64,000 bases of DNA from an uncultured Ectothiorhodospiraceae bacterium (GCA_945787125.1 CALZHW010000001.1:8323-72322), one strand, 5' to 3'. Shown: positions 1-64,000, counted from the stretch's first letter. The notes: generated by a model not told the origin, from the sequence alone. Numbers and translations are program-made.

Positions 1-439
1 CAGCTACTTTTTGCGCCAACACAAGGACTTCTTTGGTTGCAGCATCTTCTGCGACAAAATTCTCTGTATCCGTTTCACCAGCAACATAAAGACTGACCAT
101 ATTAACCAGCACTTCTGCCTCAAACGGTTTTACTAAATAATCCACCGCACCGTTTTGCATGACTTCCACTGCTTTCTGGATTGTGCCGTAAGCCGTCATT
201 AACACCACCGGAATATCAGGATGTGCTGATTTCATGCGTTTGAGCAGGGTCGCGCCGTCCATTCCATCCATTTGAACATCAGATACCACCATGCTGACGT
301 TTTCATTATTCAACATATCTAACGCAACATTGCCGTTATTGGCCTCCAGGATGGTGTAACCTGCGAGTTTTAATGTATCGCTTAAGGCTTCTCGCAAGTC
401 ATTGTCATCTTCAACAATCATTATGCTGGAGTGGCTCAT
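1..439 (-). CDS. fleR: sigma-54-dependent two-component response regulator (FleR/FlrC-type), N-terminal receiver domain; gene continues beyond window start
   Basis: Reverse-strand translation from ATG at 439 gives MSHSSIMIVEDDNDLREALSDTLKLAGYTILEANNGNVALDMLNNENVSMVVSDVQMDGMDG...LVKPFEAEVL, a CheY-like receiver with DD pair, phospho-Asp and conserved Lys. It sits immediately downstream of the fleS-like kinase, which matches the fleQ-fleS-fleR order. ORF is open to position 1. Confidence 0.7.
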   Translation of the reverse strand, partial: MSHSSIMIVEDDNDLREALSDTLKLAGYTILEANNGNVALDMLNNENVSMVVSDVQMDGMDGATLLKRMKSAHPDIPVVLMTAYGTIQKAVEVMQNGAVDYLVKPFEAEVLVNMVSLYVAGETDTENFVAEDAATKEVLVLAQKVA

Positions 440-462
440 TTAATAATTCCCTTGTGTTCTGG

Positions 463-1686
463 TTAGAATGATTGAAACGAATTTTTTACGCCACCAAACT
501 TTGGCAAACGTATGACGAAACTGGTACCCGTGTCATTACTGGATTCGACCCAGATGCTACCCGCATGATTTTCTATCACGGCTTTTGCTACTGCTAGTCC
601 TAGGCCCGTACCTTCCGATCGTGTGGTAAAAAATGGCTCGAATATTTTTTCTTGGTTTTCAGTGGAAATACCAGGACCATTGTCGTTCAATATAATATCT
701 ACTGCGGGTAAACCTCGAATTTGTTCAGCGATACGGGTGCGTATCGTCAACCGCCCGCCAACACCACAAGCTTGCATTGCATTACTGATTAAGTTTTGTA
801 ATACACCTAATAAGGCAGAGCGATTGGCCTGCAACATTTCCTGATTAGTGCTAGAAATATCAATGCTTAAGCAAGTTGCACTGGCAACAAGATGGGTTTC
901 CATGGCTGTTTTTAATTCATTAATCAAGTCACTAACGGAAAAAGTATCTTGGACGTGATCACCCGTGCGGCTAAATGAAAGCATGTCTTCAACCACTTTT
1001 TCTAAGTGCTGAAGTCTTGCCAATGCTTTCGAAACAAATTTTGTTCGATCAGCTACCTGCAAATCACCTTTCGCCAGATTCGATATATACAATAATGCAG
1101 AGGCTAATGGAGTACGAATTTGATGAGCGAGTTTGGCACTCATCTCTCCCATGCTAGATAGTCGCTGATGTCGCTCCAATGCTTGCTGTAGTAAACGAGT
1201 TTCAGTAACATCGACAAGTAAAATAATTTGTCCAGGCTCGTTACCCAGTGGGCAGGTTAACAAACTGACCACACGCCCATCTTTAAGCCGTGCTTCCTGC
1301 CCGGTTTGAAAACTGGGAGCAAAAGTGCGATCGATAATGTCACGCCATAACTCACCATCTAAGGGCTCATTAAGAAGTTCAAGCGCTGCTGGATTGCTTT
1401 GCTGAATACGCCCGCGAATATCAATAACGACAACACCGGCTGGTAAAGCAGATAATAATTGTGAGAGCCGATTGGCATAGCGTTCTTTCTCGCTAATTTG
1501 CAAATGGCTTTTGGAGCGTTCGGTCGCTAACTCCTGGGTGAGCGTTAGAATTTGTCTATCGAGATCTCGATAGGTTTCAGAAAGTTTTTCGGAACAGAGG
1601 TTAAACTGACTGAAGGCATCTTCAAGACTAGTAAGATCAAGCTGTTTGGTTGAATTGGTTTTTTGCACTTCTTGCTCCGTTGGCAA
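463..1686 (-). CDS. fleS: PAS-domain sensor histidine kinase (FleS/FlrB-type)
   Basis: 407 aa with H-box MGEMSAKLAHQIRTPLASAL (HisKA) and C-terminal HATPase_c G-boxes (NDNGPGIS, GTGLGLAV). Positioned between fleQ-like and fleR-like genes. Confidence 0.75.
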   Translation of the reverse strand: MPTEQEVQKTNSTKQLDLTSLEDAFSQFNLCSEKLSETYRDLDRQILTLTQELATERSKSHLQISEKERYANRLSQLLSALPAGVVVIDIRGRIQQSNPAALELLNEPLDGELWRDIIDRTFAPSFQTGQEARLKDGRVVSLLTCPLGNEPGQIILLVDVTETRLLQQALERHQRLSSMGEMSAKLAHQIRTPLASALLYISNLAKGDLQVADRTKFVSKALARLQHLEKVVEDMLSFSRTGDHVQDTFSVSDLINELKTAMETHLVASATCLSIDISSTNQEMLQANRSALLGVLQNLISNAMQACGVGGRLTIRTRIAEQIRGLPAVDIILNDNGPGISTENQEKIFEPFFTTRSEGTGLGLAVAKAVIENHAGSIWVESSNDTGTSFVIRLPKFGGVKNSFQSF

Positions 1687-1779
1687 TGCGACTTTCTAGT
1701 AGCATTGTTAGCGGAGCAAGAACTATGCCCGTGCATTGCTCTTTTAATTCAATAACTTAAAAGAGCTTTTTTCTTCATG

Positions 1780-3279
1780 TCAAACCCTTGACGGCTCAGG
1801 ATGACGTTGCAATCCATATTTACGGAGTTTCTCGACCAGCGTTGTACGACGCATTTTCAATCGCTTCGCGGCATGCGCCACAACCCCTTCGGCATCATCA
1901 AGCGCTTGTTTAATCAGGTTAAACTCCAGGTTACTGAGATGTTCTTTTAGATCTAAACCTTCACTTGGCAACCTTGGGTTTGAGGTCGGCGAAGAAAACA
2001 TTTCCACTGAACTAGCCGCAATAGCTTGACTGACTGCCAATTGCGCCTGCACCAGTTTACGTTCCTCAGCCACTTCATCTGCCATCACTACTTTGCCCTT
2101 GGGCTGAAATTTTTCAGGCAAATCAGCAATATCTACCACACCATAAGGATACATAATAACCAAACGCTCGATCAGGTTAGCGAGTTCACGCACGTTGCCA
2201 GGCCAACGGTACTGGCAAAGTGCCATAACTGTCCCAGGGGTTAATCGCACTGAGCCACGTTTTTCCGCTTCCATGCGCGCGATTAATTCATTCACCAACA
2301 ACGGAATATCATCAAGCCTATCGCGCAAAGGTGGCATCTCAATGGGAAAAACATTCAGCCGGTAATATAGATCTTCACGGAACTTTCCATCTCTAATTAG
2401 ATTTTCGAGATGACGATGAGTGGCCGCAACGATTCTGACATCTGCCTTCATGCTGCGATTGCTACCCACTCGCTCATAGGTGCGTTCTTGCAAAACTCTC
2501 AACAACTTAACTTGCATATGCAGGCTCATATCCCCGATTTCATCGAGAAATAACGTACCGCCCTCTGCCAGTTCAAATCGACCCTGACGCGCACTGATAG
2601 CGCCGGTAAATGCGCCTTTTTCATGGCCAAATAATTCACTTTCTAACAAGTCTGCCGGAATCGCACCGCAATTAACCGGTACAAATGGTTTGTTTCTGCG
2701 ACTGGAATTGTAATGCAGATTACGCGCAACAACTTCTTTGCCCGTGCCTGATTCACCGAGAATTAATACAGTAGCATCTGAGTCTGCAACCTGTGCCATC
2801 ATTTCGCGTACGGCGGTGACACTTCGGCTATTACCCACCAGACTTCTAAATAATTCTGTTGAGCGACTGTCTTTGGGTTTTTGTTGACTGATACGAAATA
2901 CCGTGGCTTGATGTAACACATCCGTTAACTGAACATATTTCAGGGGTAAGTCTATCGTGTTAAATGAATTCGACTGAATCGTCGTTTCAATGTCTGAAAT
3001 ATTTTTAGGGAGTTTCTTTAACTTTTCAACGAGTCGGATAATAGGTATGTCTTGATCAACCTCACGAATACCATCAAAAACTTTTTTCATGATCTCGTCG
3101 GAACCACAATCACCCAATAATACTGCCCCAAACGTATTGTTCGATTGCGTCACTGTTTCTTTCCAGTGACGACAATCCGTTATGCGTCCCTCTTGTTCAA
3201 CAAACTCCAGCACGCTCTTATAGATCTGGCGCTTTTGAGTGTCTTCTTCAATAATCAGCACTGTAGATGAATTCGACAT
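1780..3279 (-). CDS. fleQ: sigma-54-dependent flagellar master regulator (FleQ/FlrA-type)
   Basis: 499 aa with degenerate N-terminal receiver, AAA+ sigma-54 interaction domain (GESGTGKE Walker A, GAFTGA motif, DEIGDM Walker B) and C-terminal Fis-type HTH. First gene of the regulator triad. Confidence 0.8.
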
Positions 3280-3394
3280 ATGACTCCCTCGTTAATAAAA
3301 CGATTAATAATTTATACGATTCGTTTGCACAAACGCTAGATTTCACCTCTGGCTTATTCCACAGACTGTTTTTTTATTATTTACACAAATTATG

Positions 3395-3470
3395 GCGTTC
3401 AAATTTTTTCCCATAACCAGCGCCCGCATTGGCAATGCCTTATCGAGAGTGTTGAACTCCGATTCTGCGT
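3395..3470. repeat. Family-A MITE-like palindromic element, truncated copy
   Basis: ttcccataaccagcgcccg...ccttatcgagagtgttgaactccgattctg matches the left arm and right terminus of the full element at 3801-3996. Confidence 0.5.
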
Positions 3471-3800
3471 TATATAATGTGTCTGGTAAGCCATGCTCCC
3501 TACTGATGGCGTTAAGTAAAGCACGAAGAATATGTAATGTCAAAAAAACGTCGCCTAATTGACAGTTTTTTTCCTTTTAAATACAGAGCCTTATATTTAG
3601 CTATAGTATAAATCTTTGATTTTACGCAATTTATATAGCAACGATTCACTTCCTTTATTTTTAGCCTCACAAGCATTCAGTAAAACCTATTGGCTCAGTA
3701 AAACACTCAACTTGGCAGACTTGTAATATGAAAATGTAAACGGAATAAAGTGCAATTCAAAAGCAACTTATGGTTCATGCAGAGCAGGGGAATACAAGAA

Positions 3801-3996
3801 CTCACAATCAGAGTTCAAACTATTTCCCATAACCAGCGCCCGTAGCGGCAAAACCTCATCGAGAGACGCCGGGAATACCCCTATGTAGGCTTGACGGCAG
3901 CATCCATGTGGCACATAGGGCAACACTCTCGATAAGGTTTTGCCGCTACGGGCGCTGGAAAGAGGCACTTTTGCAGCCCTGAACTCCAATTGTAAG
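3801..3996. repeat. Family-A MITE-like palindromic element (~195 bp), full copy
   Basis: Terminal inverted repeats ctcacaatcagagttcaaac / gaactccaattgtaag. Internal long inverted arms ccagcgcccgtagcggcaaaacctcatcgagag ... ctctcgataaggttttgccgctacgggcgctgg. At least 12 further copies in the window. Confidence 0.8.
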
Positions 3997-4010
3997 TAAA
4001 AATCACTGGC

Positions 4011-5957
4011 ATGTTTCATGCTGAAAGCAATAACTTATTCCATCAATCAATTAAGCGAATGAAGAATCCTGCTTTGATAGAAACCGACGATATAGCAACC
4101 GCATATTCTTTTTTTCAACAAGGAGAGTTCGCGCAGTCGAATCAAATATGTCAGCATTTATTGCAAAATAATAACAATGACATCGACGCATTAAACCTGG
4201 CGGGCATCGTTGCCGATGCGCAGAATAAACAACTAGATGCCATAACGTATTTCAAAAAAGCCGTTGCTTTAGCCCCTAAAAACGCCCAGATCTTCACCAA
4301 CCTCGCCACAACCTTAATGGATCTGAACGAAAACAGTGAAGCTATACGTTATTTAAAACGCGCTATCAAAGCGGACAAATACTATGCCGAAGCTCACTAC
4401 AATCTCGGCAACGCCTATTTAAAAAAAAATAAAACCAGCGACGCCAAGAAGGCGTTGCTTAATGCTATAAAATATGACAAAAAGCATTTCAAAGCACTAA
4501 ATAATTTGGCAAACATTTATGAAACCGAAGATCAGCTGGAGATCGCAAAAAAATACTACAAACTATCACTGACTTACAATCAAAATTTTTCCATCGCACT
4601 AAATGGCCTAGGCTCTATTTACATACACCAAGAAAAACTCGACAAAGCCATCGAATGTTTTAGCAAGGCGCTAGCAGATGGCAATGAAGCACTCCCTGAA
4701 ACCCTCAACAGCCTGGGATACGCCTGGTTTAAACTCGGTAATATGGCAAATGCTGAAAAATATTTCTTACAATCGCTTTCTCTGACGCCAGACAACGTAT
4801 TACCTTTGAATTATCTTGGGCTAATACACCAGGAGAATCGAGCACATCAACAATCCATTGAGTCGCTAGAAAAAGCACTCGAGATATCACCTGACGACAC
4901 CCAACTCCTCAATAATCTCGGCCATGTTACACGAGAAGTTGGCCAGTTTACAAAATCAATTTCTCTGTTTGAAATGGCGGTAAATAAAAACCAAAACAAT
5001 GACTCCATTGACCGATCAATGGCGCTCAATAATCTGGCACTTACACAATTGTTAACTGAAGACTTTAAAAACGGCTGGGACAATCACCGTTTTAGACCCG
5101 GTGTTATTGAGGGAAACTCGTCTCCCTTCCCAGATAGAGACTCACTCTGCTTGACTGACAAAAAAATTCTTTGGCGAAAAGATCAAGGAATTGGGGATGA
5201 ACTGCTATTCTTACGGTTTGCACCGCTGCTCAATAGTATTGCCGCGAAATTTTCCTACCGTAGCTCAGAGAAACTTTATCCATTGATTAAAGACTTGAGC
5301 TGCTTTGAAAATGTGTATGCAAACGACAATATAGAAGACCAATATGACTATCAATTTTCTATTGGTGATATTGCCTATTTATTTGAACATCGCCATGCTA
5401 TTGATACACCACAACCCATAAAGCTAACACCTGACGCATCAACACTTACACGCATAAGGCAGACATTGAACCAATTCGGTTCGCCTCCCTACATCGGGTT
5501 CACCTGGCAAGCTGGTATTTTGAAAAATAACAAACGCGTTGGCAACTACCATAAAACTATAGATATCGAATACTTGATCAACTTATTGCGCCCAATAAAT
5601 GGCACACTCATCTGCCTGCAAGTTAACGCAAATAATGAAGATTTAAAGTATTTGTCGCAACAATTGAACCGACCCATACTCGACGCCTCGCCGTTTCACA
5701 ATCAATTAGAAAAAATGCTCTGTATTTTACAATTGATAGACGAATATTTTGCGGTGAGCAATACTTATGTTCACCTGCGAGAATCATTGGGCAAGTCATC
5801 TCATATCTTTGTTTCCAATCCACCTGAATGGCGCTGGCTTAGCAACATAGATAAATCTTACTGGCAGCCCAATAGCAAAATTTATCGACAAGCGATAGAT
5901 GGCAGCTGGCAAGACGCAATAAAGCACTGTAAACACACTATGCAGATAATAGATTAA
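4011..5957 (+). CDS. TPR-repeat protein fused to GT9 (heptosyltransferase-like) glycosyltransferase domain; putative flagellin glycosyltransferase, paralog 1
   Basis: 648 aa. N-terminal half has multiple 34-aa TPR units (AxxYxxLG patterns). C-terminal half carries GT9-like motifs (QGIGDELLFLRF N-lobe motif; VSNTYVHL..G..SHIFVSNPPEWRW resembling the DSGxMHLA.A.G C-lobe motif). Stop TAA overlaps ATG of the next paralog (TAATG at 5955-5959). Confidence 0.6.
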   Translation: MFHAESNNLFHQSIKRMKNPALIETDDIATAYSFFQQGEFAQSNQICQHLLQNNNNDIDALNLAGIVADAQNKQLDAITYFKKAVALAPKNAQIFTNLATTLMDLNENSEAIRYLKRAIKADKYYAEAHYNLGNAYLKKNKTSDAKKALLNAIKYDKKHFKALNNLANIYETEDQLEIAKKYYKLSLTYNQNFSIALNGLGSIYIHQEKLDKAIECFSKALADGNEALPETLNSLGYAWFKLGNMANAEKYFLQSLSLTPDNVLPLNYLGLIHQENRAHQQSIESLEKALEISPDDTQLLNNLGHVTREVGQFTKSISLFEMAVNKNQNNDSIDRSMALNNLALTQLLTEDFKNGWDNHRFRPGVIEGNSSPFPDRDSLCLTDKKILWRKDQGIGDELLFLRFAPLLNSIAAKFSYRSSEKLYPLIKDLSCFENVYANDNIEDQYDYQFSIGDIAYLFEHRHAIDTPQPIKLTPDASTLTRIRQTLNQFGSPPYIGFTWQAGILKNNKRVGNYHKTIDIEYLINLLRPINGTLICLQVNANNEDLKYLSQQLNRPILDASPFHNQLEKMLCILQLIDEYFAVSNTYVHLRESLGKSSHIFVSNPPEWRWLSNIDKSYWQPNSKIYRQAIDGSWQDAIKHCKHTMQIID

Positions 5958-8059
5958 TGCAGACTCAGCCACACAGTAACTCACACAGCAACATAGAGCT
6001 AGCGATCAAGCATTTAAGAGGCAACAATCTGCTACAAGCTGAGAGTTTCGCATTGGAACATATTGCGAACCACCCCGCCGATACTGTAATAGAGAAACTA
6101 TTGGGAGTTATTTACTTTCGGAAAAAAGACTTTAAACCGGCCATCGCATATCTAACATCCGCCATTGAGAAAACACCAGAAGATATTGAACTGCTCAACT
6201 TGCTGGGCTCGGTATATTTGGAAACGTGTGTATATGCAAAGTCTCTCGAATATTTTAGGCTGGCTTTAGCAATCAATCCTAACTATATTGACGCACAATT
6301 TAACTTAGGCCTGACATACTACAAAGAGCGGAAGTTTTCTGACGCCATATTAGCACTGCAAAAAACCCTCAATCTAGAAAAAAACAACATCCATGCAAAA
6401 TATTATCTTGCACTGTCTTTCATTGAGACTAATCAGTTATTACTGGGGCAAGAGATACTGGAATTACTAATAAAGGATAATCCAGAACGACAAAACATAG
6501 CCATTAGTTTATGCAAATACTACATCCAGCATAACAAACACATAGAAATAGACGCATTGATTTTATCACTCGATAATGACAACACAATGTTTAGTATTGC
6601 AAACTGCCTGCTGGAAAGTACGCTTAGAAAAAAGGCAATTCCTATTTATCAGGATCTATTAATTCACAGTAATGATAAATCATCAATTTTAAATAATCTG
6701 GCGATGGTTTATGACAAATTAAACCAAGCCGATATCGCATTGCCTCTATTTCAAGCGGCGATAGATGAAAAACCGGATTACATTGACGCACATAACAATT
6801 TAGGCCGTTTGCTAAGCGATATGAATCGTTTACCTGAAGCGCAAAAAATACTTCTAGATGCACTCTCGCTATCCCCTCGCCATACTAAAGCTCACATTAA
6901 TCTCGGTCGCGTTTATTACCTACAGAATAATTTGGAAAAATCAATTCAATGTTACCAAAAAGCCCTTGCTATCGAAGCAAATAATGCACTTGCACACTAC
7001 AATCTAGGAGTCTCTTATAACGCCATGGGATTGTTTGAACAGGCGATGGCAAGTTATATGACGTGTCTCAGTTTCAATGAGAATCACAATGATGCTGAAT
7101 TAAATCTTGGCATATGTGAACTAACCCTCGGCCAGTTTGCTAACGGCTGGGGTCATTACTTTCAACGCCACCGTTTTTTAAAGCATAAGGAAACGTTATC
7201 AACCATAAATCCAGGCAAAAACTACCAGGGAAAACACCTTTATTTCTGTTACAGCCAAGGAATCGGGGACGAACTCTTTTTCCTGCGTTTTCTTCCCCTG
7301 CTTAAGCAGCAAGAAGTATTCATTACCTATCGTTGCAGTCAAAAATTATATCCTTTGCTGCTTAAGCAGGCGCAGAACCCATTCATCGACAGACTCTTAA
7401 CGGAACACGAAAAAACACCTACATGTGACTACTATTTTACGGTTGATGATTTACCTTTAATTCTAGCGATGGATAGTGTTGAAAAAATTCCACCTAGCCT
7501 CAAATTTGATCAGCCAGACAAACAACTGATGGATAACCTCACGGCTGAATTTTCTGCGCTGCCACGCCCATTTATTGGCATTACATGGCGGGCCGGAACG
7601 CAACCAGAAGTCATCAACCATTACTCCAATCAAAATAATCTCAGTAAAATTTTCCCAATGAACAAGATGATAGATTTATTCAGGGGTTTAAAGGGAACGC
7701 TATTTGTATTACAGAGAAATCCAATGGTAGAGGAGATTGATCAATTAAAAAATAGCCTGCAGCAAGACATTGTTGATACATCTAACTACAACGATGATCT
7801 ATCCAGAATGCTGGGCTTACTAAACATTTTGGATGATTCAGTTTGTGTAAGCAATACTAATCTGCATTTGCTCGCCGCAATGAATAAATCAGCAAATGTA
7901 CTAATTCCTTACCCACCTGATTGGCGCTGGATGGATATCGAAACCTGTTCCCCGTGGTTCCCCGGTTTCAAGACCTTCCGTCAATTGAAAACTCAGAGCT
8001 GGGATGTTTGCCTACAACAATTAAAACACAAATTATTGGATTTATATGCCGTCGACTGA
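5957..8059 (+). CDS. TPR-repeat / GT9-like glycosyltransferase, paralog 2
   Basis: 700 aa with the same architecture and conserved motifs (QGIGDELFFLRF; VSNTNLHLLAAMNKSANVLIPYPPDWRW). Translationally coupled to flanking paralogs. Confidence 0.6.
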   Translation: MQTQPHSNSHSNIELAIKHLRGNNLLQAESFALEHIANHPADTVIEKLLGVIYFRKKDFKPAIAYLTSAIEKTPEDIELLNLLGSVYLETCVYAKSLEYFRLALAINPNYIDAQFNLGLTYYKERKFSDAILALQKTLNLEKNNIHAKYYLALSFIETNQLLLGQEILELLIKDNPERQNIAISLCKYYIQHNKHIEIDALILSLDNDNTMFSIANCLLESTLRKKAIPIYQDLLIHSNDKSSILNNLAMVYDKLNQADIALPLFQAAIDEKPDYIDAHNNLGRLLSDMNRLPEAQKILLDALSLSPRHTKAHINLGRVYYLQNNLEKSIQCYQKALAIEANNALAHYNLGVSYNAMGLFEQAMASYMTCLSFNENHNDAELNLGICELTLGQFANGWGHYFQRHRFLKHKETLSTINPGKNYQGKHLYFCYSQGIGDELFFLRFLPLLKQQEVFITYRCSQKLYPLLLKQAQNPFIDRLLTEHEKTPTCDYYFTVDDLPLILAMDSVEKIPPSLKFDQPDKQLMDNLTAEFSALPRPFIGITWRAGTQPEVINHYSNQNNLSKIFPMNKMIDLFRGLKGTLFVLQRNPMVEEIDQLKNSLQQDIVDTSNYNDDLSRMLGLLNILDDSVCVSNTNLHLLAAMNKSANVLIPYPPDWRWMDIETCSPWFPGFKTFRQLKTQSWDVCLQQLKHKLLDLYAVD

Positions 8060-9695
8060 CATGTTACAAGAAAAAATAATAGCACCCATCAATTTATTCC
8101 AACAAGGTAAATTGCAGGAGGCGAAAAAGTTACTAAAAAATGTACTTGAACTGCACCCTGGATATGCACATGCCTGGTTTATCCTGGGAATAATACACGC
8201 ACAACAGAATGATCTACAGGCTGCAGAAACGGCGCTAATAGCAGCAATCGATCGACAATCTATCTACCCTGAAGCATACAATAACCTTGGTGTAGTGTTT
8301 GATAAACTCGGCAAGTCGCACCAAGCCAAACAAGCCTATGAAAAAGCATTGCAGCAAAATCCTTCGTACTCACAGGCGCTTTACAATATCGCAAATATTT
8401 TCAAGGCGGAAGGCGCATTGGAAACCGCAATTTATTACTATCAAAAAGCGCTGAAAATCGACCCCCGATACGTAAATGCTTTAATTAACCTAGGAACCGT
8501 CTACCAACAGCGACGCAACTATGCAAAAGCTATCAGCTTGTTCGATCGCGCATTGCTTATCGACCCCAATGACCCGACCCTGCTGAATAATATAGGCTTA
8601 GCCTATTACTATAAATTTGAATACAATCAAGCACTCGATTATTATCAAAAAGCACTTCTTGCATGCCCTGGTTTACCTTCTGCGCTGCTAAATATCGCAC
8701 AAGTATTGCAATCCATGGAGGAATACCAAGCGGCCAAACAATATTTCGAGCGAGCAGCGCAAGACCCTGAACATAAAGAAGTTGCTCTAACGAATATCGG
8801 TTTAATGGAGCTGGGGTTATTGAATTTCGAAACGGGCTGGGATTTGTATCGAAATCGAAAAAGCATTAAAGAATTTACTGCTGATATTCCAACTATTTTG
8901 CCGACTGATTTAGCATCGAAAAACATACTTCTCTACAAAGACCAAGGGCTGGGAGACGAAATATTTTTTCTGCGATATGTCGCAATATTGCAGAAAGTTA
9001 ATACAAATCTCACCTATTATACAGACCCAAGACTGCAGACCATTTTGCAACGTTCACTTAATGATATCCAGATTACTAGCTTTGAAAAAAATTTTACGAA
9101 ATATGACCTAGTCATTCCTGTAAGTGAATTGCCACGATTACTTTGCAAGCAGATAAACGACCAAACACCTTGCTCAATACGTTTAAGTAACAACCCAAAT
9201 AATCAACAAAACATCGACAATGCCATGCCTAATAATGGTAAACGTAATATTGCCGTAACCTGGCAAGCAGGATCACCATTATTCAATCAGCTGTTTAAAC
9301 GAATTGAACCGGAAGAACTGGGGGTTATGTTAAAATATATTGACGCCAATGTATTAATTATTCAACGCGACCCAACAAAATCAGACATTAAAAAACTGGA
9401 AAAATCACTCGGTAGAAAAGTCTTTAATTTTTCCTATATTAATAATGATCTGGAAGATACCCTTGCATTTCTAACGCTCATTGATAACTACATAGCTGTC
9501 AGCAATACCAATGCTCACCTGTGTGCAGCACTGGGCAAGCAGGCGAACATTTTTGTGCCTTACCCCGCTGAATGGCGATGGACATTTTCAGAACTACAAA
9601 GCCCATGGTTTCCGAATTTTCCGCTCTACCGGCAAGATATTTCCGGCGATTGGCAAGCTGCCATTCAACATTGCTTCACTGATCTCAATCAATAA
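8046..9695 (+). CDS. TPR-repeat / GT9-like glycosyltransferase, paralog 3
   Basis: 549 aa with the same architecture (QGLGDEIFFLRY; VSNTNAHLCAALGKQANIFVPYPAEWRW). 14-nt overlap with paralog 2. Confidence 0.6.
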   Translation: MPSTDMLQEKIIAPINLFQQGKLQEAKKLLKNVLELHPGYAHAWFILGIIHAQQNDLQAAETALIAAIDRQSIYPEAYNNLGVVFDKLGKSHQAKQAYEKALQQNPSYSQALYNIANIFKAEGALETAIYYYQKALKIDPRYVNALINLGTVYQQRRNYAKAISLFDRALLIDPNDPTLLNNIGLAYYYKFEYNQALDYYQKALLACPGLPSALLNIAQVLQSMEEYQAAKQYFERAAQDPEHKEVALTNIGLMELGLLNFETGWDLYRNRKSIKEFTADIPTILPTDLASKNILLYKDQGLGDEIFFLRYVAILQKVNTNLTYYTDPRLQTILQRSLNDIQITSFEKNFTKYDLVIPVSELPRLLCKQINDQTPCSIRLSNNPNNQQNIDNAMPNNGKRNIAVTWQAGSPLFNQLFKRIEPEELGVMLKYIDANVLIIQRDPTKSDIKKLEKSLGRKVFNFSYINNDLEDTLAFLTLIDNYIAVSNTNAHLCAALGKQANIFVPYPAEWRWTFSELQSPWFPNFPLYRQDISGDWQAAIQHCFTDLNQ

Positions 9696-9778
9696 TCTTT
9701 CTGCCTACAAAACGTTTTGTAGGCATGCAAGCTGCATTGTATAACTACGTCTCATTAGATTATGCTATGGAGAATTAA

Positions 9779-10456
9779 TTGTTACGAGTTTTTATTGGCT
9801 ATGACCCGAGGGAGTCTATTGCGTTTAGTGTACTCGCTCATAGTATTCAACAACGCGCCTCTCAACCGGTTGCAATCATTCCGATTGCATTAAGTAGTCT
9901 AGGTGCAATATACACGCGTGAACGCGACCCACTCCAGTCTACAGATTTTTCTTTTTCGCGATTTCTAACACCCTATCTCTGCAATTACGAAGGCTGGTCA
10001 GTCTTTATGGATTGCGACATGATTGTGCTTGACGATATCGTCAAGCTATTTGATCACGCCGATGAAAAGAGCGCCGTTATGTGTGTCAAACACAATCATG
10101 TACCTATGGAGCAAGTGAAATTCCTGGGCGCCCCACAAAGTCGGTATGAAAAGAAAAACTGGACCAGCGTTATGTTATTTAATAATAAAAAATGCCGGAA
10201 ACTGACTCCAGAATATGTAAATGAGGCATCTGGCCTGGAATTACATCAATTTAAATGGCTAGAATCAGATGATTTGATTGGTAAATTACCAGGCCGATGG
10301 AATCACTTGGTGGGTTTTGACGAAACCAACAAGGAGGTATCTCTTGTCCACTTTACCACTGGCGGCCCCTACTTTAAAGAATATCGAGATTGTGAGTATT
10401 CTGAAGAGTGGCTACATGAATTAAAAAGTATGGAAAATTGCGAGCAACAAAAATGA
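9779..10456 (+). CDS. hypothetical protein, possible GT-A fold glycosyltransferase (GT8-like DxD motif)
   Basis: 225 aa, TTG start. FIGYDPRE...AFSV N-terminus and FMDCDMIVLDDIVKLFD resemble the nucleotide-sugar binding / DxD region of GT8-type transferases. Follows the three TPR-GT genes in the same orientation. Confidence 0.35.
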   Translation: MLRVFIGYDPRESIAFSVLAHSIQQRASQPVAIIPIALSSLGAIYTRERDPLQSTDFSFSRFLTPYLCNYEGWSVFMDCDMIVLDDIVKLFDHADEKSAVMCVKHNHVPMEQVKFLGAPQSRYEKKNWTSVMLFNNKKCRKLTPEYVNEASGLELHQFKWLESDDLIGKLPGRWNHLVGFDETNKEVSLVHFTTGGPYFKEYRDCEYSEEWLHELKSMENCEQQK

Positions 10457-10992
10457 ATAATTTGGTAACCAACAACACTGAAACAACAGCAAACCTTGAC
10501 CAGAATGTTCTATTGAGTTTTCTGGATCACACTGTATTACAGATTTCACAGGCTCACAGTGCAGAAGAAGTAGATCTTTTGATGGATGACTTTTTATCGC
10601 ACGATGTCATTAATATTTTCAGAAACAACAGTGAAATGTTTAGTTTATTGAATGCTGTATGGCTAAACACCTTCAAACGTATATTTATTGAACAACGATC
10701 TGACAGTTTTCCATTAAAAGTATTGTGGCTACCGTTATTGTTCAATGACTTTGGATGGGAAATTGAAGACATAGAAACCTTTGAAAGTGCCAATATGTGT
10801 TTTCAAAGCCAACACCTTGATCAATCTGATCTCTATAAGCACCTGGTAGAATTATTTATGAATGGTTTAAAGTTCAACCCTCAGGTTTCATTCAACTTAT
10901 TCAAAAAACGCTTGGATAATTTGAAGCTATCAAATTCAGACCAAACCAAAGTTAAGACATTGATACAAGAAATTGAAGAACTTGGTTGGTGA
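10438..10992 (+). CDS. hypothetical protein
   Basis: 184-aa ORF overlapping the previous gene by 19 nt. No recognisable motifs. Last gene of the plus-strand island. Confidence 0.3.
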   Translation: MRATKMNNLVTNNTETTANLDQNVLLSFLDHTVLQISQAHSAEEVDLLMDDFLSHDVINIFRNNSEMFSLLNAVWLNTFKRIFIEQRSDSFPLKVLWLPLLFNDFGWEIEDIETFESANMCFQSQHLDQSDLYKHLVELFMNGLKFNPQVSFNLFKKRLDNLKLSNSDQTKVKTLIQEIEELGW

Positions 10993-10996
10993 TTTA

Positions 10997-11173
10997 TTCA
11001 AAAATTACTTCCCTTAATCAGCGCTCGTAGTGGCAAGGCCTTATCGAGAGTGTTGGCAGCATGGATGCTGCCGTCAAGCCTACACGGATGTACTCACGGC
11101 GTCTCACGATAAGGTTTTGCTACTACGAGCGCTGGAAGGTGGCACTTTTGCAACTTTGAAGTCCGATTGTGAG
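10997..11173. repeat. Family-A MITE-like element
   Basis: cccttaatcagcgctcgtagtggcaaggccttatcgagagtgttggcagcatggatgctgccgtcaagcctaca...ttgaagtccgattgtgag. Left TIR degenerate. Confidence 0.75.
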
Positions 11174-11260
11174 TAGTTAAATTTCGATGACGGGAATTAT
11201 TGGGAGTATCTCTGAGTTGAAAAACGATGACTGGGCTAATTCACACTGCACGTTTCTTAT

Positions 11261-11566
11261 TCAATAACGCGCATATTCCTGAGCTGCTTTTTTACTAATT
11301 TTTGATTGTTTGAGATTATTTAAGCAATTATTCTTTTCAATATTACCCAATGTCTCAATTAAATAATTCGCTTCAATAGTTTCAGCGAGTTTTTTACCAA
11401 TTTCATTTTCACTATCGTTTTCTGGGCGGCATAAGCGCATTTTCTCTAACCATTCAGCGCGCTGCTGCTCCACCTCGAGCAGTTTTTCCCAATCAGCTGA
11501 TTGAGCGTACCCTAACATTTCAAATGTCAGTTTATGAACTTGTGATACTACTTGAGCGTAGGTCAT
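11261..11566 (-). CDS. fliT: flagellar export chaperone FliT-like protein
   Basis: 101-aa acidic helical protein directly downstream of fliS, the position FliT occupies in Pseudomonas and Vibrio. No strong motif, so the call rests on context. Confidence 0.45.
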   Translation of the reverse strand: MTYAQVVSQVHKLTFEMLGYAQSADWEKLLEVEQQRAEWLEKMRLCRPENDSENEIGKKLAETIEANYLIETLGNIEKNNCLNNLKQSKISKKAAQEYARY

Positions 11567-11596
11567 TTAATCATTAAAACTCACTATAGGTTATTC

Positions 11597-12046
11597 TCAA
11601 TCAACGTTCTGGGACAGTTTCACAGAATCCTCTTGAGTGTGTTTGTTAGTCGTCAATTCATCCGGAATTGCCTCCCAGGCTGACTTTACAGTTAGCAACA
11701 AACTCGATGCTTCATCTAACATTTCTTCACTGTTATTAGCGTTGGCTTCAACCAAACGCCGCTCTATATAGTCATATAGATTATTCAGATTATCAGCAAT
11801 CTCGCCGCCTTGATCTGCATTCAGACTTAGCCGAAGTCCTTCAACTATGGATATTGCCCAGCTTATGTAGTTGCCTTTATTTGCAATTTCTCCACGCTGC
11901 ATATAACCTTTTGCAGAAGATATTTTCTCCAGGGCACCATCAAGCAACATGCTTATGAGCCGATGTGGACTCGCATAGGAAGCGCCCGACTGAACGCTAA
12001 CTTTACCGTATTCTTTTAACGCACTCTGCACTTTGGCAGCACTCAT
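11597..12046 (-). CDS. fliS: flagellin-specific export chaperone FliS
   Basis: 149 aa, GASYASPHRLISMLLDGALEKI... a typical four-helix FliS. Located downstream of fliD. Confidence 0.8.
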   Translation of the reverse strand: MSAAKVQSALKEYGKVSVQSGASYASPHRLISMLLDGALEKISSAKGYMQRGEIANKGNYISWAISIVEGLRLSLNADQGGEIADNLNNLYDYIERRLVEANANNSEEMLDEASSLLLTVKSAWEAIPDELTTNKHTQEDSVKLSQNVD

Positions 12047-12092
12047 ACTTTACCCCTTTATGATCAAAAATCTCTACGATCTAGCCGTGAAA

Positions 12093-14111
12093 TTAATTTT
12101 GCCTTGCTCCCGGAAGAGACGCTAACTGGTTTTGTAAAAAACTACTCGTAGTATTGAGTTGTGCGACTAAGGAATCCATGGCACTAAACTGTTTAATATA
12201 ACGAGCTTCTATCAATGTGAGCCTTTCTTCCAACTTCTGTCGCTGCGCATTAATATCGTTTATTGAGGCATTCAAACCGTCAGTTTTGCTGTCTAGCAGG
12301 CCATCACTTTCAAGAAAACTGTCAATTAAACGGCTTAATTGCGACATTTTCCCTTCTTTGACGGTGATACTGGTAAACAAACTATCACTGCCTGTACCTG
12401 CGGCTCCGCCATTGATTTCCAGCTGGAAGCCAGCAAATATTCCTGAACCGGTCAATATATTACCGTTCAGTGTTGCCTCTTGGCCACCTATTGTCGCTGT
12501 TCCATCTACTCCGGGGATGCCTGCAATGCTCGCTTGCATTGATACTTCGGTAAAATCTTCAACTATTGCCACTGCTGAAGATACACCGTAGACACTTGAT
12601 ACAATGTTTAACTGGCCGTTATTGGTGCCAGAAAAAAAACTTGGATTAACGGTTACACTTTTACCACTGGCCACTAAATTGCTATCAGCATTAATTAAAT
12701 TTTGCAGATCAGCGGAAAAAGCACTTAAGGCATTTTCACTCGAAAGCGAACCACCAGCACCATCATCAAAATAGTTTTTATTAATCGATATGGAGTTTGA
12801 ATTAACACCATCTACGGCAATTTTAAAATCAAACGGCCCACCCGTACTAAAATTCAAATTCGATGCCGCAAAGTTATTACCAGTCCAACTACCCTGTTTT
12901 GGTTGTTGACCAACCTCTACATTGTATGATCCAGCACCAATATTATCGGTTATGCTGAGAATATTAATATCATTATTGGTACTACTAGACTTACCACCGG
13001 CTAAGAGATGTTTTACGGCATCAGGCTCGGTCTCTAAAGCGGCATTAAATTTATCACTATCAAATTCCAGCGTGCCATCGCGCGCAGTGAGGATACCAAG
13101 ACTGGCAAAGGAATTATATTTTGAAAACGGATCATTTGATGCTGAAGTATTCAGCACATTTCTGACCTGCGATACAATACCACGTACCGTTGCATCACCA
13201 ATCAGTATCCCAGAATTACCGGTTTCCTCATTATAAAATGAGGCCGTATTTAGCGTTTCCATCAAACCATTGAAACCATCAACAAACCCTTGCACTGCTT
13301 CTTTTACACCAGAGTCATCTTTCTCTATAGTGAGTTTTTCGGTTGTTGTGCCGGCAGACTTAAGGTCTAGTGTTACATTTTCGATAATATTGGAAATATT
13401 ATTCGTCTGACTGGTTATTGATACACCATCAATAGTTAGCAAGGCATTCGAGGATGCCTGAGTTTCTTTCAGATTAGCGCTTGCAAAAGCGCTTAAATCA
13501 CCGGTTGTTGAGGATGCTGTAATGCTTAAATTGCCTTCTTCACCCGTTTTTGACGTTATCACTAATTGATAGGCACTACCGTCATATAATACATTGGCCG
13601 TAACACCAATGTTTTTATCATTGATAGAGTCTCGGATGTCTAACAAACTGCCTTCATTTATATCAACCGTATGGGAAATACCTGTGGCATTATCAATATC
13701 GCCCTGAAATTCAAATGTCAGCGTTCCAGTTCCCATTGATAGGGTTTTATCACTTATGCCAGGTGGGGCAACATCAGTTTGTAGTTTTTGTGCGGCTGCA
13801 ATCGCATCGATTTCAATATCATAGGATGATACATCGGCGCTTCTGCTGGCGGTCGCGGTGAACATAGTGTCATTACTACTTGATGCAAAGACTTTACTAA
13901 ATGAGGAAGTGAGTTTTAACTGACTAAAGGTGCCTTGGAAATCGGATAAAGCACTTTTCATTGTGCTATACATCGAAAGTTTGGCTTGGTACTCTGTTTC
14001 TCGACGATCATAACGAGCGGACTTAGCAGCGCCCTCAGCTTCTATTAAACTGGACACTAAACCCTTAATATCAAGTCCTGAGCCAACGCCGAGAGATGAT
14101 ATAGCTGCCAT
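12093..14111 (-). CDS. fliD: flagellar filament capping protein FliD (HAP2)
   Basis: 672 aa. Conserved N-terminus SSLGVGSGLDIKGLVSSLIEAE and C-terminus QFSAMDSLVAQLNTTSSFL are typical of FliD. Confidence 0.85.
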   Translation of the reverse strand: MAAISSLGVGSGLDIKGLVSSLIEAEGAAKSARYDRRETEYQAKLSMYSTMKSALSDFQGTFSQLKLTSSFSKVFASSSNDTMFTATASRSADVSSYDIEIDAIAAAQKLQTDVAPPGISDKTLSMGTGTLTFEFQGDIDNATGISHTVDINEGSLLDIRDSINDKNIGVTANVLYDGSAYQLVITSKTGEEGNLSITASSTTGDLSAFASANLKETQASSNALLTIDGVSITSQTNNISNIIENVTLDLKSAGTTTEKLTIEKDDSGVKEAVQGFVDGFNGLMETLNTASFYNEETGNSGILIGDATVRGIVSQVRNVLNTSASNDPFSKYNSFASLGILTARDGTLEFDSDKFNAALETEPDAVKHLLAGGKSSSTNNDINILSITDNIGAGSYNVEVGQQPKQGSWTGNNFAASNLNFSTGGPFDFKIAVDGVNSNSISINKNYFDDGAGGSLSSENALSAFSADLQNLINADSNLVASGKSVTVNPSFFSGTNNGQLNIVSSVYGVSSAVAIVEDFTEVSMQASIAGIPGVDGTATIGGQEATLNGNILTGSGIFAGFQLEINGGAAGTGSDSLFTSITVKEGKMSQLSRLIDSFLESDGLLDSKTDGLNASINDINAQRQKLEERLTLIEARYIKQFSAMDSLVAQLNTTSSFLQNQLASLPGARQN

Positions 14112-14188
14112 GTTTACCTCGATACGGTTATTAATTCATTATAATGCGCTATGCAGTCCTGCACCTACACTTACACCTAACTGAATAA

Positions 14189-14204
14189 GGCAAATTTCGC
14201 GCCA
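14189..14204 (-). promoter_or_regulatory. candidate sigma-54 (-24/-12) promoter for fliD-fliS-fliT
   Basis: Reverse strand reads TGGCGCGAAATTTGCC, i.e. GG-N10-GC with correct spacing, about 65 nt upstream of the fliD ATG. Confidence 0.4.
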
Positions 14205-14344
14205 TTCAATAAGTTTGTTTGATTTACATTCTTGGTTTATCGATATGCTGTCAATTAAACATTCGTGCATTGGTGAATGTCTTGATTTCAAATGTTTACA
14301 TGTAACTCTATATTTATTCTTACAACACTATTTCGGCTAAAGAA

Positions 14345-14378
14345 AAAGGGCGGAATCTAACTTCCGCCCTTTTTTAAT
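14345..14378. terminator. rho-independent terminator downstream of flagellin gene 1 (bidirectional hairpin)
   Basis: aaaaagggcggaatctaacttccgcccttttttaa: 8-bp GC-rich stem (gggcggaa/ttccgccc) followed by T-run. Readable on both strands. Confidence 0.6.
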
Positions 14379-14380
14379 TT

Positions 14381-15823
14381 TTAACCTAACAGACTCAATA
14401 CATTTTGTGGAATTGAGTTTGCCTGAGCTAACATTGCTGTACCTGCTTGTTGCAGGATTTGCGAGCGTGTTAACTCAGCGGTTTCTACCGCAAAGTCAGC
14501 ATCACGAATTCGCGATCGAGCAGCACTCAAGTTTTCAATGCTTGTTTCCAAGTTAGATATGGTCGATGAAAAACGACTTTGCAAGGCACCAAACTTCGCT
14601 CGCTGACTACTCACTTGGGAAATTGCCGAATCAACCGTTGATAAAGCAAGGTTTGCTCCAGCAACAGTACTGACATCCAAATCAGCCACTTTCTGCAGTA
14701 CAGCTGTTTCAGAAGCCGTTGACAATACAAGAGATCCAGCACCTGTTGCAACAAAAGCTTTATCAGAATCAAATGTCACCTGGCCGGTCACATAGGCAGT
14801 ATCCGCAGTAGCATCCGCCGTTAACGTTGCAGCCCCGCCTGTGGATGTAACCGTTACATCACCTGCATTGGTAAACGTGGTATCTTGAAGATCAATATCT
14901 TTGCCGGCAAAGTTAGTTAAAGCAATTCCAGATCCGTCTTCCTTGATCGTTGCAATAACACCCGTTTTTGCTTGCTGATCATTGAATGCATTAACCGCTT
15001 GCGATAATGCATCGGTTCCAGAGGTCGCATCAATGTTAAAACTAACATCTACTGCCGTACTATTCTCTGACGCTAACGAAAAACGGTAAGTTCCTGCCGC
15101 AGCAAACGTCACGTCAGTTGTTGTTTGCGCGCTAGCTTTAACGCCGGTTTGATCAATTTTTAGATTAACCGAAGCCGCAATATCTTCTGCACTTGCACCA
15201 GCAGCAAAATCAATCGAGGATGTACCACCTGCGCCACTAACCTGAATGGAGCCTGCAGCAGCAATACGAGAGGCTGCAGCTGCACTACTATCATCACCGC
15301 TGAGACGATAATTACCATATTGTTGCGTTTTAAAGTTTGCCGTTGTCGCAACGATAGTCTCATTGGCATTTGCACCCACTTGAAATAGGGCTGTACCAAA
15401 AGTACCATCTAACAACTTTTGACCGTTAAATTCAGTCGTTTTTGCCAAACGATTCAACTCGGACGTTAACTCACCCACCTCTAATTGTAGTGCAGCACGA
15501 TCCGATGCTGAGTTAGTTGCGTTCGCTGATTGCACAGCTAATTCACGCACTCGTTGCAGAATATTTCCTGCTTCGGTTAATGCCCCTTCAGCCACCTGTG
15601 AAAGTGAAATACCATCGTTGGCATTTCGTGAAGCAACGGTCAACCCACGAACTTGTGAAGAAAAACGCTCAGAAATTGCCAAACCAGCGGCATCATCTTT
15701 TGCGCTATTGATACGCAAACCAGACGATAAACGCTGCAATGAAGTCGACAAGCTGCTCTGAGATTTATTTAAATTTCGTTGAGAATTCAACGACATAACA
15801 TTAGTATTGATCATTTGAGGCAT
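14381..15823 (-). CDS. fliC: flagellin (filament subunit), copy 1
   Basis: 480 aa with conserved flagellin D0/D1 termini ([50 protein letters not shown]...; C-terminus ...[29 protein letters not shown]) and a variable Ala/Thr/Ser-rich centre. Confidence 0.9.
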
Positions 15824-15937
15824 TTGTATGCACTCCTAAACCCGCTCGAAATGCTAGTGTGCACTCAGCACATCTCGAGGTTGTATTCAGCGGATATATT
15901 TCTGCACATTACGAAATATTCACCGCTCCCATGATTT

Positions 15938-15964
15938 TTATCGATCAAAGAGAATTTAACTTGA
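15938..15964 (-). promoter_or_regulatory. candidate sigma-28 (FliA) promoter for flagellin gene 1
   Basis: Reverse strand reads TCAAGTTA-N11-ATCGATAA (consensus TAAAGTTT-N11-GCCGATAA), about 105 nt upstream of the ATG. Confidence 0.35.
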
Positions 15965-15989
15965 ATACAAATTGCCGGTTTTTGGTAAA

Positions 15990-16215
15990 ACGTTGCCGCT
16001 TTGAACTACTAGGAGCAATTGTCGACGAGTCCATGGATGGATGAAGGTACGAATCCATGGATGGATGAAGGTAGAACAATGCAGGAGCAATTGTCGAGAA
16101 CAATGCACTAGGGCAGGACGCCCATAGGTACGAGCCCATGGATGGGTGAAGGTAGAACAATGCAGGAGCAATTGTCGAGTATAACGCAGGAGCAGTTATC
16201 GAGGAGCAATTGTCG
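15990..16215. repeat. tandem direct-repeat tract between the two flagellin genes
   Basis: Motif AGGAGCAATTGTCGAG at about 16011, 16083, 16162 and 16203, with a degenerate copy at 16189. Motif CCATGGATGGATGAAGGTA at about 16031, 16055 and 16137. About 80-bp higher-order unit repeated twice. Confidence 0.6.
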
Positions 16216-16385
16216 AGAATGGAAGCTGTAGCAAGGGAAGTTCACAAGTGCAGTATTTTCGATCGTTTGAGCTTGAGCCCTAACTATCTACAGAAAACGA
16301 TCGAAAAATCTTTGCGAAACCAGCTTTCCGCGCAACTGCCAGGGTGCGGATGTACACACCCGTGCGATTGAGTGAATTCTATGGA

Positions 16386-16477
16386 CTCACAATCAGAGTT
16401 CAAAGTTACAAAAGTGCCGCCTTCCAGCACCCGTAGCGGAAGGTGGCACTTTTGCAAGTTCGAAGTCCGATTGTGAG
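16386..16477. repeat. Family-A element, short hairpin-only variant (92 bp)
   Basis: ctcacaatcagagttcaaagttacaaaagtgccgccttccagcacccgtagcggaaggtggcacttttgcaagttcgaagtccgattgtgag: only the outer palindrome is present. Lies 45 bp downstream of the flagellin-2 stop. Confidence 0.7.
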
Positions 16478-16523
16478 TTACTGAAAACTGTATGCACTAG
16501 AAGACAAACAACATTACTCTATG

Positions 16524-17969
16524 TTAACCCTGCAACAAGCTCAATACATTTTGCGGTACTTGATTCGCCTGAGCGAGCATCGCAGTGCCTGCTTGCTGTA
16601 AGATTTGCGACCTGGTTAACTCGGCGGTTTCTACCGCAAAGTCAGCATCCATAATTCGCGACCGAGCAGCGCTGAGATTTTCAACTGACGTTTCAAGATT
16701 AGAGATAGTAGAGACAAACCGGTTTTGCAAAGCACCAAACTTTGCCCGTTGTGAACTGATCTGCGCCAGCGCAGAATCAGCAATAGACAGCGCCAGATTT
16801 GCATTATCAACTGTACCAATATCAAAGTCCGCAACCTTCATTAAAATCGATGCGGATGAAGCCGCTGAGGCAACTATTGATGCAGTGCCCTGCATGGTAA
16901 ACGCTTTGGTTGAATCAAATGTTATGCGGCCAGATACGATTGCGTTATCTACTGTGGTATCTGCATTTAACGTGATTGATGAATTTAATGTATCAACAAC
17001 AACATTACCAGAATTTGCGAAATTCGTATCCTGCACAGTAATATTTTTACCCGCATGTTGGGTCAAAGAAATTCCGCTGCCATCATTTTTAACGGTAGCT
17101 ATCACCCCGGTTTTAGCTGAAGCATCATTAAATGCCGATGCGGCTATTGAAAGTGCTTCTATACCAACAGTATCTGAAATGTTAAACCCTATGGTTTCTG
17201 CAACGGCATTATCACCCATGATGCGCAAACTATATGATCCAGCCGCCGTAAAACTCAAATCAACCTCAGTAAAAGCTGAGGCAGTTACCGCGGTATTTTC
17301 GTTAACCAGGTTAATCGAGGTTGCGATGTCTTCTGCCGTATCAGTTGCTGCATAAGTGACTGTAGCAGTGCCACTGGAACCACTAATCGAAATCGAGCCA
17401 CCTGCCGCGAAACGACTTGCTGCAGCCACAGAATCATCAAAACCTTCAATACGATAATTGCCGTATTGTTGGGTTTTAAAATTTGCCGTAGTGGCAACAA
17501 TTGATTGATTGGCGTTGGAACCCACCTGAAATAACGCCGTGCCAAAGGTTCCATCAAGAATTTTCTGTCCATTAAACTCTGTTGACTTCGCAATCCGATC
17601 CAACTCTGCCGTCAATTGTGAGACTTCCAGTTGCAGCGCTTGCCGGTCGCTCGGAGAATTAGTCGCATTAAGTGACTGTATGGCTAACTCTCGCACCCGC
17701 TGCACGATATTGCCTGCCTCCTCCAACGCACCCTCGGCCACCTGGGACAGCGAAATACCGTCATTTGCATTTCTTGCAGCCATCGCCAGGCCTTTAATTT
17801 GCGAGGTAAAACGCTGCGATATCGCAAGTCCGGCCGCATCATCTTTTGCGCTATTAATTCGCAAACCTGATGACAAACGTTGCAATGATGTCTGCAACGA
17901 ACTTTGTGATTTATTTAAGTTGCGTTGGCTGTTTAAAGACATGATGTTAGTGTTGATAATTTGAGGCAT
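16524..17969 (-). CDS. flagellin, copy 2
   Basis: 481 aa, paralogous to copy 1 with conserved N- and C-terminal helices and a divergent central domain. Confidence 0.9.
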
Positions 17970-18072
17970 AATACTCTCCAGAATATTTCATGCTCTGTAA
18001 GATTTCATTAAAAGAAAACACACTTTTAGAAATACTGCAGAGTTTAATTTTTACAATGGTTTTTGTAGTTAA

Positions 18073-18090
18073 TTGCAACCATCTTGCCAA
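18073..18090 (-). promoter_or_regulatory. candidate sigma-54 promoter for flagellin gene 2
   Basis: Reverse strand reads TGGCAAGATGGTTGCA (GG-N10-GC with a perfect -12 TTGCA), about 90 nt upstream of the ATG. Confidence 0.45.
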
Positions 18091-18161
18091 CTAATAACTC
18101 TTGCCGCTTTAGGCATTTTTCTTCCGCTTAAATGCGCCACTACACTTCATTCACTTAAAAA

Positions 18162-19460
18162 TTATAAATAGTTAAACAATGATAGATTTTGTATTTTGGC
18201 ATAGGCTGATTGAGCGGCTTGCAAGCCGGTTAATTGCAAATTCAAGCGTGTTATTGCTTCAGCATAATCAAGATCTTCTATACTGGAAAGCGTGGTTTTC
18301 ATTTGCAAGGTAAAAGACTCGTTGATTTCCAACTGTTTGTCGACTGTATTCATCCTGGCACCAATCCGTGCACGCACTTCCAGTACCCGTCCGATACCTT
18401 GATCAATGTCAGTAATTGATCGATTTATCTTATTATGAAAAGCGGCCAAATCAGACGATGTCGATTGCGGGCCTCGCAAAGCATCAATGAAATTCTGTAC
18501 AGTGCTAAAAAGACTTTGATTGTTACTAGGTTCAATTGTAAAAATATCTTGTTCTAATGGTGGGCCTGCAGCAGCAGTCGGACTACCCGTAATATTAACT
18601 TTCACCCCTAGCTCATCAAGCCCCGCAATAACAGCACCTTCTTCATACACAACTCCCGCAAAGGCGCCACCTAAAAAAGCAGCCTCCGCTAACCCAACTT
18701 GCACTGCGGGTTCGATGATAGTGTCATTGCCATCCAGCACATAGTATTCTACCGGATCTATATTACTGCCTGAGGCAGGTGGGATAAACTTGATTTTATA
18801 ATTATCAGCAACAAAGGCGCCTGAAATACTGCCAGGATCGATAATACCTGAGCCTTTGTTGTTCGCGTCATCCAATGTTTTAAACGTGCCATTACCATTT
18901 TTAATTGCTAAAAATGTATCTGATCCAGAGTCACCAACAGCAACCTGAGTCGATGAACCCACTTTTAAAAATCGTTGACCATTATCGCCATAGTAAGAAA
19001 AATTACCTACCCCATCAGCGTCGAAAGGCTTGGTTTTCCCCTGATAACCTGAGAATATATATTCTCCATTGCTATCAGCAGTATTTGCCAAAGAAACTAA
19101 TTGATCCAACAGTTGTTCAACTTCTTCAGCGACAAAAGCTCTGCTCTCTACGGTTTGACTATCGTTGTTTCCCAGAATCATCAACTCACGAATGCGTTGC
19201 ACCGCAACACCCACTCCCTGTAGTGTGCCTTCAGATAAACCCATTCGACTTTGTGCGAAACCGGCATTAGACTGGTATTGTTCATTTAGTCCAATATTTT
19301 CATCGAGATCCAGTATCCGTGTAGATCCATAAGGATCATCAGAAGGTGACAACAAGCGCTTGCCAGTTGACACTTGCAGTTGTGTATCACTTAATTTCTT
19401 TTGCTGCTCCAACATTGCAGAGACAGAAATTTGTGACATCAAAGTAGTTGATACTCGCAT
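18162..19460 (-). CDS. flgL: flagellar hook-filament junction protein FlgL (HAP3)
   Basis: 432 aa, N-terminus MRVSTTLMSQISVSAMLEQQKKLSDTQLQVSTGKRL and flagellin-like termini. Follows flgK. Confidence 0.85.
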   Translation of the reverse strand: MRVSTTLMSQISVSAMLEQQKKLSDTQLQVSTGKRLLSPSDDPYGSTRILDLDENIGLNEQYQSNAGFAQSRMGLSEGTLQGVGVAVQRIRELMILGNNDSQTVESRAFVAEEVEQLLDQLVSLANTADSNGEYIFSGYQGKTKPFDADGVGNFSYYGDNGQRFLKVGSSTQVAVGDSGSDTFLAIKNGNGTFKTLDDANNKGSGIIDPGSISGAFVADNYKIKFIPPASGSNIDPVEYYVLDGNDTIIEPAVQVGLAEAAFLGGAFAGVVYEEGAVIAGLDELGVKVNITGSPTAAAGPPLEQDIFTIEPSNNQSLFSTVQNFIDALRGPQSTSSDLAAFHNKINRSITDIDQGIGRVLEVRARIGARMNTVDKQLEINESFTLQMKTTLSSIEDLDYAEAITRLNLQLTGLQAAQSAYAKIQNLSLFNYL

Positions 19461-19462
19461 TA

Positions 19463-21418
19463 CTATCTCCTAACAGCATTTAACAATGTTTCAAAGACAC
19501 TGTTCGCAATCGTGATAACCTGTGCCGCAGCGGCATAAGCTTGTTGAAAACGTAAAAGATTTGCCGCTTCCTCATCTAGGTTAACGCCCGAAATAGATTC
19601 TCTATGCTCTTTCGCTTGCCCCAGCAAAGCATTTTGCGCTTCAAGGCTGATTTCGGATTGACTGGTTTTGTTGCCCACAGACACCACCAATTCACTATAT
19701 GCATCGTGATAGGAAGCATTACCACTAATCATCGTGCCTGTAACCTGGAGTTCAATCAAATCGAGTGCGTTTCTATTATCACTAAAACCACCGGCATTAA
19801 AATCCACCGTGAATGAATCCCCGACTTTTGGTTTGCCGGTAATATTCACCGTCCAACCGTTGTAGGTAAGATCACCGCCAGATGTATAATTTACTGCAAC
19901 GGGATTGCCGGTGCCTACACCAACAACATCAAATTGATCAGCTTCGGCGGGGGATCCTAAGCCGCCAGAATTTGAGAAGGTAAATATAACGGCTTGTTGC
20001 AAATTGGGATCAGAACTATCCACCACACTAGGCTGAGTAATATCACCATTACCCAGGTTGTTTCCAATATTGATATCGCTTCTTACCGCTGAGGCCGCTG
20101 CAATAAAATTAGGATCGGAAATAGCCATTGAAAACTGCCTGGCAGCGTAACGGTTTGGCCTAAGATAAAAAACATCTCCAACAGCCGGTATTCCATCTAA
20201 GCTAATATCCATACCCTTGAAAGTATTTAATTCCGCTGGTGGGCCAACAGCCACAAATCCGGGATTGACGATTTCATTTGTAGCTAAATTGCGAATCGTA
20301 TAATTAACTCCGTTCCACTTTAATTCAAATTCATCAGTGGTGAGATCTTTAATATCGTTGAGCGCAATCGATGCACTAACACCGCCGGTATTATTAAAGG
20401 ACGCCTCAGCCGTTAGCGTTGGTGCATTGAAAAAACTGCCTCCCATAGTATTCGTTAAATCCATGCCTTTCTGATGCTGCTCGTTAAACGTCGTAGCAAT
20501 AGCGATCGCCAATCTTCCCAGGCTATTAATGGAAGGCGTTAGAATCTCATCTCTGAATTGTAATACGCCACCCAAATCTCCGCCACTTAACATACTGGTA
20601 ATTGATGATAGTGTATTGGTACTATTATCCACGTAAGCCACTTCCATATTTGTCGGGTCATCAGGGTTTGGTCTGGCTTGCAATTGCATTGACTGCGCTG
20701 CTAAAACCAGGCTCTGTCCATTGCCGACAAAAACATCTACTGTGCCATCGTTCAATTCCAGTACATTAACATTGACGTGCTTAGACAGCCGATCAATCAA
20801 TAAATCTCGCTTATCCAGTAAATCATTGGGATCCTGACCGGACGCCATACCTCTTGCTACAATAATTTGCTCATTGTAATCTGCAATAGACTCCGACAGC
20901 CGATTGACCGTGGAAACTTGTGTCCTAATGTGGTCGTTGGCGGCACCTTGCAGATCAGACAACCAATCCTGCATAGTAAGAAATCGATCGACCAACCCTT
21001 CACCCTCAATCAGCATGACTTCACGCGCTGGGATAGACACCGGATCATTCGCCACTTCCTGTACTGCAGCAAAAAAAGATTCAATCGCAGGACTTAAACC
21101 TGCATCAGGATCAGCCAGTAAATTATCGACTTGAGATGAGAACTGGTTATATATCGAGAAATATTCACTGGAAGCAAGGCGCGTTCGAACTTGATCAATT
21201 GCATTTTGATCAAACATTCTTCTGACGGCGGTGGAATCGACACCATTACCAATAAAACCGTTGCCACTTGGGCTGGCAAAACGGGTTGCAAGCTCTACCC
21301 GCTGACGGGAAAAACCTTCCGTTTGGGAATTAGTAATGTTATGACCAATCGTGTTAAGACTGCGCTGGAAAACCTGCAATCCTGAAACACCCACCTTAAA
21401 AGAATCACCTGCTGCCAT
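19463..21418 (-). CDS. flgK: flagellar hook-associated protein FlgK (HAP1)
   Basis: 651 aa, N-terminus VGVSGLQVFQRSLNTIGHNITN and C-terminus LRFQQAYAAAAQVITIANSVFETLLNAV are typical of FlgK. Confidence 0.85.
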   Translation of the reverse strand: MAAGDSFKVGVSGLQVFQRSLNTIGHNITNSQTEGFSRQRVELATRFASPSGNGFIGNGVDSTAVRRMFDQNAIDQVRTRLASSEYFSIYNQFSSQVDNLLADPDAGLSPAIESFFAAVQEVANDPVSIPAREVMLIEGEGLVDRFLTMQDWLSDLQGAANDHIRTQVSTVNRLSESIADYNEQIIVARGMASGQDPNDLLDKRDLLIDRLSKHVNVNVLELNDGTVDVFVGNGQSLVLAAQSMQLQARPNPDDPTNMEVAYVDNSTNTLSSITSMLSGGDLGGVLQFRDEILTPSINSLGRLAIAIATTFNEQHQKGMDLTNTMGGSFFNAPTLTAEASFNNTGGVSASIALNDIKDLTTDEFELKWNGVNYTIRNLATNEIVNPGFVAVGPPAELNTFKGMDISLDGIPAVGDVFYLRPNRYAARQFSMAISDPNFIAAASAVRSDINIGNNLGNGDITQPSVVDSSDPNLQQAVIFTFSNSGGLGSPAEADQFDVVGVGTGNPVAVNYTSGGDLTYNGWTVNITGKPKVGDSFTVDFNAGGFSDNRNALDLIELQVTGTMISGNASYHDAYSELVVSVGNKTSQSEISLEAQNALLGQAKEHRESISGVNLDEEAANLLRFQQAYAAAAQVITIANSVFETLLNAVRR

Positions 21419-21434
21419 AATTCACTCCACCTTG

Positions 21435-22319
21435 CTAGCTCACTTCGTCTTGTGTGAGTTCGATTGTTTTTAATGCCTCATTCAATGGCTTAGCCGAAAG
21501 AATGCCTTGGATCTTATTGGCATATTCCGGATCAGTGGCATAACCGGCTTGCTGTAATGCCTGCAAAAATTGAGCGCTGTCTTGGGTTGATTTTAATGCA
21601 TCGCTGTAACGTGGATTTTTTTGTAAAAACGACACATAATCCTTGAAGCTATCTTCATATGAATCATACTGCCGAAAATCTGCACGCTGAGATTGCGCTT
21701 GTCCACCAATAAACTCAACAGTTGAAATACTGGTCTTTGCTCCAGTCCAACCTGCGTCTGCCTTGATATTAAATAAGTTAAAACTGCTTTTGCCGTTCTG
21801 ACCTTGGATTACATACTTTCCCCAGCCCGTTTCCAAGGCAGCTTGTGCCAACAATAATTTGGGTGATACGCCAATTTCTTCCGCTGCATTTTTAGCACTG
21901 GGCCACAATGTCTGCACAAAATCTTTGGCAGATGTAAAGTTTTTTGCTTGGTTCGCCGTTTGCTGATCATTATTGGTTTTATCAATCGATTCCTGAGCAA
22001 CCGGCTTATCATTCTCATTGGGTAAATAACGCCCCAACTGTTTAACTAACGTATCCGCAATTCCCATCCCACCCGCTTTCGAAAGATTCAGGGAAAGTTG
22101 GTCATCATGCATCTCGCGGTAAAATTTTTCCGTTTCGGAATCAAACAACGGATTACCAAAGGAGGCATCGCGCATGGACTTCATCATCATTTTCATAAAA
22201 ATTGTTTCAAACTGCGCAGCCACTTGCTCTAAGGCAGATTTGGAATCTTTATGAGACAGATTTTTAATATCTCGCAGAGAAGATAGATTTAAATAATCGT
22301 CTGAAGCAGAAGTTTGCAT
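21435..22319 (-). CDS. flgJ: flagellar rod assembly protein / peptidoglycan hydrolase FlgJ
   Basis: 294 aa. N-terminal rod-binding region (LEQVAAQFETIFMKMMMKSMR) and C-terminal glucosaminidase-like domain (LLLAQAALETGWGK...FNLFNIKA). Confidence 0.8.
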   Translation of the reverse strand: MQTSASDDYLNLSSLRDIKNLSHKDSKSALEQVAAQFETIFMKMMMKSMRDASFGNPLFDSETEKFYREMHDDQLSLNLSKAGGMGIADTLVKQLGRYLPNENDKPVAQESIDKTNNDQQTANQAKNFTSAKDFVQTLWPSAKNAAEEIGVSPKLLLAQAALETGWGKYVIQGQNGKSSFNLFNIKADAGWTGAKTSISTVEFIGGQAQSQRADFRQYDSYEDSFKDYVSFLQKNPRYSDALKSTQDSAQFLQALQQAGYATDPEYANKIQGILSAKPLNEALKTIELTQDEVS

Positions 22320-22467
22320 GCGTGTATCCAGGTTTTTTTAATGAGTCACCTGAGAAGCTTCAATTAGCGTGCCATTTTTGAGTATTGGCGTGAGATTTCT
22401 ATTCAGGGTTGTCGCTATGGACACGAACTGCGAGAAAAATAATTGAACTACTATTGTAAGTTACTAC

Positions 22468-22666
22468 TCACAATCGGAATTCAAACTATTCCTAGGAATC
22501 AGCGCTCGTAGTGGCAGGGCATTATCTTATAGAGAGTAGAGAGTGTTGGCAGCAGGGATGCTGCCTTCAAGCCTACAAGGACGTATTCACGGCGTCTCTC
22601 GGTAAGGTTTTGCCGCTGCGGGTGCTGGAAGGTGGCACTTTTTTCATTTTGAACTTCGATTATGAG
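22468..22666. repeat. Family-A MITE-like element
   Basis: ctcacaatcggaattcaaactattcc...gcgctcgtagtggcagggcattatc...tgaacttcgattatgag. Inserted between flgI stop and flgJ start. Confidence 0.8.
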
Positions 22667-22669
22667 TTA

Positions 22670-23791
22670 CTAAATTACAATAAGCTCGGCTTTTAAAGAT
22701 CCTGCTTCTTTCAACGCTTCAAGGATAGCGACTAGATCACCTGGCGCAGCCCCGACTTCGTTGACAGCTCTAACAATTTCATCCAAAGAAACACCAGGAC
22801 TAAATTTAAACATGCGACTATTAGCTTGCTCTAGTTCGATATTCGTTTGCGGTACCACGACTGTTTCACCGTCAGCGAGAGGGTTTGGCTGCGAGACAGC
22901 GGCATTCGGGGTAATTCTGACCGTTAAATTGCCGTGTGATACTGCCGAAGCGGCAACTCTGACATGACTACCGATGACGACCGTGCCCGTGCGTGAATTT
23001 ATAATGACTTTTGCCGCAGCTTCGCCTGGGTTAACCTCTATATTTTCCAATACTGATACAAAACTCACACGTTGCGACACATCTCGCGGTGCAATCACAC
23101 TCACGGTAGAGCCGTCCAGCGAACGCGCTGTGCCGTCACCCATCAGTTTATTGATCGCATCCGACAAACGTTTGGACGTGGTAAAGTCTGATGAATTCAA
23201 GTTTAGAAAAATACTATTACCCTGACTAAAGCTCGACGTAACACTGCGTTCAATTGATGCACCATTGGGTATTCTACCGGTACTAGGAATATTAACCGTA
23301 ACACGCGAACCATCTTGTGCCGCACCAAAACCACTGACCACTAGATTTCCCTGTGCTATCGCATAAATATTACCATCTGCACCCTTCAAAGGAGACATCA
23401 ACAAACTACCACCACGCAAACTTTTCGCGTTACCAATAGAAGACACGGTGATATCAATGGATTGGCCAGGTTTAGCAAAAGGCGGCAACTCGGCCTGTAT
23501 CGAAACTGCGGCAACATTTTTCAGCTGTGGTGTAACATTTGGCGGCAGAGTAATGCCAAATTGTGCCAGCATGCTTTTCAAGCTTTGCACGGTGAACGGT
23601 GTTTGCGAGGTTTGATCGCCAGTGCCATCCAAACCAACCACCAAGCCATAACCAATCAACTGATTGCTTCTGACACCGGCAATGCTCGCTAAGTCTTTTA
23701 CTCGCTCTGCATAAGCCGTATTAAAAAACGCCAGTATAAGTATCAGTAAAAATAATCGTTTTATCGTTTTGTTTAACATTAGAATTTCCAT
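22670..23791 (-). CDS. flgI: flagellar P-ring protein FlgI
   Basis: Conserved FlgI body (...[29 protein letters not shown]...). Start chosen at the ATG whose A overlaps the flgH stop (TAATG coupling), giving signal peptide [28 protein letters not shown]. Alternative starts are TTG at 23806 or ATG at 23779. Confidence 0.85.
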
Positions 23792-24459
23792 TAAAATGGC
23801 CACCAATGGCTGTTAACCATGCGACTTAACCAACCTTGCGTATTGGCATCCGCTAATGCCCCGTGACCACCATAAATAATTTGTGCGTTTGCCACGCTGC
23901 CAGAAAGCACCGTATTATCACTGCGAATATCTGCCGGTCGGACAATGCCGGAGAAACGAACGTGCTCACTGCCTTGATTTAAAGTCAGTCGTTTTTCCCC
24001 CTGCACCATCAAATAACCATTCGGCAAAACCTCAGATACCGTCACGGTTACTTCACCTTTCAGGCTATTGCTTTGTGAGGAATCGCCTGAACCTGAAAAA
24101 GACCGTCCAGCATCTAATTCAGTGTTTAATAAATCACGCCCTTTCGAAGTCAACATGCCTCCAAATAGGTTAGGTGTAGGAATTTCTACTGTACTGTCTT
24201 TTGAAGTATTAGTACTGGCGCGTTTTGAAGCATTAATATTTTCACTGAGAACAATAGTAATAATATCTCCCACCCGTTTCGCCGATACATCAGAAAATAA
24301 CGAAATACCGTAACCCGTTTGGTAAATGCTGCCATTATCCTGCGGCGGCGGGGCAGAAATAATCGGCCTGACAGGCACAAAATCAGGTGCGGAAGGTGGC
24401 GCTTTAGTCGCACAGCCCACGGTCAATAATCCACATAATATTACACTAAATTTAACCAT
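23791..24459 (-). CDS. flgH: flagellar L-ring lipoprotein FlgH
   Basis: 222 aa with lipobox LLTVGC and a conserved FlgH core. Confidence 0.85.
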
Positions 24460-24466
24460 AACTAAC

Positions 24467-25252
24467 CTATAAAGTTTGCGTCAGATTGCGTAACATGCCG
24501 TCAACGGCGGCAATGGCCTTGGAATTCATTTCATATGCCCGTTGCGTCTCAATCATATTAACCAGCTCTTCCACCACATTAACATTTGAACTCTCCAATG
24601 ACCCCTGGATCAAGCTGCCTACGCCTTGCTGACCAGGCGCACTAACATTCGGCGCGCCACTGGAAACTGATTCAAGATATAAATTCTCTCCAACCGGTTG
24701 CAGGCCACCGACATTAACAAAGTCCGCTAACTGAATATTACCCAATTGATTCTGCGCTGCATTGCCCGGCACTGAGGCAGTCACGACCCCATCGTTGGAT
24801 ATCGAAACAGACAGGGCGTTATCCGGCACATTAATACCGGGCTGCACGAGATAGCCACTTGCGGTCACCAACTGCCCTTGTCCATCAACCCGAAAAGAGC
24901 CATCACGGGTATACCCTATTTCACCGCTAGGCATTAGCACTTGTAAAAAACCACGTCCTTGTACTGCCACATCAAACGAATTTTCAGTCAGAACAAAATT
25001 ACCCTGGGTATGAATTTTTTCAGTGGCGACCGTTCTTACTCCGCTGCCTAGCATCAAACCCGTTGGTAAATTCGTGTCCTCACTGGTTTTGCCGCCAGGT
25101 TGTCGAACATTTTGATAGATTAAATCCTGAAATATTCCTCGCCCACGTTTAAAACCCGTGGTACTTACATTGGCAAGGTTATTGGAAATCACAGCCATTC
25201 GAGTTTGCTGTGTTTCTAAACCTGTTTTTGAAATCCACAATGCGCGATCCAT
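24467..25252 (-). CDS. flgG: flagellar distal rod protein FlgG
   Basis: 261 aa, [36 protein letters not shown]... with a conserved C-terminal heptad region. Confidence 0.9.
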
Positions 25253-25261
25253 AAAATCCTC

Positions 25262-25330
25262 GATTATCTATTAATTATTGGTAACTCTTTATAACTCTAA
25301 CTCTTTAACTCTAACTCTTTAACTCTATAA
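25262..25330. repeat. simple-sequence tandem repeat (TAACTCTTTA / TAACTC units)
   Basis: ggtaactctttataactctaactctttaactctaactctttaactctataa between flgF stop and flgG start. Confidence 0.6.
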
Positions 25331-25364
25331 AAGTGCAAGCGGTGCGCCACTTGCAAAATATTAC

Positions 25365-26105
25365 TTACGAAACACGCATTAAAATATCTGCTGCCTGATC
25401 AATTTCTTCCGCAGTCTTCATAATTTTAGTTTGCATATCAAAACTTCGTGTTAGCTGGATCATTTTCACCATCGTTTCGACGACACTCACATTGCTTCGC
25501 TCAAGCATGCCCGACATCAACCGAACATTGGCATCAAACGGGGCCGGGTCACCACTTTTTAATTTAAACAAACCGTCGGGGGATTTTTCCATTTCACCTA
25601 ACGGTGGATTAACCAGTCGAATTCTATCAATTTCAGCAAGAGCGGCAGCACTTTGTCCCAGAGGTCGCATGCTAATTGTGCCATCAACGCCGATGGATAT
25701 ACTTTCATAGGGAGGAACAAGTATCGGGCCGGCATTACCTAAAACCGACAGACCACTACGCGTTTGCAAAAAACCTTCGGTAGTCACCATGAGATTGCCC
25801 GCACGCGTATACGCTTCGCTGCCGTCTTTGGACTCTACCGAAAACCAACCATCTTGTTTAATGGCAAAATCTAACTCATTCCCGGTAGTTTCAATCGGCC
25901 CGGATGAAAAATTGGTGCCGACTTTTTCAGTCATCGCATAAACGCGAGAAGCGTGACCTGGGCCATATACCGGCATGCTGCGCTGTTGCGCTAAATCTTC
26001 ACGAAAAGCAATGGTATTTACGTTTGCCAGATTATTATTATTCATCGCCTGCGAGTGCATCACTTCCTTCGCACCCGACATACCGATATAAAGCATTCTA
26101 TCCAT
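25365..26105 (-). CDS. flgF: flagellar proximal rod protein FlgF
   Basis: 246 aa, MDRMLYIGMSGAKEVMHSQAMNNNNLANVNTIAF... of the rod family. Confidence 0.85.
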   Translation of the reverse strand: MDRMLYIGMSGAKEVMHSQAMNNNNLANVNTIAFREDLAQQRSMPVYGPGHASRVYAMTEKVGTNFSSGPIETTGNELDFAIKQDGWFSVESKDGSEAYTRAGNLMVTTEGFLQTRSGLSVLGNAGPILVPPYESISIGVDGTISMRPLGQSAAALAEIDRIRLVNPPLGEMEKSPDGLFKLKSGDPAPFDANVRLMSGMLERSNVSVVETMVKMIQLTRSFDMQTKIMKTAEEIDQAADILMRVS

Positions 26106-26141
26106 TATTCGCCCTTCTCTTTTAGTTGATGAAGAGAAAAT

Positions 26142-26157
26142 TGCAATTCATAGGCCT
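26142..26157 (-). promoter_or_regulatory. possible sigma-54 promoter upstream of flgF
   Basis: Reverse strand reads AGGCCTATGAATTGCA (GG-N10-GC with a perfect -12 TTGCA; -24 element weaker). Confidence 0.3.
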
Positions 26158-26248
26158 AAAACGAATATTTAGGAAAGAAAAGTGAAAAGAATAAGAATAC
26201 TCTCAAATAGAGTTCACTCAAATTGCAGAAATGAGAAAAATTGTAGAA

Positions 26249-26527
26249 AGTCAGCACCCGCAACGGTAAAGCCTTGCCGCTACGGGTGTGCTGGAAGGTG
26301 GCACTATGCAACTACTGAACTCTGATTGTAAGTTACAATCAGAGTCAACTACTCTCCATAACCAGCGTCAGTAGTGACAAAGCCTAATCGAGAGTGTCGG
26401 CAGCATGGATGCTGCCGACAAGCCTACAGGGACGTATTCACAGCGTCTCTCGATAAAATTTTGCCACTACGGGCGCTAGAAGGCGGCACTATGCAACTTA
26501 TGCAACTACCGAGTTCCGATTATAAGT
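26249..26527. repeat. Family-A elements: truncated right-half copy (26249-26332) abutting a full copy (26333-26527)
   Basis: First copy ends ...ggtggcactatgcaactactgaactctgattgtaag. A full copy ttacaatcagagtcaactactctccataaccagcgtcagtagtgac...gagttccgattataag follows immediately. Lies between flgF start and flgE stop. Confidence 0.8.
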
Positions 26528-26537
26528 TTTAACTAAA

Positions 26538-27911
26538 TTAACGTATATTCAATAAGGTCTGAGTTAACTGATCAGCGGTACTGATTACCTGGGCATTCGC
26601 TTGATAATTTCGCTGAGAAATAATCATATTCACCAGTTCATCAGCAATTTCTACCGTTGATGCCTCCAATGCACCTGCTTGAATAAGGCCAAGACTTGCC
26701 GTTCCGGGTTGTCCGAGCGTCGTATCGCCGGCATCAAATGTCTCAAGCCACAAAGAATCACCTTTTTGCCGCAAGCCTTGAGGGTTCGGTACATTAGCAA
26801 CAGCAACCATGCCCAGTATTTCCGCATTACCATTAGTATAACGCGCGAAGACTATACCATTTTCTTCTACATCAAAACCGGTCAAACGACCCGTGGTAAA
26901 GCCATCTTGTGCTAGCTCATTAACAGCGAAGTCACTACCGTACTGAGTCGCTGCACCAAAATTGATGGTGAAATCTATATTTGCCGCTCCAGTTCCTACC
27001 GGCACGCCGGAATAAGAAATCTCTTGCAGTCCTGCCAGTGAGCTGGGATCATCATAACGCACACCAGTCAAGGAACCATCTGTATTAAACTCCAGTAGTG
27101 CGGCAGTTCCTGCTGCTGGCGAAGCGGCCACTGCCGGATCACCCGCGACACCGGTAGCTGCTGGAGGGATTTCCACACCATCAACATAGATCACCGCTTG
27201 CCAACTATTATCCAAGGCAGTGCCATCATCGACTTTTCTAAAATACATCTGCGCGACATGCGGCGCACCTAATGAATCGTAAACCGTTGTTGCGGTTACA
27301 TGGTTAAATGTTGTGGGGTCGGTACGATCAAACGGTATCGGCCCAGCAGTATGATCAAACGCTAGATTAGGTGCACCCGGAGCAGTGAGATTAAATTTAT
27401 TGTCTACATTCGCATCAATATTAACATTGATATCAACTTGCGAAGTCGCTACTGGTGAGCCCACGGCATTTTCCAATTGCAAATCAACCAGACTACCGGT
27501 ATTAAAGGTGGTATTGTTTCCCACGGTGACGGGCGGAAAAACCTGCAAAGTTTGCCCCGTACTATTCACTACCTCGCCATTACGATCCAAGCCAAACGAT
27601 CCGTTACGGGTTAAATAACGCCCCTTGTCATCTTCGACAAGAAAAAATCCCTGACCAGTAATTGCTAAATCAGTACTATTGTCGGTATATTCCACATTAC
27701 CCTGGCTGAACATTTGGCGGATAACAGCTGTTCTAGCACCACTACCATTTGTCACACCGGATATTGCACCATAAGCCGAGGCATAAACATCAACAAACTC
27801 TGCACGTGATGCTTTAAACCCCGTGGTTTGTGAGTTCGCAATATTATTACCGGTAACTTTTAAATCCGTTTGTGAACTGTGCAATCCACTTAATGCAATA
27901 CGAAACGGCAT
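26538..27911 (-). CDS. flgE: flagellar hook protein FlgE
   Basis: 457 aa, MPFRIALSGLHSSQTDLKVTGNNIANSQTTGFK... with C-terminus ...ISQRNYQANAQVISTADQLTQTLLNIR. Confidence 0.9.
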   Translation of the reverse strand: MPFRIALSGLHSSQTDLKVTGNNIANSQTTGFKASRAEFVDVYASAYGAISGVTNGSGARTAVIRQMFSQGNVEYTDNSTDLAITGQGFFLVEDDKGRYLTRNGSFGLDRNGEVVNSTGQTLQVFPPVTVGNNTTFNTGSLVDLQLENAVGSPVATSQVDINVNIDANVDNKFNLTAPGAPNLAFDHTAGPIPFDRTDPTTFNHVTATTVYDSLGAPHVAQMYFRKVDDGTALDNSWQAVIYVDGVEIPPAATGVAGDPAVAASPAAGTAALLEFNTDGSLTGVRYDDPSSLAGLQEISYSGVPVGTGAANIDFTINFGAATQYGSDFAVNELAQDGFTTGRLTGFDVEENGIVFARYTNGNAEILGMVAVANVPNPQGLRQKGDSLWLETFDAGDTTLGQPGTASLGLIQAGALEASTVEIADELVNMIISQRNYQANAQVISTADQLTQTLLNIR

Positions 27912-27971
27912 AACCTACTCCTCATAAAATTCTTAAACTTAGCCCGAATAATTCATAAAATATCCGGATTA

Positions 27972-28034
27972 GGAACGTGAATGAAATAACTTACCTAGCT
28001 TACATCTCATCTTCAGCCCGTCTCGGCACGTTCC
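27972..28034. repeat. Family-C hairpin repeat
   Basis: ggaacgtgaatgaaataacttacctagcttacatctcatcttcagcccgtctcggcacgttcc. Shares the arms GGAACGTG...CACGTTCC and loop core CATCTTCAGCCCGTCT with the copy at 32058-32122. Confidence 0.45.
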
Positions 28035-28055
28035 TTAACGCTGCTCTAAACTGAT

Positions 28056-28748
28056 TTACGACAGAATTTCTCTAATCTCACTCATAGCACGAACGCCAAC
28101 ACCAGCAATGTTTAGCTTCATTTGCTCGCCTGATCGCCCGAGTGTGACACTTTCGACCGGCGCAATCACCTGCGCATTCAGCGAAGTGGTTTCATTGTTA
28201 ATTGTTGCAGAAGCGCGGATAAGATATTCGCCCGGCGGCATTTCTTCGCCGCTATCGCTAACGCCATCCCAGGCAAAAGAAACAGATCCTTCGGTTTGCG
28301 GGCCTTTACCAATGGTTTTTACGACTTCGCCAGCAGGGTTCAATATTTCAAACTTTAAATTAGGTGTGCTCTGCTCCAGATCAACACCACCGAAAAAACG
28401 CTCACCCTCACCGGCAGTCAACTGACTGCTGTCCCCTGGTACCCTGACATATCGTCCGACCATGCTGGAAGCTTGCAATGCTTGATTGGAGACCAGCGAA
28501 GCACTCAAACTATCAAAACTTTGCTGCATTTCCTGTAAACCAGAGACTGTACTGAATTGCGCCATTTGACCGAGGAATTCGCCATTTTCTTGTGGCTCCA
28601 TCGGATTTTGATTTTGTAATTGTGCCACCATTAATTTTAGAAAGTCTTCCTGTCCGAGGGAGCTTTTAGCCTTGGCATCTTCTTGCTGCTTTTTCTGAAT
28701 GCCAAGTTGATCAATTAGTGGATTTGTATTGGAAATGCCGTCAGCCAT
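28056..28748 (-). CDS. flgD: flagellar hook capping / assembly protein FlgD
   Basis: 230 aa, N-terminus ...KAKSSLGQEDFLKLMVAQLQNQNPMEP typical of FlgD. C-terminal beta domain. Confidence 0.85.
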   Translation of the reverse strand: MADGISNTNPLIDQLGIQKKQQEDAKAKSSLGQEDFLKLMVAQLQNQNPMEPQENGEFLGQMAQFSTVSGLQEMQQSFDSLSASLVSNQALQASSMVGRYVRVPGDSSQLTAGEGERFFGGVDLEQSTPNLKFEILNPAGEVVKTIGKGPQTEGSVSFAWDGVSDSGEEMPPGEYLIRASATINNETTSLNAQVIAPVESVTLGRSGEQMKLNIAGVGVRAMSEIREILS

Positions 28749-28772
28749 TTGTAGCCTCCAGGTTAACTATGT

Positions 28773-29186
28773 CTATTGCCCTAAACGCAATGTTGCTAAC
28801 AACAATTGCTTTGATGTATTCATTGCTTCCACATTGTACTGATAAGAACGGGAAGCGGAAATCATATTTGCCATTTCTTCAATCGCATTGACGTTAGGTA
28901 AAAAGATATACCCCTCTTCATTGGCCTGTGGATGCTCTGGATCATATCGCATGCGTAATTCGGCTTGGCTTTCAACAATACCTTTCATTCGCACCCCAGC
29001 CGATGCTTGATCACGGCCTGCCATATCCATCGCTGTAGCGAAAACCGGATGACGTGCTCGGTAGGTCTGTTCACGACTACTGCTAACGGTTTCAGCATTA
29101 GCCAAATTACTGGATGTCACATTCAAACGAATCGATTGCGCACTCAGTGCCGAACCTGATACATCAAATACACCAAATAACGACAT
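28773..29186 (-). CDS. flgC: flagellar proximal rod protein FlgC
   Basis: 137 aa, MSLFGVFDVSGSALSAQSIRLNVTSSNLANAET... Confidence 0.9.
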   Translation of the reverse strand: MSLFGVFDVSGSALSAQSIRLNVTSSNLANAETVSSSREQTYRARHPVFATAMDMAGRDQASAGVRMKGIVESQAELRMRYDPEHPQANEEGYIFLPNVNAIEEMANMISASRSYQYNVEAMNTSKQLLLATLRLGQ

Positions 29187-29188
29187 CT

Positions 29189-29590
29189 TTATTCTCCTTT
29201 AACCGCTGACCTGAGCGCTTTAAATTTACCTGTCAAAAACTGCAGACTCGTTTGATAATGAGTGGCGTTTTCGGCGAATTTTACTTTTTCTATTTGCGCG
29301 TCTACCGTATTGCCATCAATTGAAGGCTGGAGTGGCTGACGATAAAGTAAGGCCGCTGTTTGCGTATTATTGCCGCCGGGTTGTATGTGTCTTGCATTAG
29401 TTTTACTGATCATTGTACCGGACTGACTATTTGCTGCAGTTCGCAATACTTGTCTGAAATCGATATCGCGTGCTTTGTAATTCGGTGTATCAGAATTTGC
29501 CAGGTTGGAAGCCAGCACCGTACTGCGTCTCGCTCGCATGTATAAGGCTTCTTCATGGATTCCCATGGCTTTATCTAGATTAAATCGCAT
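29189..29590 (-). CDS. flgB: flagellar proximal rod protein FlgB
   Basis: The ORF extends to 29611. The internal ATG at 29590 gives MRFNLDKAMGIHEEALYMRARRSTVLASNLANSDTPNYKARDIDF, which matches FlgB N-termini. It is preceded by AGGAG (29598-29602 on the reverse strand) and the sigma-54 promoter. Confidence 0.85.
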   Translation of the reverse strand: MRFNLDKAMGIHEEALYMRARRSTVLASNLANSDTPNYKARDIDFRQVLRTAANSQSGTMISKTNARHIQPGGNNTQTAALLYRQPLQPSIDGNTVDAQIEKVKFAENATHYQTSLQFLTGKFKALRSAVKGE

Positions 29591-29634
29591 TTGTTGCTCC
29601 TGCAAAATCATTGTATTGCGTTGCGTAGAACAAA

Positions 29635-29650
29635 AGCAAACCTCGTGCCA
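29635..29650 (-). promoter_or_regulatory. sigma-54 (-24/-12) promoter of the flgB operon
   Basis: Reverse strand reads TGGCACGAGGTTTGCT, a perfect TGGCAC-N5-TTGC. The TSS would fall about 30 nt upstream of the flgB ATG at 29590. Confidence 0.6.
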
Positions 29651-29900
29651 CAGCTAAAAATCACTTGCGAAAGTATTTTTATAATTATAATTCAATGACT
29701 TAAAGCCTTGCAAAAAAATACTTTGAAATATTCGGAGGCCATCAACAGGCATGAAGGCAAAGGATTGCTGAAGCGGCAAAGACCGACCTGCCGCATTTGT
29801 TGATGCAAATTGTTTTTCCAATCTCGAACAAACCAATCTGCTGAATGCGGCTTTTATCGTGATTAACTAGTCGCAAAATAGTCAAATGATGAAGTTAGGA

Positions 29901-30096
29901 TCTCAAGTTTCGGGGCTCAACTAGTCTCCATAACCAGCGCCTGTAGTGGCAAAGCCTTATCGAGAGTGTTGGCATTGGCAGCCTGGAAGCTGCCACCAAG
30001 CCCACAGGGACGTGTTCGCGGCGTCTCTCGGTAAGGTTTTTGCCGCTACGGGTGCTGGAAGGTGGCACCTTTACAACTTTGAACTCCGATTGAAAG
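29901..30096. repeat. Family-A MITE-like element
   Basis: ...ctccataaccagcgcctgtagtggcaaagccttatcgagagtgttggcattggcagcctggaagctgcc...ggtggcacctttacaactttgaactccgattgaaag. Lies between cheR stop and flgB operon promoter. Confidence 0.8.
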
Positions 30097-30147
30097 TTAG
30101 GATAATGGTGTGGGGAACTTACTAAATTCTCAAAAAATACAGACTAA

Positions 30148-31011
30148 TTACGCTTCAGGCTTTTGATATACCACGCCTTTCGGTGTACGAACCATAGTAA
30201 AAGCGTCAGTATATCGCATCGGTGTTTCGGAGCTGCCCAGAAACAAGTAACCTCCAGGATTTAACGCATGATACATTCTAGTTAAAATATCGGTTTTAAA
30301 TTCCGAGGAAAAATAAATCAAAACATTACGGCAGAAAATCACATCAAATTTACCTAAGGTGGCATAATTTTGTTGCAAATTAAGTAACTTAAACAAAACT
30401 CTATTCTTAACTTCTTGCACAAGCAACCAATCATTATTCATGGGCTTAAAAAATCGAGCTTTTCGTTCTTCGGAAATACCCCGATTAATCGCTGTATTAT
30501 CATAAATTGCTTGCTCACAAAATTTGAGCATCGCGGTCGAAATATCGGTGGCGATTATTTCAGACCCACTAGCAAATACACCCGGGTTATTCGCTATGTA
30601 TTCAGAAATGACCATACTAATCGAGTATGGCTCTTGTCCCGAAGCGCAGGCAGCAGACCAAACTCGCAGTGGTTTGCCTCTATTTTTTGCCAGTGTAGGT
30701 AAAAGTTCATTTTTAAACACTTCAAATGGATAAATGTCACGGAACCACATGGTTTCATTCGTCGTCATGGCGTTCACAACCTGCTCTTTTATTGAAGAGC
30801 AGCCAGGGCGAGTCAAATCTTCTAATAGCTCAGAATAACTTTCGTAATGTAGCTCTTGCATCAAGCGATTCAAACGACTAGTAATGAGGTAATGCTTGTT
30901 ATCCCCCAAGACAATGCCACTCGCCTGATTTAAATACACGCAGAAATCTGCATATTCTTCGTTTGAAATCACTCGTTCACCCAAGTTCTTCCCCGCTCGC
31001 TCTGTCGTCAT
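30148..31011 (-). CDS. cheR: chemotaxis protein-glutamate O-methyltransferase CheR
   Basis: SAM-dependent methyltransferase motifs (VWSAACASGQEPYSISMV; ATDISTAML). Start placed at the internal ATG (MTTERAGKNLGE...) so it does not overlap the cheV stop. The track ORF extends to 31125. Confidence 0.8.
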   Translation of the reverse strand: MTTERAGKNLGERVISNEEYADFCVYLNQASGIVLGDNKHYLITSRLNRLMQELHYESYSELLEDLTRPGCSSIKEQVVNAMTTNETMWFRDIYPFEVFKNELLPTLAKNRGKPLRVWSAACASGQEPYSISMVISEYIANNPGVFASGSEIIATDISTAMLKFCEQAIYDNTAINRGISEERKARFFKPMNNDWLLVQEVKNRVLFKLLNLQQNYATLGKFDVIFCRNVLIYFSSEFKTDILTRMYHALNPGGYLFLGSSETPMRYTDAFTMVRTPKGVVYQKPEA

Positions 31012-31027
31012 ATCGCTTAATAAAATA

Positions 31028-31996
31028 TCACAAGCCTCGTTTTGTAAGCACCGGAACGAATGCCTCAATTTGCTGTTCAACATTTGCCAATAAATCTTCG
31101 CCGTCAAACTTTGCCAGAAATCCATCTGCCTTCACTCGAGCAAGCAATGATGAATCAAAAACACCACTCAGTGAAGTGTGTAATAATATTTTTGTATCAT
31201 TATATAGTGCGTTTTTTCGCACTTCATTGGTTAGCGTATAACCATCCATATTAGGCATCTCTACATCTGAAATAATTAGCGCCAGTCGTTGATATTCCTC
31301 CTGATTGCTTTCAGCCCAACGGTTCAGCGTATTTAATGCTTCCTTGCCATCTTTGACTATTGTACACGCCAGTCCCATTCGCTCTAACACACGTTTTACC
31401 TGGTTCCTTGCGACACTGGAATCATCCGCGACTAAAACATGGCAACGACTTGCCACATCGGAAAGCTTATTGGGCTCTTCCCCCTGCTCAACCTCATTTG
31501 CACCCCATAAACCGGAAATTTCAAATAAAATTTTCTCTACATCGAGAATTTCTATCAGCTCTTCATCAACCCGGGTAACAGCGGTTAAGTAGTGAGAATT
31601 TCCAGCCACAACTGGCGGTGTATGTACTTCTTCCCAGTTTTTGTTAATGATGTGCTCAATGCGAGGCACCAAAAAACCTTGTATTTTCCGGTTATATTCA
31701 GTGACAATAATCGAACAGGCTTGCGGGTCTTCTACCGCTGGCATACCCAGAGCGTGCTGCAAATCAATAATAATAAAAGTGCTACCACGCATATTGGTAA
31801 CACCTCTAACGGATGGGTGTGATTGCGGAATTTTGGTTAACTCAGGACAAGCCACGACCTCACGCACTTTAAAGACATTAATCCCGTATCGCTGCTTACC
31901 CGTAAGGCGAAACAGTAATAGCTCCAATCGGTTATGCCCAACCAGTTGAGTGCGGGCATCAATATTATCCAACATTCCAGGCTTCATTTTATTCAC
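31028..31996 (-). CDS. cheV: chemotaxis protein CheV (CheW-like domain + receiver domain)
   Basis: 322 aa. N-terminal CheW-like domain, C-terminal receiver (HVLVADDSSVARNQV...LIISDVEMPNMDGYTLT...). Confidence 0.8.
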   Translation of the reverse strand: MNKMKPGMLDNIDARTQLVGHNRLELLLFRLTGKQRYGINVFKVREVVACPELTKIPQSHPSVRGVTNMRGSTFIIIDLQHALGMPAVEDPQACSIIVTEYNRKIQGFLVPRIEHIINKNWEEVHTPPVVAGNSHYLTAVTRVDEELIEILDVEKILFEISGLWGANEVEQGEEPNKLSDVASRCHVLVADDSSVARNQVKRVLERMGLACTIVKDGKEALNTLNRWAESNQEEYQRLALIISDVEMPNMDGYTLTNEVRKNALYNDTKILLHTSLSGVFDSSLLARVKADGFLAKFDGEDLLANVEQQIEAFVPVLTKRGL

Positions 31997-32057
31997 TGCC
32001 TTCTAATTCAATACTAATACATAGAACATTAGCGGTAAGCACTTCCTTTTCCTTTAA

Positions 32058-32122
32058 CCACTCTGTAGGAACGTGTATGAAATAACTTACCCATCTTCAG
32101 CCCGTCTTGGCAGTTTATTTCA
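32058..32122. repeat. Family-C hairpin repeat
   Basis: ggaacgtgtatgaaataacttacccatcttcagcccgtcttggcagtttatttcatacacgttcc: 18-bp perfect inverted arms. Lies in the divergent cheV/flgA intergenic region. Confidence 0.45.
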
Positions 32123-32124
32123 TA

Positions 32125-32140
32125 CACGTTCCATAGGCAT
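32125..32140 (+). promoter_or_regulatory. possible sigma-54 promoter for flgA
   Basis: AGGCATAATGCTTGCT (GG-N10-GC), about 45 nt upstream of the flgA ATG. Confidence 0.35.
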
Positions 32141-32186
32141 AATGCTTGCTTTGTTTTACCTACATTCAAATAAGCCAACGTGAAAC

Positions 32187-32897
32187 ATGAAAACTAACTG
32201 CATCTATCTATTTATCGTTACTAGCCTTATTGCAACTAACCTGGTCTGGGCTTCGGTCGTCGATTTTCACCCGCACTCAGAGATAGAAAATCGCGTTGTT
32301 CAGTTTGTAAAAAGCAACATTCAAGAGAATGAAAATATTGAAGTAGAAATCAAGTTGCGCGCTCTGGACTCAAGACTTAAACTTACCCAGTGCAGCATGC
32401 CTGTTGAAGTCTATATGCCACACAATAGTCGAGTCAACAGCCGTTTTTCTGTGGGTGTACGCTGCCAGTCCGGCAAACCTTGGAAAATTTATATCCCGGT
32501 AACGGTAGCCAAATATGCACAAGTGTATGTCTCAACTGCACCGTTATCGAAAGGTGATGTATTACAAGCCGAAGATCTACGGTTGTTAAGAACTGACATT
32601 AGCAAATTGCGCACCCGACCCATTACTGATGCAAACCAGCTAATTGGTATGCTGGTTAAACGTAGCATACCCACTGGTAGCGCGTTTACCTCGCGTCATT
32701 TAACGCACCGCTCGGTGATTAATAAAGGCGATCTAGTGGACATTGTTGCAACAATGAGTGGATTAAACATTCGAATGACGGGAAACGCAATGAGTTCAGG
32801 TGGTAAAGGACAGCGGATTCGGGTGAAAAACAGTTCTTCGAAAAAAACCGTTGAAGGAATCATTATTGATTCGAATACAGTGCAGATAAAGTTATAG
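32187..32897 (+). CDS. flgA: flagellar P-ring assembly chaperone FlgA
   Basis: 236 aa, signal peptide. C-terminal SAF/FlgA domain (...GDLVDIVATMSGLNIRMTGNAMSSGGKGQRIRVKNSSSKKTVEGIII). Confidence 0.75.
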   Translation: MKTNCIYLFIVTSLIATNLVWASVVDFHPHSEIENRVVQFVKSNIQENENIEVEIKLRALDSRLKLTQCSMPVEVYMPHNSRVNSRFSVGVRCQSGKPWKIYIPVTVAKYAQVYVSTAPLSKGDVLQAEDLRLLRTDISKLRTRPITDANQLIGMLVKRSIPTGSAFTSRHLTHRSVINKGDLVDIVATMSGLNIRMTGNAMSSGGKGQRIRVKNSSSKKTVEGIIIDSNTVQIKL

Positions 32898-32995
32898 GAG
32901 CTACTCATTCAACCACCTATTGATTGAATAACAAACCAATCGGACAAATATCGTACAATGCTTGAAAATAATTAGCGAATTTTGTAATTTAGTCC

Positions 32996-33022
32996 TAAAG
33001 TCTTAAACATTAAAACCGTAAA
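32996..33022 (+). promoter_or_regulatory. candidate sigma-28 promoter for flgM-flgN
   Basis: TAAAGTCT-N11-ACCGTAAA (consensus TAAAGTTT-N11-GCCGATAA), about 30 nt upstream of an AGGAGA RBS and the flgM ATG. Confidence 0.45.
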
Positions 33023-33060
33023 AGATAACGGAACAATTCGCATTCAAGCAGGAGAACAAC

Positions 33061-33381
33061 ATGGCGATCAATTCAATTAACAGTGCTATCGGCCCTAAAA
33101 GCCAATCCATTAACGAATCTAAAAATAACATTGCCCCGCAAACCAGCAACCAAACAAATCAGGTTGCCACTGGCGGAACAGGAGATACAGTAACATTAAC
33201 CGGAACAGCTTCTCAGCTCCGAACACTTGAGCATCAAATTGCGAGTTTACCCGTGGTTGATATGCAACGTGTCGAGTCAATAAAGCAACAAATTACCAGC
33301 GGCAGCTATCAAATTGACCCGTTACAGATTGCGGACAAAATGATTAAAATTGAATCTGCCATCAACAAGGGACTAACGTAA
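33061..33381 (+). CDS. flgM: anti-sigma-28 factor FlgM
   Basis: 106 aa. Conserved C-terminal sigma-28-binding region (VDMQRVESIKQQITSGSYQIDPLQIADKMIKIE). Confidence 0.7.
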   Translation: MAINSINSAIGPKSQSINESKNNIAPQTSNQTNQVATGGTGDTVTLTGTASQLRTLEHQIASLPVVDMQRVESIKQQITSGSYQIDPLQIADKMIKIESAINKGLT

Positions 33382-33873
33382 ATGAACGAATTATCTTTTC
33401 TGGAACAACTCAGCCGAGTACTCAACACGCAAATCAAACTCAGTGATGACTTACTTGCATTAGCAAAGCAAGAATACGACATTTTAAGCAGCAATGATGT
33501 GAGCTCTTTAGCCAGTATTGCAGAGCAAAAAAAGCCAATCATTGCTGATCTGGAAAACCTCACTCAAGCCTGGTTCGTCGTGCTAAAAAATAAAGGTGTG
33601 GAATTAAGCGGCGACGGCATAAACCAGTTTCTCAGAGAGATAGATGTTGCGAGTAATTCCCAATTGTTAACTACCTGGCAATTGCTACAAGAAAAAGCGA
33701 TAGAATGTCAGCAGAAAAATACTATCAATGGTTCAGTTATCGCCATGCGACAGCAAACAACCCAAAAAACCATTAACTTATTACGCGGATTTAACAGCGA
33801 ACATCATTCATACGATCACTTCGGCAACGAATCCAACACTTATTCAGGTGGTAATTCTCTAGCCAAAGCATGA
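33382..33873 (+). CDS. flgN: flagellar export chaperone FlgN
   Basis: 163-aa helical protein immediately after flgM (stop and start abut), which is the canonical flgM-flgN arrangement. Confidence 0.65.
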   Translation: MNELSFLEQLSRVLNTQIKLSDDLLALAKQEYDILSSNDVSSLASIAEQKKPIIADLENLTQAWFVVLKNKGVELSGDGINQFLREIDVASNSQLLTTWQLLQEKAIECQQKNTINGSVIAMRQQTTQKTINLLRGFNSEHHSYDHFGNESNTYSGGNSLAKA

Positions 33874-34514
33874 CCTTCTCGTTGTAGACGATTTAGGTCT
33901 TGCGGTGTATCAATATCCCACAATTGATCAGCCAAGGCCCAGCTCAAATTTGAGCGCTTTAGATTGCGTAGGGTTTGCTGCATTACTTCAGGTGTGCCCC
34001 AAGCTACTTGTGAAAAAACAATGGGTGCTATTCGCTTCGCCGCAATAAGCACATAACCACCATCCTCGGCTGGATTAAAAACCATATCGTTATTTTCCAG
34101 TAAGGACAAAGCAGTTAATATTGTCTCTTGATTAATCACCGGGCAATCAGTGCCAATCAACACGACACGCTCATATTTATTCAATGACGCTGTTATCGCA
34201 TGTAACATTCGCTCACCCAGATCACAACCTTGCTGCAAACAAAGCGCTAACTCATGCTGCTGTTTTATCTTTTCGAAAAACTCTGGCATATCATTACTCC
34301 CCAACCAAAGCTCAACTTCCCATTGAAAACTTGACCGTATGTCATCCGGTAAAACAGCGTTTATGGTATACATAACTAATGCGGCCTGAAAGTCAGCGGC
34401 GCCCTGCTCTCCCAACGCGGGAATTAAACGGGTTTTGGTAAAACCAGCAACGGGTGCTTTGGCAAAGATAATTACCAGGTTGGAATCAACAGATGACATG
34501 CACTTAATACTCAC
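33840..34514 (-). CDS. DUF2064 / TIGR04282-type nucleotidyltransferase-fold (MobA-like) protein
   Basis: 224 aa, VIIFAKAPVAGFTKTRLIPALGEQGAADFQAALVMYT...VLIGTDCP: the GT-A/MobA-like fold family that co-occurs with TIGR04283 glycosyltransferases and Cys-rich radical SAM proteins. Its 3' end overlaps the flgN 3' end by 34 nt (convergent). Confidence 0.55.
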   Translation of the reverse strand: MSIKCMSSVDSNLVIIFAKAPVAGFTKTRLIPALGEQGAADFQAALVMYTINAVLPDDIRSSFQWEVELWLGSNDMPEFFEKIKQQHELALCLQQGCDLGERMLHAITASLNKYERVVLIGTDCPVINQETILTALSLLENNDMVFNPAEDGGYVLIAAKRIAPIVFSQVAWGTPEVMQQTLRNLKRSNLSWALADQLWDIDTPQDLNRLQREGHALARELPPE

Positions 34515-34576
34515 TATTGGTGTTCAACGACTGTTCAACTAGCATTCAAGGACTCCGAAGGTGGCACCTTCCATCG

Positions 34577-34760
34577 CCCACAACATTCAAACTATCCTCC
34601 ATAATCAGCACTCGTAGTGGCAAGACTTTTCGAGAGTGTTCGCAGCAGGGATGCTGCCGTCAAGCCTACAGGGATTTATTCACGACGTCTCTCGGTAAGG
34701 TTTTGCCGCTACGGGTGCTAGAAGGCGGCACTTTTGCAACTTTAAATACTGAAGTTTAAG
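34577..34760. repeat. Family-A MITE-like element
   Basis: cccacaacattcaaactatcctccataatcagcactcgtagtggcaagacttttcgagagtgttcgcagcagggatgctgccgtcaagcctacaggg...gcacttttgcaactttaaatactgaagtttaag. Inserted between the GT2 and DUF2064 genes. Confidence 0.75.
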
Positions 34761-35444
34761 TTAATAATATTTCCTAACTAACTTATGCGGTGAAACACCC
34801 AAAAAAAACGCCAAACGCAAACGCCACATTAAAACAATCGTTTTCCAAATACCTTTTTGCTCCCAACGACGACTTGACGTCAGTACTTTTTGCGCCAAAC
34901 AAACCGGACGCGAGTTTTTTTTCAGTGAGTTAGACAGAGAAATATCTTCCATCAAAGGGATTTCTACAAAGCCCCCTAGCTTTTCAAAGACTGATTTTTT
35001 AACAAAAATGGCTTGATCGCCCGTGGCAATGCCGGAAAGTTTCGAACGCCAGTTGATCATAAATTCTATCAGGCGAAACATCCGGTGCCTACCTGATAAC
35101 TGCACATCAAATCGCCCCCAATCTCTCCTGCTAGTTTGCAGTGCGCTAAAAATAACAGTGTCAAACCTTGCTGGCAAACGGGTATCAGCATGCAAAAAAA
35201 GCAAAATTTCGCCAGTCGCTTTGCTCGCCCCAAGATTCATTTGCACAGCGCGCCCAGCATGACCGGATTCAAAAACTTTGTCAGTATAAGCTCGAGCGAT
35301 ATCCACCGTGTGGTCACAACTGCCGCCGTCAACCACAATCACTTCCAGACCATCAAGCTTGCATAATAACGCTAAACCAGTCGCGATAGTTTCCTGCTCG
35401 TTCAGCACAGGAATAATGATACTGAGCCGACATGTTGCAAACAC
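34761..35444 (-). CDS. GT2-family glycosyltransferase (TIGR04283-like)
   Basis: 227 aa, LSIIIPVLNEQETIATGLALL...EVIVVDGGSCDHT...LFLHADTRL: the GT-A DxD (VDGGS) and LHADT motifs typical of this small GT2 subfamily. Confidence 0.6.
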   Translation of the reverse strand: MFATCRLSIIIPVLNEQETIATGLALLCKLDGLEVIVVDGGSCDHTVDIARAYTDKVFESGHAGRAVQMNLGASKATGEILLFLHADTRLPARFDTVIFSALQTSRRDWGRFDVQLSGRHRMFRLIEFMINWRSKLSGIATGDQAIFVKKSVFEKLGGFVEIPLMEDISLSNSLKKNSRPVCLAQKVLTSSRRWEQKGIWKTIVLMWRLRLAFFLGVSPHKLVRKYY

Positions 35445-35451
35445 AGCGCGG

Positions 35452-36414
35452 TTATCCTAAAGCACCACCACAACTACTGCCCTGCCCTGCGGTACAACCA
35501 TAGCAATGATCCGCGATAATAATTGACTTGTCTTGCAACGCATCCACCTTGATATCATTAATATGCATTTTACCCTTGCCTGCTTTACGCATGGGTAAAT
35601 CCAGCATTTGATTGAAGTCGCAGTCATAAATATAACCCAGGTAATCCACACTGATCAGGCTTTTACACATGACAGAACTTAAGTTATCAGCCGAATAACT
35701 ATTGCGCAACAATTGCATATATTCACTGAACTGACCTTTGGAAATCAATGTACTGCCAAAACGTTTGATTGGCATATTCGTAATAGTAAATAAATTATTA
35801 AACACAATGTCGTATTTTTCTTGTAGTATATTTTTATAATCGCTTTCCAATTCAACCTGCGACGGTGGCAAAACAGGGCCGGTCGGGTTATAAACCAGAT
35901 TAAGCACTAAATCGCTATTGGCTTTACCGTATCCCAATGCATTTAATTTCTTCAACCCAACCATGCTGCCATCAAACACGCCTTTGCCGCGTTGTTTATC
36001 GACATTTTCTTGCAGATAACAGGGTAATGAAGCAACGACCTCGACTCGCTGTTCAGCAAGAAACTCCGCTATACCCTCATATCCAGGCTCACTGAGAATC
36101 GTTAAATTACAACGATCGATGACATGCACATCTAGCTCTCTAGCAGCAACCACCAGTGTTCGAAAATGCGGATTCATCTCCGGCGCACCACCGGTTAAAT
36201 CCAACGATTTTATGCGGTGTTTTTGCAGAAAAGCAATCACCTGCTGAATGGTTTCCAATACCATATTTTCTTTTCGCTTGGGGCCAGCATTAACATGGCA
36301 ATGCAAACACTGTTGATTGCAGAGGTAGCCTAAATTGACTTGCAACGTCTCCAGTTTATGGCGTTTAATCGCAGGAAAGTCAGTCACCTTGAGTAAAGGC
36401 AAAGTTGCATGCAT
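35452..36414 (-). CDS. radical SAM / C-terminal Cys-rich domain protein (ArsS-like, TIGR04167 family)
   Basis: 320 aa. CxxxCxxC radical SAM cluster motif (CNQQCLHCH) near the N-terminus and a C-terminal Cys-rich tail (DHCYGCTAGQGSSCGGALG). Adjacent to the GT2 and DUF2064 genes, the conserved trio. Confidence 0.7.
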   Translation of the reverse strand: MHATLPLLKVTDFPAIKRHKLETLQVNLGYLCNQQCLHCHVNAGPKRKENMVLETIQQVIAFLQKHRIKSLDLTGGAPEMNPHFRTLVVAARELDVHVIDRCNLTILSEPGYEGIAEFLAEQRVEVVASLPCYLQENVDKQRGKGVFDGSMVGLKKLNALGYGKANSDLVLNLVYNPTGPVLPPSQVELESDYKNILQEKYDIVFNNLFTITNMPIKRFGSTLISKGQFSEYMQLLRNSYSADNLSSVMCKSLISVDYLGYIYDCDFNQMLDLPMRKAGKGKMHINDIKVDALQDKSIIIADHCYGCTAGQGSSCGGALG

Positions 36415-36533
36415 GTTATTCTCCGGTACTTTACTGTTTTAATTACCATGCCCCAATAAATCGCTTGTTTAACGGGCAAATGTTTTTTATCCTGTAACGA
36501 TGATAAATCAGCAATCCAATTTATTTAATACAA

Positions 36534-36695
36534 CCTAGAATAATCAGTTGGCGCGAATTTTTAGTGCAAGATATTGAAGTGCATAGTGAATTCAAGAATT
36601 GCATGGTCACCTAATTGGTGATCTGCATATTTTTGAATTTGCTAGGCGCATCAAGAGCTTGTGCTAGAAATCGTGGTTCAACTGATTAATCTAGG
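36534..36695. repeat. Family-B MITE-like element (162 bp, 17-bp terminal inverted repeats)
   Basis: cctagaataatcagttg...caactgattaatctagg. About 96% identical to the copy at 47981-48142. Confidence 0.7.
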
Positions 36696-36743
36696 TTCAA
36701 CTATTCAATTAGATGCAACAGCCAATAAAATGTTACAAGCTTA

Positions 36744-37364
36744 ATGGACTATCCCGATTACACGCACGAACGCGTACTCATACAAGAACTTATCAACGGT
36801 GAAGAAGCGGCTTTTCGTCACGTGGTTAAACAGTATCACCAATCGATGCTTTATGTGGCACATTCTATCGTTGGTTCAGCGATTGCCGAGGAAGTCGTGC
36901 AGGAAGCCTGGGTTTCGGTGATTAAGGCTTTACCCGGTTTCGAGAGCCGCTCGGCGTTAAAAACCTGGGTTTTACGCATTGTCAGTAATTGCGCAAAAAC
37001 CCGGCTACGCAAAGAATCCCGCAGTATCGCCATGGGGGATGCCAATGACCTTGAATTTGCCGCACTTCCAGAGGCGCGTTTTCGTGAAAACGGTCACTGG
37101 GCATCAGCTCCCAGACGATGGAATATTGCATCCCCGGAAGCAATACTCGCCAGCGAAGAATTAAAAACTGTCATTTATACCGCGATTGAGTCATTACCCA
37201 TCATACAGCAAACAATACTGACTTTCCGTGACATGGAAGGCATGAGTATGGACGAAATTTGTAAGATTTTAGACATTAGTGAGTCTAATAGCCGTGTATT
37301 GCTGCACCGAGCACGTAGCAAAATTTGGCAAGCTATTGAGAAACATCAGGATGAGCCATGTTAA
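36744..37364 (+). CDS. ECF-type RNA polymerase sigma factor (sigma-70 family regions 2 and 4)
   Basis: 206 aa. Region 2 (LQEAWVSVIKALPGFESRSALKTWVLRIVSN) and region 4 HTH (MSMDEICKILDISESNSRVLLHRARSKIWQAIE). Confidence 0.8.
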   Translation: MDYPDYTHERVLIQELINGEEAAFRHVVKQYHQSMLYVAHSIVGSAIAEEVVQEAWVSVIKALPGFESRSALKTWVLRIVSNCAKTRLRKESRSIAMGDANDLEFAALPEARFRENGHWASAPRRWNIASPEAILASEELKTVIYTAIESLPIIQQTILTFRDMEGMSMDEICKILDISESNSRVLLHRARSKIWQAIEKHQDEPC

Positions 37365-37606
37365 GTTGTAAAGATATCAGTCAATTAGCCAGCGAAAACT
37401 TCGATAAGACATTATCGCCGATGCAACGAATGCAATTCAGAATGCATCTCTTGATGTGTCATAATTGCCGTCTATTTGTCAGTCAAATGGCCTTAACCAT
37501 TGAAACAATCGCTACTATTACCCCGCTACAACCCAATGACCCACAAATTCATGAACAAGCAACGAAGTTAATGGCTATTTCCAAAACGATGATAAACAAA
37601 GAATAA
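37358..37606 (+). CDS. zinc-finger (zf-HC2) anti-sigma factor
   Basis: 82 aa overlapping the sigma gene by 7 nt. H-x3-C-x2-C motif (HLLMCHNCR), characteristic of ChrR/RsrA-like anti-sigma N-terminal domains. Confidence 0.55.
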   Translation: MLSCKDISQLASENFDKTLSPMQRMQFRMHLLMCHNCRLFVSQMALTIETIATITPLQPNDPQIHEQATKLMAISKTMINKE

Positions 37607-37765
37607 AACCTATATCGCTCTGCGCCGACAAGATTCAGCTGATCTATAAAATTCGGTGTTTTTTTGATAAATCTGCTAAAATTGGCCCTCAAATTTCCCG
37701 CGTTTTACCAAAATAAGTAAAACGGTAAAGCCTATTACCAAACTAGTTCTTGAAGGAAGCAATGC

Positions 37766-39481
37766 ATGAGTAAACTCATTACCCCCCATGGCGGCAGATT
37801 AATCAACCTTTATCTTGCTGAAGATGATGTTCAGAAAGAAAAAGAGATGGCTCAGGAAATCCAATCCTGGGATCTCACCCACCGACAAATTTGTGATATT
37901 GAATTATTGCTCAATGGTGGATTTTCTCCACTAGACGGTTTCATGTCCGAGACTGACTATGATTCTGTGGTAGAAAATTTACGTCTGGCTGACGGCACTT
38001 TATGGCCCATGCCGATCACTCTGGATGTAAAAAAAGACTTTGCTGAACAAGTTTCTGTTGGCGAAACCATTGCCTTGCGCGACCAGGAAGGGGTACTGAT
38101 TGCCACCCTAACAATCTCTGATATATGGACACCCAACAAATCCAATGAAGCAACCAAAGTTTTCGGTGCTGATGATCTCGCCCACCCGGCGGTCACCTAT
38201 CTGCATCATCATGCCGGTGAAGTTTACCTTGGCGGTAAATTGAAAGGCGTTGAAGCGCCCAACCATTACGATTACAACCATTTGCGTGATACACCCGCTG
38301 AGCTTCGGACTAAATTTGAAAAATGGGGCTGGAAACGTGTGGTTGCCTTCCAAACACGCAACCCAATGCACCGTGCACACCAGGAACTGACCTTTCGCGC
38401 CGCGCAACAAGTAGAAGCTAACTTGCTCATTCAACCGGTGGTCGGCATGACTAAACCGGGGGATATCGACCATTACTCTAGGGTGCGTTGTTATCAACAT
38501 GTGCTCGATCAATATCCTCAACAAACCACAACACTGAGCTTATTGCCGTTGGCCATGCGCATGGGTGGGCCACGTGAAGCTGTGTGGCATGCACTGATTC
38601 GCAAAAACTATGGTTGCACCCACTTCATCGTCGGCCGTGACCACGCGGGACCCGGCAGCAACTCTCAAGGCGAAGATTTCTACGGTCCTTATGATGCACA
38701 GGAGATGGTTAAAGAGTTTGAGGATGAAATAGAGATCGAAATGGTGCCCTTCCAAATGATGGTATATGTGGAAGAAAAAGCCGAATACTATCCAATAGAT
38801 GAAGTCGATAAAGAAGCCAATACCGTGTTAAACATTTCTGGTACCGAATTTCGCCGTCGCTTGCAGGAAGGCCTGGATATCCCTGAATGGTTTACCTACC
38901 CTAAAGTAGTAGAAGAACTGCGCAAAACCCGTCCACCAAAACACCTACAAGGCTTCACGATATTTTTTACTGGCCTTTCTGGCTCCGGAAAATCAACCAT
39001 TGCGAATGCTTTATTGGTGAAACTTCTGGAAATGGGCGGTAGAAATATTACCCTGCTAGATGGCGATGTTGTCCGTCAGCATCTTTCAAGCGAATTGGGC
39101 TTTTCCAAAGAACACCGAAATCTCAATATCGAACGGATTGGTTATGTCGCGAGTGAAATCACCAAAAATGGTGGCATCGCTATTTGCGCGCCCATCGCGC
39201 CCTATACGGCGACTCGACAGAAAGTAAGAGATATGATTTCACCACTCGGTGGCTTTATTGAAGCGTATGTAGCTACACCACTAGATACATGTGAAGAACG
39301 TGATCGCAAAGGACTCTACGCCAAAGCACGCAAAGGTATCATTAAGGAATTCACGGGTATTAGTGATCCTTACGAAGTACCAGAAAACCCTGAGTTATCC
39401 ATCAATACCCAAGAGTATTCCCCTGATCAAGCTGCACAGCTGATTTTGTTAAAACTGGAAAAACTGGGGTTTATTAAATAA
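37766..39481 (+). CDS. bifunctional sulfate adenylyltransferase (ATP sulfurylase, Sat-type) / adenylylsulfate kinase (CysC)
   Basis: 571 aa. N-terminal ATP-sulfurylase (QTRNPMHRAH, GRDHAGPG motifs) fused to a C-terminal APS kinase P-loop (GLSGSGKSTIANAL). Confidence 0.85.
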   Translation: MSKLITPHGGRLINLYLAEDDVQKEKEMAQEIQSWDLTHRQICDIELLLNGGFSPLDGFMSETDYDSVVENLRLADGTLWPMPITLDVKKDFAEQVSVGETIALRDQEGVLIATLTISDIWTPNKSNEATKVFGADDLAHPAVTYLHHHAGEVYLGGKLKGVEAPNHYDYNHLRDTPAELRTKFEKWGWKRVVAFQTRNPMHRAHQELTFRAAQQVEANLLIQPVVGMTKPGDIDHYSRVRCYQHVLDQYPQQTTTLSLLPLAMRMGGPREAVWHALIRKNYGCTHFIVGRDHAGPGSNSQGEDFYGPYDAQEMVKEFEDEIEIEMVPFQMMVYVEEKAEYYPIDEVDKEANTVLNISGTEFRRRLQEGLDIPEWFTYPKVVEELRKTRPPKHLQGFTIFFTGLSGSGKSTIANALLVKLLEMGGRNITLLDGDVVRQHLSSELGFSKEHRNLNIERIGYVASEITKNGGIAICAPIAPYTATRQKVRDMISPLGGFIEAYVATPLDTCEERDRKGLYAKARKGIIKEFTGISDPYEVPENPELSINTQEYSPDQAAQLILLKLEKLGFIK

Positions 39482-39502
39482 ATCGTTTTTATTGATACTA
39501 TA

Positions 39503-39537
39503 AAAAAAGCCCGGACTTTGTACCGGGCTTTTTTTAT
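39503..39537. terminator. bidirectional rho-independent terminator between sat/cysC and grxD
   Basis: taaaaaaagcccggactttgtaccgggctttttttat: stem gcccgg/ccgggc flanked by A-run and T-run. Confidence 0.7.
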
Positions 39538-39540
39538 ACT

Positions 39541-39879
39541 CTAGGAGCCTGCTGCCGGGCCGGCTTTGGCAACTGCGGCTTCCATCATCGTTTTTAGCTC
39601 ACCGCTCTGCGCAAGTTCCATCGTAATATCACAACCTCCGACCAATTCACCACCGATATACAATTGTGGAAACGTGGGCCAATCGGCAAAACGTGGCAAG
39701 TTTTCAAATATTTCCGGATCCTGAATAATATTGATAAAACCAAACTCAACCCCAGTTGCCGCTAAGGCTTCTGCCGCGCGACTTGAAAACCCGCACATAG
39801 GGAATTGAGGCGTGCCTTTCATATAGATAACCACCGGGTTAGCCTCAACTTGTTCTTTAATTCGATCTAGTACGTCCAT
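39541..39879 (-). CDS. grxD: monothiol glutaredoxin (Grx4/GrxD family)
   Basis: 112 aa with CGFS active-site motif (PMCGFSSRAAEAL). Confidence 0.8.
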   Translation of the reverse strand: MDVLDRIKEQVEANPVVIYMKGTPQFPMCGFSSRAAEALAATGVEFGFINIIQDPEIFENLPRFADWPTFPQLYIGGELVGGCDITMELAQSGELKTMMEAAVAKAGPAAGS

Positions 39880-40068
39880 AATTTCTCCTGTTGCCCCTTT
39901 TGTGTAGGGGGATTATTTTATTGGCTCTACACCACAATTAAAACACTATTATGGCAAGGGTATTCATAATTATATAATGACTTTATAATGGAGACGAAAG
40001 CAAAAAAATCAAGTAGGGGTATTCCGTCGCGACTGACTTATCCACTACATCTTGATATCAGGATTTAA

Positions 40069-40254
40069 CTCACAACCGGAGTTCAAAGTTGTAAATGTGC
40101 CACCTTCCAGCGCCCGTAGCGGCAAAACCTTACCGAGAGACGCCGTAAATACATCCTTGTGGGCTTGACGGCAGCATCCCTGCAACACTCTCGATAAAGG
40201 CCTTGCCACTACTGGCGCTGATTACAAGGAATAGTTTGAACTCCGAAACTTAAG
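40069..40254. repeat. Family-A MITE-like element (opposite orientation)
   Basis: ctcacaaccggagttcaaagttgtaaatgtgccaccttccagcgcccgtagcggcaaaaccttaccgagagacgcc...ctctcgataaaggccttgccactactggcgctg...tttgaactccgaaacttaag. Overlaps the last codons of asnB. Confidence 0.8.
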
Positions 40255-42025
40255 ATTTGAGATTTGTTTGCAGCCAATACTCTAATAATGTTAAGTGCCA
40301 CAATTTACTGCCATTAAGCCGTGTCAACTGTGACTCAGGATTTGCGAGTAATTGATCAACGTATGATCGTTGATATAAACCGCGCTCAATGCATGCTTGG
40401 GAGTTTAGAATATCAGCCATGAAATCGAGGAATTCACCACGCACATATTTTAACGCGGGCATGGGAAAATAACCTTTTGGACGATCGATCACTTTGTCTG
40501 GCAGCAAGCCACGGCTAATTATTTTAAGCGGATGCTTACCGTCAGATTTCAATTTTAATTCCGGCGGCATTTGCGCTGCCAATTCTACCAGGTGCTGATC
40601 CAGAAAAGGAACTCGTGCTTCTAAGCCCCAAGCCATCGTCATATTATCCACCCGCTTTACCGGGTCATCCACAACCAGGGTGGTAACATCCGCGCGTAAT
40701 ACCGCATCCATAAACGTTTCAGCTTGGGGTGAATGTAATAACTCATCCATCAGCATCGAACTGTAATCCTCAGTGAGGTAGTTCGGTGTCAGCATTTGCG
40801 CAAACTCTGCGTGATCTCGATCAAAATAATGTTGGCGAAAACGTTCAATCGGTGTGCCTGATGCGTCAGCCATGCGTGGATACCAGAAATAACCCGCGAA
40901 GACTTCATCCGCGCCTTGACCACTTTGTACCACTTTGACGTGTTGAGAAACTTGTTCAGATAACAAATAAAAAGCCACTGCATCCTGACCGAACATCGGC
41001 TCCGCCATATTGGCTACTGCTTCCGGCAAACGTTTCAATACTTCATCATTAGAGACATGCATTTTATGATGTTTCGTCTGAAATTTTTCAACCACCGCAT
41101 CAGAAAACTCAAACTCACTGCCTTTTTCATCGGCGATATCTTCAAAGCCAATCGAAAAAGTTAGAATATCTTTCACCTCCGCTTCCGCCAGCAATGCCAC
41201 TAGCAAACTGGAATCCAGACCACCCGATAACAAAACACCCACCGGCACATCAGCGACTTCTTTTCGTATTTTAACGGCTTTACGTAAGGCTGCATGAATT
41301 GCGTCAATCCACTCGGGTTCAGACAGGATTTTATCAGGTCGTTTAGCCCTTAAATCCCAATATTGCCACTCATCAACCTGACCATTTGCATCAATTAACA
41401 AGGCATGCGCTGGCTTCATTTTTTTAATGCCTTTGAACAGCGTGCGAGGTGCCGGCACAACGGCATGCAAAGAAAATAAATTATGTAACGCTAGGGCATC
41501 AAGGTTAGTATCAACGTCACCCACATTCAACAATGACTGCATATTGGAAGCGAAACGAAATTTCTTATTATCGTGCTGGAAATACAAGGGTTTTATACCC
41601 ATACGATCACGTGCAGCAAACAGTTGTTGTTTCTGCAAATCCCAAATGGCAAAGGCAAACATGCCGTAAAAATGCTGCAAACACTCTTTGCCCCAATGAT
41701 GATATGCTTTAATAATAACTTCGCTATCACCCTCGGTAAAAAAAGTATAACCTTTCTGCGCCAACTCTTTACGCAACGCTTTGTAATTATAGATTGTGCC
41801 GTTGAAAACCAAAACCATCTGCAACGCTGCATCATGCAGCGGTTGATTAGACTTTTCTGACAAATCAATAATTGATAATCGACGATGTCCAAAGCCTAAT
41901 GAGCCATCAAAGAATTGACCAGCATTATCCGGACCGCGACGCTCAATTGCCTGCATCATCGCATCTATCGTGCGACTCTCTACTGCCGCCCCATCAAACC
42001 GTAATTCGCCACATATGCCACACAT
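40250..42025 (-). CDS. asnB: asparagine synthase (glutamine-hydrolysing), AsnB family; could be a sugar/EPS amidotransferase of this family
   Basis: 591 aa. N-terminal MCGI Ntn glutaminase nucleophile and SGGLDSS PP-loop ATP pyrophosphatase motif. Confidence 0.75.
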   Translation of the reverse strand: MCGICGELRFDGAAVESRTIDAMMQAIERRGPDNAGQFFDGSLGFGHRRLSIIDLSEKSNQPLHDAALQMVLVFNGTIYNYKALRKELAQKGYTFFTEGDSEVIIKAYHHWGKECLQHFYGMFAFAIWDLQKQQLFAARDRMGIKPLYFQHDNKKFRFASNMQSLLNVGDVDTNLDALALHNLFSLHAVVPAPRTLFKGIKKMKPAHALLIDANGQVDEWQYWDLRAKRPDKILSEPEWIDAIHAALRKAVKIRKEVADVPVGVLLSGGLDSSLLVALLAEAEVKDILTFSIGFEDIADEKGSEFEFSDAVVEKFQTKHHKMHVSNDEVLKRLPEAVANMAEPMFGQDAVAFYLLSEQVSQHVKVVQSGQGADEVFAGYFWYPRMADASGTPIERFRQHYFDRDHAEFAQMLTPNYLTEDYSSMLMDELLHSPQAETFMDAVLRADVTTLVVDDPVKRVDNMTMAWGLEARVPFLDQHLVELAAQMPPELKLKSDGKHPLKIISRGLLPDKVIDRPKGYFPMPALKYVRGEFLDFMADILNSQACIERGLYQRSYVDQLLANPESQLTRLNGSKLWHLTLLEYWLQTNLKS

Positions 42026-42027
42026 AA

Positions 42028-43560
42028 TTAGTTCTGATAACCTCCACCACCGGGTGTTTTAATCGTTAAAATATCACCTTTGTTAACGCTAAAATTTGTT
42101 TTTGCAGGTAAACGTTTGCCGTGACACCAATTCTCACCGGCTGCAGCTGCGCCGCCATTTAACATGCCCCAGGGCAAACGATTACGTCGCTCTGTCAAGA
42201 CTGTGACTTCAGCGCTATCGAGAAATTCATATTCACGAATAATACCTTCACCGCCCACAAACATTCCTTTACCGCCTGAATTTTCTCTCACAGCATAACG
42301 CGTGATGCGTAACGGGAAATGGGTTTCCAAAGATTCAATTGGAGTGTTTAAAGTGTTTGTCATGTGTGTTTGCACCGCGGACAAACCGTTACCGTTTGCA
42401 CTGGCTCCCATACCACCACCGATAGTCTCGTAATAATCCCAACTATTATTACCTCGCCCGCCCATGGCAATATTGTTCATACTGCCGTGACTCGCTGCGG
42501 CCATTTTTTCAGGAATCGCCAGCAACAAAGCGCCCATTAACACATCAACCACTCGTGTGCTGGTTTCAACATTGCCTGCTGCCACTGCCGCAGGCCTTTC
42601 AGCATTGAGCAAACAACCCAACGGTGCGCTAATTTTTATTCGTCGAAAGCTTCCGGCACAAGCCGGTGTAGTCGCTGGCATTAAGCAACGAAACACATAG
42701 AATACCGATGCTGCGGCAACGGACAACGGGCAATTAATATTGCCTTTGACCTGCTGCGCAGTGCCAGCAAAATCCACCACTATTTCATCAGGCATGACCT
42801 TAATGCTAACGACAATTGGGATATTTTCATTGCCCATACCATCATCATCCATATAATCGGTGAAACGATACTCACCCACTGGTATTTGTTTCAAGGTACT
42901 ATCTGACAGACGCTGGGCATAGGCATTTAATGCATCCAGTGCATTCGTATAATTCTGCTGGCCGGTGCTTTCAATCAACCGAGTTAGGCGCTGTGCGCCC
43001 AACTGATTAGCGCTAATTTGCGCGGAAATATCACCGTTTGACTGCACGGGATTTGCAACGTTACTCAACAGTTTTTGCATAAAAACATCATCAATGCTAC
43101 CCGCATGAATCAACTTATAAGGAGAGATCACCATGCCTTCTTCATCGAGTGATTGAGAAATCGGCATCGAGCCAGGAGAACAGGCACCAATATCTGCATG
43201 ATGCGCACGATTCGCAATAAAACCCGTGAGTATTTCGGTGACAAAGACAGGCGCAATCAATGTCACATCGGGCAAATGAGTGCCGCCGAGATAAGGATCA
43301 TTAAGAATCAACATGTCACCCGGCAACCATTCCACCTGACTCACAATGTCGCGCATCGCGTAAGCCATACTACCCAGATGAACCGGGATGTGAGCGGCTT
43401 GCGCGCAAAGCTCACCCTGCAGGTCAAAAACCGCACAAGAAAAGTCCAATCTGTCTTTGATATTCGGAGAAAATGCAGAACGTTGCAACACCGCCCCCAT
43501 TTCGTCGCAAATAGCTGATATTCGGCTAGAAAACAAACTTAGTTCGATCGCATTCATCAT
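42028..43560 (-). CDS. hydantoinase B / oxoprolinase family protein (HyuB-like)
   Basis: 510 aa with Hydantoinase_B signature (LNDPYLGGTHLPDVTL). Ends 2 bp before asnB start. No HyuA partner in the window. Confidence 0.7.
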   Translation of the reverse strand: MMNAIELSLFSSRISAICDEMGAVLQRSAFSPNIKDRLDFSCAVFDLQGELCAQAAHIPVHLGSMAYAMRDIVSQVEWLPGDMLILNDPYLGGTHLPDVTLIAPVFVTEILTGFIANRAHHADIGACSPGSMPISQSLDEEGMVISPYKLIHAGSIDDVFMQKLLSNVANPVQSNGDISAQISANQLGAQRLTRLIESTGQQNYTNALDALNAYAQRLSDSTLKQIPVGEYRFTDYMDDDGMGNENIPIVVSIKVMPDEIVVDFAGTAQQVKGNINCPLSVAAASVFYVFRCLMPATTPACAGSFRRIKISAPLGCLLNAERPAAVAAGNVETSTRVVDVLMGALLLAIPEKMAAASHGSMNNIAMGGRGNNSWDYYETIGGGMGASANGNGLSAVQTHMTNTLNTPIESLETHFPLRITRYAVRENSGGKGMFVGGEGIIREYEFLDSAEVTVLTERRNRLPWGMLNGGAAAAGENWCHGKRLPAKTNFSVNKGDILTIKTPGGGGYQN

Positions 43561-43686
43561 TTGAACAGTGTAACATACCGCAGTTAACCTAATTTAGACC
43601 TCAGTTTTTACTTGAATTTAAATAGTTAGTTTTTTAGACTGAGTCAAGATCGTTAAATTCTCACAACCCTACAACCGGAGTACAAA

Positions 43687-44268
43687 ATGGAACATAAACT
43701 TCCTGAATTACCCTATGCGATGGACGCGTTAGCGCCAACTATTTCCAAAGAAACCCTGGAATACCATTACGGTAAACATCACCAAACTTATGTGACGAAT
43801 TTGAATAACCTGATTAAAGGTACAGAATTCGAAGCTTTGTCACTTGAAGACATTATTAAAAAATCTTCAGGCGGTATTTTCAACAATGCGGCACAAGTCT
43901 GGAATCATAGCTTTTACTGGAATTGCCTTAGCCCAAATGGCGGCGGTGAGCCCAACGGCGCTTTAGCCGATGCCATTAATAAAGCATTTGGTTCATTTGA
44001 AAAATTCAAAGAAGAATTCTCAAAAACATCAATCACGACTTTCGGCTCTGGCTGGGGTTGGTTGGTGAAAAACGCTGACGGCAGTTTAGCATTAGCCAGC
44101 ACCAGCAACGCAGGTACCCCAATGACCAGTGGCCAAACCGCTTTATTGACCTGTGATGTTTGGGAGCACGCTTATTATATCGATTACCGCAATGCTCGCC
44201 CGAAATACCTTGAAGCTTTCTGGAGCTTGGTAAACTGGGATTTCGTTGCAAAAAACTTAGCGGCTTAA
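43687..44268 (+). CDS. sodB: Fe/Mn superoxide dismutase
   Basis: 193 aa. [36 protein letters not shown] and [11 protein letters not shown] metal-binding motifs. Confidence 0.9.
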
Positions 44269-44278
44269 CAACTTTAGG

Positions 44279-44452
44279 AATGGGCACGTGATAACTTCCC
44301 TGTTTGGCGCTCTGATTTAGTTTGTATTTGTTCGTTCTGATTAAGTAAAAGTGCAGGAATAGTTGTTCTATTCCGAGCTTTTGCGATTGAAGAACGAGCG
44401 AAGACGGGCTGAAGCAGAGATGCCAAACAGGGAAGTTATTGCGCGCCCATTC
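44279..44452. repeat. Family-D palindromic element, copy 1 (32-bp inverted arms flanking about 108 bp with inner hairpins)
   Basis: Arms ggaatgggcacgtgataacttccctgtttggc / gccaaacagggaagttattgcgcgcccattcc. Inner hairpin ggaatagttgttctattcc. Confidence 0.5.
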
Positions 44453-44568
44453 CTTACTGCATCAGAGCAAGGTTTTACCTTGCTCTGATCCCTTTATCGC
44501 TACCGCGCTGTTTACTTCGCTATCTCCCCGTTCTAAAATTGTCGACCACGCAGCAATGCGTGTTACGG

Positions 44569-44737
44569 CTTCAGGAGCCTGTCCGAGAATGGAAAGCCTA
44601 CTGCGGATTGTTATTTTGACCATTTTTTCCGTTCATTTTCGTTGAATAGAATGACTATTCGCCTCAAATGAACGAAAAAACTGCTCTAAAATAACTTTCC
44701 CTCGCTACGGCTTCCATTCTCGGACAGGCTCCTTGTG
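44569..44737. repeat. Family-D palindromic element, copy 2 (27-bp inverted arms flanking about 112 bp)
   Basis: Arms caggagcctgtccgagaatggaaagcc / ggcttccattctcggacaggctccttg. Inner hairpins cgttcatttt...aaatgaacg and gaatag..ctattc. Confidence 0.5.
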
Positions 44738-44841
44738 TTACTGGGAACGAATCGCCACTTAAGCAGTGGCTCAATCAGCAGTTATATAAATAATATTCGG
44801 TATAACATCGCCGTATTTTTGGTTTTATTGGTGGATAAATC

Positions 44842-46020
44842 ATGAGTAGTCAACACATAATGAACACCTACGGTCGTTTGCCGGTTACCTTTGAACGCGG
44901 CGAAGGCTGTTATCTTTTTGATACTACGGGTCAAGCTTATCTCGACGCCCTCAGTGGCATTGCCGTTTGCAGCCTGGGACATGCACACCCAGCGATCCAG
45001 CAGGCTTTGACCGAACAGGCAGGCAAACTCGTACATACCTCTAATCTTTATCAAATACCTAAACAAAACGAACTCAGCGATAAGCTTTGTGAACTTGCGG
45101 GCATGGAAAACGTGTTTTTCAGTAATTCCGGCGCCGAGGCTAACGAATGTGCGATTAAAATCGCCCGTTTATACGGTCATAATAATGAGATCAAAGAGCC
45201 CGTTATCATTGTCACCGAAGGCAGTTTTCACGGCCGTACCCTGGCAACATTATCAGCCACAGGTAATCGTAAAATCCAGGCTGGATTTGAACCCTTAGTG
45301 CAAGGTTTTGCCCGAGTGCCATTCAATGATATTGACGCCATAAAAAACGTCGCGAAGAATAATAAAAACGTGGTTGCTATATTAATCGAACCCATTCAGG
45401 GAGAAGGCGGGGTAAACGTTCCAGCTGATGATTATCTCAAGCAAATTCGTCAACTTTGCGATGAACATAACTGGCTAATGATGCTGGATGAAATCCAAAC
45501 CGGCATGAATCGAACCGGCCAATGGTTTGCGCATCAACATAACAATATCAAACCCGATGTGATGACCCTGGCAAAAGCTCTTGCCAATGGCGTGCCTATC
45601 GGCGCTTGTCTCGCAAATGGCAAAGCCGCAACAACGTTACAACCAGGCAATCACGGCTCCACCTTTGGCGGTAACCCACTTGCCTGCGCCGCTGCATTAG
45701 CGACCATCGCGATGATGCAAACTCAAGAGATTACTAAGAAAGCACACAGCAGCGGAGAATACCTTATCAATCATTTGCGCTCAATGCTGGCTGAAGTGCC
45801 CGGCATCGTCAACATTCGCGGCAAAGGTTTGATGATAGGCATAGAATTGGAACGCGACTGCACCGAGCTAGTGGCTAAAGCCTTGGATAAAAACCTATTA
45901 ATCAATGTAACCGCACAAAACACCATTCGCTTACTGCCACCACTCATCATTAGTCGCGCAGAGATGGACTTACTCAGCGACAAACTGAGTGCAATAATCA
46001 AAGAATTTTTGGCAAAATAA
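44842..46020 (+). CDS. argD: acetylornithine aminotransferase (class III PLP aminotransferase)
   Basis: 392 aa. Typical class-III aminotransferase N-terminus and PLP-lysine region. Adjacent to argF. Confidence 0.8.
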
Positions 46021-46021
46021 A

Positions 46022-46936
46022 ATGACAAAACACTTTCTTACCTTACTCGATCTCAGTCCTGATGAATTGCGCAGTTTGATTAATCGCGCCGTCGAGCTTA
46101 AGACATTACACAAAAGTGGCCAGATTTACGAACCACTTAAAAACAAAGTGCTGGGAATGGTTTTTGAAAAATCATCCACCAGAACACGCGTTTCTTTTGA
46201 AGCAGGCATGATTCAACTCGGCGGCCAGGCAATTTTCTTGTCGCCACGCGACACCCAACTGGGTCGCGGCGAACCGATTGAGGACTCTGCCCGCGTATTA
46301 TCCAGCATGCTGGACATCATCATGATCCGCACCTTTGAGCACAGCACATTGGAGACTTTCGCCAAATATTCCAGTGTGCCGGTCATTAATGCGTTGACAG
46401 ATTTATATCACCCTTGCCAATTACTGGCCGACTTGCAAACCTTCCAAGAATTGCGTGGCGACATTCAGGGCAAAACCGTGGCCTGGATAGGCGATGGCAA
46501 TAACATGTGCCACTCTTATATCAACGCAGCGAGACAGTTGGATTTTCAACTCAATATCGCAGCGCCAGAAAACTTCGAGCCGCTCGAAGAAGTGCTAACG
46601 CCCAAAAACAATAACATCAACGTAATGCATGATCCATTACAAGCGTTAAATAACGCCGACTTGATTGTTACCGATGTCTGGGCCAGCATGGGTCAGGAAC
46701 ATGAACAAAAAGTACGTGAACGCGCCTTTGCCAACTACCAGGTAACGTCGGTACTGATGCAAAAAGCCAAGTCGGACGCGCTGTTTATGCATTGCTTGCC
46801 CGCTCATCGCGGCGAAGAGGTTGCTGCGGAGGTTATCGATGGGCCACAAAGCGTGATTTTTCAAGAAGCCGAAAATCGCTTGCATTCACAAAAAGCCCTA
46901 CTTGAATTTCTCATGGGTTATATGCCAGCTTCATGA
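46022..46936 (+). CDS. argF: ornithine carbamoyltransferase
   Basis: 304 aa with carbamoyl-phosphate binding STRTR and ornithine-binding HCLP motifs. Confidence 0.85.
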
Positions 46937-47979
46937 GTGTCCGTTTGTTAGAGTTAAAAAACATTGAATGTCGTTATGGCTCAACGATTGCGGTAAAAGA
47001 CTTATCGTTTCGTGTTTATCCCGGAGATTTAATTTGCCTGCTTGGCCCGAGTGGTTGTGGCAAAAGCACTGTACTGCGTGCAATCGCTGGGCTAGAACCC
47101 ATTTATAACGGACAGATCATTTTAGACCAGAAAATAGTCAGCAGCGCAAGCACTACCCTGGCACCGGAAAAGCGTGGCCTGGGCATGGTGTTTCAAGACT
47201 ATGCACTTTTCCCACACATGAATATTGAAAAAAATGTCTGTTTTGGTGTGCGACACTTATCCGCCAAAGAACAAAAACGACTCTGTGATGAAATGCTAGG
47301 AATTGTCGGCCTGGGCGATTATCGCCAACGATATCCGCATGAATTATCGGGCGGACAACAACAACGCGTTGCGCTTGCTCGGGCATTAATTGTCAAACCC
47401 AAGCTTATTCTGATGGACGAGCCTTTCTCTAATCTGGATATCGATTTACGCGAACGCTTAAGCCTTGAGGTGCGAGAAATTCTGAAAGATCAAGGGCTCA
47501 CTGGTATCATGGTGACTCATGACCAATCTGAAGCATTCGCCGTAGCAGACAAGATTGCGGTTTTATATGATCACACACTGCAACAATGGGATACGGCATA
47601 TAACTTATATCACGGGCCGATAAATCGATTCGTTGCTGACTTCATTGGTCAAGGCGAATTCCTCAAAGGTCGACTGTTAAAACCTGACACGGTAGAAACA
47701 GAGATAGGTATTCTAAGTGGTGATCGAGCCTATGACTGGCCAGTGGATACTGCGGTAGACGTGCTTATCAGGCCTGACGATATTGTCCCGCAGGCGGATA
47801 GTGCATTAAAAGCCGAAGTAAAATACAAATCATTCAAAGGCTCGGAAATATTTTATCAACTACAATTGACCACCGGCGGGAAATTGCTAGCGGCATTCCC
47901 AAGCCATTTTGACTTTTATCTCGGCGAGATTATTGGCATCGATCTAGACATACATCACTTGATTGCATTCAAACGATAA
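46933..47979 (+). CDS. ABC transporter ATP-binding protein (PotA/FbpC-like, C-terminal TOBE domain)
   Basis: 348 aa. Walker [10 protein letters not shown], signature [15 protein letters not shown], Walker [12 protein letters not shown]. No permease or substrate-binding gene follows. Confidence 0.8.
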
Positions 47980-47980
47980 T

Positions 47981-48142
47981 CCTAGAATAATCAGTTGGCG
48001 CGAATTTTTAGTGCAAGATATTGAAGTGCATAGTGAATTCAAGAATTGCGTGGTCACCTAATTGGTGATCAGCATATTTTTAAATTTGCTAGGTGCATCA
48101 AGAGCTTGTGCTAAAAATCGTGGTTCAACTGATTAATCTAGG
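47981..48142. repeat. Family-B MITE-like element
   Basis: Near-identical to 36534-36695. Begins 1 nt after the ABC gene stop codon. Confidence 0.75.
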
Positions 48143-48171
48143 ATGATCCCTTTGGGTAAAAAAAAAACAAA

Positions 48172-48206
48172 CAAAAAAAGCGAGCACAAGGCTCGCTTTT
48201 TTTGTT
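48172..48206. terminator. bidirectional rho-independent terminator
   Basis: aaaaaaagcgagcacaaggctcgctttttttg. Serves the convergent ABC gene (+) and cytochrome gene (-). Confidence 0.6.
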
Positions 48207-48232
48207 TCAATGCTTGGCTAATTAACAGCGGC

Positions 48233-48874
48233 TTAGCGGCTGGCTAAATAGTCAGTTATCGCATCCATTTCTTCGTCAGTCAGTTTTTTCGCGATATCCA
48301 TCATCATATTGGCTGGATCATTTTTACGCTCGGCAGCACGAAAATCAGTAAGCTGCTTCACCAGATAATCTTTCGTTTGGCCACCAATAACCGGGAAGAC
48401 CTGGTTAGTCGGTGACTTACCTTTACCGTCTTTACCGTGGCAATTAACACAACCGTAAAGGCCGGTACGAGGATTACCATTCAAAAAAATCTTTTTGCCT
48501 TTTGCTATTTTCTTTTCATCACTGGGTGGCGGCGCTAACATGTAATTTTTGCCAGTCATTGATGGCTGTTTGGCGTAATAAGCCGCGATATCTTTGATGT
48601 CTTGTGGCCCACCAGCCAATGCCGCCATGGCTGACATTGTATCGTTATGACGATGGCCTTGCTGGAAGTCGATGACTTGCTTAAAAATATAACCAGGCTT
48701 TTGGCCTGCTAGATTAGGACATTCAGGATTTACGCTCATCCCGTCAACTCCGTGGCAACCCTGACAAAGTTCAGACTTACCTGCACCTGCTTCGGCGTCC
48801 CCTCCCGCAAAAGCCCCGCTCGCAACGGATACTAAAGCAAAAAATACTAATACTGCCCTTAGTGTTTTTATCAT
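48233..48874 (-). CDS. dihaem c-type cytochrome (cytochrome c4-like), periplasmic
   Basis: 213 aa, signal peptide, two CxxCH haem-binding motifs (CQGCHG, CVNCHG). Confidence 0.75.
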   Translation of the reverse strand: MIKTLRAVLVFFALVSVASGAFAGGDAEAGAGKSELCQGCHGVDGMSVNPECPNLAGQKPGYIFKQVIDFQQGHRHNDTMSAMAALAGGPQDIKDIAAYYAKQPSMTGKNYMLAPPPSDEKKIAKGKKIFLNGNPRTGLYGCVNCHGKDGKGKSPTNQVFPVIGGQTKDYLVKQLTDFRAAERKNDPANMMMDIAKKLTDEEMDAITDYLASR

Positions 48875-49160
48875 CTTAAAACCCTTTTAAACCCATTCCA
48901 CCGAAAGAGCGACATAGCGCACCACTCATCGGAAATTAAATAAAATTTTTATTAAGCACGTTATTTTAATTATGTAGCGCGCGAAGTAAAGATATATCAA
49001 GCAAAAAAGCCAGCGTCAACGCTTAAGTGCTTACTTTTTGTGTTTTACTTTTAATCAGCCCATAAAATACAGTGTTGAGAATACAAAAACAACCATTTCC
49101 ACAGGCTAACTGGGCCTATATACCCGCAGCATTCAGGGTTTCGGTATAATTGAAACTGCT

Positions 49161-50279
49161 TTATTTCCCGACATCAGCCGCTTGCTGAATTTCATTGACT
49201 GATTGGCGCTTACACGCTTTACGGACTAAATGCGGGATTAGTAAATAAAACGGCATGCGCAAATAATGCGAACGAATATAAAGCAGCCAACGCGCGGCAG
49301 ACGTGAATGAGTCGTTACAACTGGCATGATCAGGCATTAAAGCACGGGAAAATAACAGATCCATCAGCATTGGAAAGCGCGGTTTATAGCGCGCTATTTC
49401 GCGGTATTCTTTGTTCGGGATCGGAACATTCAACAGCACTTTTAAATAATGCAGTGCATAATACGTCGGTAACATCAGGTTCAACTGTTTCGCGCGCACG
49501 ATTAACTCCTCCCAAAAAGTCGGTTCTTGCCCGGCTGCGTCTGATATCAATGCATCGAGATCGACCAAATCACGCAATCCATGCTCCAATTCCCCCTCAT
49601 AGAACAAATGGGTGGCACTGTGCAGAATCCTGTCAACCACTGAGAGTGTGTAAATATTTTTTTCAGAAGGAATTTTTCTTATCGCCTGCAATAACAGCGA
49701 TGCATCAGGGGCACAACTGACGGTATCCGGGAGTATATTATGATGCACATCAATAGTGGTGCCACGCTTGTTATGCACCATGGGCGGTAATTCATGCATC
49801 CACTTGCGATAGTATTGTTGATCATAGGCGTCCAGCTTTTCTGACTCCCAACCAGCAAGTGACAACGCCTCTTCAACGACCGCAAGGTCAGCTTTCGCAA
49901 CAATGATATCAACATCTGAAAAAAGCCGCCCTTTGCTGGCGTTAAGCTTGCCTAACGCATACGCCGCACCTTTCAATAAGACCAAAGGCTGATTAATTCC
50001 CCTCAATACCTCATTAATACAGGAAACTTCCCACTGTATGGACTCTATATGCCGTGTGGCAACTTTTGCATTGATTAACAAATGCGACAATGGGCGCGCG
50101 GGCACAAAGGACAGTAAATCTGCATCATTCAATCGATGATAAACCGTGGCTAAGGTTTTTGAGCGGCGAGCCTGCCGAATGAGAAGATCCCATTGCACTA
50201 AACTCATATTGCGAGCCATCGCTGGGTCACGCAAAAATAGCATGAGTTCGCACGGGTTTTTGATAAGATTAAAAGGCAT
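49161..50279 (-). CDS. nucleotidyltransferase-fold protein (uncharacterised NTP_transf_5-like family)
   Basis: 372 aa. Polymerase-beta-like motif GKLNASKGRLFSDVDIIV (G-S...D-x-D). Last gene of the PqqD/HprK-related cluster. Confidence 0.55.
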   Translation of the reverse strand: MPFNLIKNPCELMLFLRDPAMARNMSLVQWDLLIRQARRSKTLATVYHRLNDADLLSFVPARPLSHLLINAKVATRHIESIQWEVSCINEVLRGINQPLVLLKGAAYALGKLNASKGRLFSDVDIIVAKADLAVVEEALSLAGWESEKLDAYDQQYYRKWMHELPPMVHNKRGTTIDVHHNILPDTVSCAPDASLLLQAIRKIPSEKNIYTLSVVDRILHSATHLFYEGELEHGLRDLVDLDALISDAAGQEPTFWEELIVRAKQLNLMLPTYYALHYLKVLLNVPIPNKEYREIARYKPRFPMLMDLLFSRALMPDHASCNDSFTSAARWLLYIRSHYLRMPFYLLIPHLVRKACKRQSVNEIQQAADVGK

Positions 50280-50290
50280 CTGTTGCGAGG

Positions 50291-51193
50291 TTAGACCAAA
50301 GAATCAAACAGTTCAATAGCTTCAGGCAAAGCGCTGTAATTGAATCGATAACAATCGCATTGTTGGATCAAATCGCTTAATACTTCAAACCCGGTTGCAC
50401 CCAAAATATGATAATTAAATGTTTGCTGTGCGACCTCCATAAATGTGTGACCTTTTGAAAATTCTGTAAGTTTTGTCTTACTTGATGCTTGATACTGGGG
50501 CAAGATGACCCATTGAGCTGGCGCGATCTCATTGGCTCTTTGCACGCTCTCTAGTGGTGCTTTTAAATGCGATACCGTGCCTTTGTGCGTATCGTACGCA
50601 ACCTTGCCAAAAATTGGCTTTGCAACAAAATTCTTGATGATATCAATGGATTCGTTTTTTAAACTGATGGGCCTTGGTACCGGCGTAACAGACAGATCTT
50701 CCAGTGATATCAGCGCCAATTCATCAGAAAACAAACGCCAACCATTATTGACCAATGCAGAACACAAGGTGCTTTTTCCGGCACCGGGAGCACCCGGCAT
50801 AATAACCACCTTGCCATTTTTTTCTATCACCGCGGAATGAATCATTAAATATTGATGCGACTGATTGGCAATAGCCCAATTCAAACCCCACTCAAATTGC
50901 GCATAAGCCTGATCAATCGGCAAGGGAGTGAAGGGCTGGGTGCCGTCGTTATTAAAGATGGCCTGCCGCTTGAAAAATCGACGAAAGCCTGAGCCTTGCT
51001 CAATTTGAATGTAAATGTCCGCAAAATCGGCATGTATTTCGGCCTCATAAACGTCATACAGCCGGTAAATATCTTGCGCAACATTATGGATGGTACTGCA
51101 AATATTGACCTTATAAGGCCCAATATTTATGGTCACACCGTTATGAGAAATTTCAGTGTGAAAGAGTTTCGGGCAAATCTGGGAAAGTATCAC
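50291..51193 (-). CDS. HPr kinase-related protein (HprK-related kinase A-type), P-loop kinase
   Basis: 300 aa. C-terminal-domain-like P-loop VIMPGAPGAGKSTLCSAL as in HPr kinase/phosphorylase. No N-terminal HprK domain. Confidence 0.6.
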   Translation of the reverse strand: MILSQICPKLFHTEISHNGVTINIGPYKVNICSTIHNVAQDIYRLYDVYEAEIHADFADIYIQIEQGSGFRRFFKRQAIFNNDGTQPFTPLPIDQAYAQFEWGLNWAIANQSHQYLMIHSAVIEKNGKVVIMPGAPGAGKSTLCSALVNNGWRLFSDELALISLEDLSVTPVPRPISLKNESIDIIKNFVAKPIFGKVAYDTHKGTVSHLKAPLESVQRANEIAPAQWVILPQYQASSKTKLTEFSKGHTFMEVAQQTFNYHILGATGFEVLSDLIQQCDCYRFNYSALPEAIELFDSLV

Positions 51194-51464
51194 TTGGGTA
51201 GTTTACGATGAATCCTTGAGAACTAAGACTAAGCAAATGCTGTTCCAGTGAGAAATTTAATACTTTATCACTGGGAAATTCAAACTTTACCTTTAAGTTT
51301 TGAGCGAGATCACCCAGCCCGTGAGGCTGAGATTGCAGTAAGGTCAATATTTCTGAAGAAAGCGTATCGAGCAAGTGCGTTGAGCCAGAATACCGGTCGA
51401 AGATTATGGCTTCATCCGCCAGCTTTTTTATGATAAAACGGTTTTGTTTGTCAATTTGCCACAT
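51153..51464 (-). CDS. PqqD-family protein (RiPP recognition element-like peptide chaperone)
   Basis: 103 aa, RFIIKKLADEAIIFDRYSGSTHLLDTLSSEILTLLQ is a pattern typical of PqqD/RRE winged-helix proteins. Overlaps the kinase gene by 41 nt. Confidence 0.5.
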   Translation of the reverse strand: MWQIDKQNRFIIKKLADEAIIFDRYSGSTHLLDTLSSEILTLLQSQPHGLGDLAQNLKVKFEFPSDKVLNFSLEQHLLSLSSQGFIVNYPSDTFPDLPETLSH

Positions 51465-51489
51465 TGGCTAGGTTTAGCAGAATTAAGAT

Positions 51490-52245
51490 TTAGGTAAAGC
51501 TACTCACGAACAGGTCAACGATATCCTGGGTGGTCAAATTTATTGTTCTTCCCGCGATAATATATTCACCGCCGCCCATTGCCCCCAATAAATACAAATC
51601 CACCACCTGGTATGGCTGAAAGAAATAACCTGCAGGAATATCCGAAGACAAACCAGAGTTCACTGCGTTAAGGTAACAGGCGGTAGCAAACCGTGCCAGC
51701 TCAAAATCAGTTTGGTTTAATGCGAGAGATTCAAGGTGCGGATTCAGTGTACCCACAGCATATTCGCAAAAATTTGCCCGGTATTTGTCAAGATTGGCGA
51801 ATTTAGGATTACCTTTATATCCTTTGACAGCTTTACAGTCGTCCACCGAGTCCACGTTCTTCAAACTTTCAGATAACGCAAAAATCTCGAATAAATTCAA
51901 ATCAAGATAATTTGTAAAAAGAGGATCCTCAAATGGGTGAAATATACTCGCAAAAGTTGTCGCTTTTCTATCTAAAACCGAAAACTTTCTCGTCTGCTTC
52001 CAGTATCCCGGGCTCCTGCCAAAAGCGTAGGCACCAACGTTACAAGGAGCAGCACCACCACCTACCGACATATTACCGGAGACCATTCCAGAAAAATTGC
52101 AGGTGTTGGATAATACCGGACGACTATGCATGGTCATTAAGACAGGAGCACTAATCAGACCCAGCTTCATTATCTTACGTCGCGACAGATTCTGATCAGT
52201 CAATTTTTGTTGATTGTTTTCGGTATTTTCTGGTTTATTACTCAT
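51490..52245 (-). CDS. hypothetical exported protein with twin-arginine-like signal peptide; first gene of the PqqD/HprK-related cluster
   Basis: 251 aa, SRRKIMKLGLISAPVLMTMHS (Tat-like RRxxxK motif plus hydrophobic core), then Gly/Cys-rich segment CNFSGMVSGNMSVGGGAAPCNVGAYAFG. No recognisable family. Confidence 0.4.
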   Translation of the reverse strand: MSNKPENTENNQQKLTDQNLSRRKIMKLGLISAPVLMTMHSRPVLSNTCNFSGMVSGNMSVGGGAAPCNVGAYAFGRSPGYWKQTRKFSVLDRKATTFASIFHPFEDPLFTNYLDLNLFEIFALSESLKNVDSVDDCKAVKGYKGNPKFANLDKYRANFCEYAVGTLNPHLESLALNQTDFELARFATACYLNAVNSGLSSDIPAGYFFQPYQVVDLYLLGAMGGGEYIIAGRTINLTTQDIVDLFVSSFT

Positions 52246-52738
52246 AATGTTTTATTTGCCAATCATTTTATGATTAATTAGGTATTGGTCTGGAATTACT
52301 TTAAAATATATTTATTTCAATATCTGTAATGCATAAATCATTCCACATCTCATGATTTGCTTTTAATTCAACAATTTACAGAGATTATCCAGCGGTTTTA
52401 GAATTATCCGAGAGAACCTGCTGTTGATTTCCCATCATCCTGTAAGAAATAGCGACAATTAGATGATGAGCTGACTAATATGCTGCCAATTATAATTGTT
52501 TTTGTCGGCCAATTACAGGAAATGTAAAATTAAACGGGCACTATTAGCTAAATTTTCAATAATTTTACAATTGCAAGCAGTGAAAGCCCCGATTTCAGAC
52601 TTCAGCGCCTGCCAACCAAGAAAAATGTGTTAAGATTTTCGACACTAAATTAAAGACTAAACCATTGTGATCAGAATAACTATGATTTATTTCACAACTT
52701 ATTCCCCATCTCTCCCATCGAGCTAAATCACGATACCC

Positions 52739-53971
52739 ATGGCATTAATTCGGCAAAAGCACCGCATAATTCCCACTGTTTTAACATTTTATCTGCTACT
52801 GCTTCTATTTGGCAGCCTGCATCCCATCAGCACCTGGCAAACACCACCCTACCAGGATTTGATCGGCTCATTTGAAAGCGATACAAAATATACGCCCAAA
52901 AGCGATTTAATCATTAATTTATTGATTTACATACCGTTTGGATTACTTCTCGTACTTCTATTAAATCGTTTCGGTCAATACAAAACGACTTATTTACAAG
53001 CCATTATCATCGCGGCGTTAGTGAGCCTTAGCATTGAATGCCTACAACTTTTCATCCCCTCAAGAGCCCAGTCATTTGTCGATTTTGGTATGAATTCAGT
53101 GGGCGCTGGCCTTGGATGTTTACTACACGCTGCATTCACCAAAAAAGGGCTATTGGGTGGCACATTTAATCACTGGCGCTACAATTTATTCTATCGTGGA
53201 CGCTACGTCGATCTTGGCATACTGGTAATTGCTGGCTGGGCTCTTTCCGAACTCAGCCCATTCCTGCCATCCCTAAACTCTCAGCATGTGACTGACGAAA
53301 TACTGGCTTTGCGCAGCCAGCTGGAAATTCGCGACATCCTGTTTCTCGATATTATCAATACCTGCCTGCAAACATATACTTTGCTTATTATTTTCAAGCT
53401 TTGCTTGAGATATCAGTTAAATACCTTGTTATTAGCACTGGCGTTTTGTTTTATGGTGATTTTATATAAAATCCCGGTGGATGGCCTAAGCATACGAATT
53501 GAAAGCATTCTTGGCATCATCGCAGCCACTATCATTTACTTTGTTAGTCCAGGATTATCCAGCCGCAGCAAAACCGGCATTGCCATCTACGCAATAAGTA
53601 TAAGCTACATAATCAGCCAGTTAAATCACCTTCAAATTACACAGATTGACGACATATCTACTTTTAACTGGATACCCTTTGCATTTCCTTCAAACAGAAT
53701 GCAATACATTAATGACATTTTATTGACAAGTTGGGTTTTTGGTGCCATCAGTTTCCTGGTGATTAGCCTTAAATTAAGGCATCACCGTGAAGTTTGGCTA
53801 ATTGGTGTCGTGGCCACGGGCATAGCATGCTCAAGTGTAGAGTGGCAACAGCAATATCTACAACATGTCTCTGCTGATTTAACAATCGTGCTTATTGCCA
53901 TGCTGATTTGGACACTGCCATTTCTTCATCCGGAAGTCAGACGAGCGATCAAATCAAAACCTCTGCCATAA
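52739..53971 (+). CDS. polytopic membrane protein with N-terminal VanZ-like domain
   Basis: 410 aa, many predicted TM helices. The segment RAQSFVDFGMNSVGAGLGCLL resembles the conserved VanZ-family motif. Confidence 0.4.
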   Translation: MALIRQKHRIIPTVLTFYLLLLLFGSLHPISTWQTPPYQDLIGSFESDTKYTPKSDLIINLLIYIPFGLLLVLLLNRFGQYKTTYLQAIIIAALVSLSIECLQLFIPSRAQSFVDFGMNSVGAGLGCLLHAAFTKKGLLGGTFNHWRYNLFYRGRYVDLGILVIAGWALSELSPFLPSLNSQHVTDEILALRSQLEIRDILFLDIINTCLQTYTLLIIFKLCLRYQLNTLLLALAFCFMVILYKIPVDGLSIRIESILGIIAATIIYFVSPGLSSRSKTGIAIYAISISYIISQLNHLQITQIDDISTFNWIPFAFPSNRMQYINDILLTSWVFGAISFLVISLKLRHHREVWLIGVVATGIACSSVEWQQQYLQHVSADLTIVLIAMLIWTLPFLHPEVRRAIKSKPLP

Positions 53972-53998
53972 GCCACACACTAAACGCTTAAATAACAG

Positions 53999-55027
53999 TT
54001 AAATAACTCTTAAATAATTCTGATTCGCCAGATACCAATCCACGGTTTTCTCTATGCCTTGTTCAAACTGCAAGGAAGGCGACCAGGTTAATTCGTTTTT
54101 CAATTTTTCGCCATTAATCGCATAACGCCAATCATGCCCCGGCCGATCGGTGACAAAGGTAATCAAGGACTCATAGGGTTTATCCCAGGGGCTTTTTGCA
54201 TCTAACAACGTACAAATAATTTTTGCAATATCATTATTTGCCCACTCATTATTACCACCGACATTATAGGTTTCGCCAATTTTTCCTTGTCGCACCACCT
54301 TATCAATTGCCGTACAGTGATCATCCACATAAAGCCAATCGCGAATATTGGTGCCATCACCGTAAACCGGAATCGAATCATGATTCAAACACGCACGAAT
54401 CACCGTAGGAATGAATTTTTCACCGTGCTGATAAGCACCATAATTGTTTGAGCAGTTACTGGTGGTCACCGGCAAACCATAGGTATGCAAATAGGAGCGA
54501 ACCAGATGATCAGACCCCGCTTTAGATGCGGAGTACGGTGAATTCGGTGCATAAGGCGTTGTTTCAGTAAAAGCCGGCTCATCTGCTGACAAGGTTCCAT
54601 AGACCTCATCGGTTGAAATGTGGTGAAAGCGGCATTGTGTTTCGCCCCAACCTTTTTCATTCAACCAAACCTGACGCGCGGCCTCAAGTACCGTAAATGT
54701 TCCGATCAGGTTGGATTGTATAAATGCCGCAGGCCCGGTGATTGATCGATCCACATGACTTTCTGCTGCAAAATGCACAATGTTGTTGATATCATGTTCT
54801 TTTAACAAGCTTAACATCAATGCTGAATCACAAATATCGCCTTCAACAAATCGATGCCGCTCAGGCGCTGGTAAATTTTCAAGGTTTTTAAGACTACCGG
54901 CAAAACTTAAATTATCAACATTGACGATGTTTACCGTCTCATCGCTGGTCAGCAAATATCTAATATAGTTACTACCAATAAAGCCTGCACCACCGGTGAC
55001 CAATACATTTTTAGGGCTAAAACTCAT
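53999..55027 (-). CDS. rmlB: dTDP-glucose 4,6-dehydratase
   Basis: 342 aa, NVLVTGGAGFIGSNYIRYLL Rossmann motif, YSASKAGSD catalytic YxxxK. Confidence 0.9.
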   Translation of the reverse strand: MSFSPKNVLVTGGAGFIGSNYIRYLLTSDETVNIVNVDNLSFAGSLKNLENLPAPERHRFVEGDICDSALMLSLLKEHDINNIVHFAAESHVDRSITGPAAFIQSNLIGTFTVLEAARQVWLNEKGWGETQCRFHHISTDEVYGTLSADEPAFTETTPYAPNSPYSASKAGSDHLVRSYLHTYGLPVTTSNCSNNYGAYQHGEKFIPTVIRACLNHDSIPVYGDGTNIRDWLYVDDHCTAIDKVVRQGKIGETYNVGGNNEWANNDIAKIICTLLDAKSPWDKPYESLITFVTDRPGHDWRYAINGEKLKNELTWSPSLQFEQGIEKTVDWYLANQNYLRVI

Positions 55028-55914
55028 TATTTAACGAGCTCCTTAATCATAATTTTTAGTTCGTCTTGCCAGGAATACTGATCGATATCAAATACCGCTT
55101 TAAGCTTAGAACAATCCAGCCGACTATTTTGCGGACGCTTGGCAGGCAACGGGAATTCGTTAGTGGCTATGGGTAAAACGCGCTTGACCATTAAGGTTTC
55201 GTGTTGGCGGGTATTTTCAATAATGGCGTTGGCAAACTCATACCAGGTGCTTTGCGGAAGATCGCAATAATGATATGTACCAAATGCCGTAAAATCTTTA
55301 TTCTGCTCTTTACTCTGCATGGCATGACAAATTCGCAACAGAACTTTCGAAACATTCACCGTGGACGTAGGACAACCGTGTTGATCACTGACGATCTTAA
55401 GCTCTTCTCTCTCACGTGCCAGGCGTTGAATGGTTTTTACAAAGTTATGCCCATATAAACCAAATGCCCAGCTAATTCTTAATATAATGTGTTGCGGCAA
55501 AATGGCGCGGACGGCTTCTTCTCCTGCATTTTTACTTTGGCCGTAAACCCCCATAGGGTTAACCGGGTCTGTTTCTGTATAAGCCGTTTTTTTATCGCCA
55601 TCAAAGACATAATCGGTTGAAATATGAATGAGCGGAACATCGAGCGCAAGACAAGCCTTGGCGATATTTTCCGGCCCGTTCTGGTTCACCTTGAACGCAA
55701 GATCAGGCTCGGACTCTGCTTTATCGACGGCAGTGTAAGCCGCAGCATTAATCACCAAATCCGGGGTGATCTCACGCATTTTTTCGAGCACTGCCTGAGC
55801 ATTAGTGATATCCAGACCATTGCGATCAAGTGCCACCACATCAAACGTCGTCGCCGCAAGATGACACAAGTTTTGCCCTAACTGCCCACCAGCACCTAAT
55901 ACTAAGAGCTTCAT
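55027..55914 (-). CDS. rmlD: dTDP-4-dehydrorhamnose reductase
   Basis: 295 aa, MKLLVLGAGGQLGQNL... RmlD-type short-chain reductase. Sits between rmlC and rmlB. Confidence 0.85.
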   Translation of the reverse strand: MKLLVLGAGGQLGQNLCHLAATTFDVVALDRNGLDITNAQAVLEKMREITPDLVINAAAYTAVDKAESEPDLAFKVNQNGPENIAKACLALDVPLIHISTDYVFDGDKKTAYTETDPVNPMGVYGQSKNAGEEAVRAILPQHIILRISWAFGLYGHNFVKTIQRLAREREELKIVSDQHGCPTSTVNVSKVLLRICHAMQSKEQNKDFTAFGTYHYCDLPQSTWYEFANAIIENTRQHETLMVKRVLPIATNEFPLPAKRPQNSRLDCSKLKAVFDIDQYSWQDELKIMIKELVK

Positions 55915-56468
55915 AATGTGGGTAAATCCTCGGGAGTCATAGCAGATAATAGCGATGCATTTTTGTCCTTTTCTGACAACTCCACTTCATCCAATGCAAT
56001 CGGCCAATCGATAGCGATTGCAGGGTCATCAAAGCGAATACTTTTTTCAGATTCTGGATGATAATAGTCGGTGCATTTATAAATAAAATCAACCGTCTCT
56101 GAAAGCACACAAAACCCATGCGCAAAACCCGGTGGCACATACATTTGACGATGATTTTCATCACTTAGAATCACCCCGACCCATTGACCAAACGTCGCTG
56201 AACCCTGGCGGACATCGACTGCCACATCATATACGTCGCCGCGCGAAACACTCACCAGCTTGCCTTGCGGTTGTATCAACTGATAGTGCAAACCCCGCAG
56301 TACGCCACGAAAAGAGCGTGAATGATTATCCTGCACAAACTGCTCATTTATTCCCGCATCCGCATAACGCACCTGATTATAGGTTTCTTGAAAAAAACCT
56401 CGCTGATCACCGAAAACTTTCGGCTCCAGGATAAGCACACCTGGTAACTTTGTCTCAATAATGTTCAA
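55911..56468 (-). CDS. rmlC: dTDP-4-dehydrorhamnose 3,5-epimerase
   Basis: 185 aa cupin, FGDQRGFFQETYN...RGLHYQ motifs. Confidence 0.85.
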   Translation of the reverse strand: MNIIETKLPGVLILEPKVFGDQRGFFQETYNQVRYADAGINEQFVQDNHSRSFRGVLRGLHYQLIQPQGKLVSVSRGDVYDVAVDVRQGSATFGQWVGVILSDENHRQMYVPPGFAHGFCVLSETVDFIYKCTDYYHPESEKSIRFDDPAIAIDWPIALDEVELSEKDKNASLLSAMTPEDLPTL

Positions 56469-56483
56469 TATCGCCTCCGCTGT

Positions 56484-57362
56484 TTATAATTTTCGATGGA
56501 GAATATTTTTTAAATATTCCCCGTAGCCGTTTTTCATTAAAGGCGCTGCAAGCTTCTCCAGCTGCTCGGCATCGATGTAACCCTGGCGAAAGGCGATTTC
56601 TTCCGGACAACAAATTTTCAGCCCTTGGCGCTCTTCCACCACTTGAATAAAATTTGCCGCAGCGAGCAGCGAATCATGCGTTCCCGTATCCAACCATGCC
56701 GAACCACGACCCAGCTTTTCTACATGGAGCTCTTCTTGCTGTAGATATACATTATTAACATCCGTTATCTCAAGCTCACCACGGGCTGAAGGTTTGATCT
56801 CTTTGGCAATCTCGACAACCTGGTTATCGTAGAAATACAGCCCGGTCACCGCATAATTGGATTTCGCAATTTTGGGTTTTTCTTCAATGCTGATGGCATT
56901 ACCCGACCCGTCGAATTCCACTACGCCATAACGCTCAGGATCTTTCACGTAGTAACCAAATACCGTTGCACCTTTATCCCTTTTGGTCGAATTCGCCAGC
57001 GTGGATTCCAAGCCATGTCCATAGAAGATGTTATCTCCCAGTACGAGACTCACTGGACTATTATCGATGAATTCTTCACCAATCGTAAACGCCTGCGCCA
57101 AACCTTTGGGCTCTTCCTGCACAGCGTATTGAATACTTATTCCCCATTTTTGACCATCGCCCAATAAACGCTGAAATAATATGGCATCCTGAGGTGTAGT
57201 AATGATCAAAATATCGCGTATGCCAGCCAGCATTAACAGCGAAACCGGATAATAAATCATCGGCTTATCATAAATCGGCATGAGTTGTTTGCTGACTGAC
57301 ATTGTCAATGGGTGAAGGCGAGTACCGGAGCCACCGGCTAGTACGATTCCTTTGTAGTTCAA
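56484..57362 (-). CDS. rmlA: glucose-1-phosphate thymidylyltransferase
   Basis: 292 aa, [16 protein letters not shown] nucleotidyltransferase motif. Confidence 0.9.
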
Positions 57363-57436
57363 TTTTATCCCTTTAAGGTAGTGCTATCTTATGTGTTACA
57401 AATAATAACCAGTAAGGCTCTCAATACAAACTTAAA

Positions 57437-57787
57437 ACTCAAGTTACGGAGTTCAAAGTTGTAAAAGTGCCACCTTCCTGCACCCGTAGCGGCAAAACCT
57501 TAGCGAGAGACGCCGTGAATACGTCCATGTAGGATACTCTACGGTATGGGCGACGAGGGCGGGAGGCCTATCTACAAAGACAAGCTCATGGCTTAAGGCT
57601 TGAGCGGCCTTCCCGGATACTTCTTCATCGTACTTTAAATGACCGGATTAGTCCTGTCGCATAACCTTTTGGTTACTGAATTTGATCATACAAGGCTTGA
57701 CGACAGCATCCGTGCTGTCAACACTCTCGATAAGGCCTTGCCACTACGAGTGCTGATCACGGGAAATAGCTTGAACTCCGATACTTG
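57437..57787. repeat. Family-A element split by a nested ~170-bp insertion (left half 57437-57528, insert 57529-57698, right half 57699-57787)
   Basis: The left half actcaagttacggagttcaaagttgtaaaagtgccaccttcctgcacccgtagcggcaaaaccttagcgagagacgccgtgaatacgtccatgtagg and the right half cttgacgacagcatccgtgctgtcaacactctcgataaggccttgccactacgagtgctg...ttgaactccgatacttg together reconstruct one element. Confidence 0.65.
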
Positions 57788-57947
57788 CGTTAAAACATGC
57801 ACTGCAAACAAATATCAATGAATAATTAGAAAGATTCGGCCATACAAAAATTAGAACCAAAAATATTAAATATTCCGCCTTATGGTAATCTGCATTTTAT
57901 AGTTACTCAGTGCTGCATCACGGAAAAACTTATTATTTTTACAAAAA

Positions 57948-58002
57948 CTCACAATCAGCGTTCAAAATGAAGAAAGTGCCACCTCCAGCCACTCAGTGCA
58001 CT
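57948..58002. repeat. Family-A element remnant (terminus only)
   Basis: ctcacaatcagcgttcaaaatgaagaaagtgccacctccagcc. Confidence 0.4.
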
Positions 58003-58325
58003 TCAAATTCATTTTAAAGCCGCCATAGAACAAAATAGGATGTACAAAAATTCCAGAATCCCAAATGCCACAAGTATATAATAAAGCAAGTTACGCAAAT
58101 CTGCATCATATCGGCACGACTTTTGGGATAGAATAAAATTTGAGCTTATCGCATTTGAATCGTCCTGCGCTGACCGTTTACTGATTTAATATATTATACC
58201 TACATATAAGGAAGGCTGAGGAATAATTTGACTAATTAAAGTACTGCGACAGAAAGACGTTACTGAATCTGAAATGAATATATCGAGACAAAAGAGCAAT
58301 CGATATCATTATTACTGAAGCCTAA

Positions 58326-58353
58326 CGATTAATCTAGGTTCAACCTAGAATAA
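58326..58353. repeat. Family-B terminal-inverted-repeat junction remnant (right TIR abutting left TIR)
   Basis: cgattaatctagg-ttcaa-cctagaataatc: both termini of the family-B element juxtaposed with a 5-bp spacer, 25 bp upstream of the MBOAT gene. Confidence 0.4.
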
Positions 58354-58378
58354 TCTAAACGAGAGAAAAAACCTCAAC

Positions 58379-59956
58379 GTGCTGTTCAACTCCTATATAT
58401 TCATTTTTGCTTTTCTTCCTGCAACTTTTCTCGTCTATTTTTTATTGGCTCGATACAGAGGAGGTGAAGCCGCTATCGGCTTCCTTGTCATTGCATCGTT
58501 GTTCTTTTATGGGTGGTGGAACCCCATCTATCTCGTATTAATACTGTGCTCCATTGGCGTCAACTATTTTGTTGGTGAAACCATCTCGAAAATTTGTAAA
58601 CAAAAAAACATCCTGCGAGCAAAAGTGCTACTTATTGTTGGAATTGTTTTCAATCTCGGGCTGCTCGCCTATTTCAAGTACGCAAATTTTTTCGTAGAAA
58701 ACGCTAATGCCGTACTGGAAACCAACATTCATCTCAATCAAATTATCTTGCCATTAGCCATTTCATTTTTTACTTTTCAGCAGATTGCCTACTTAGTAGA
58801 CGCCTACAAAGGAATAACTGAAGAGTTTAGGTTCATTCACTATGCTCTATTTGTCACCTTTTTCCCCCAGCTTATTGCGGGGCCTATAGTGCATCACAAA
58901 GAAATGTTGCCGCAATTTATGCGATTGGAAAACATGAAGCCGCAACTGGAAAATATTGTGATTGGCATAAGCATATTTTCTCTCGGCCTGTTCAAAAAGG
59001 TCGTGCTTGCTGATGGAATTGCGCAATACTCTACTCCGATATTTGATGCCGCAGCGTCTGGCGAAACTCTGACTTTTTTTGCTGCGTGGGGAGGCGCACT
59101 GGCTTATACCTTTCAATTATATTTTGATTTTTCCGGTTATTCTGATATGGCAATCGGGATAGCAAGAGTATTCGGTATTCGCTTACCACTAAATTTTGCG
59201 TCGCCCTACAAATCATTAAGCATTGTTGAGTTCTGGCGTCGTTGGCACATCACCTTATCGCGCTTTCTACGCGACTATGTTTACATTGCACTAGGCGGAA
59301 ACCGCAAAGGTAATGTACGTCGTTATACAAACCTGCTGACGACCATGTTGCTGGGCGGCTTATGGCACGGAGCAGGTTGGACCTTCGTATTATGGGGCGG
59401 ACTGCACGGCCTGTATCTGGTGATTAATCATATTTGGAGTCACATAAAAATACGCTTAAATCTGCAATGGCTTGATGGCTTTCGGGGTTGGCACTTTTTC
59501 AGCTGGCTGTTAACTTTCGTATCCGTCGTCAATGCTTGGGTCTTCTTTCGCGCCGAGAGCCTGAGCGCCGCACTTGAGATTATAAAAGGAATGTACGGTT
59601 TCAATGGCATTGCTATCCCGAATGCGATTTACACGCGACTCGGCAGCATGCAAGGCATACTCAATGAAGTCGGTATTAACAGTTATATAGGTGGTGGCGC
59701 TCAGTTTGTATTCACCTACTTGTGGATAGCGGTACTATTGCTCGTGGTAGTGATAATGCCAAATACACAGCAGATCATGAAAGGTTATTTACAAATTAAC
59801 GCCAAACAAGGTAATGCTCTGTTCGATGAAGGCATCGCTTCGCGCTTGATGACATTCAGGTTTAATGTCGCTTGGGCATTATTGATGGCAGGAGTGATGG
59901 TGATAGCGCTGTTTGGACTCTCCCGCGTTTCTGAATTTTTATATTTCCAATTTTAA
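58379..59956 (+). CDS. MBOAT-family membrane-bound O-acyltransferase (AlgI/DltB-like)
   Basis: 525 aa polytopic. Conserved MBOAT histidine region (WRRWHITLSRFLRDYVYIALGGNRKG) and LWHGAGW motif. Confidence 0.8.
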   Translation: MLFNSYIFIFAFLPATFLVYFLLARYRGGEAAIGFLVIASLFFYGWWNPIYLVLILCSIGVNYFVGETISKICKQKNILRAKVLLIVGIVFNLGLLAYFKYANFFVENANAVLETNIHLNQIILPLAISFFTFQQIAYLVDAYKGITEEFRFIHYALFVTFFPQLIAGPIVHHKEMLPQFMRLENMKPQLENIVIGISIFSLGLFKKVVLADGIAQYSTPIFDAAASGETLTFFAAWGGALAYTFQLYFDFSGYSDMAIGIARVFGIRLPLNFASPYKSLSIVEFWRRWHITLSRFLRDYVYIALGGNRKGNVRRYTNLLTTMLLGGLWHGAGWTFVLWGGLHGLYLVINHIWSHIKIRLNLQWLDGFRGWHFFSWLLTFVSVVNAWVFFRAESLSAALEIIKGMYGFNGIAIPNAIYTRLGSMQGILNEVGINSYIGGGAQFVFTYLWIAVLLLVVVIMPNTQQIMKGYLQINAKQGNALFDEGIASRLMTFRFNVAWALLMAGVMVIALFGLSRVSEFLYFQF

Positions 59957-59960
59957 TCAA

Positions 59961-61181
59961 ATGCCGATAAAAAAATATCTCTATCTTTATATTGCGCTAC
60001 TGTTAACAGTAGCATCATTGTTGGCGGCATTTAATGCGATTGTTGACCCGTATATGCTATTCCACACAGAGCGCATATCAAACTTTAACGATAAAAAACC
60101 TGCATTAATCAATCGAGCCCAGCTATATAAACCCTACAGCGTCGTAAAGGTTGCTCCACAGACAATTATAGTCGGCAATTCACGCCCCGAAATGGGGCTT
60201 GATCCCCGCTCAACATGCTGGTTACCCGAACATGGCACGGTCTACAGCCTAACATTTCCCGGCTTAAGTGCTTATGGGCAGACGCGCGCATTGTTTCATG
60301 GCATGGCAAGTGGCAACGTTAAACACGCATTATTAGGATTGGACTTCGCCGATGCACTCTATCGTAGGGGGCAATTCGTTAAGGAGGTAACATGGCCAGC
60401 CAAGAGCACAGAATTTTTCGATCGACTACTCGTAGATGAACAGGACAAAGAAAATCCACGTCAATGGCTAGCCAAGGTAAAAGATACATTTATGGCTCTA
60501 TTCTCGTTGGATACACTCTTTGATAGCCTATATACCGTCGCCTTCCAATCACCAAACAGCCCTGACCGAACACCACTGGGTTTTAATCCTGCCATGGATT
60601 ACGTTGATATAGTTCGTCATGAGGGTGAATGGGTTTTATTTAGTCAAAAACTCGATGAACTGGAATCGCGCTTTTCAAAAGTCGGACTAAGTATTTTCGA
60701 TACAGTAGGGCATTGGTCGATTGAGCTGGAAGGACTAAGACGAGCAATAGAGTTAGCCGTACAACGCGACATTCATTTAACGCTATTTATCAACCCCTAT
60801 CACTACACCTACTTGGAAAGCATTCGTGATGCAGGGTATTGGGATGAGTTCGAGCAATTCAAACGCAGCCTGAAAGACTTGGTTGATGACTATGCCGGTG
60901 GTAAAGTCGAACTTTGGGATTTTTCCCTCTATTCATCGTACACAGTATCACCAGTACCACTAAAAGGTAGTGCAAACGTATTTAACTGGTTTTGGGAACC
61001 TGCCCATTATAAGGCGGCGCTTGGAGATATTATGTTAGCTGAATTATTTGGAAAGCAATGTGTTCCCGAAAAAAATGAAACTCCTCTGGGAGTCCGCCTG
61101 AATGAAGTGGATATTGGAATTCATCTCCGCAATCAAAATGAGAAACGTGTGGCGTTGTTAAAAGATGTTGTAAATCAATAA
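59961..61181 (+). CDS. hypothetical membrane-anchored protein, possible MBOAT partner (AlgJ/DltD-like role)
   Basis: Start moved to ATG at 59961 (MPIKKYLYLYIALLLTVASLLAAF signal-anchor) so it follows the MBOAT stop. The call rests on position directly after an MBOAT gene. No firm motif. Confidence 0.35.
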   Translation: MPIKKYLYLYIALLLTVASLLAAFNAIVDPYMLFHTERISNFNDKKPALINRAQLYKPYSVVKVAPQTIIVGNSRPEMGLDPRSTCWLPEHGTVYSLTFPGLSAYGQTRALFHGMASGNVKHALLGLDFADALYRRGQFVKEVTWPAKSTEFFDRLLVDEQDKENPRQWLAKVKDTFMALFSLDTLFDSLYTVAFQSPNSPDRTPLGFNPAMDYVDIVRHEGEWVLFSQKLDELESRFSKVGLSIFDTVGHWSIELEGLRRAIELAVQRDIHLTLFINPYHYTYLESIRDAGYWDEFEQFKRSLKDLVDDYAGGKVELWDFSLYSSYTVSPVPLKGSANVFNWFWEPAHYKAALGDIMLAELFGKQCVPEKNETPLGVRLNEVDIGIHLRNQNEKRVALLKDVVNQ

Positions 61182-61218
61182 TGAATTCTTCTTTTAATGT
61201 TTTATTACTCATATTTAG

Positions 61219-61405
61219 CTCACAATCGGAGTTTAAATATTTTTCTCATAATCAACGCGCGTAGCGGCAAAACCTTATCGAGAGTGTTCGGCATGGATGC
61301 CACCCCAAGCCTACAGGGATGTATTCACGGCGTCTCTCGGTAAGGTTTTGCCGCTACGGGTGCTGGAAGGTGGTACTTTTGTAACTTTGAACTCCGAAAC
61401 TTGAG
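61219..61405. repeat. Family-A MITE-like element
   Basis: ctcacaatcggagtttaaatatttttctcataatcaacgcgcgtagcggcaaaaccttatcgagagtgttcggcatggatgcc...ggtggtacttttgtaactttgaactccgaaacttgag. Confidence 0.8.
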
Positions 61406-61625
61406 ATTTAACTAACTGCAATGCGCATTTTTCGATCGACAGAAGCGAATCGCCGCAGCTACTCGCTGAAAAATGTCGAAAATGTGCGCAAAATAGATCT
61501 TACATACTCGAACAGGCTCACAGGAGCCTCACTCTCAATCGTGCTCTCCAGACCTAATAGACTCCTAGCATAAAAAACCAGGATCTGATATTTTTAACTG
61601 CTCACTGAATGAAGAAGCAAAAACA

Positions 61626-62831
61626 ATGAAACTCTTAGCGAATAAACCGATTTTCATTCTCATAACAAGCGCTTTATTTGGCGTGCCCATTGCGGCTGTT
61701 GTCTTTTTTGTGCTCGGCTTTTATCAGCCCAATGTTGTCACCGACGAAACGGTTAATATAGATACTTCCCATCTGAATCCTCAACTGCTCGCGATTCAAC
61801 CGAATCAGTGGATAAAATTAACAAGCCCCTGGTCCCTGCCCTGGACTCGACAGGCACACGCGGGCTCGGCGTTTAATGCCCAACAAGGCAGCTTATTGCT
61901 ATTCGGATCAGACACTCACAACACCAACTGGGATAACAGCGTTCATGAATTTGATCCTGCAAGAGAAAAATGGACGACTCATCAGATCACCAGCGACCAT
62001 GAAAGCTATCGAGTGGATGCAAATAATCGAGCCATTGCTGGCAAAAACGATATCGCCCCCTGGGCCATGCATACATTTGATAACATTGTTTATGACCCTA
62101 AAAATAATACCCTATTCATAGTGGCTAGCCCTGAGCACAACCCCAAAAATAAAGAATTCGAAAACATTATTCATCCAATGTGGATCTACAATCTTAATAC
62201 ACATCAATGGAAAATATTTGAAAACAACGGTAAACCCTATCCAAATTTATTTGCCGGTGCTACCGAATATGACCCTGATCGAGACACCATTGTCGCCTAT
62301 AAATCTGGCATCTGGGAGTTAGGCCCAGAGAGAAAAGAGTGGATCAACGCTACCGAAGAAAACCACCACAACATGCACTACAATATGGAATATGATAAAA
62401 ATAATAAAATATTTGTCGTGTTTGGTAATAGCGAATCAGATGCTTTCCTTTGGTCATATAAGCCAGGTTTTATCGCCGGTGAAAAAGGCACCTGGACGCA
62501 ACATCAACCCAGTGGAGAGCTTCCGCCGCAAGATCAGCATTTTCCTGCGGCTTATGACGAAGAGAATAATGTGTTCCTCCTGCTTCCACGGAATCTAAAA
62601 ATAAATACGACGTCTAATCCACTGACAAACGGGGTCAGCAACACTTACATCTACAACTTCACGCAGAATCAGTACACTAAACTGCCACACACAGAATTAG
62701 AAATTCACGTAATGAACTATATGATGGAATACGATACCCGCCACAACGTTTTCCTTCTCGTCACTGAAGATGAAAGCGTACGCCCTGCTGTTTTTGCCTT
62801 TAAACTTATCCTTGAGAATCCTGATTCGTAA
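61626..62831 (+). CDS. hypothetical membrane-anchored protein, probable beta-propeller-like repeats
   Basis: 401 aa, N-terminal TM helix. Repeated YDP/W-rich segments suggest a Kelch-like propeller. No specific family recognised. Confidence 0.35.
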   Translation: MKLLANKPIFILITSALFGVPIAAVVFFVLGFYQPNVVTDETVNIDTSHLNPQLLAIQPNQWIKLTSPWSLPWTRQAHAGSAFNAQQGSLLLFGSDTHNTNWDNSVHEFDPAREKWTTHQITSDHESYRVDANNRAIAGKNDIAPWAMHTFDNIVYDPKNNTLFIVASPEHNPKNKEFENIIHPMWIYNLNTHQWKIFENNGKPYPNLFAGATEYDPDRDTIVAYKSGIWELGPERKEWINATEENHHNMHYNMEYDKNNKIFVVFGNSESDAFLWSYKPGFIAGEKGTWTQHQPSGELPPQDQHFPAAYDEENNVFLLLPRNLKINTTSNPLTNGVSNTYIYNFTQNQYTKLPHTELEIHVMNYMMEYDTRHNVFLLVTEDESVRPAVFAFKLILENPDS

Positions 62832-62859
62832 TAGGAACCTGTCCGAACTATTTACGAAA

Positions 62860-64000
62860 ATGCTAAAAAGAAATGGCGCGTTGCGACTAATGATTACAGA
62901 ATTTCGAAACTATGTGCTTTTGTGTGTGCTTTTTTTCTTTTTACCAACTGCAGCTCAATCTGCGCCCAAAAATATCGCCGAGTTATTCCAAGGCGATAGT
63001 TTTCTTTTCAGCATAATATTATTAGCAGGATTCACCGTTTTATTCTTGGGTGCCGCAAGAATTCTCGGCAATGTTATTCTCGACAAACAAAAAGCCGCTT
63101 ATATCGCCCCACTTTGGCTTTTACTTTTTTTATCGTTGAACTGGATTTTACTACGCGATGCCGTTCCTGCTGAAAGCCTGCACGACATACTTGGCTCACC
63201 CGTCAAAAACTGGCTTTGGGAGTGGGAATATCTTTATCGATTCACCGCGCTTTTTGCCTGGTTTATCATGTGTTTCACCACATCTGTGCTTATTGCTGAA
63301 TCAGTGCTGGCTAACAAAAAACCTTCTCGCACTTCATTACTCGCCTATTGCTCACTGTTTATTGCGTGTTTTTGCTATTTCCATTACGTCACGGTAATTG
63401 ATGCAGCAACTGATAACTTAACTGAATTAATGGAGGACAATGGCTCCATACAAACATCCCTATATTTGACGCTTGGCTTTATCTTTGCGGGATTAGGAGC
63501 TGCTGCCATCAATTCCTCTAGATCTCGCGACCACGGGATAGCCAGCATCATTTTACTGATTATTTTTAGCTTTATGTTTTCCAGCTTGTTTATATGGCTG
63601 GGAGCTGAGAACAATGTCGAGAAATACGGACAATCATTTCACGCGCTACAGTTTCTGATCTTAGGCGATCGGTCTCTTGATTTGTCCATCTTCCACATTT
63701 TAATTCTCTATACTGCATTATATATTGCCCTCAACATGATAATGCTCGGCTGCTTTAAACTGATGAACCTGCTTCAGGTAAAAGCTCAACCAAGATTGGG
63801 GCAGCAAAATGTTTTGGTTAAACTGCCGCAAAATCGTGACTTTTGGCTTTTTTCAGCATACACCGCCTTTATTTTTTATGGAACGCTATTTTCTACGACA
63901 GAATGGGTAAAAAGTTCCGACTTCACTTTCAGCAATATTCTAAGCATTTGGCAGAATGACTTATCGCCGCTAGATATATTGGTTAATCTTGCTGTCTATG
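62860..64000 (+). CDS. hypothetical polytopic membrane protein (3' end beyond window)
   Basis: Frame is open from ATG at 62860 to the window end (not in the supplied track because no stop codon was reached). Translation MLKRNGALRLMITEFRNYVLLCVLFFFLPTAAQSAP... has a signal peptide and multiple hydrophobic helices. Confidence 0.4.
   Translation, partial: MLKRNGALRLMITEFRNYVLLCVLFFFLPTAAQSAPKNIAELFQGDSFLFSIILLAGFTVLFLGAARILGNVILDKQKAAYIAPLWLLLFLSLNWILLRDAVPAESLHDILGSPVKNWLWEWEYLYRFTALFAWFIMCFTTSVLIAESVLANKKPSRTSLLAYCSLFIACFCYFHYVTVIDAATDNLTELMEDNGSIQTSLYLTLGFIFAGLGAAAINSSRSRDHGIASIILLIIFSFMFSSLFIWLGAENNVEKYGQSFHALQFLILGDRSLDLSIFHILILYTALYIALNMIMLGCFKLMNLLQVKAQPRLGQQNVLVKLPQNRDFWLFSAYTAFIFYGTLFSTTEWVKSSDFTFSNILSIWQNDLSPLDILVNLAVY

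Follow-up and report, generated by a model that had tools for sequence, protein, structure and literature searches.

A complete HPr-rel-A cassette in an uncultured Ectothiorhodospiraceae bacterium, with a twin-arginine-signal protein as its proposed substrate

PqqD-type proteins are peptide-presenting partners of modifying enzymes, and in RiPP clusters the precursor gene often lies immediately upstream of the recognition-protein gene. True HprK/P is a bifunctional regulatory kinase/phosphorylase, and TorD, DmsD and NapD are proofreading chaperones that bind Tat signals. In lasso-peptide biosynthesis, PsmK phosphorylates a Ser of the peptide, and PsmN, published as part of a 'family of uncharacterized nucleotidyltransferases', is required for the attachment of one or two hexoses to the phosphate. 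Lasso kinases carry a His-Lys-Asp-Asp catalytic motif (PMC9266682). NCBIfam already names an 'HPr-rel-A system', and RefSeq annotates copies likewise; a literature search found neither a paper on this system nor a published function for it. The first-pass annotation of the locus described here had spoken of an uncharacterised modification system, a description that agrees with the literature search but passes over the existing name.

ORF calling in the window, a 64-kb stretch of DNA from this bacterium (CALZHW010000001.1:8323-72322), reproduced the four co-oriented, tightly packed or overlapping genes of that annotation, at the same coordinates and all on the minus strand. Gene 1 (51490..52245) encodes a 251-aa twin-arginine-signal protein, hereafter X; gene 2 (51153..51464) encodes a 103-aa PqqD-family, RRE-type peptide chaperone; gene 3 (50291..51193) encodes a 300-aa HprK-related kinase A with a GTG start; and gene 4 (49161..50279) encodes a 372-aa PF14907 nucleotidyltransferase (NTase) with a polymerase-beta fold. 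Genes 1 and 2 are 25 nt apart, genes 2 and 3 overlap by 41 nt, the gene 2 stop lying over the kinase start, and genes 3 and 4 are 11 nt apart. The cassette represents the HPr-rel-A system in full. This system is a self-contained module of four genes with a probable role in protein modification, and a PF14907 gene in the same operon is an empirical feature outside the library definition. What is new here is the large gene 1 family, which is unnamed and matches neither Pfam nor NCBIfam.

The gene 2 product scored 43.9 bits against TIGR04353, 'HPr-rel-A system PqqD family peptide chaperone' (cut-off 35), and a profile built from 23 gene 2 orthologues matched TfuB1 (6jx3, E 3.5e-5) and TbiB1 (5v1u, E 0.007) over the full length, which upholds its earlier assignment to the PqqD family. 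TfuB1 and TbiB1 are leader-binding proteins (RREs) of lasso peptides and the closest solved relatives of the gene 2 product. With this relative of PqqD and lasso B1, the cassette has the kind of RRE protein by which an RRE-dependent RiPP pathway is recognised, and both the family profiles and the co-occurrence described below support the earlier view of a RiPP-like modification cassette in which a PqqD-type protein presents the substrate.

The kinase scored 373.6 bits against TIGR04352, 'HprK-related kinase A' (cut-off 200), over profile positions 2-280 of 280. HPr kinase/phosphorylase proper was rejected: the score against TIGR00679, the model for true HprK, was just 20.9 (cut-off 240), and that against PF07475 was 18.5 (cut-off 33.3) with the P-loop region alone aligning. 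The protein is therefore a relative of HprK and not HprK itself, and the low TIGR00679 score agrees with the earlier description of an HprK P-loop without the HprK N-domain. Among the residues with at least 95% conservation are H119, G137, G139, K140, S141, T142, S156, D157, E158, R174, P175 and K179. A weak pairwise alignment with Lactobacillus casei HprK (2qmh; query 114-171, E 0.23) paired H119 with the HprK His, the P-loop with GDSGVGKS and D157-E158 with ADD, and the His-Lys-Asp-Asp motif of lasso kinases has its counterpart in H119, K140, D157 and E158. The predicted catalytic residues are intact and conserved. The P-loop codons G137-A-G-K-S-T142 occupy 50768..50785 (minus strand); a 'terminator-like' match at the same positions was rejected as a terminator, being this coding sequence. 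The kinase belongs to an equivalog family of its own.

The NTase matched PF14907 with an E value of 1.5e-51, in line with the polymerase-beta-fold enzyme named earlier. A confident structure model was nearest to MenT, ANT(2'') and LnuA-type nucleotidyltransferases, and its structural neighbours include the toxin-type NTases MenT and TglT. The predicted catalytic motif D122-V-D124 is encoded at 49908..49916 (minus strand), with D177 as the third carboxylate. K103, G104, G117, R118, D122, D124, D177, H179 and H180 showed at least 95% conservation in 22 orthologues and were invariant in 53 homologues, and the putative catalytic residues D122, D124 and D177 are intact and conserved. From its published description and the structural neighbours that it shares with this enzyme, PsmN probably also belongs to PF14907.

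Profile searches of X against Pfam and NCBIfam gave no match, whereas its family comprises 4343 representatives at E<=1e-3 (clusters at 50% identity), every one of the homologues named 'hypothetical protein'. Residues 1-46 (52108..52245, minus strand) form a Tat-type leader, with an n-region, the motif S21-R22-R23-K-I-M-K, an h-region within 18 uncharged residues, and a conserved c-region, H-S41-R42-P43-V44-L45. The elements that characterise Tat signals are all present, namely an S/T-R-R-x-F-L-K-like motif, 13 or more uncharged residues in the h-region and a basic residue in the c-region, and RR followed by at least 13 uncharged residues was found in 22/22 upstream proteins (window plus related loci). 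One orthologue of X has KR instead of RR. R22, R23, S41, R42, P43, V44 and L45 were invariant in an alignment of 16 sequences; across 147 representatives, R22 was conserved at 97%, R23 at 99%, T38 at 90%, S41 at 91% and P43 at 78%, and the leader was the most conserved block of X (mean 0.63). X thus carries a canonical Tat leader and is a putative Tat export substrate, and the leader is the proposed binding site for the PqqD-like protein.

Behind the leader lies a Ser-rich loop between conserved Cys residues, C49...S52..S56.N58.S60...C68 (52039..52107, minus strand). The twin-arginine signal noted earlier holds, but the segment after it, described then as Gly/Cys-rich, is Ser/Gly-rich with two conserved Cys. 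In the 147 representatives, S52 and S56 (99% each) were conserved as strongly as the twin arginines, followed by S60 (90%), C49 (89%) and C68 (86%), with a Cys-to-Cys spacing of 19-22 residues in the family. The Cys/Ser-rich loop/Cys arrangement follows the signal in most members and was unrecognisable in a few divergent proteins (L010, L014 and L020). On this conservation pattern, the loop is the best candidate modification site. The mature helical domain begins with the motif G76-R-S-P-G-Y-W82 (52000..52020, minus strand). X proteins range from 75 to 285 aa, about 190-270 aa being typical.

The module occurs in Gamma-, Beta- and Alphaproteobacteria, Vicinamibacteria and Rokubacteria, and is carried by RefSeq plasmids of Sphingomonas and Vibrio as well as by Methylotuvimicrobium. 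Among the kinase-anchored genome loci with upstream sequence (18 of 20), an RR-leader ORF and an NTase were present in 18/18, and a PqqD-like ORF was detected or visible in each. When contexts were anchored on X instead, PqqD-like, kinase and NTase genes were present in 9/9 sampled, and the NTase adjoined the kinase in 24/24 loci analysed and in the RefSeq copies. Gene order differs in three loci (L007, L010 and L012), with the gene set unchanged. The co-occurrence of kinase and NTase with PqqD-like genes, for which a check had been proposed, was thus seen in every related locus; the gene set recurs in all related loci with enough sequence, and the grouping of the four genes is far beyond chance.

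The most frequent setting of the cassette is inside XrtA/PEP-CTERM exopolysaccharide loci, where PrsT adjoins it in 7 loci, PrsK in at least 4 and PrsR in 4, and where TIGR03098, TIGR03099, TIGR03100, TIGR03108 and TIGR03088 also occur. In the 64-kb window no XrtA-system family scored above cut-off and no PEP-CTERM C-terminus was found, and the exopolysaccharide link is therefore indirect for this genome. Here the cassette faces a divergently transcribed gene for a 410-aa VanZ-like membrane protein (52739..53971, plus strand; PF04892, E 3.2e-14), with an orthologue in the same position in the closest relative, L001 (E 1.6e-80). The cassettes of L003/L004, L020 and L022 likewise have a VanZ-like gene nearby, whose product in L003/L004 additionally carries a Wzy_C domain; the VanZ-like gene is a recurrent but not universal neighbour. 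By sequence, rmlBDCA occupies 53999-57362, and an MBOAT acyltransferase gene is also present in the window.

We propose, with about an even chance of being right, that the chaperone, kinase and NTase modify X before Tat export and that X works in the envelope with surface machinery. In the cytoplasm, the PqqD-like protein would bind the leader of newly made X, the likely recognition strand being the unusually conserved S-R-P-x-L c-region, and would keep X from the Tat translocase, in the manner of RREs with RiPP leaders and of TorD-type chaperones with Tat signals. The bound chaperone would recruit the HprK-related kinase for ATP-dependent phosphorylation of a hydroxyl residue on X, most likely at the near-invariant S52, S56 or S60 right after the leader or, alternatively, at a conserved Ser/Thr three residues from the C-terminus. 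The PF14907 NTase would then act on the phosphoserine, either nucleotidylating the phosphate or ultimately leaving a sugar there, an outcome for which PsmK/PsmN on a lasso peptide would be the precedent. Modified and folded X would be exported by Tat and lose its leader, and in the envelope it may work with exopolysaccharide and cell-surface machinery: presumably the XrtA/PEP-CTERM locus in most genomes, and the VanZ-like protein, rmlBDCA and the MBOAT acyltransferase in the window.

It is possible, though unlikely, that the three enzymes modify another substrate, whether PEP-CTERM proteins, a small peptide that has escaped recognition or some other secreted protein, and that X is a co-regulated exported accessory, such as a protein that partners the product in the periplasm or serves as its receptor. 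PEP-CTERM proteins do adjoin the cassette in several loci, and the helical domain of X also exists by itself, in six tandem copies in an 808-aa protein (P0017) whose visible sequence has no Tat leader. However, the cassettes of Sphingomonas, Vibrio and the window have no PEP-CTERM neighbours, conservation in X is highest in the leader and Ser loop and not in the mature domain, and short forms of 75 aa (L023) and 81 aa (L022) consist of the leader and a short Ser-rich core alone. In most loci the X gene also directly precedes the PqqD-like gene, a frequent position for a precursor. As for a small peptide, the first-pass annotation had suggested a short precursor hidden in the 490-bp stretch that separates X from the divergently transcribed VanZ-like gene (52246..52738), presumably a promoter region. 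This suggestion was not supported: just two ORFs of at least 20 aa were present, both on the plus strand, comparison with the equivalent region of L001 gave no similarity above background, and this comparison and the ORF scan together revealed no conserved small ORF. Neither an Rfam family at gathering score nor a sigma-54 consensus was found in this region. The other option raised earlier, an exported protein as substrate, fared better, and the strongest candidate for the substrate is the conserved Tat-leader protein.

A regulatory or quality-control switch is quite unlikely. Here X or the chaperone would be reversibly phosphorylated as in HprK/P, and possibly nucleotidylylated, to gate Tat export or to signal to exopolysaccharide production. 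This would suit the regulatory, bifunctional nature of true HprK/P, the frequent position of the cassette beside the PrsK/PrsR two-component regulators of XrtA loci, and the structural neighbours MenT and TglT, which act on macromolecules. Against it stand the role of PqqD-type proteins as peptide presenters for modifying enzymes, with lasso RREs as the closest solved relatives of gene 2, and the stable tailoring modification that is the closest functional precedent for the enzyme pair; the module also has no phosphatase or obvious effector domain.

A non-protein substrate for the kinase and NTase is, in our judgement, very unlikely; it would be an intermediate of the surface pathways encoded nearby (rml, MBOAT or XrtA exopolysaccharide), be it a sugar, a lipid or a polysaccharide. 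Polysaccharide genes surround the cassette in the window (rmlBDCA, MBOAT) and in most loci, and ANT(2'') and LnuA-type relatives nucleotidylate small-molecule hydroxyls. However, this reading leaves both the obligatory PqqD-like peptide chaperone and the obligatory Tat-leader protein unexplained, and the characterised kinases of the HprK family, namely HprK and those of lasso clusters, all phosphorylate Ser residues of proteins or peptides.

In the window, the only asparagine-synthase homologue is the AsnB-like gene at 40250-42025, which encodes an N-acetylglutaminylglutamine (NAGGN) amidotransferase (TIGR03104, 940 bits) and scored 263.6 against the lasso cyclase model NF033535 (cut-off 525). 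The one such homologue found beside a cassette, in L032, matched the XrtA-system amidotransferase TIGR03108 with 1080 bits and scored 265.9 against the lasso cyclase model (cut-off 525). No lasso cyclase was found among these scanned homologues, nor any B2 leader peptidase domain in the cassette genes or their neighbours (window, with the 9.7-34 kb ORFs partly scanned), as had been noted at the outset for both. Lasso cluster membership, which calls for a cyclase, a B2 peptidase and a short precursor, was rejected for the window. A remnant or satellite of a lasso-peptide cluster, with cyclase and protease elsewhere, is hardly credible: although a B1-type RRE, an HprK-like kinase and an 'uncharacterised nucleotidyltransferase' make up the accessory set of paeninodin- and pseudomycoidin-type clusters, both cyclase scores fall well under the cut-off, X proteins with their length range and Tat leaders are unlike lasso precursors, and the kinase has an equivalog family to itself.

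The cassette nevertheless has three protein types in common with the lasso tailoring set of PadeK/ThcoK/PsmK, PsmN and B1. The His, Lys and first Asp of the lasso-kinase motif are kept in the cassette kinase, whereas the second Asp is replaced by Glu (D157-E158); ANT(2'') is a structural neighbour of PsmN as it is of the cassette NTase, which has a DxD motif; and the lasso B1 proteins TfuB1 and TbiB1 are matched by the cassette PqqD profile. In contrast, the cassette lacks the cyclase, B2 protease and ABC exporter of lasso clusters. Lasso precursors are short leader-core peptides ending in Ser, and lasso kinases act on this C-terminal Ser, whereas the candidate here is a Tat-signal protein of about 190-270 aa. 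The lasso sets characterised so far are mostly from Firmicutes, at least one being from a Sphingobium, whereas the HPr-rel-A module was found mainly in Proteobacteria, beside exopolysaccharide genes.

Like TorD, DmsD and NapD, the PqqD-like protein is a small dedicated cytoplasmic protein whose gene lies beside that of its putative Tat substrate, and it would likewise bind the signal and delay export until maturation; its predicted PqqD/RRE winged helix is an unrelated fold, and covalent modification would take the place of cofactor insertion. SynChlorMet ScmC (TIGR04249) and the GAK-system HprK-related kinase B (TIGR04355) have the P-loop kinase core and a putative peptide-modification cassette setting in common with the kinase, and Pfam groups HprK-like cassette kinases under PF27840 ScmC. 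However, the kinase scored 29.1 against TIGR04249 (cut-off 125) and 21.5 against TIGR04355 (cut-off 200), and the ScmC and GAK-system partner genes encode radical SAM and ATP-grasp enzymes, unlike those of the cassette.

Bufferins and MNIO-modified RiPPs are similar in that an export signal replaces the classical leader, the partner contains an RRE, and modification in the cytoplasm precedes arrival in the periplasm (PMC11626156, PMC12710340). They have Sec signals, MNIO oxidases, DUF2063 partners and modified Cys, whereas the cassette has a Tat-type signal, a kinase with an NTase, and conserved Ser. Compared with the HPr-rel-A system itself, the window copy is a member with nothing essential different: both markers scored above their curated cut-offs, and the kinase/chaperone adjacency with a neighbouring PF14907 gene matches the RefSeq-annotated copies. 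The NCBIfam library defines just two of the four genes (TIGR04352 and TIGR04353), with the NTase covered by the generic PF14907 alone and the Tat-leader protein having neither model nor name.

The four minus-strand ORFs described in the first-pass annotation were all present, encoding a 251-aa Tat-leader protein (X; 51490-52245), a 103-aa PqqD-like protein (51153-51464), a 300-aa kinase (50291-51193), and a 372-aa nucleotidyltransferase (NTase; 49161-50279). X and the PqqD-like gene are 25 nt apart, the PqqD-like and kinase genes overlap by 41 nt, and 11 nt separate the kinase gene from the NTase gene; the four look like one operon. HMM searches assigned the three proteins other than X to families. 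The kinase was a full-length match to TIGR04352 ("HprK-related kinase A", NCBIfam) with 373.6 bits against a cut-off of 200, and the true HPr kinase model scored 20.9 against a cut-off of 240; the 103-aa protein passed TIGR04353 ("HPr-rel-A system PqqD family peptide chaperone", NCBIfam; 43.9 vs 35), and the 372-aa protein belonged to PF14907 (E 1.5e-51). These family assignments therefore identify the cassette as a copy of a system already named in the NCBI library. X itself had no match in Pfam or NCBIfam. The cassette is a standard member of the catalogued, uncharacterised HPr-rel-A system and is not new as a gene family. This system exists in databases as two family names only, and no substrate assignment was found for it; RefSeq uses the HPr-rel-A wording for the Sphingomonas and Vibrio copies, where X is called "hypothetical protein". 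Full-text literature searches returned nothing on HPr-rel-A, TIGR04352, or TIGR04353, nothing combining exosortase, PqqD, and HPr, and a single mention of PF14907, in an unrelated phosphonate survey.

A VanZ-like gene (52739-53971) is divergent from the cassette. The 490-bp region upstream of X (52246-52738), which had been proposed to hide a short precursor peptide, aligned with the closest relative at background level, and no ORF on its minus strand reached 20 aa; a precursor there was rejected on both grounds, and the 17-aa ORF singled out earlier lies within the same unconserved region. The sigma-54 consensus TGGCAC-N5-TTGC had no match upstream of X, and its window-wide matches were at chance level. 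Sigma-70-like matches were not above those in shuffled sequences, and an Rfam search gave nothing near gathering scores and no regulatory RNA element upstream of X. A "terminator" at 50768-50785 inside the kinase gene was rejected, being P-loop coding sequence.

A kinase-anchored search recovered 20 genome loci with 33–49% identity, spread over Methylococcales, which include the closest relatives, other Gamma-, Alpha- and Betaproteobacteria, one Vicinamibacteria MAG, and one Rokubacteria MAG. The NTase gene adjoined the kinase gene in every locus of this set. Iterated searching found PqqD-like ORFs in 21 of 24 loci; loci L011, L018, and L019 carried small unscored ORFs in the expected position, and L007, L010, and L012 differed in gene order while keeping the gene set. 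X-anchored contexts contained X, a ~90-aa PqqD-like protein, a ScmC-type kinase, and NTP_transf_5 in 9/9 sampled. The gene set recurred in other genomes from both anchors, and the earlier interpretation as a RiPP-like modification cassette was supported. On Vibrio alfacsensis plasmid pVa1 (L031; NZ_CP032095.1), an 84-aa ORF at 6838-7092, between genes annotated as "hypothetical protein" and "HprK-related kinase A", occupies the place of the PqqD-like gene in other loci and is a position-based candidate. It is absent from the PLSDB gene table of that RefSeq record, which is incomplete, so annotation may have missed it.

X had few close relatives (16 matches), but when 1.84 billion cluster representatives were searched with a profile, the family grew to 4343 proteins at E≤1e-3 (1603 at E≤1e-10); all named homologues were "hypothetical protein" and lacked a Pfam domain. 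Residue conservation was calculated from the 147 best representatives and is given in the numbering of the window X. The Tat-type leader was evident from R22 and R23 (97% and 99%), followed by at least 12 uncharged residues in 95% of the representatives, and no other part of the protein was as conserved as the leader block (mean 0.63, against 0.14 for the middle). T38 (90%), S41 (91%), P43 (78%), and C49 (89%) precede three serines, S52 (99%), S56 (99%), and S60 (90%). Further conserved positions were C68 (86%), G76 (96%), P79 (90%), W82 (94%), N193 (98%), and, near the C-terminus, position 249, which is Thr in 84% and Ser in the window X. In three loci where the X profile failed (L010, L014, and L022), the ORF that precedes the PqqD-like gene nevertheless opened with RR, followed by a hydrophobic stretch and then a basic c-region. 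Two minimal forms, 81 aa long in L022 and 75 aa long in L023, had the leader and a short Ser-rich core only; the split kinase gene of L023 points to possible assembly errors in that locus. The X orthologue of Methylotuvimicrobium sp. KM1 (L032, 7540-8397; CP173170.1) has K-R at the twin-arginine position, with the Ser loop and the remainder of the leader retained. The mature domain was helical in a predicted structure of poor quality, and this model matched no known fold. In one 808-aa protein from the representative library (P0017), the mature domain (GC.P.FW ... AALLNA ...) is repeated in tandem six times, and the visible part of the N-terminus has no Tat leader; the mature X domain therefore exists outside the cassette architecture.

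The catalytic motifs of the kinase were intact: among 23 orthologues, H119, G137, G139, K140, S141, T142, S156, D157, E158, R174, P175, and K179 were at least 95% conserved. In a weak pairwise alignment to Lactobacillus casei HprK (E 0.23), H119, the P-loop Lys, and D157-E158 faced the HprK His, Lys, and Asp-Asp; on this alignment they correspond to the His-Lys-Asp-Asp set that is essential in lasso-peptide kinases (PMC9266682). Single-sequence PDB searches gave a marginal HprK P-loop match for the kinase and no match for the NTase or the PqqD-like protein. For the latter, the family profile alone succeeded: built from 23 orthologues, it matched TfuB1 (E 3.5e-5) and TbiB1 (E 0.007), both leader-binding proteins of lasso systems, over their full length.

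Among 22 loci scanned for cassette neighbours, the XrtA-locus proteins PrsT, PrsK, and PrsR were encoded beside the cassette in seven, at least four, and four loci, respectively, and exosortase-A-associated hydrolase 1 was also among the neighbours. In the closest relative (L001), whose X is 50–58% identical to the window X, a VanZ-like gene precedes the genes for an exosortase-A-associated acyl-CoA ligase (776 bits), decarboxylase (608), and hydrolase (358). In Methylotuvimicrobium sp. KM1, the cassette comes directly after the XrtA-system amidotransferase (1080 bits) and glycosyltransferase. In Sphingomonas and Vibrio, the cassette is surrounded by unrelated genes, so the module appears self-contained. 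Within the 64-kb window, no XrtA or PEP-CTERM genes were found. On one side, the gene order is shared with L001 (SOD, aminotransferase, OTCase, ABC ATPase, dihaem cytochrome c, cassette, VanZ-like gene), and the other carries rmlBDCA and an MBOAT gene. Downstream of rmlBDCA, at 58379-62831, this MBOAT (DltB-like) acyltransferase gene, an overlapping 422-aa ORF with no family match, and a Kelch/beta-propeller gene suggest an acylated surface polysaccharide locus.

The window also contains a sigma-54 activator and histidine kinase (463-3279), upstream of three successive large TPR-repeat proteins (648, 700, and 549 aa; 4011-9695), all sub-threshold against PrsT and PilW. A large flagellar/chemotaxis cluster (12093-32897) includes two flagellin genes, fliD, flgL, flgK, flgJ-like, flgI, flgE, flgD, cheR, cheW-receiver, and flgA; the tandem flagellin genes (14381-15823 and 16524-17969) have a 300-nt repeat in common (72% identity). 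An arsenosugar biosynthesis set at 33840-36414 combines radical SAM ArsS (TIGR04167, 469 bits) with glycosyltransferase-like TIGR04283 and TIGR04282. A 162-nt direct repeat, 97% identical, occurs at 36534-36695 and 47981-48142, 11.4 kb apart, the second copy lying between the ABC ATPase and dihaem cytochrome c genes, on the downstream side of the cassette at a distance of ~1 kb; several weak Rfam matches, all below threshold, cluster on and beside this repeat. Interspersed intergenic repeats of ~100–200 nt (at least 10 copies, both orientations, 60–96% identity; core ...TTTTGCCGCTACGGGTGCTGGAAGGTGGCAC...) were located at 3380-4000, 11000-11176, 16385-16480, 22496-22669, 26274-26518, 29909-30099, 34589-34762, 40064-40251, 57432-57793, and 61233-61411 and look like a REP- or MITE-like element. 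The AsnB-like gene recorded earlier, 9 kb from the cassette, is present and proved to encode an N-acetylglutaminylglutamine (NAGGN) amidotransferase (TIGR03104, 940 bits), adjoining a hydantoinase-B/caprolactamase-like gene (40250-43560).

The X family, which is large, unnamed, and found with the same module in every sampled context, is a substrate candidate for the HPr-rel-A system. Beyond the gene set, its conservation, the intact catalytic motifs, and the Tat-type leader, all of which the sequences show, we infer by analogy with lasso systems a model in which the PqqD-like protein would bind the X leader, with the conserved S-R-P-x-L c-region, unusual for a Tat signal, probably serving as the strand that is recognised. 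Phosphorylation by the kinase would fall on S52, S56, or S60 or else on the conserved C-terminal Ser/Thr; this phosphate would be elaborated by the NTase; and finished X would be exported via Tat, a route that fits proteins whose maturation takes place in the cytoplasm. We give this model as a whole an even chance of being correct.

The main rival, that the enzymes act on a different substrate and X is an accessory protein, seems unlikely to us. Of the lesser rivals, a regulatory switch is quite improbable, and action on a non-protein substrate very improbable. Descent from a lasso locus was rejected, since the AsnB-like gene of the window is the NAGGN amidotransferase and its L032 homologue is the XrtA-system enzyme.

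Extending the preferred substrate model, we tentatively propose, as a possibility with somewhat less than even prospects, a new kind of ribosomally made, modified exported protein: the Tat signal would also act as the RiPP-type leader that a PqqD-like RRE recognises, a Ser just behind the leader would receive a phosphodiester-linked group (phosphate elaborated by the NTase), and the XrtA/PEP-CTERM exopolysaccharide system would use the product, for instance as a phospho-linked anchor or as a glycan primer. To our knowledge, the biochemistry of that system remains poorly understood. Going by its citation in PMC2907700, this exopolysaccharide and floc-formation system was first described by Haft et al. 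in 2006, and the model, if true, would give a biochemical handle on it. It would also mean that a Tat signal can act as an RRE-recognised leader, for which we know of no earlier case. If the model fails, the cassette would be just one more representative of an uncharacterised gene family that is already catalogued.

Our analysis adds to the two family names an unnamed, universal family of Tat-leader partner proteins containing near-invariant serines, a link to XrtA loci, and a concrete, testable proposal for the mechanism. The nearest experimental precedent for the cassette kinase and NTase is the PsmK/PsmN pair of the lasso peptide pseudomycoidin. There, HprK-like PsmK phosphorylates a precursor Ser, and attachment of one or two hexoses to the PsmK-made phosphate then requires PsmN, an "uncharacterized nucleotidyltransferase"; PsmN loses its activity when the DxD motif is mutated, and it has ANT(2'') as structural neighbour (PMC6993621). 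S52, S56, and S60 of X are candidate modification sites, and substrate candidate, sites, and this chemical precedent together turn the HPr-rel-A annotation into a directly testable hypothesis.
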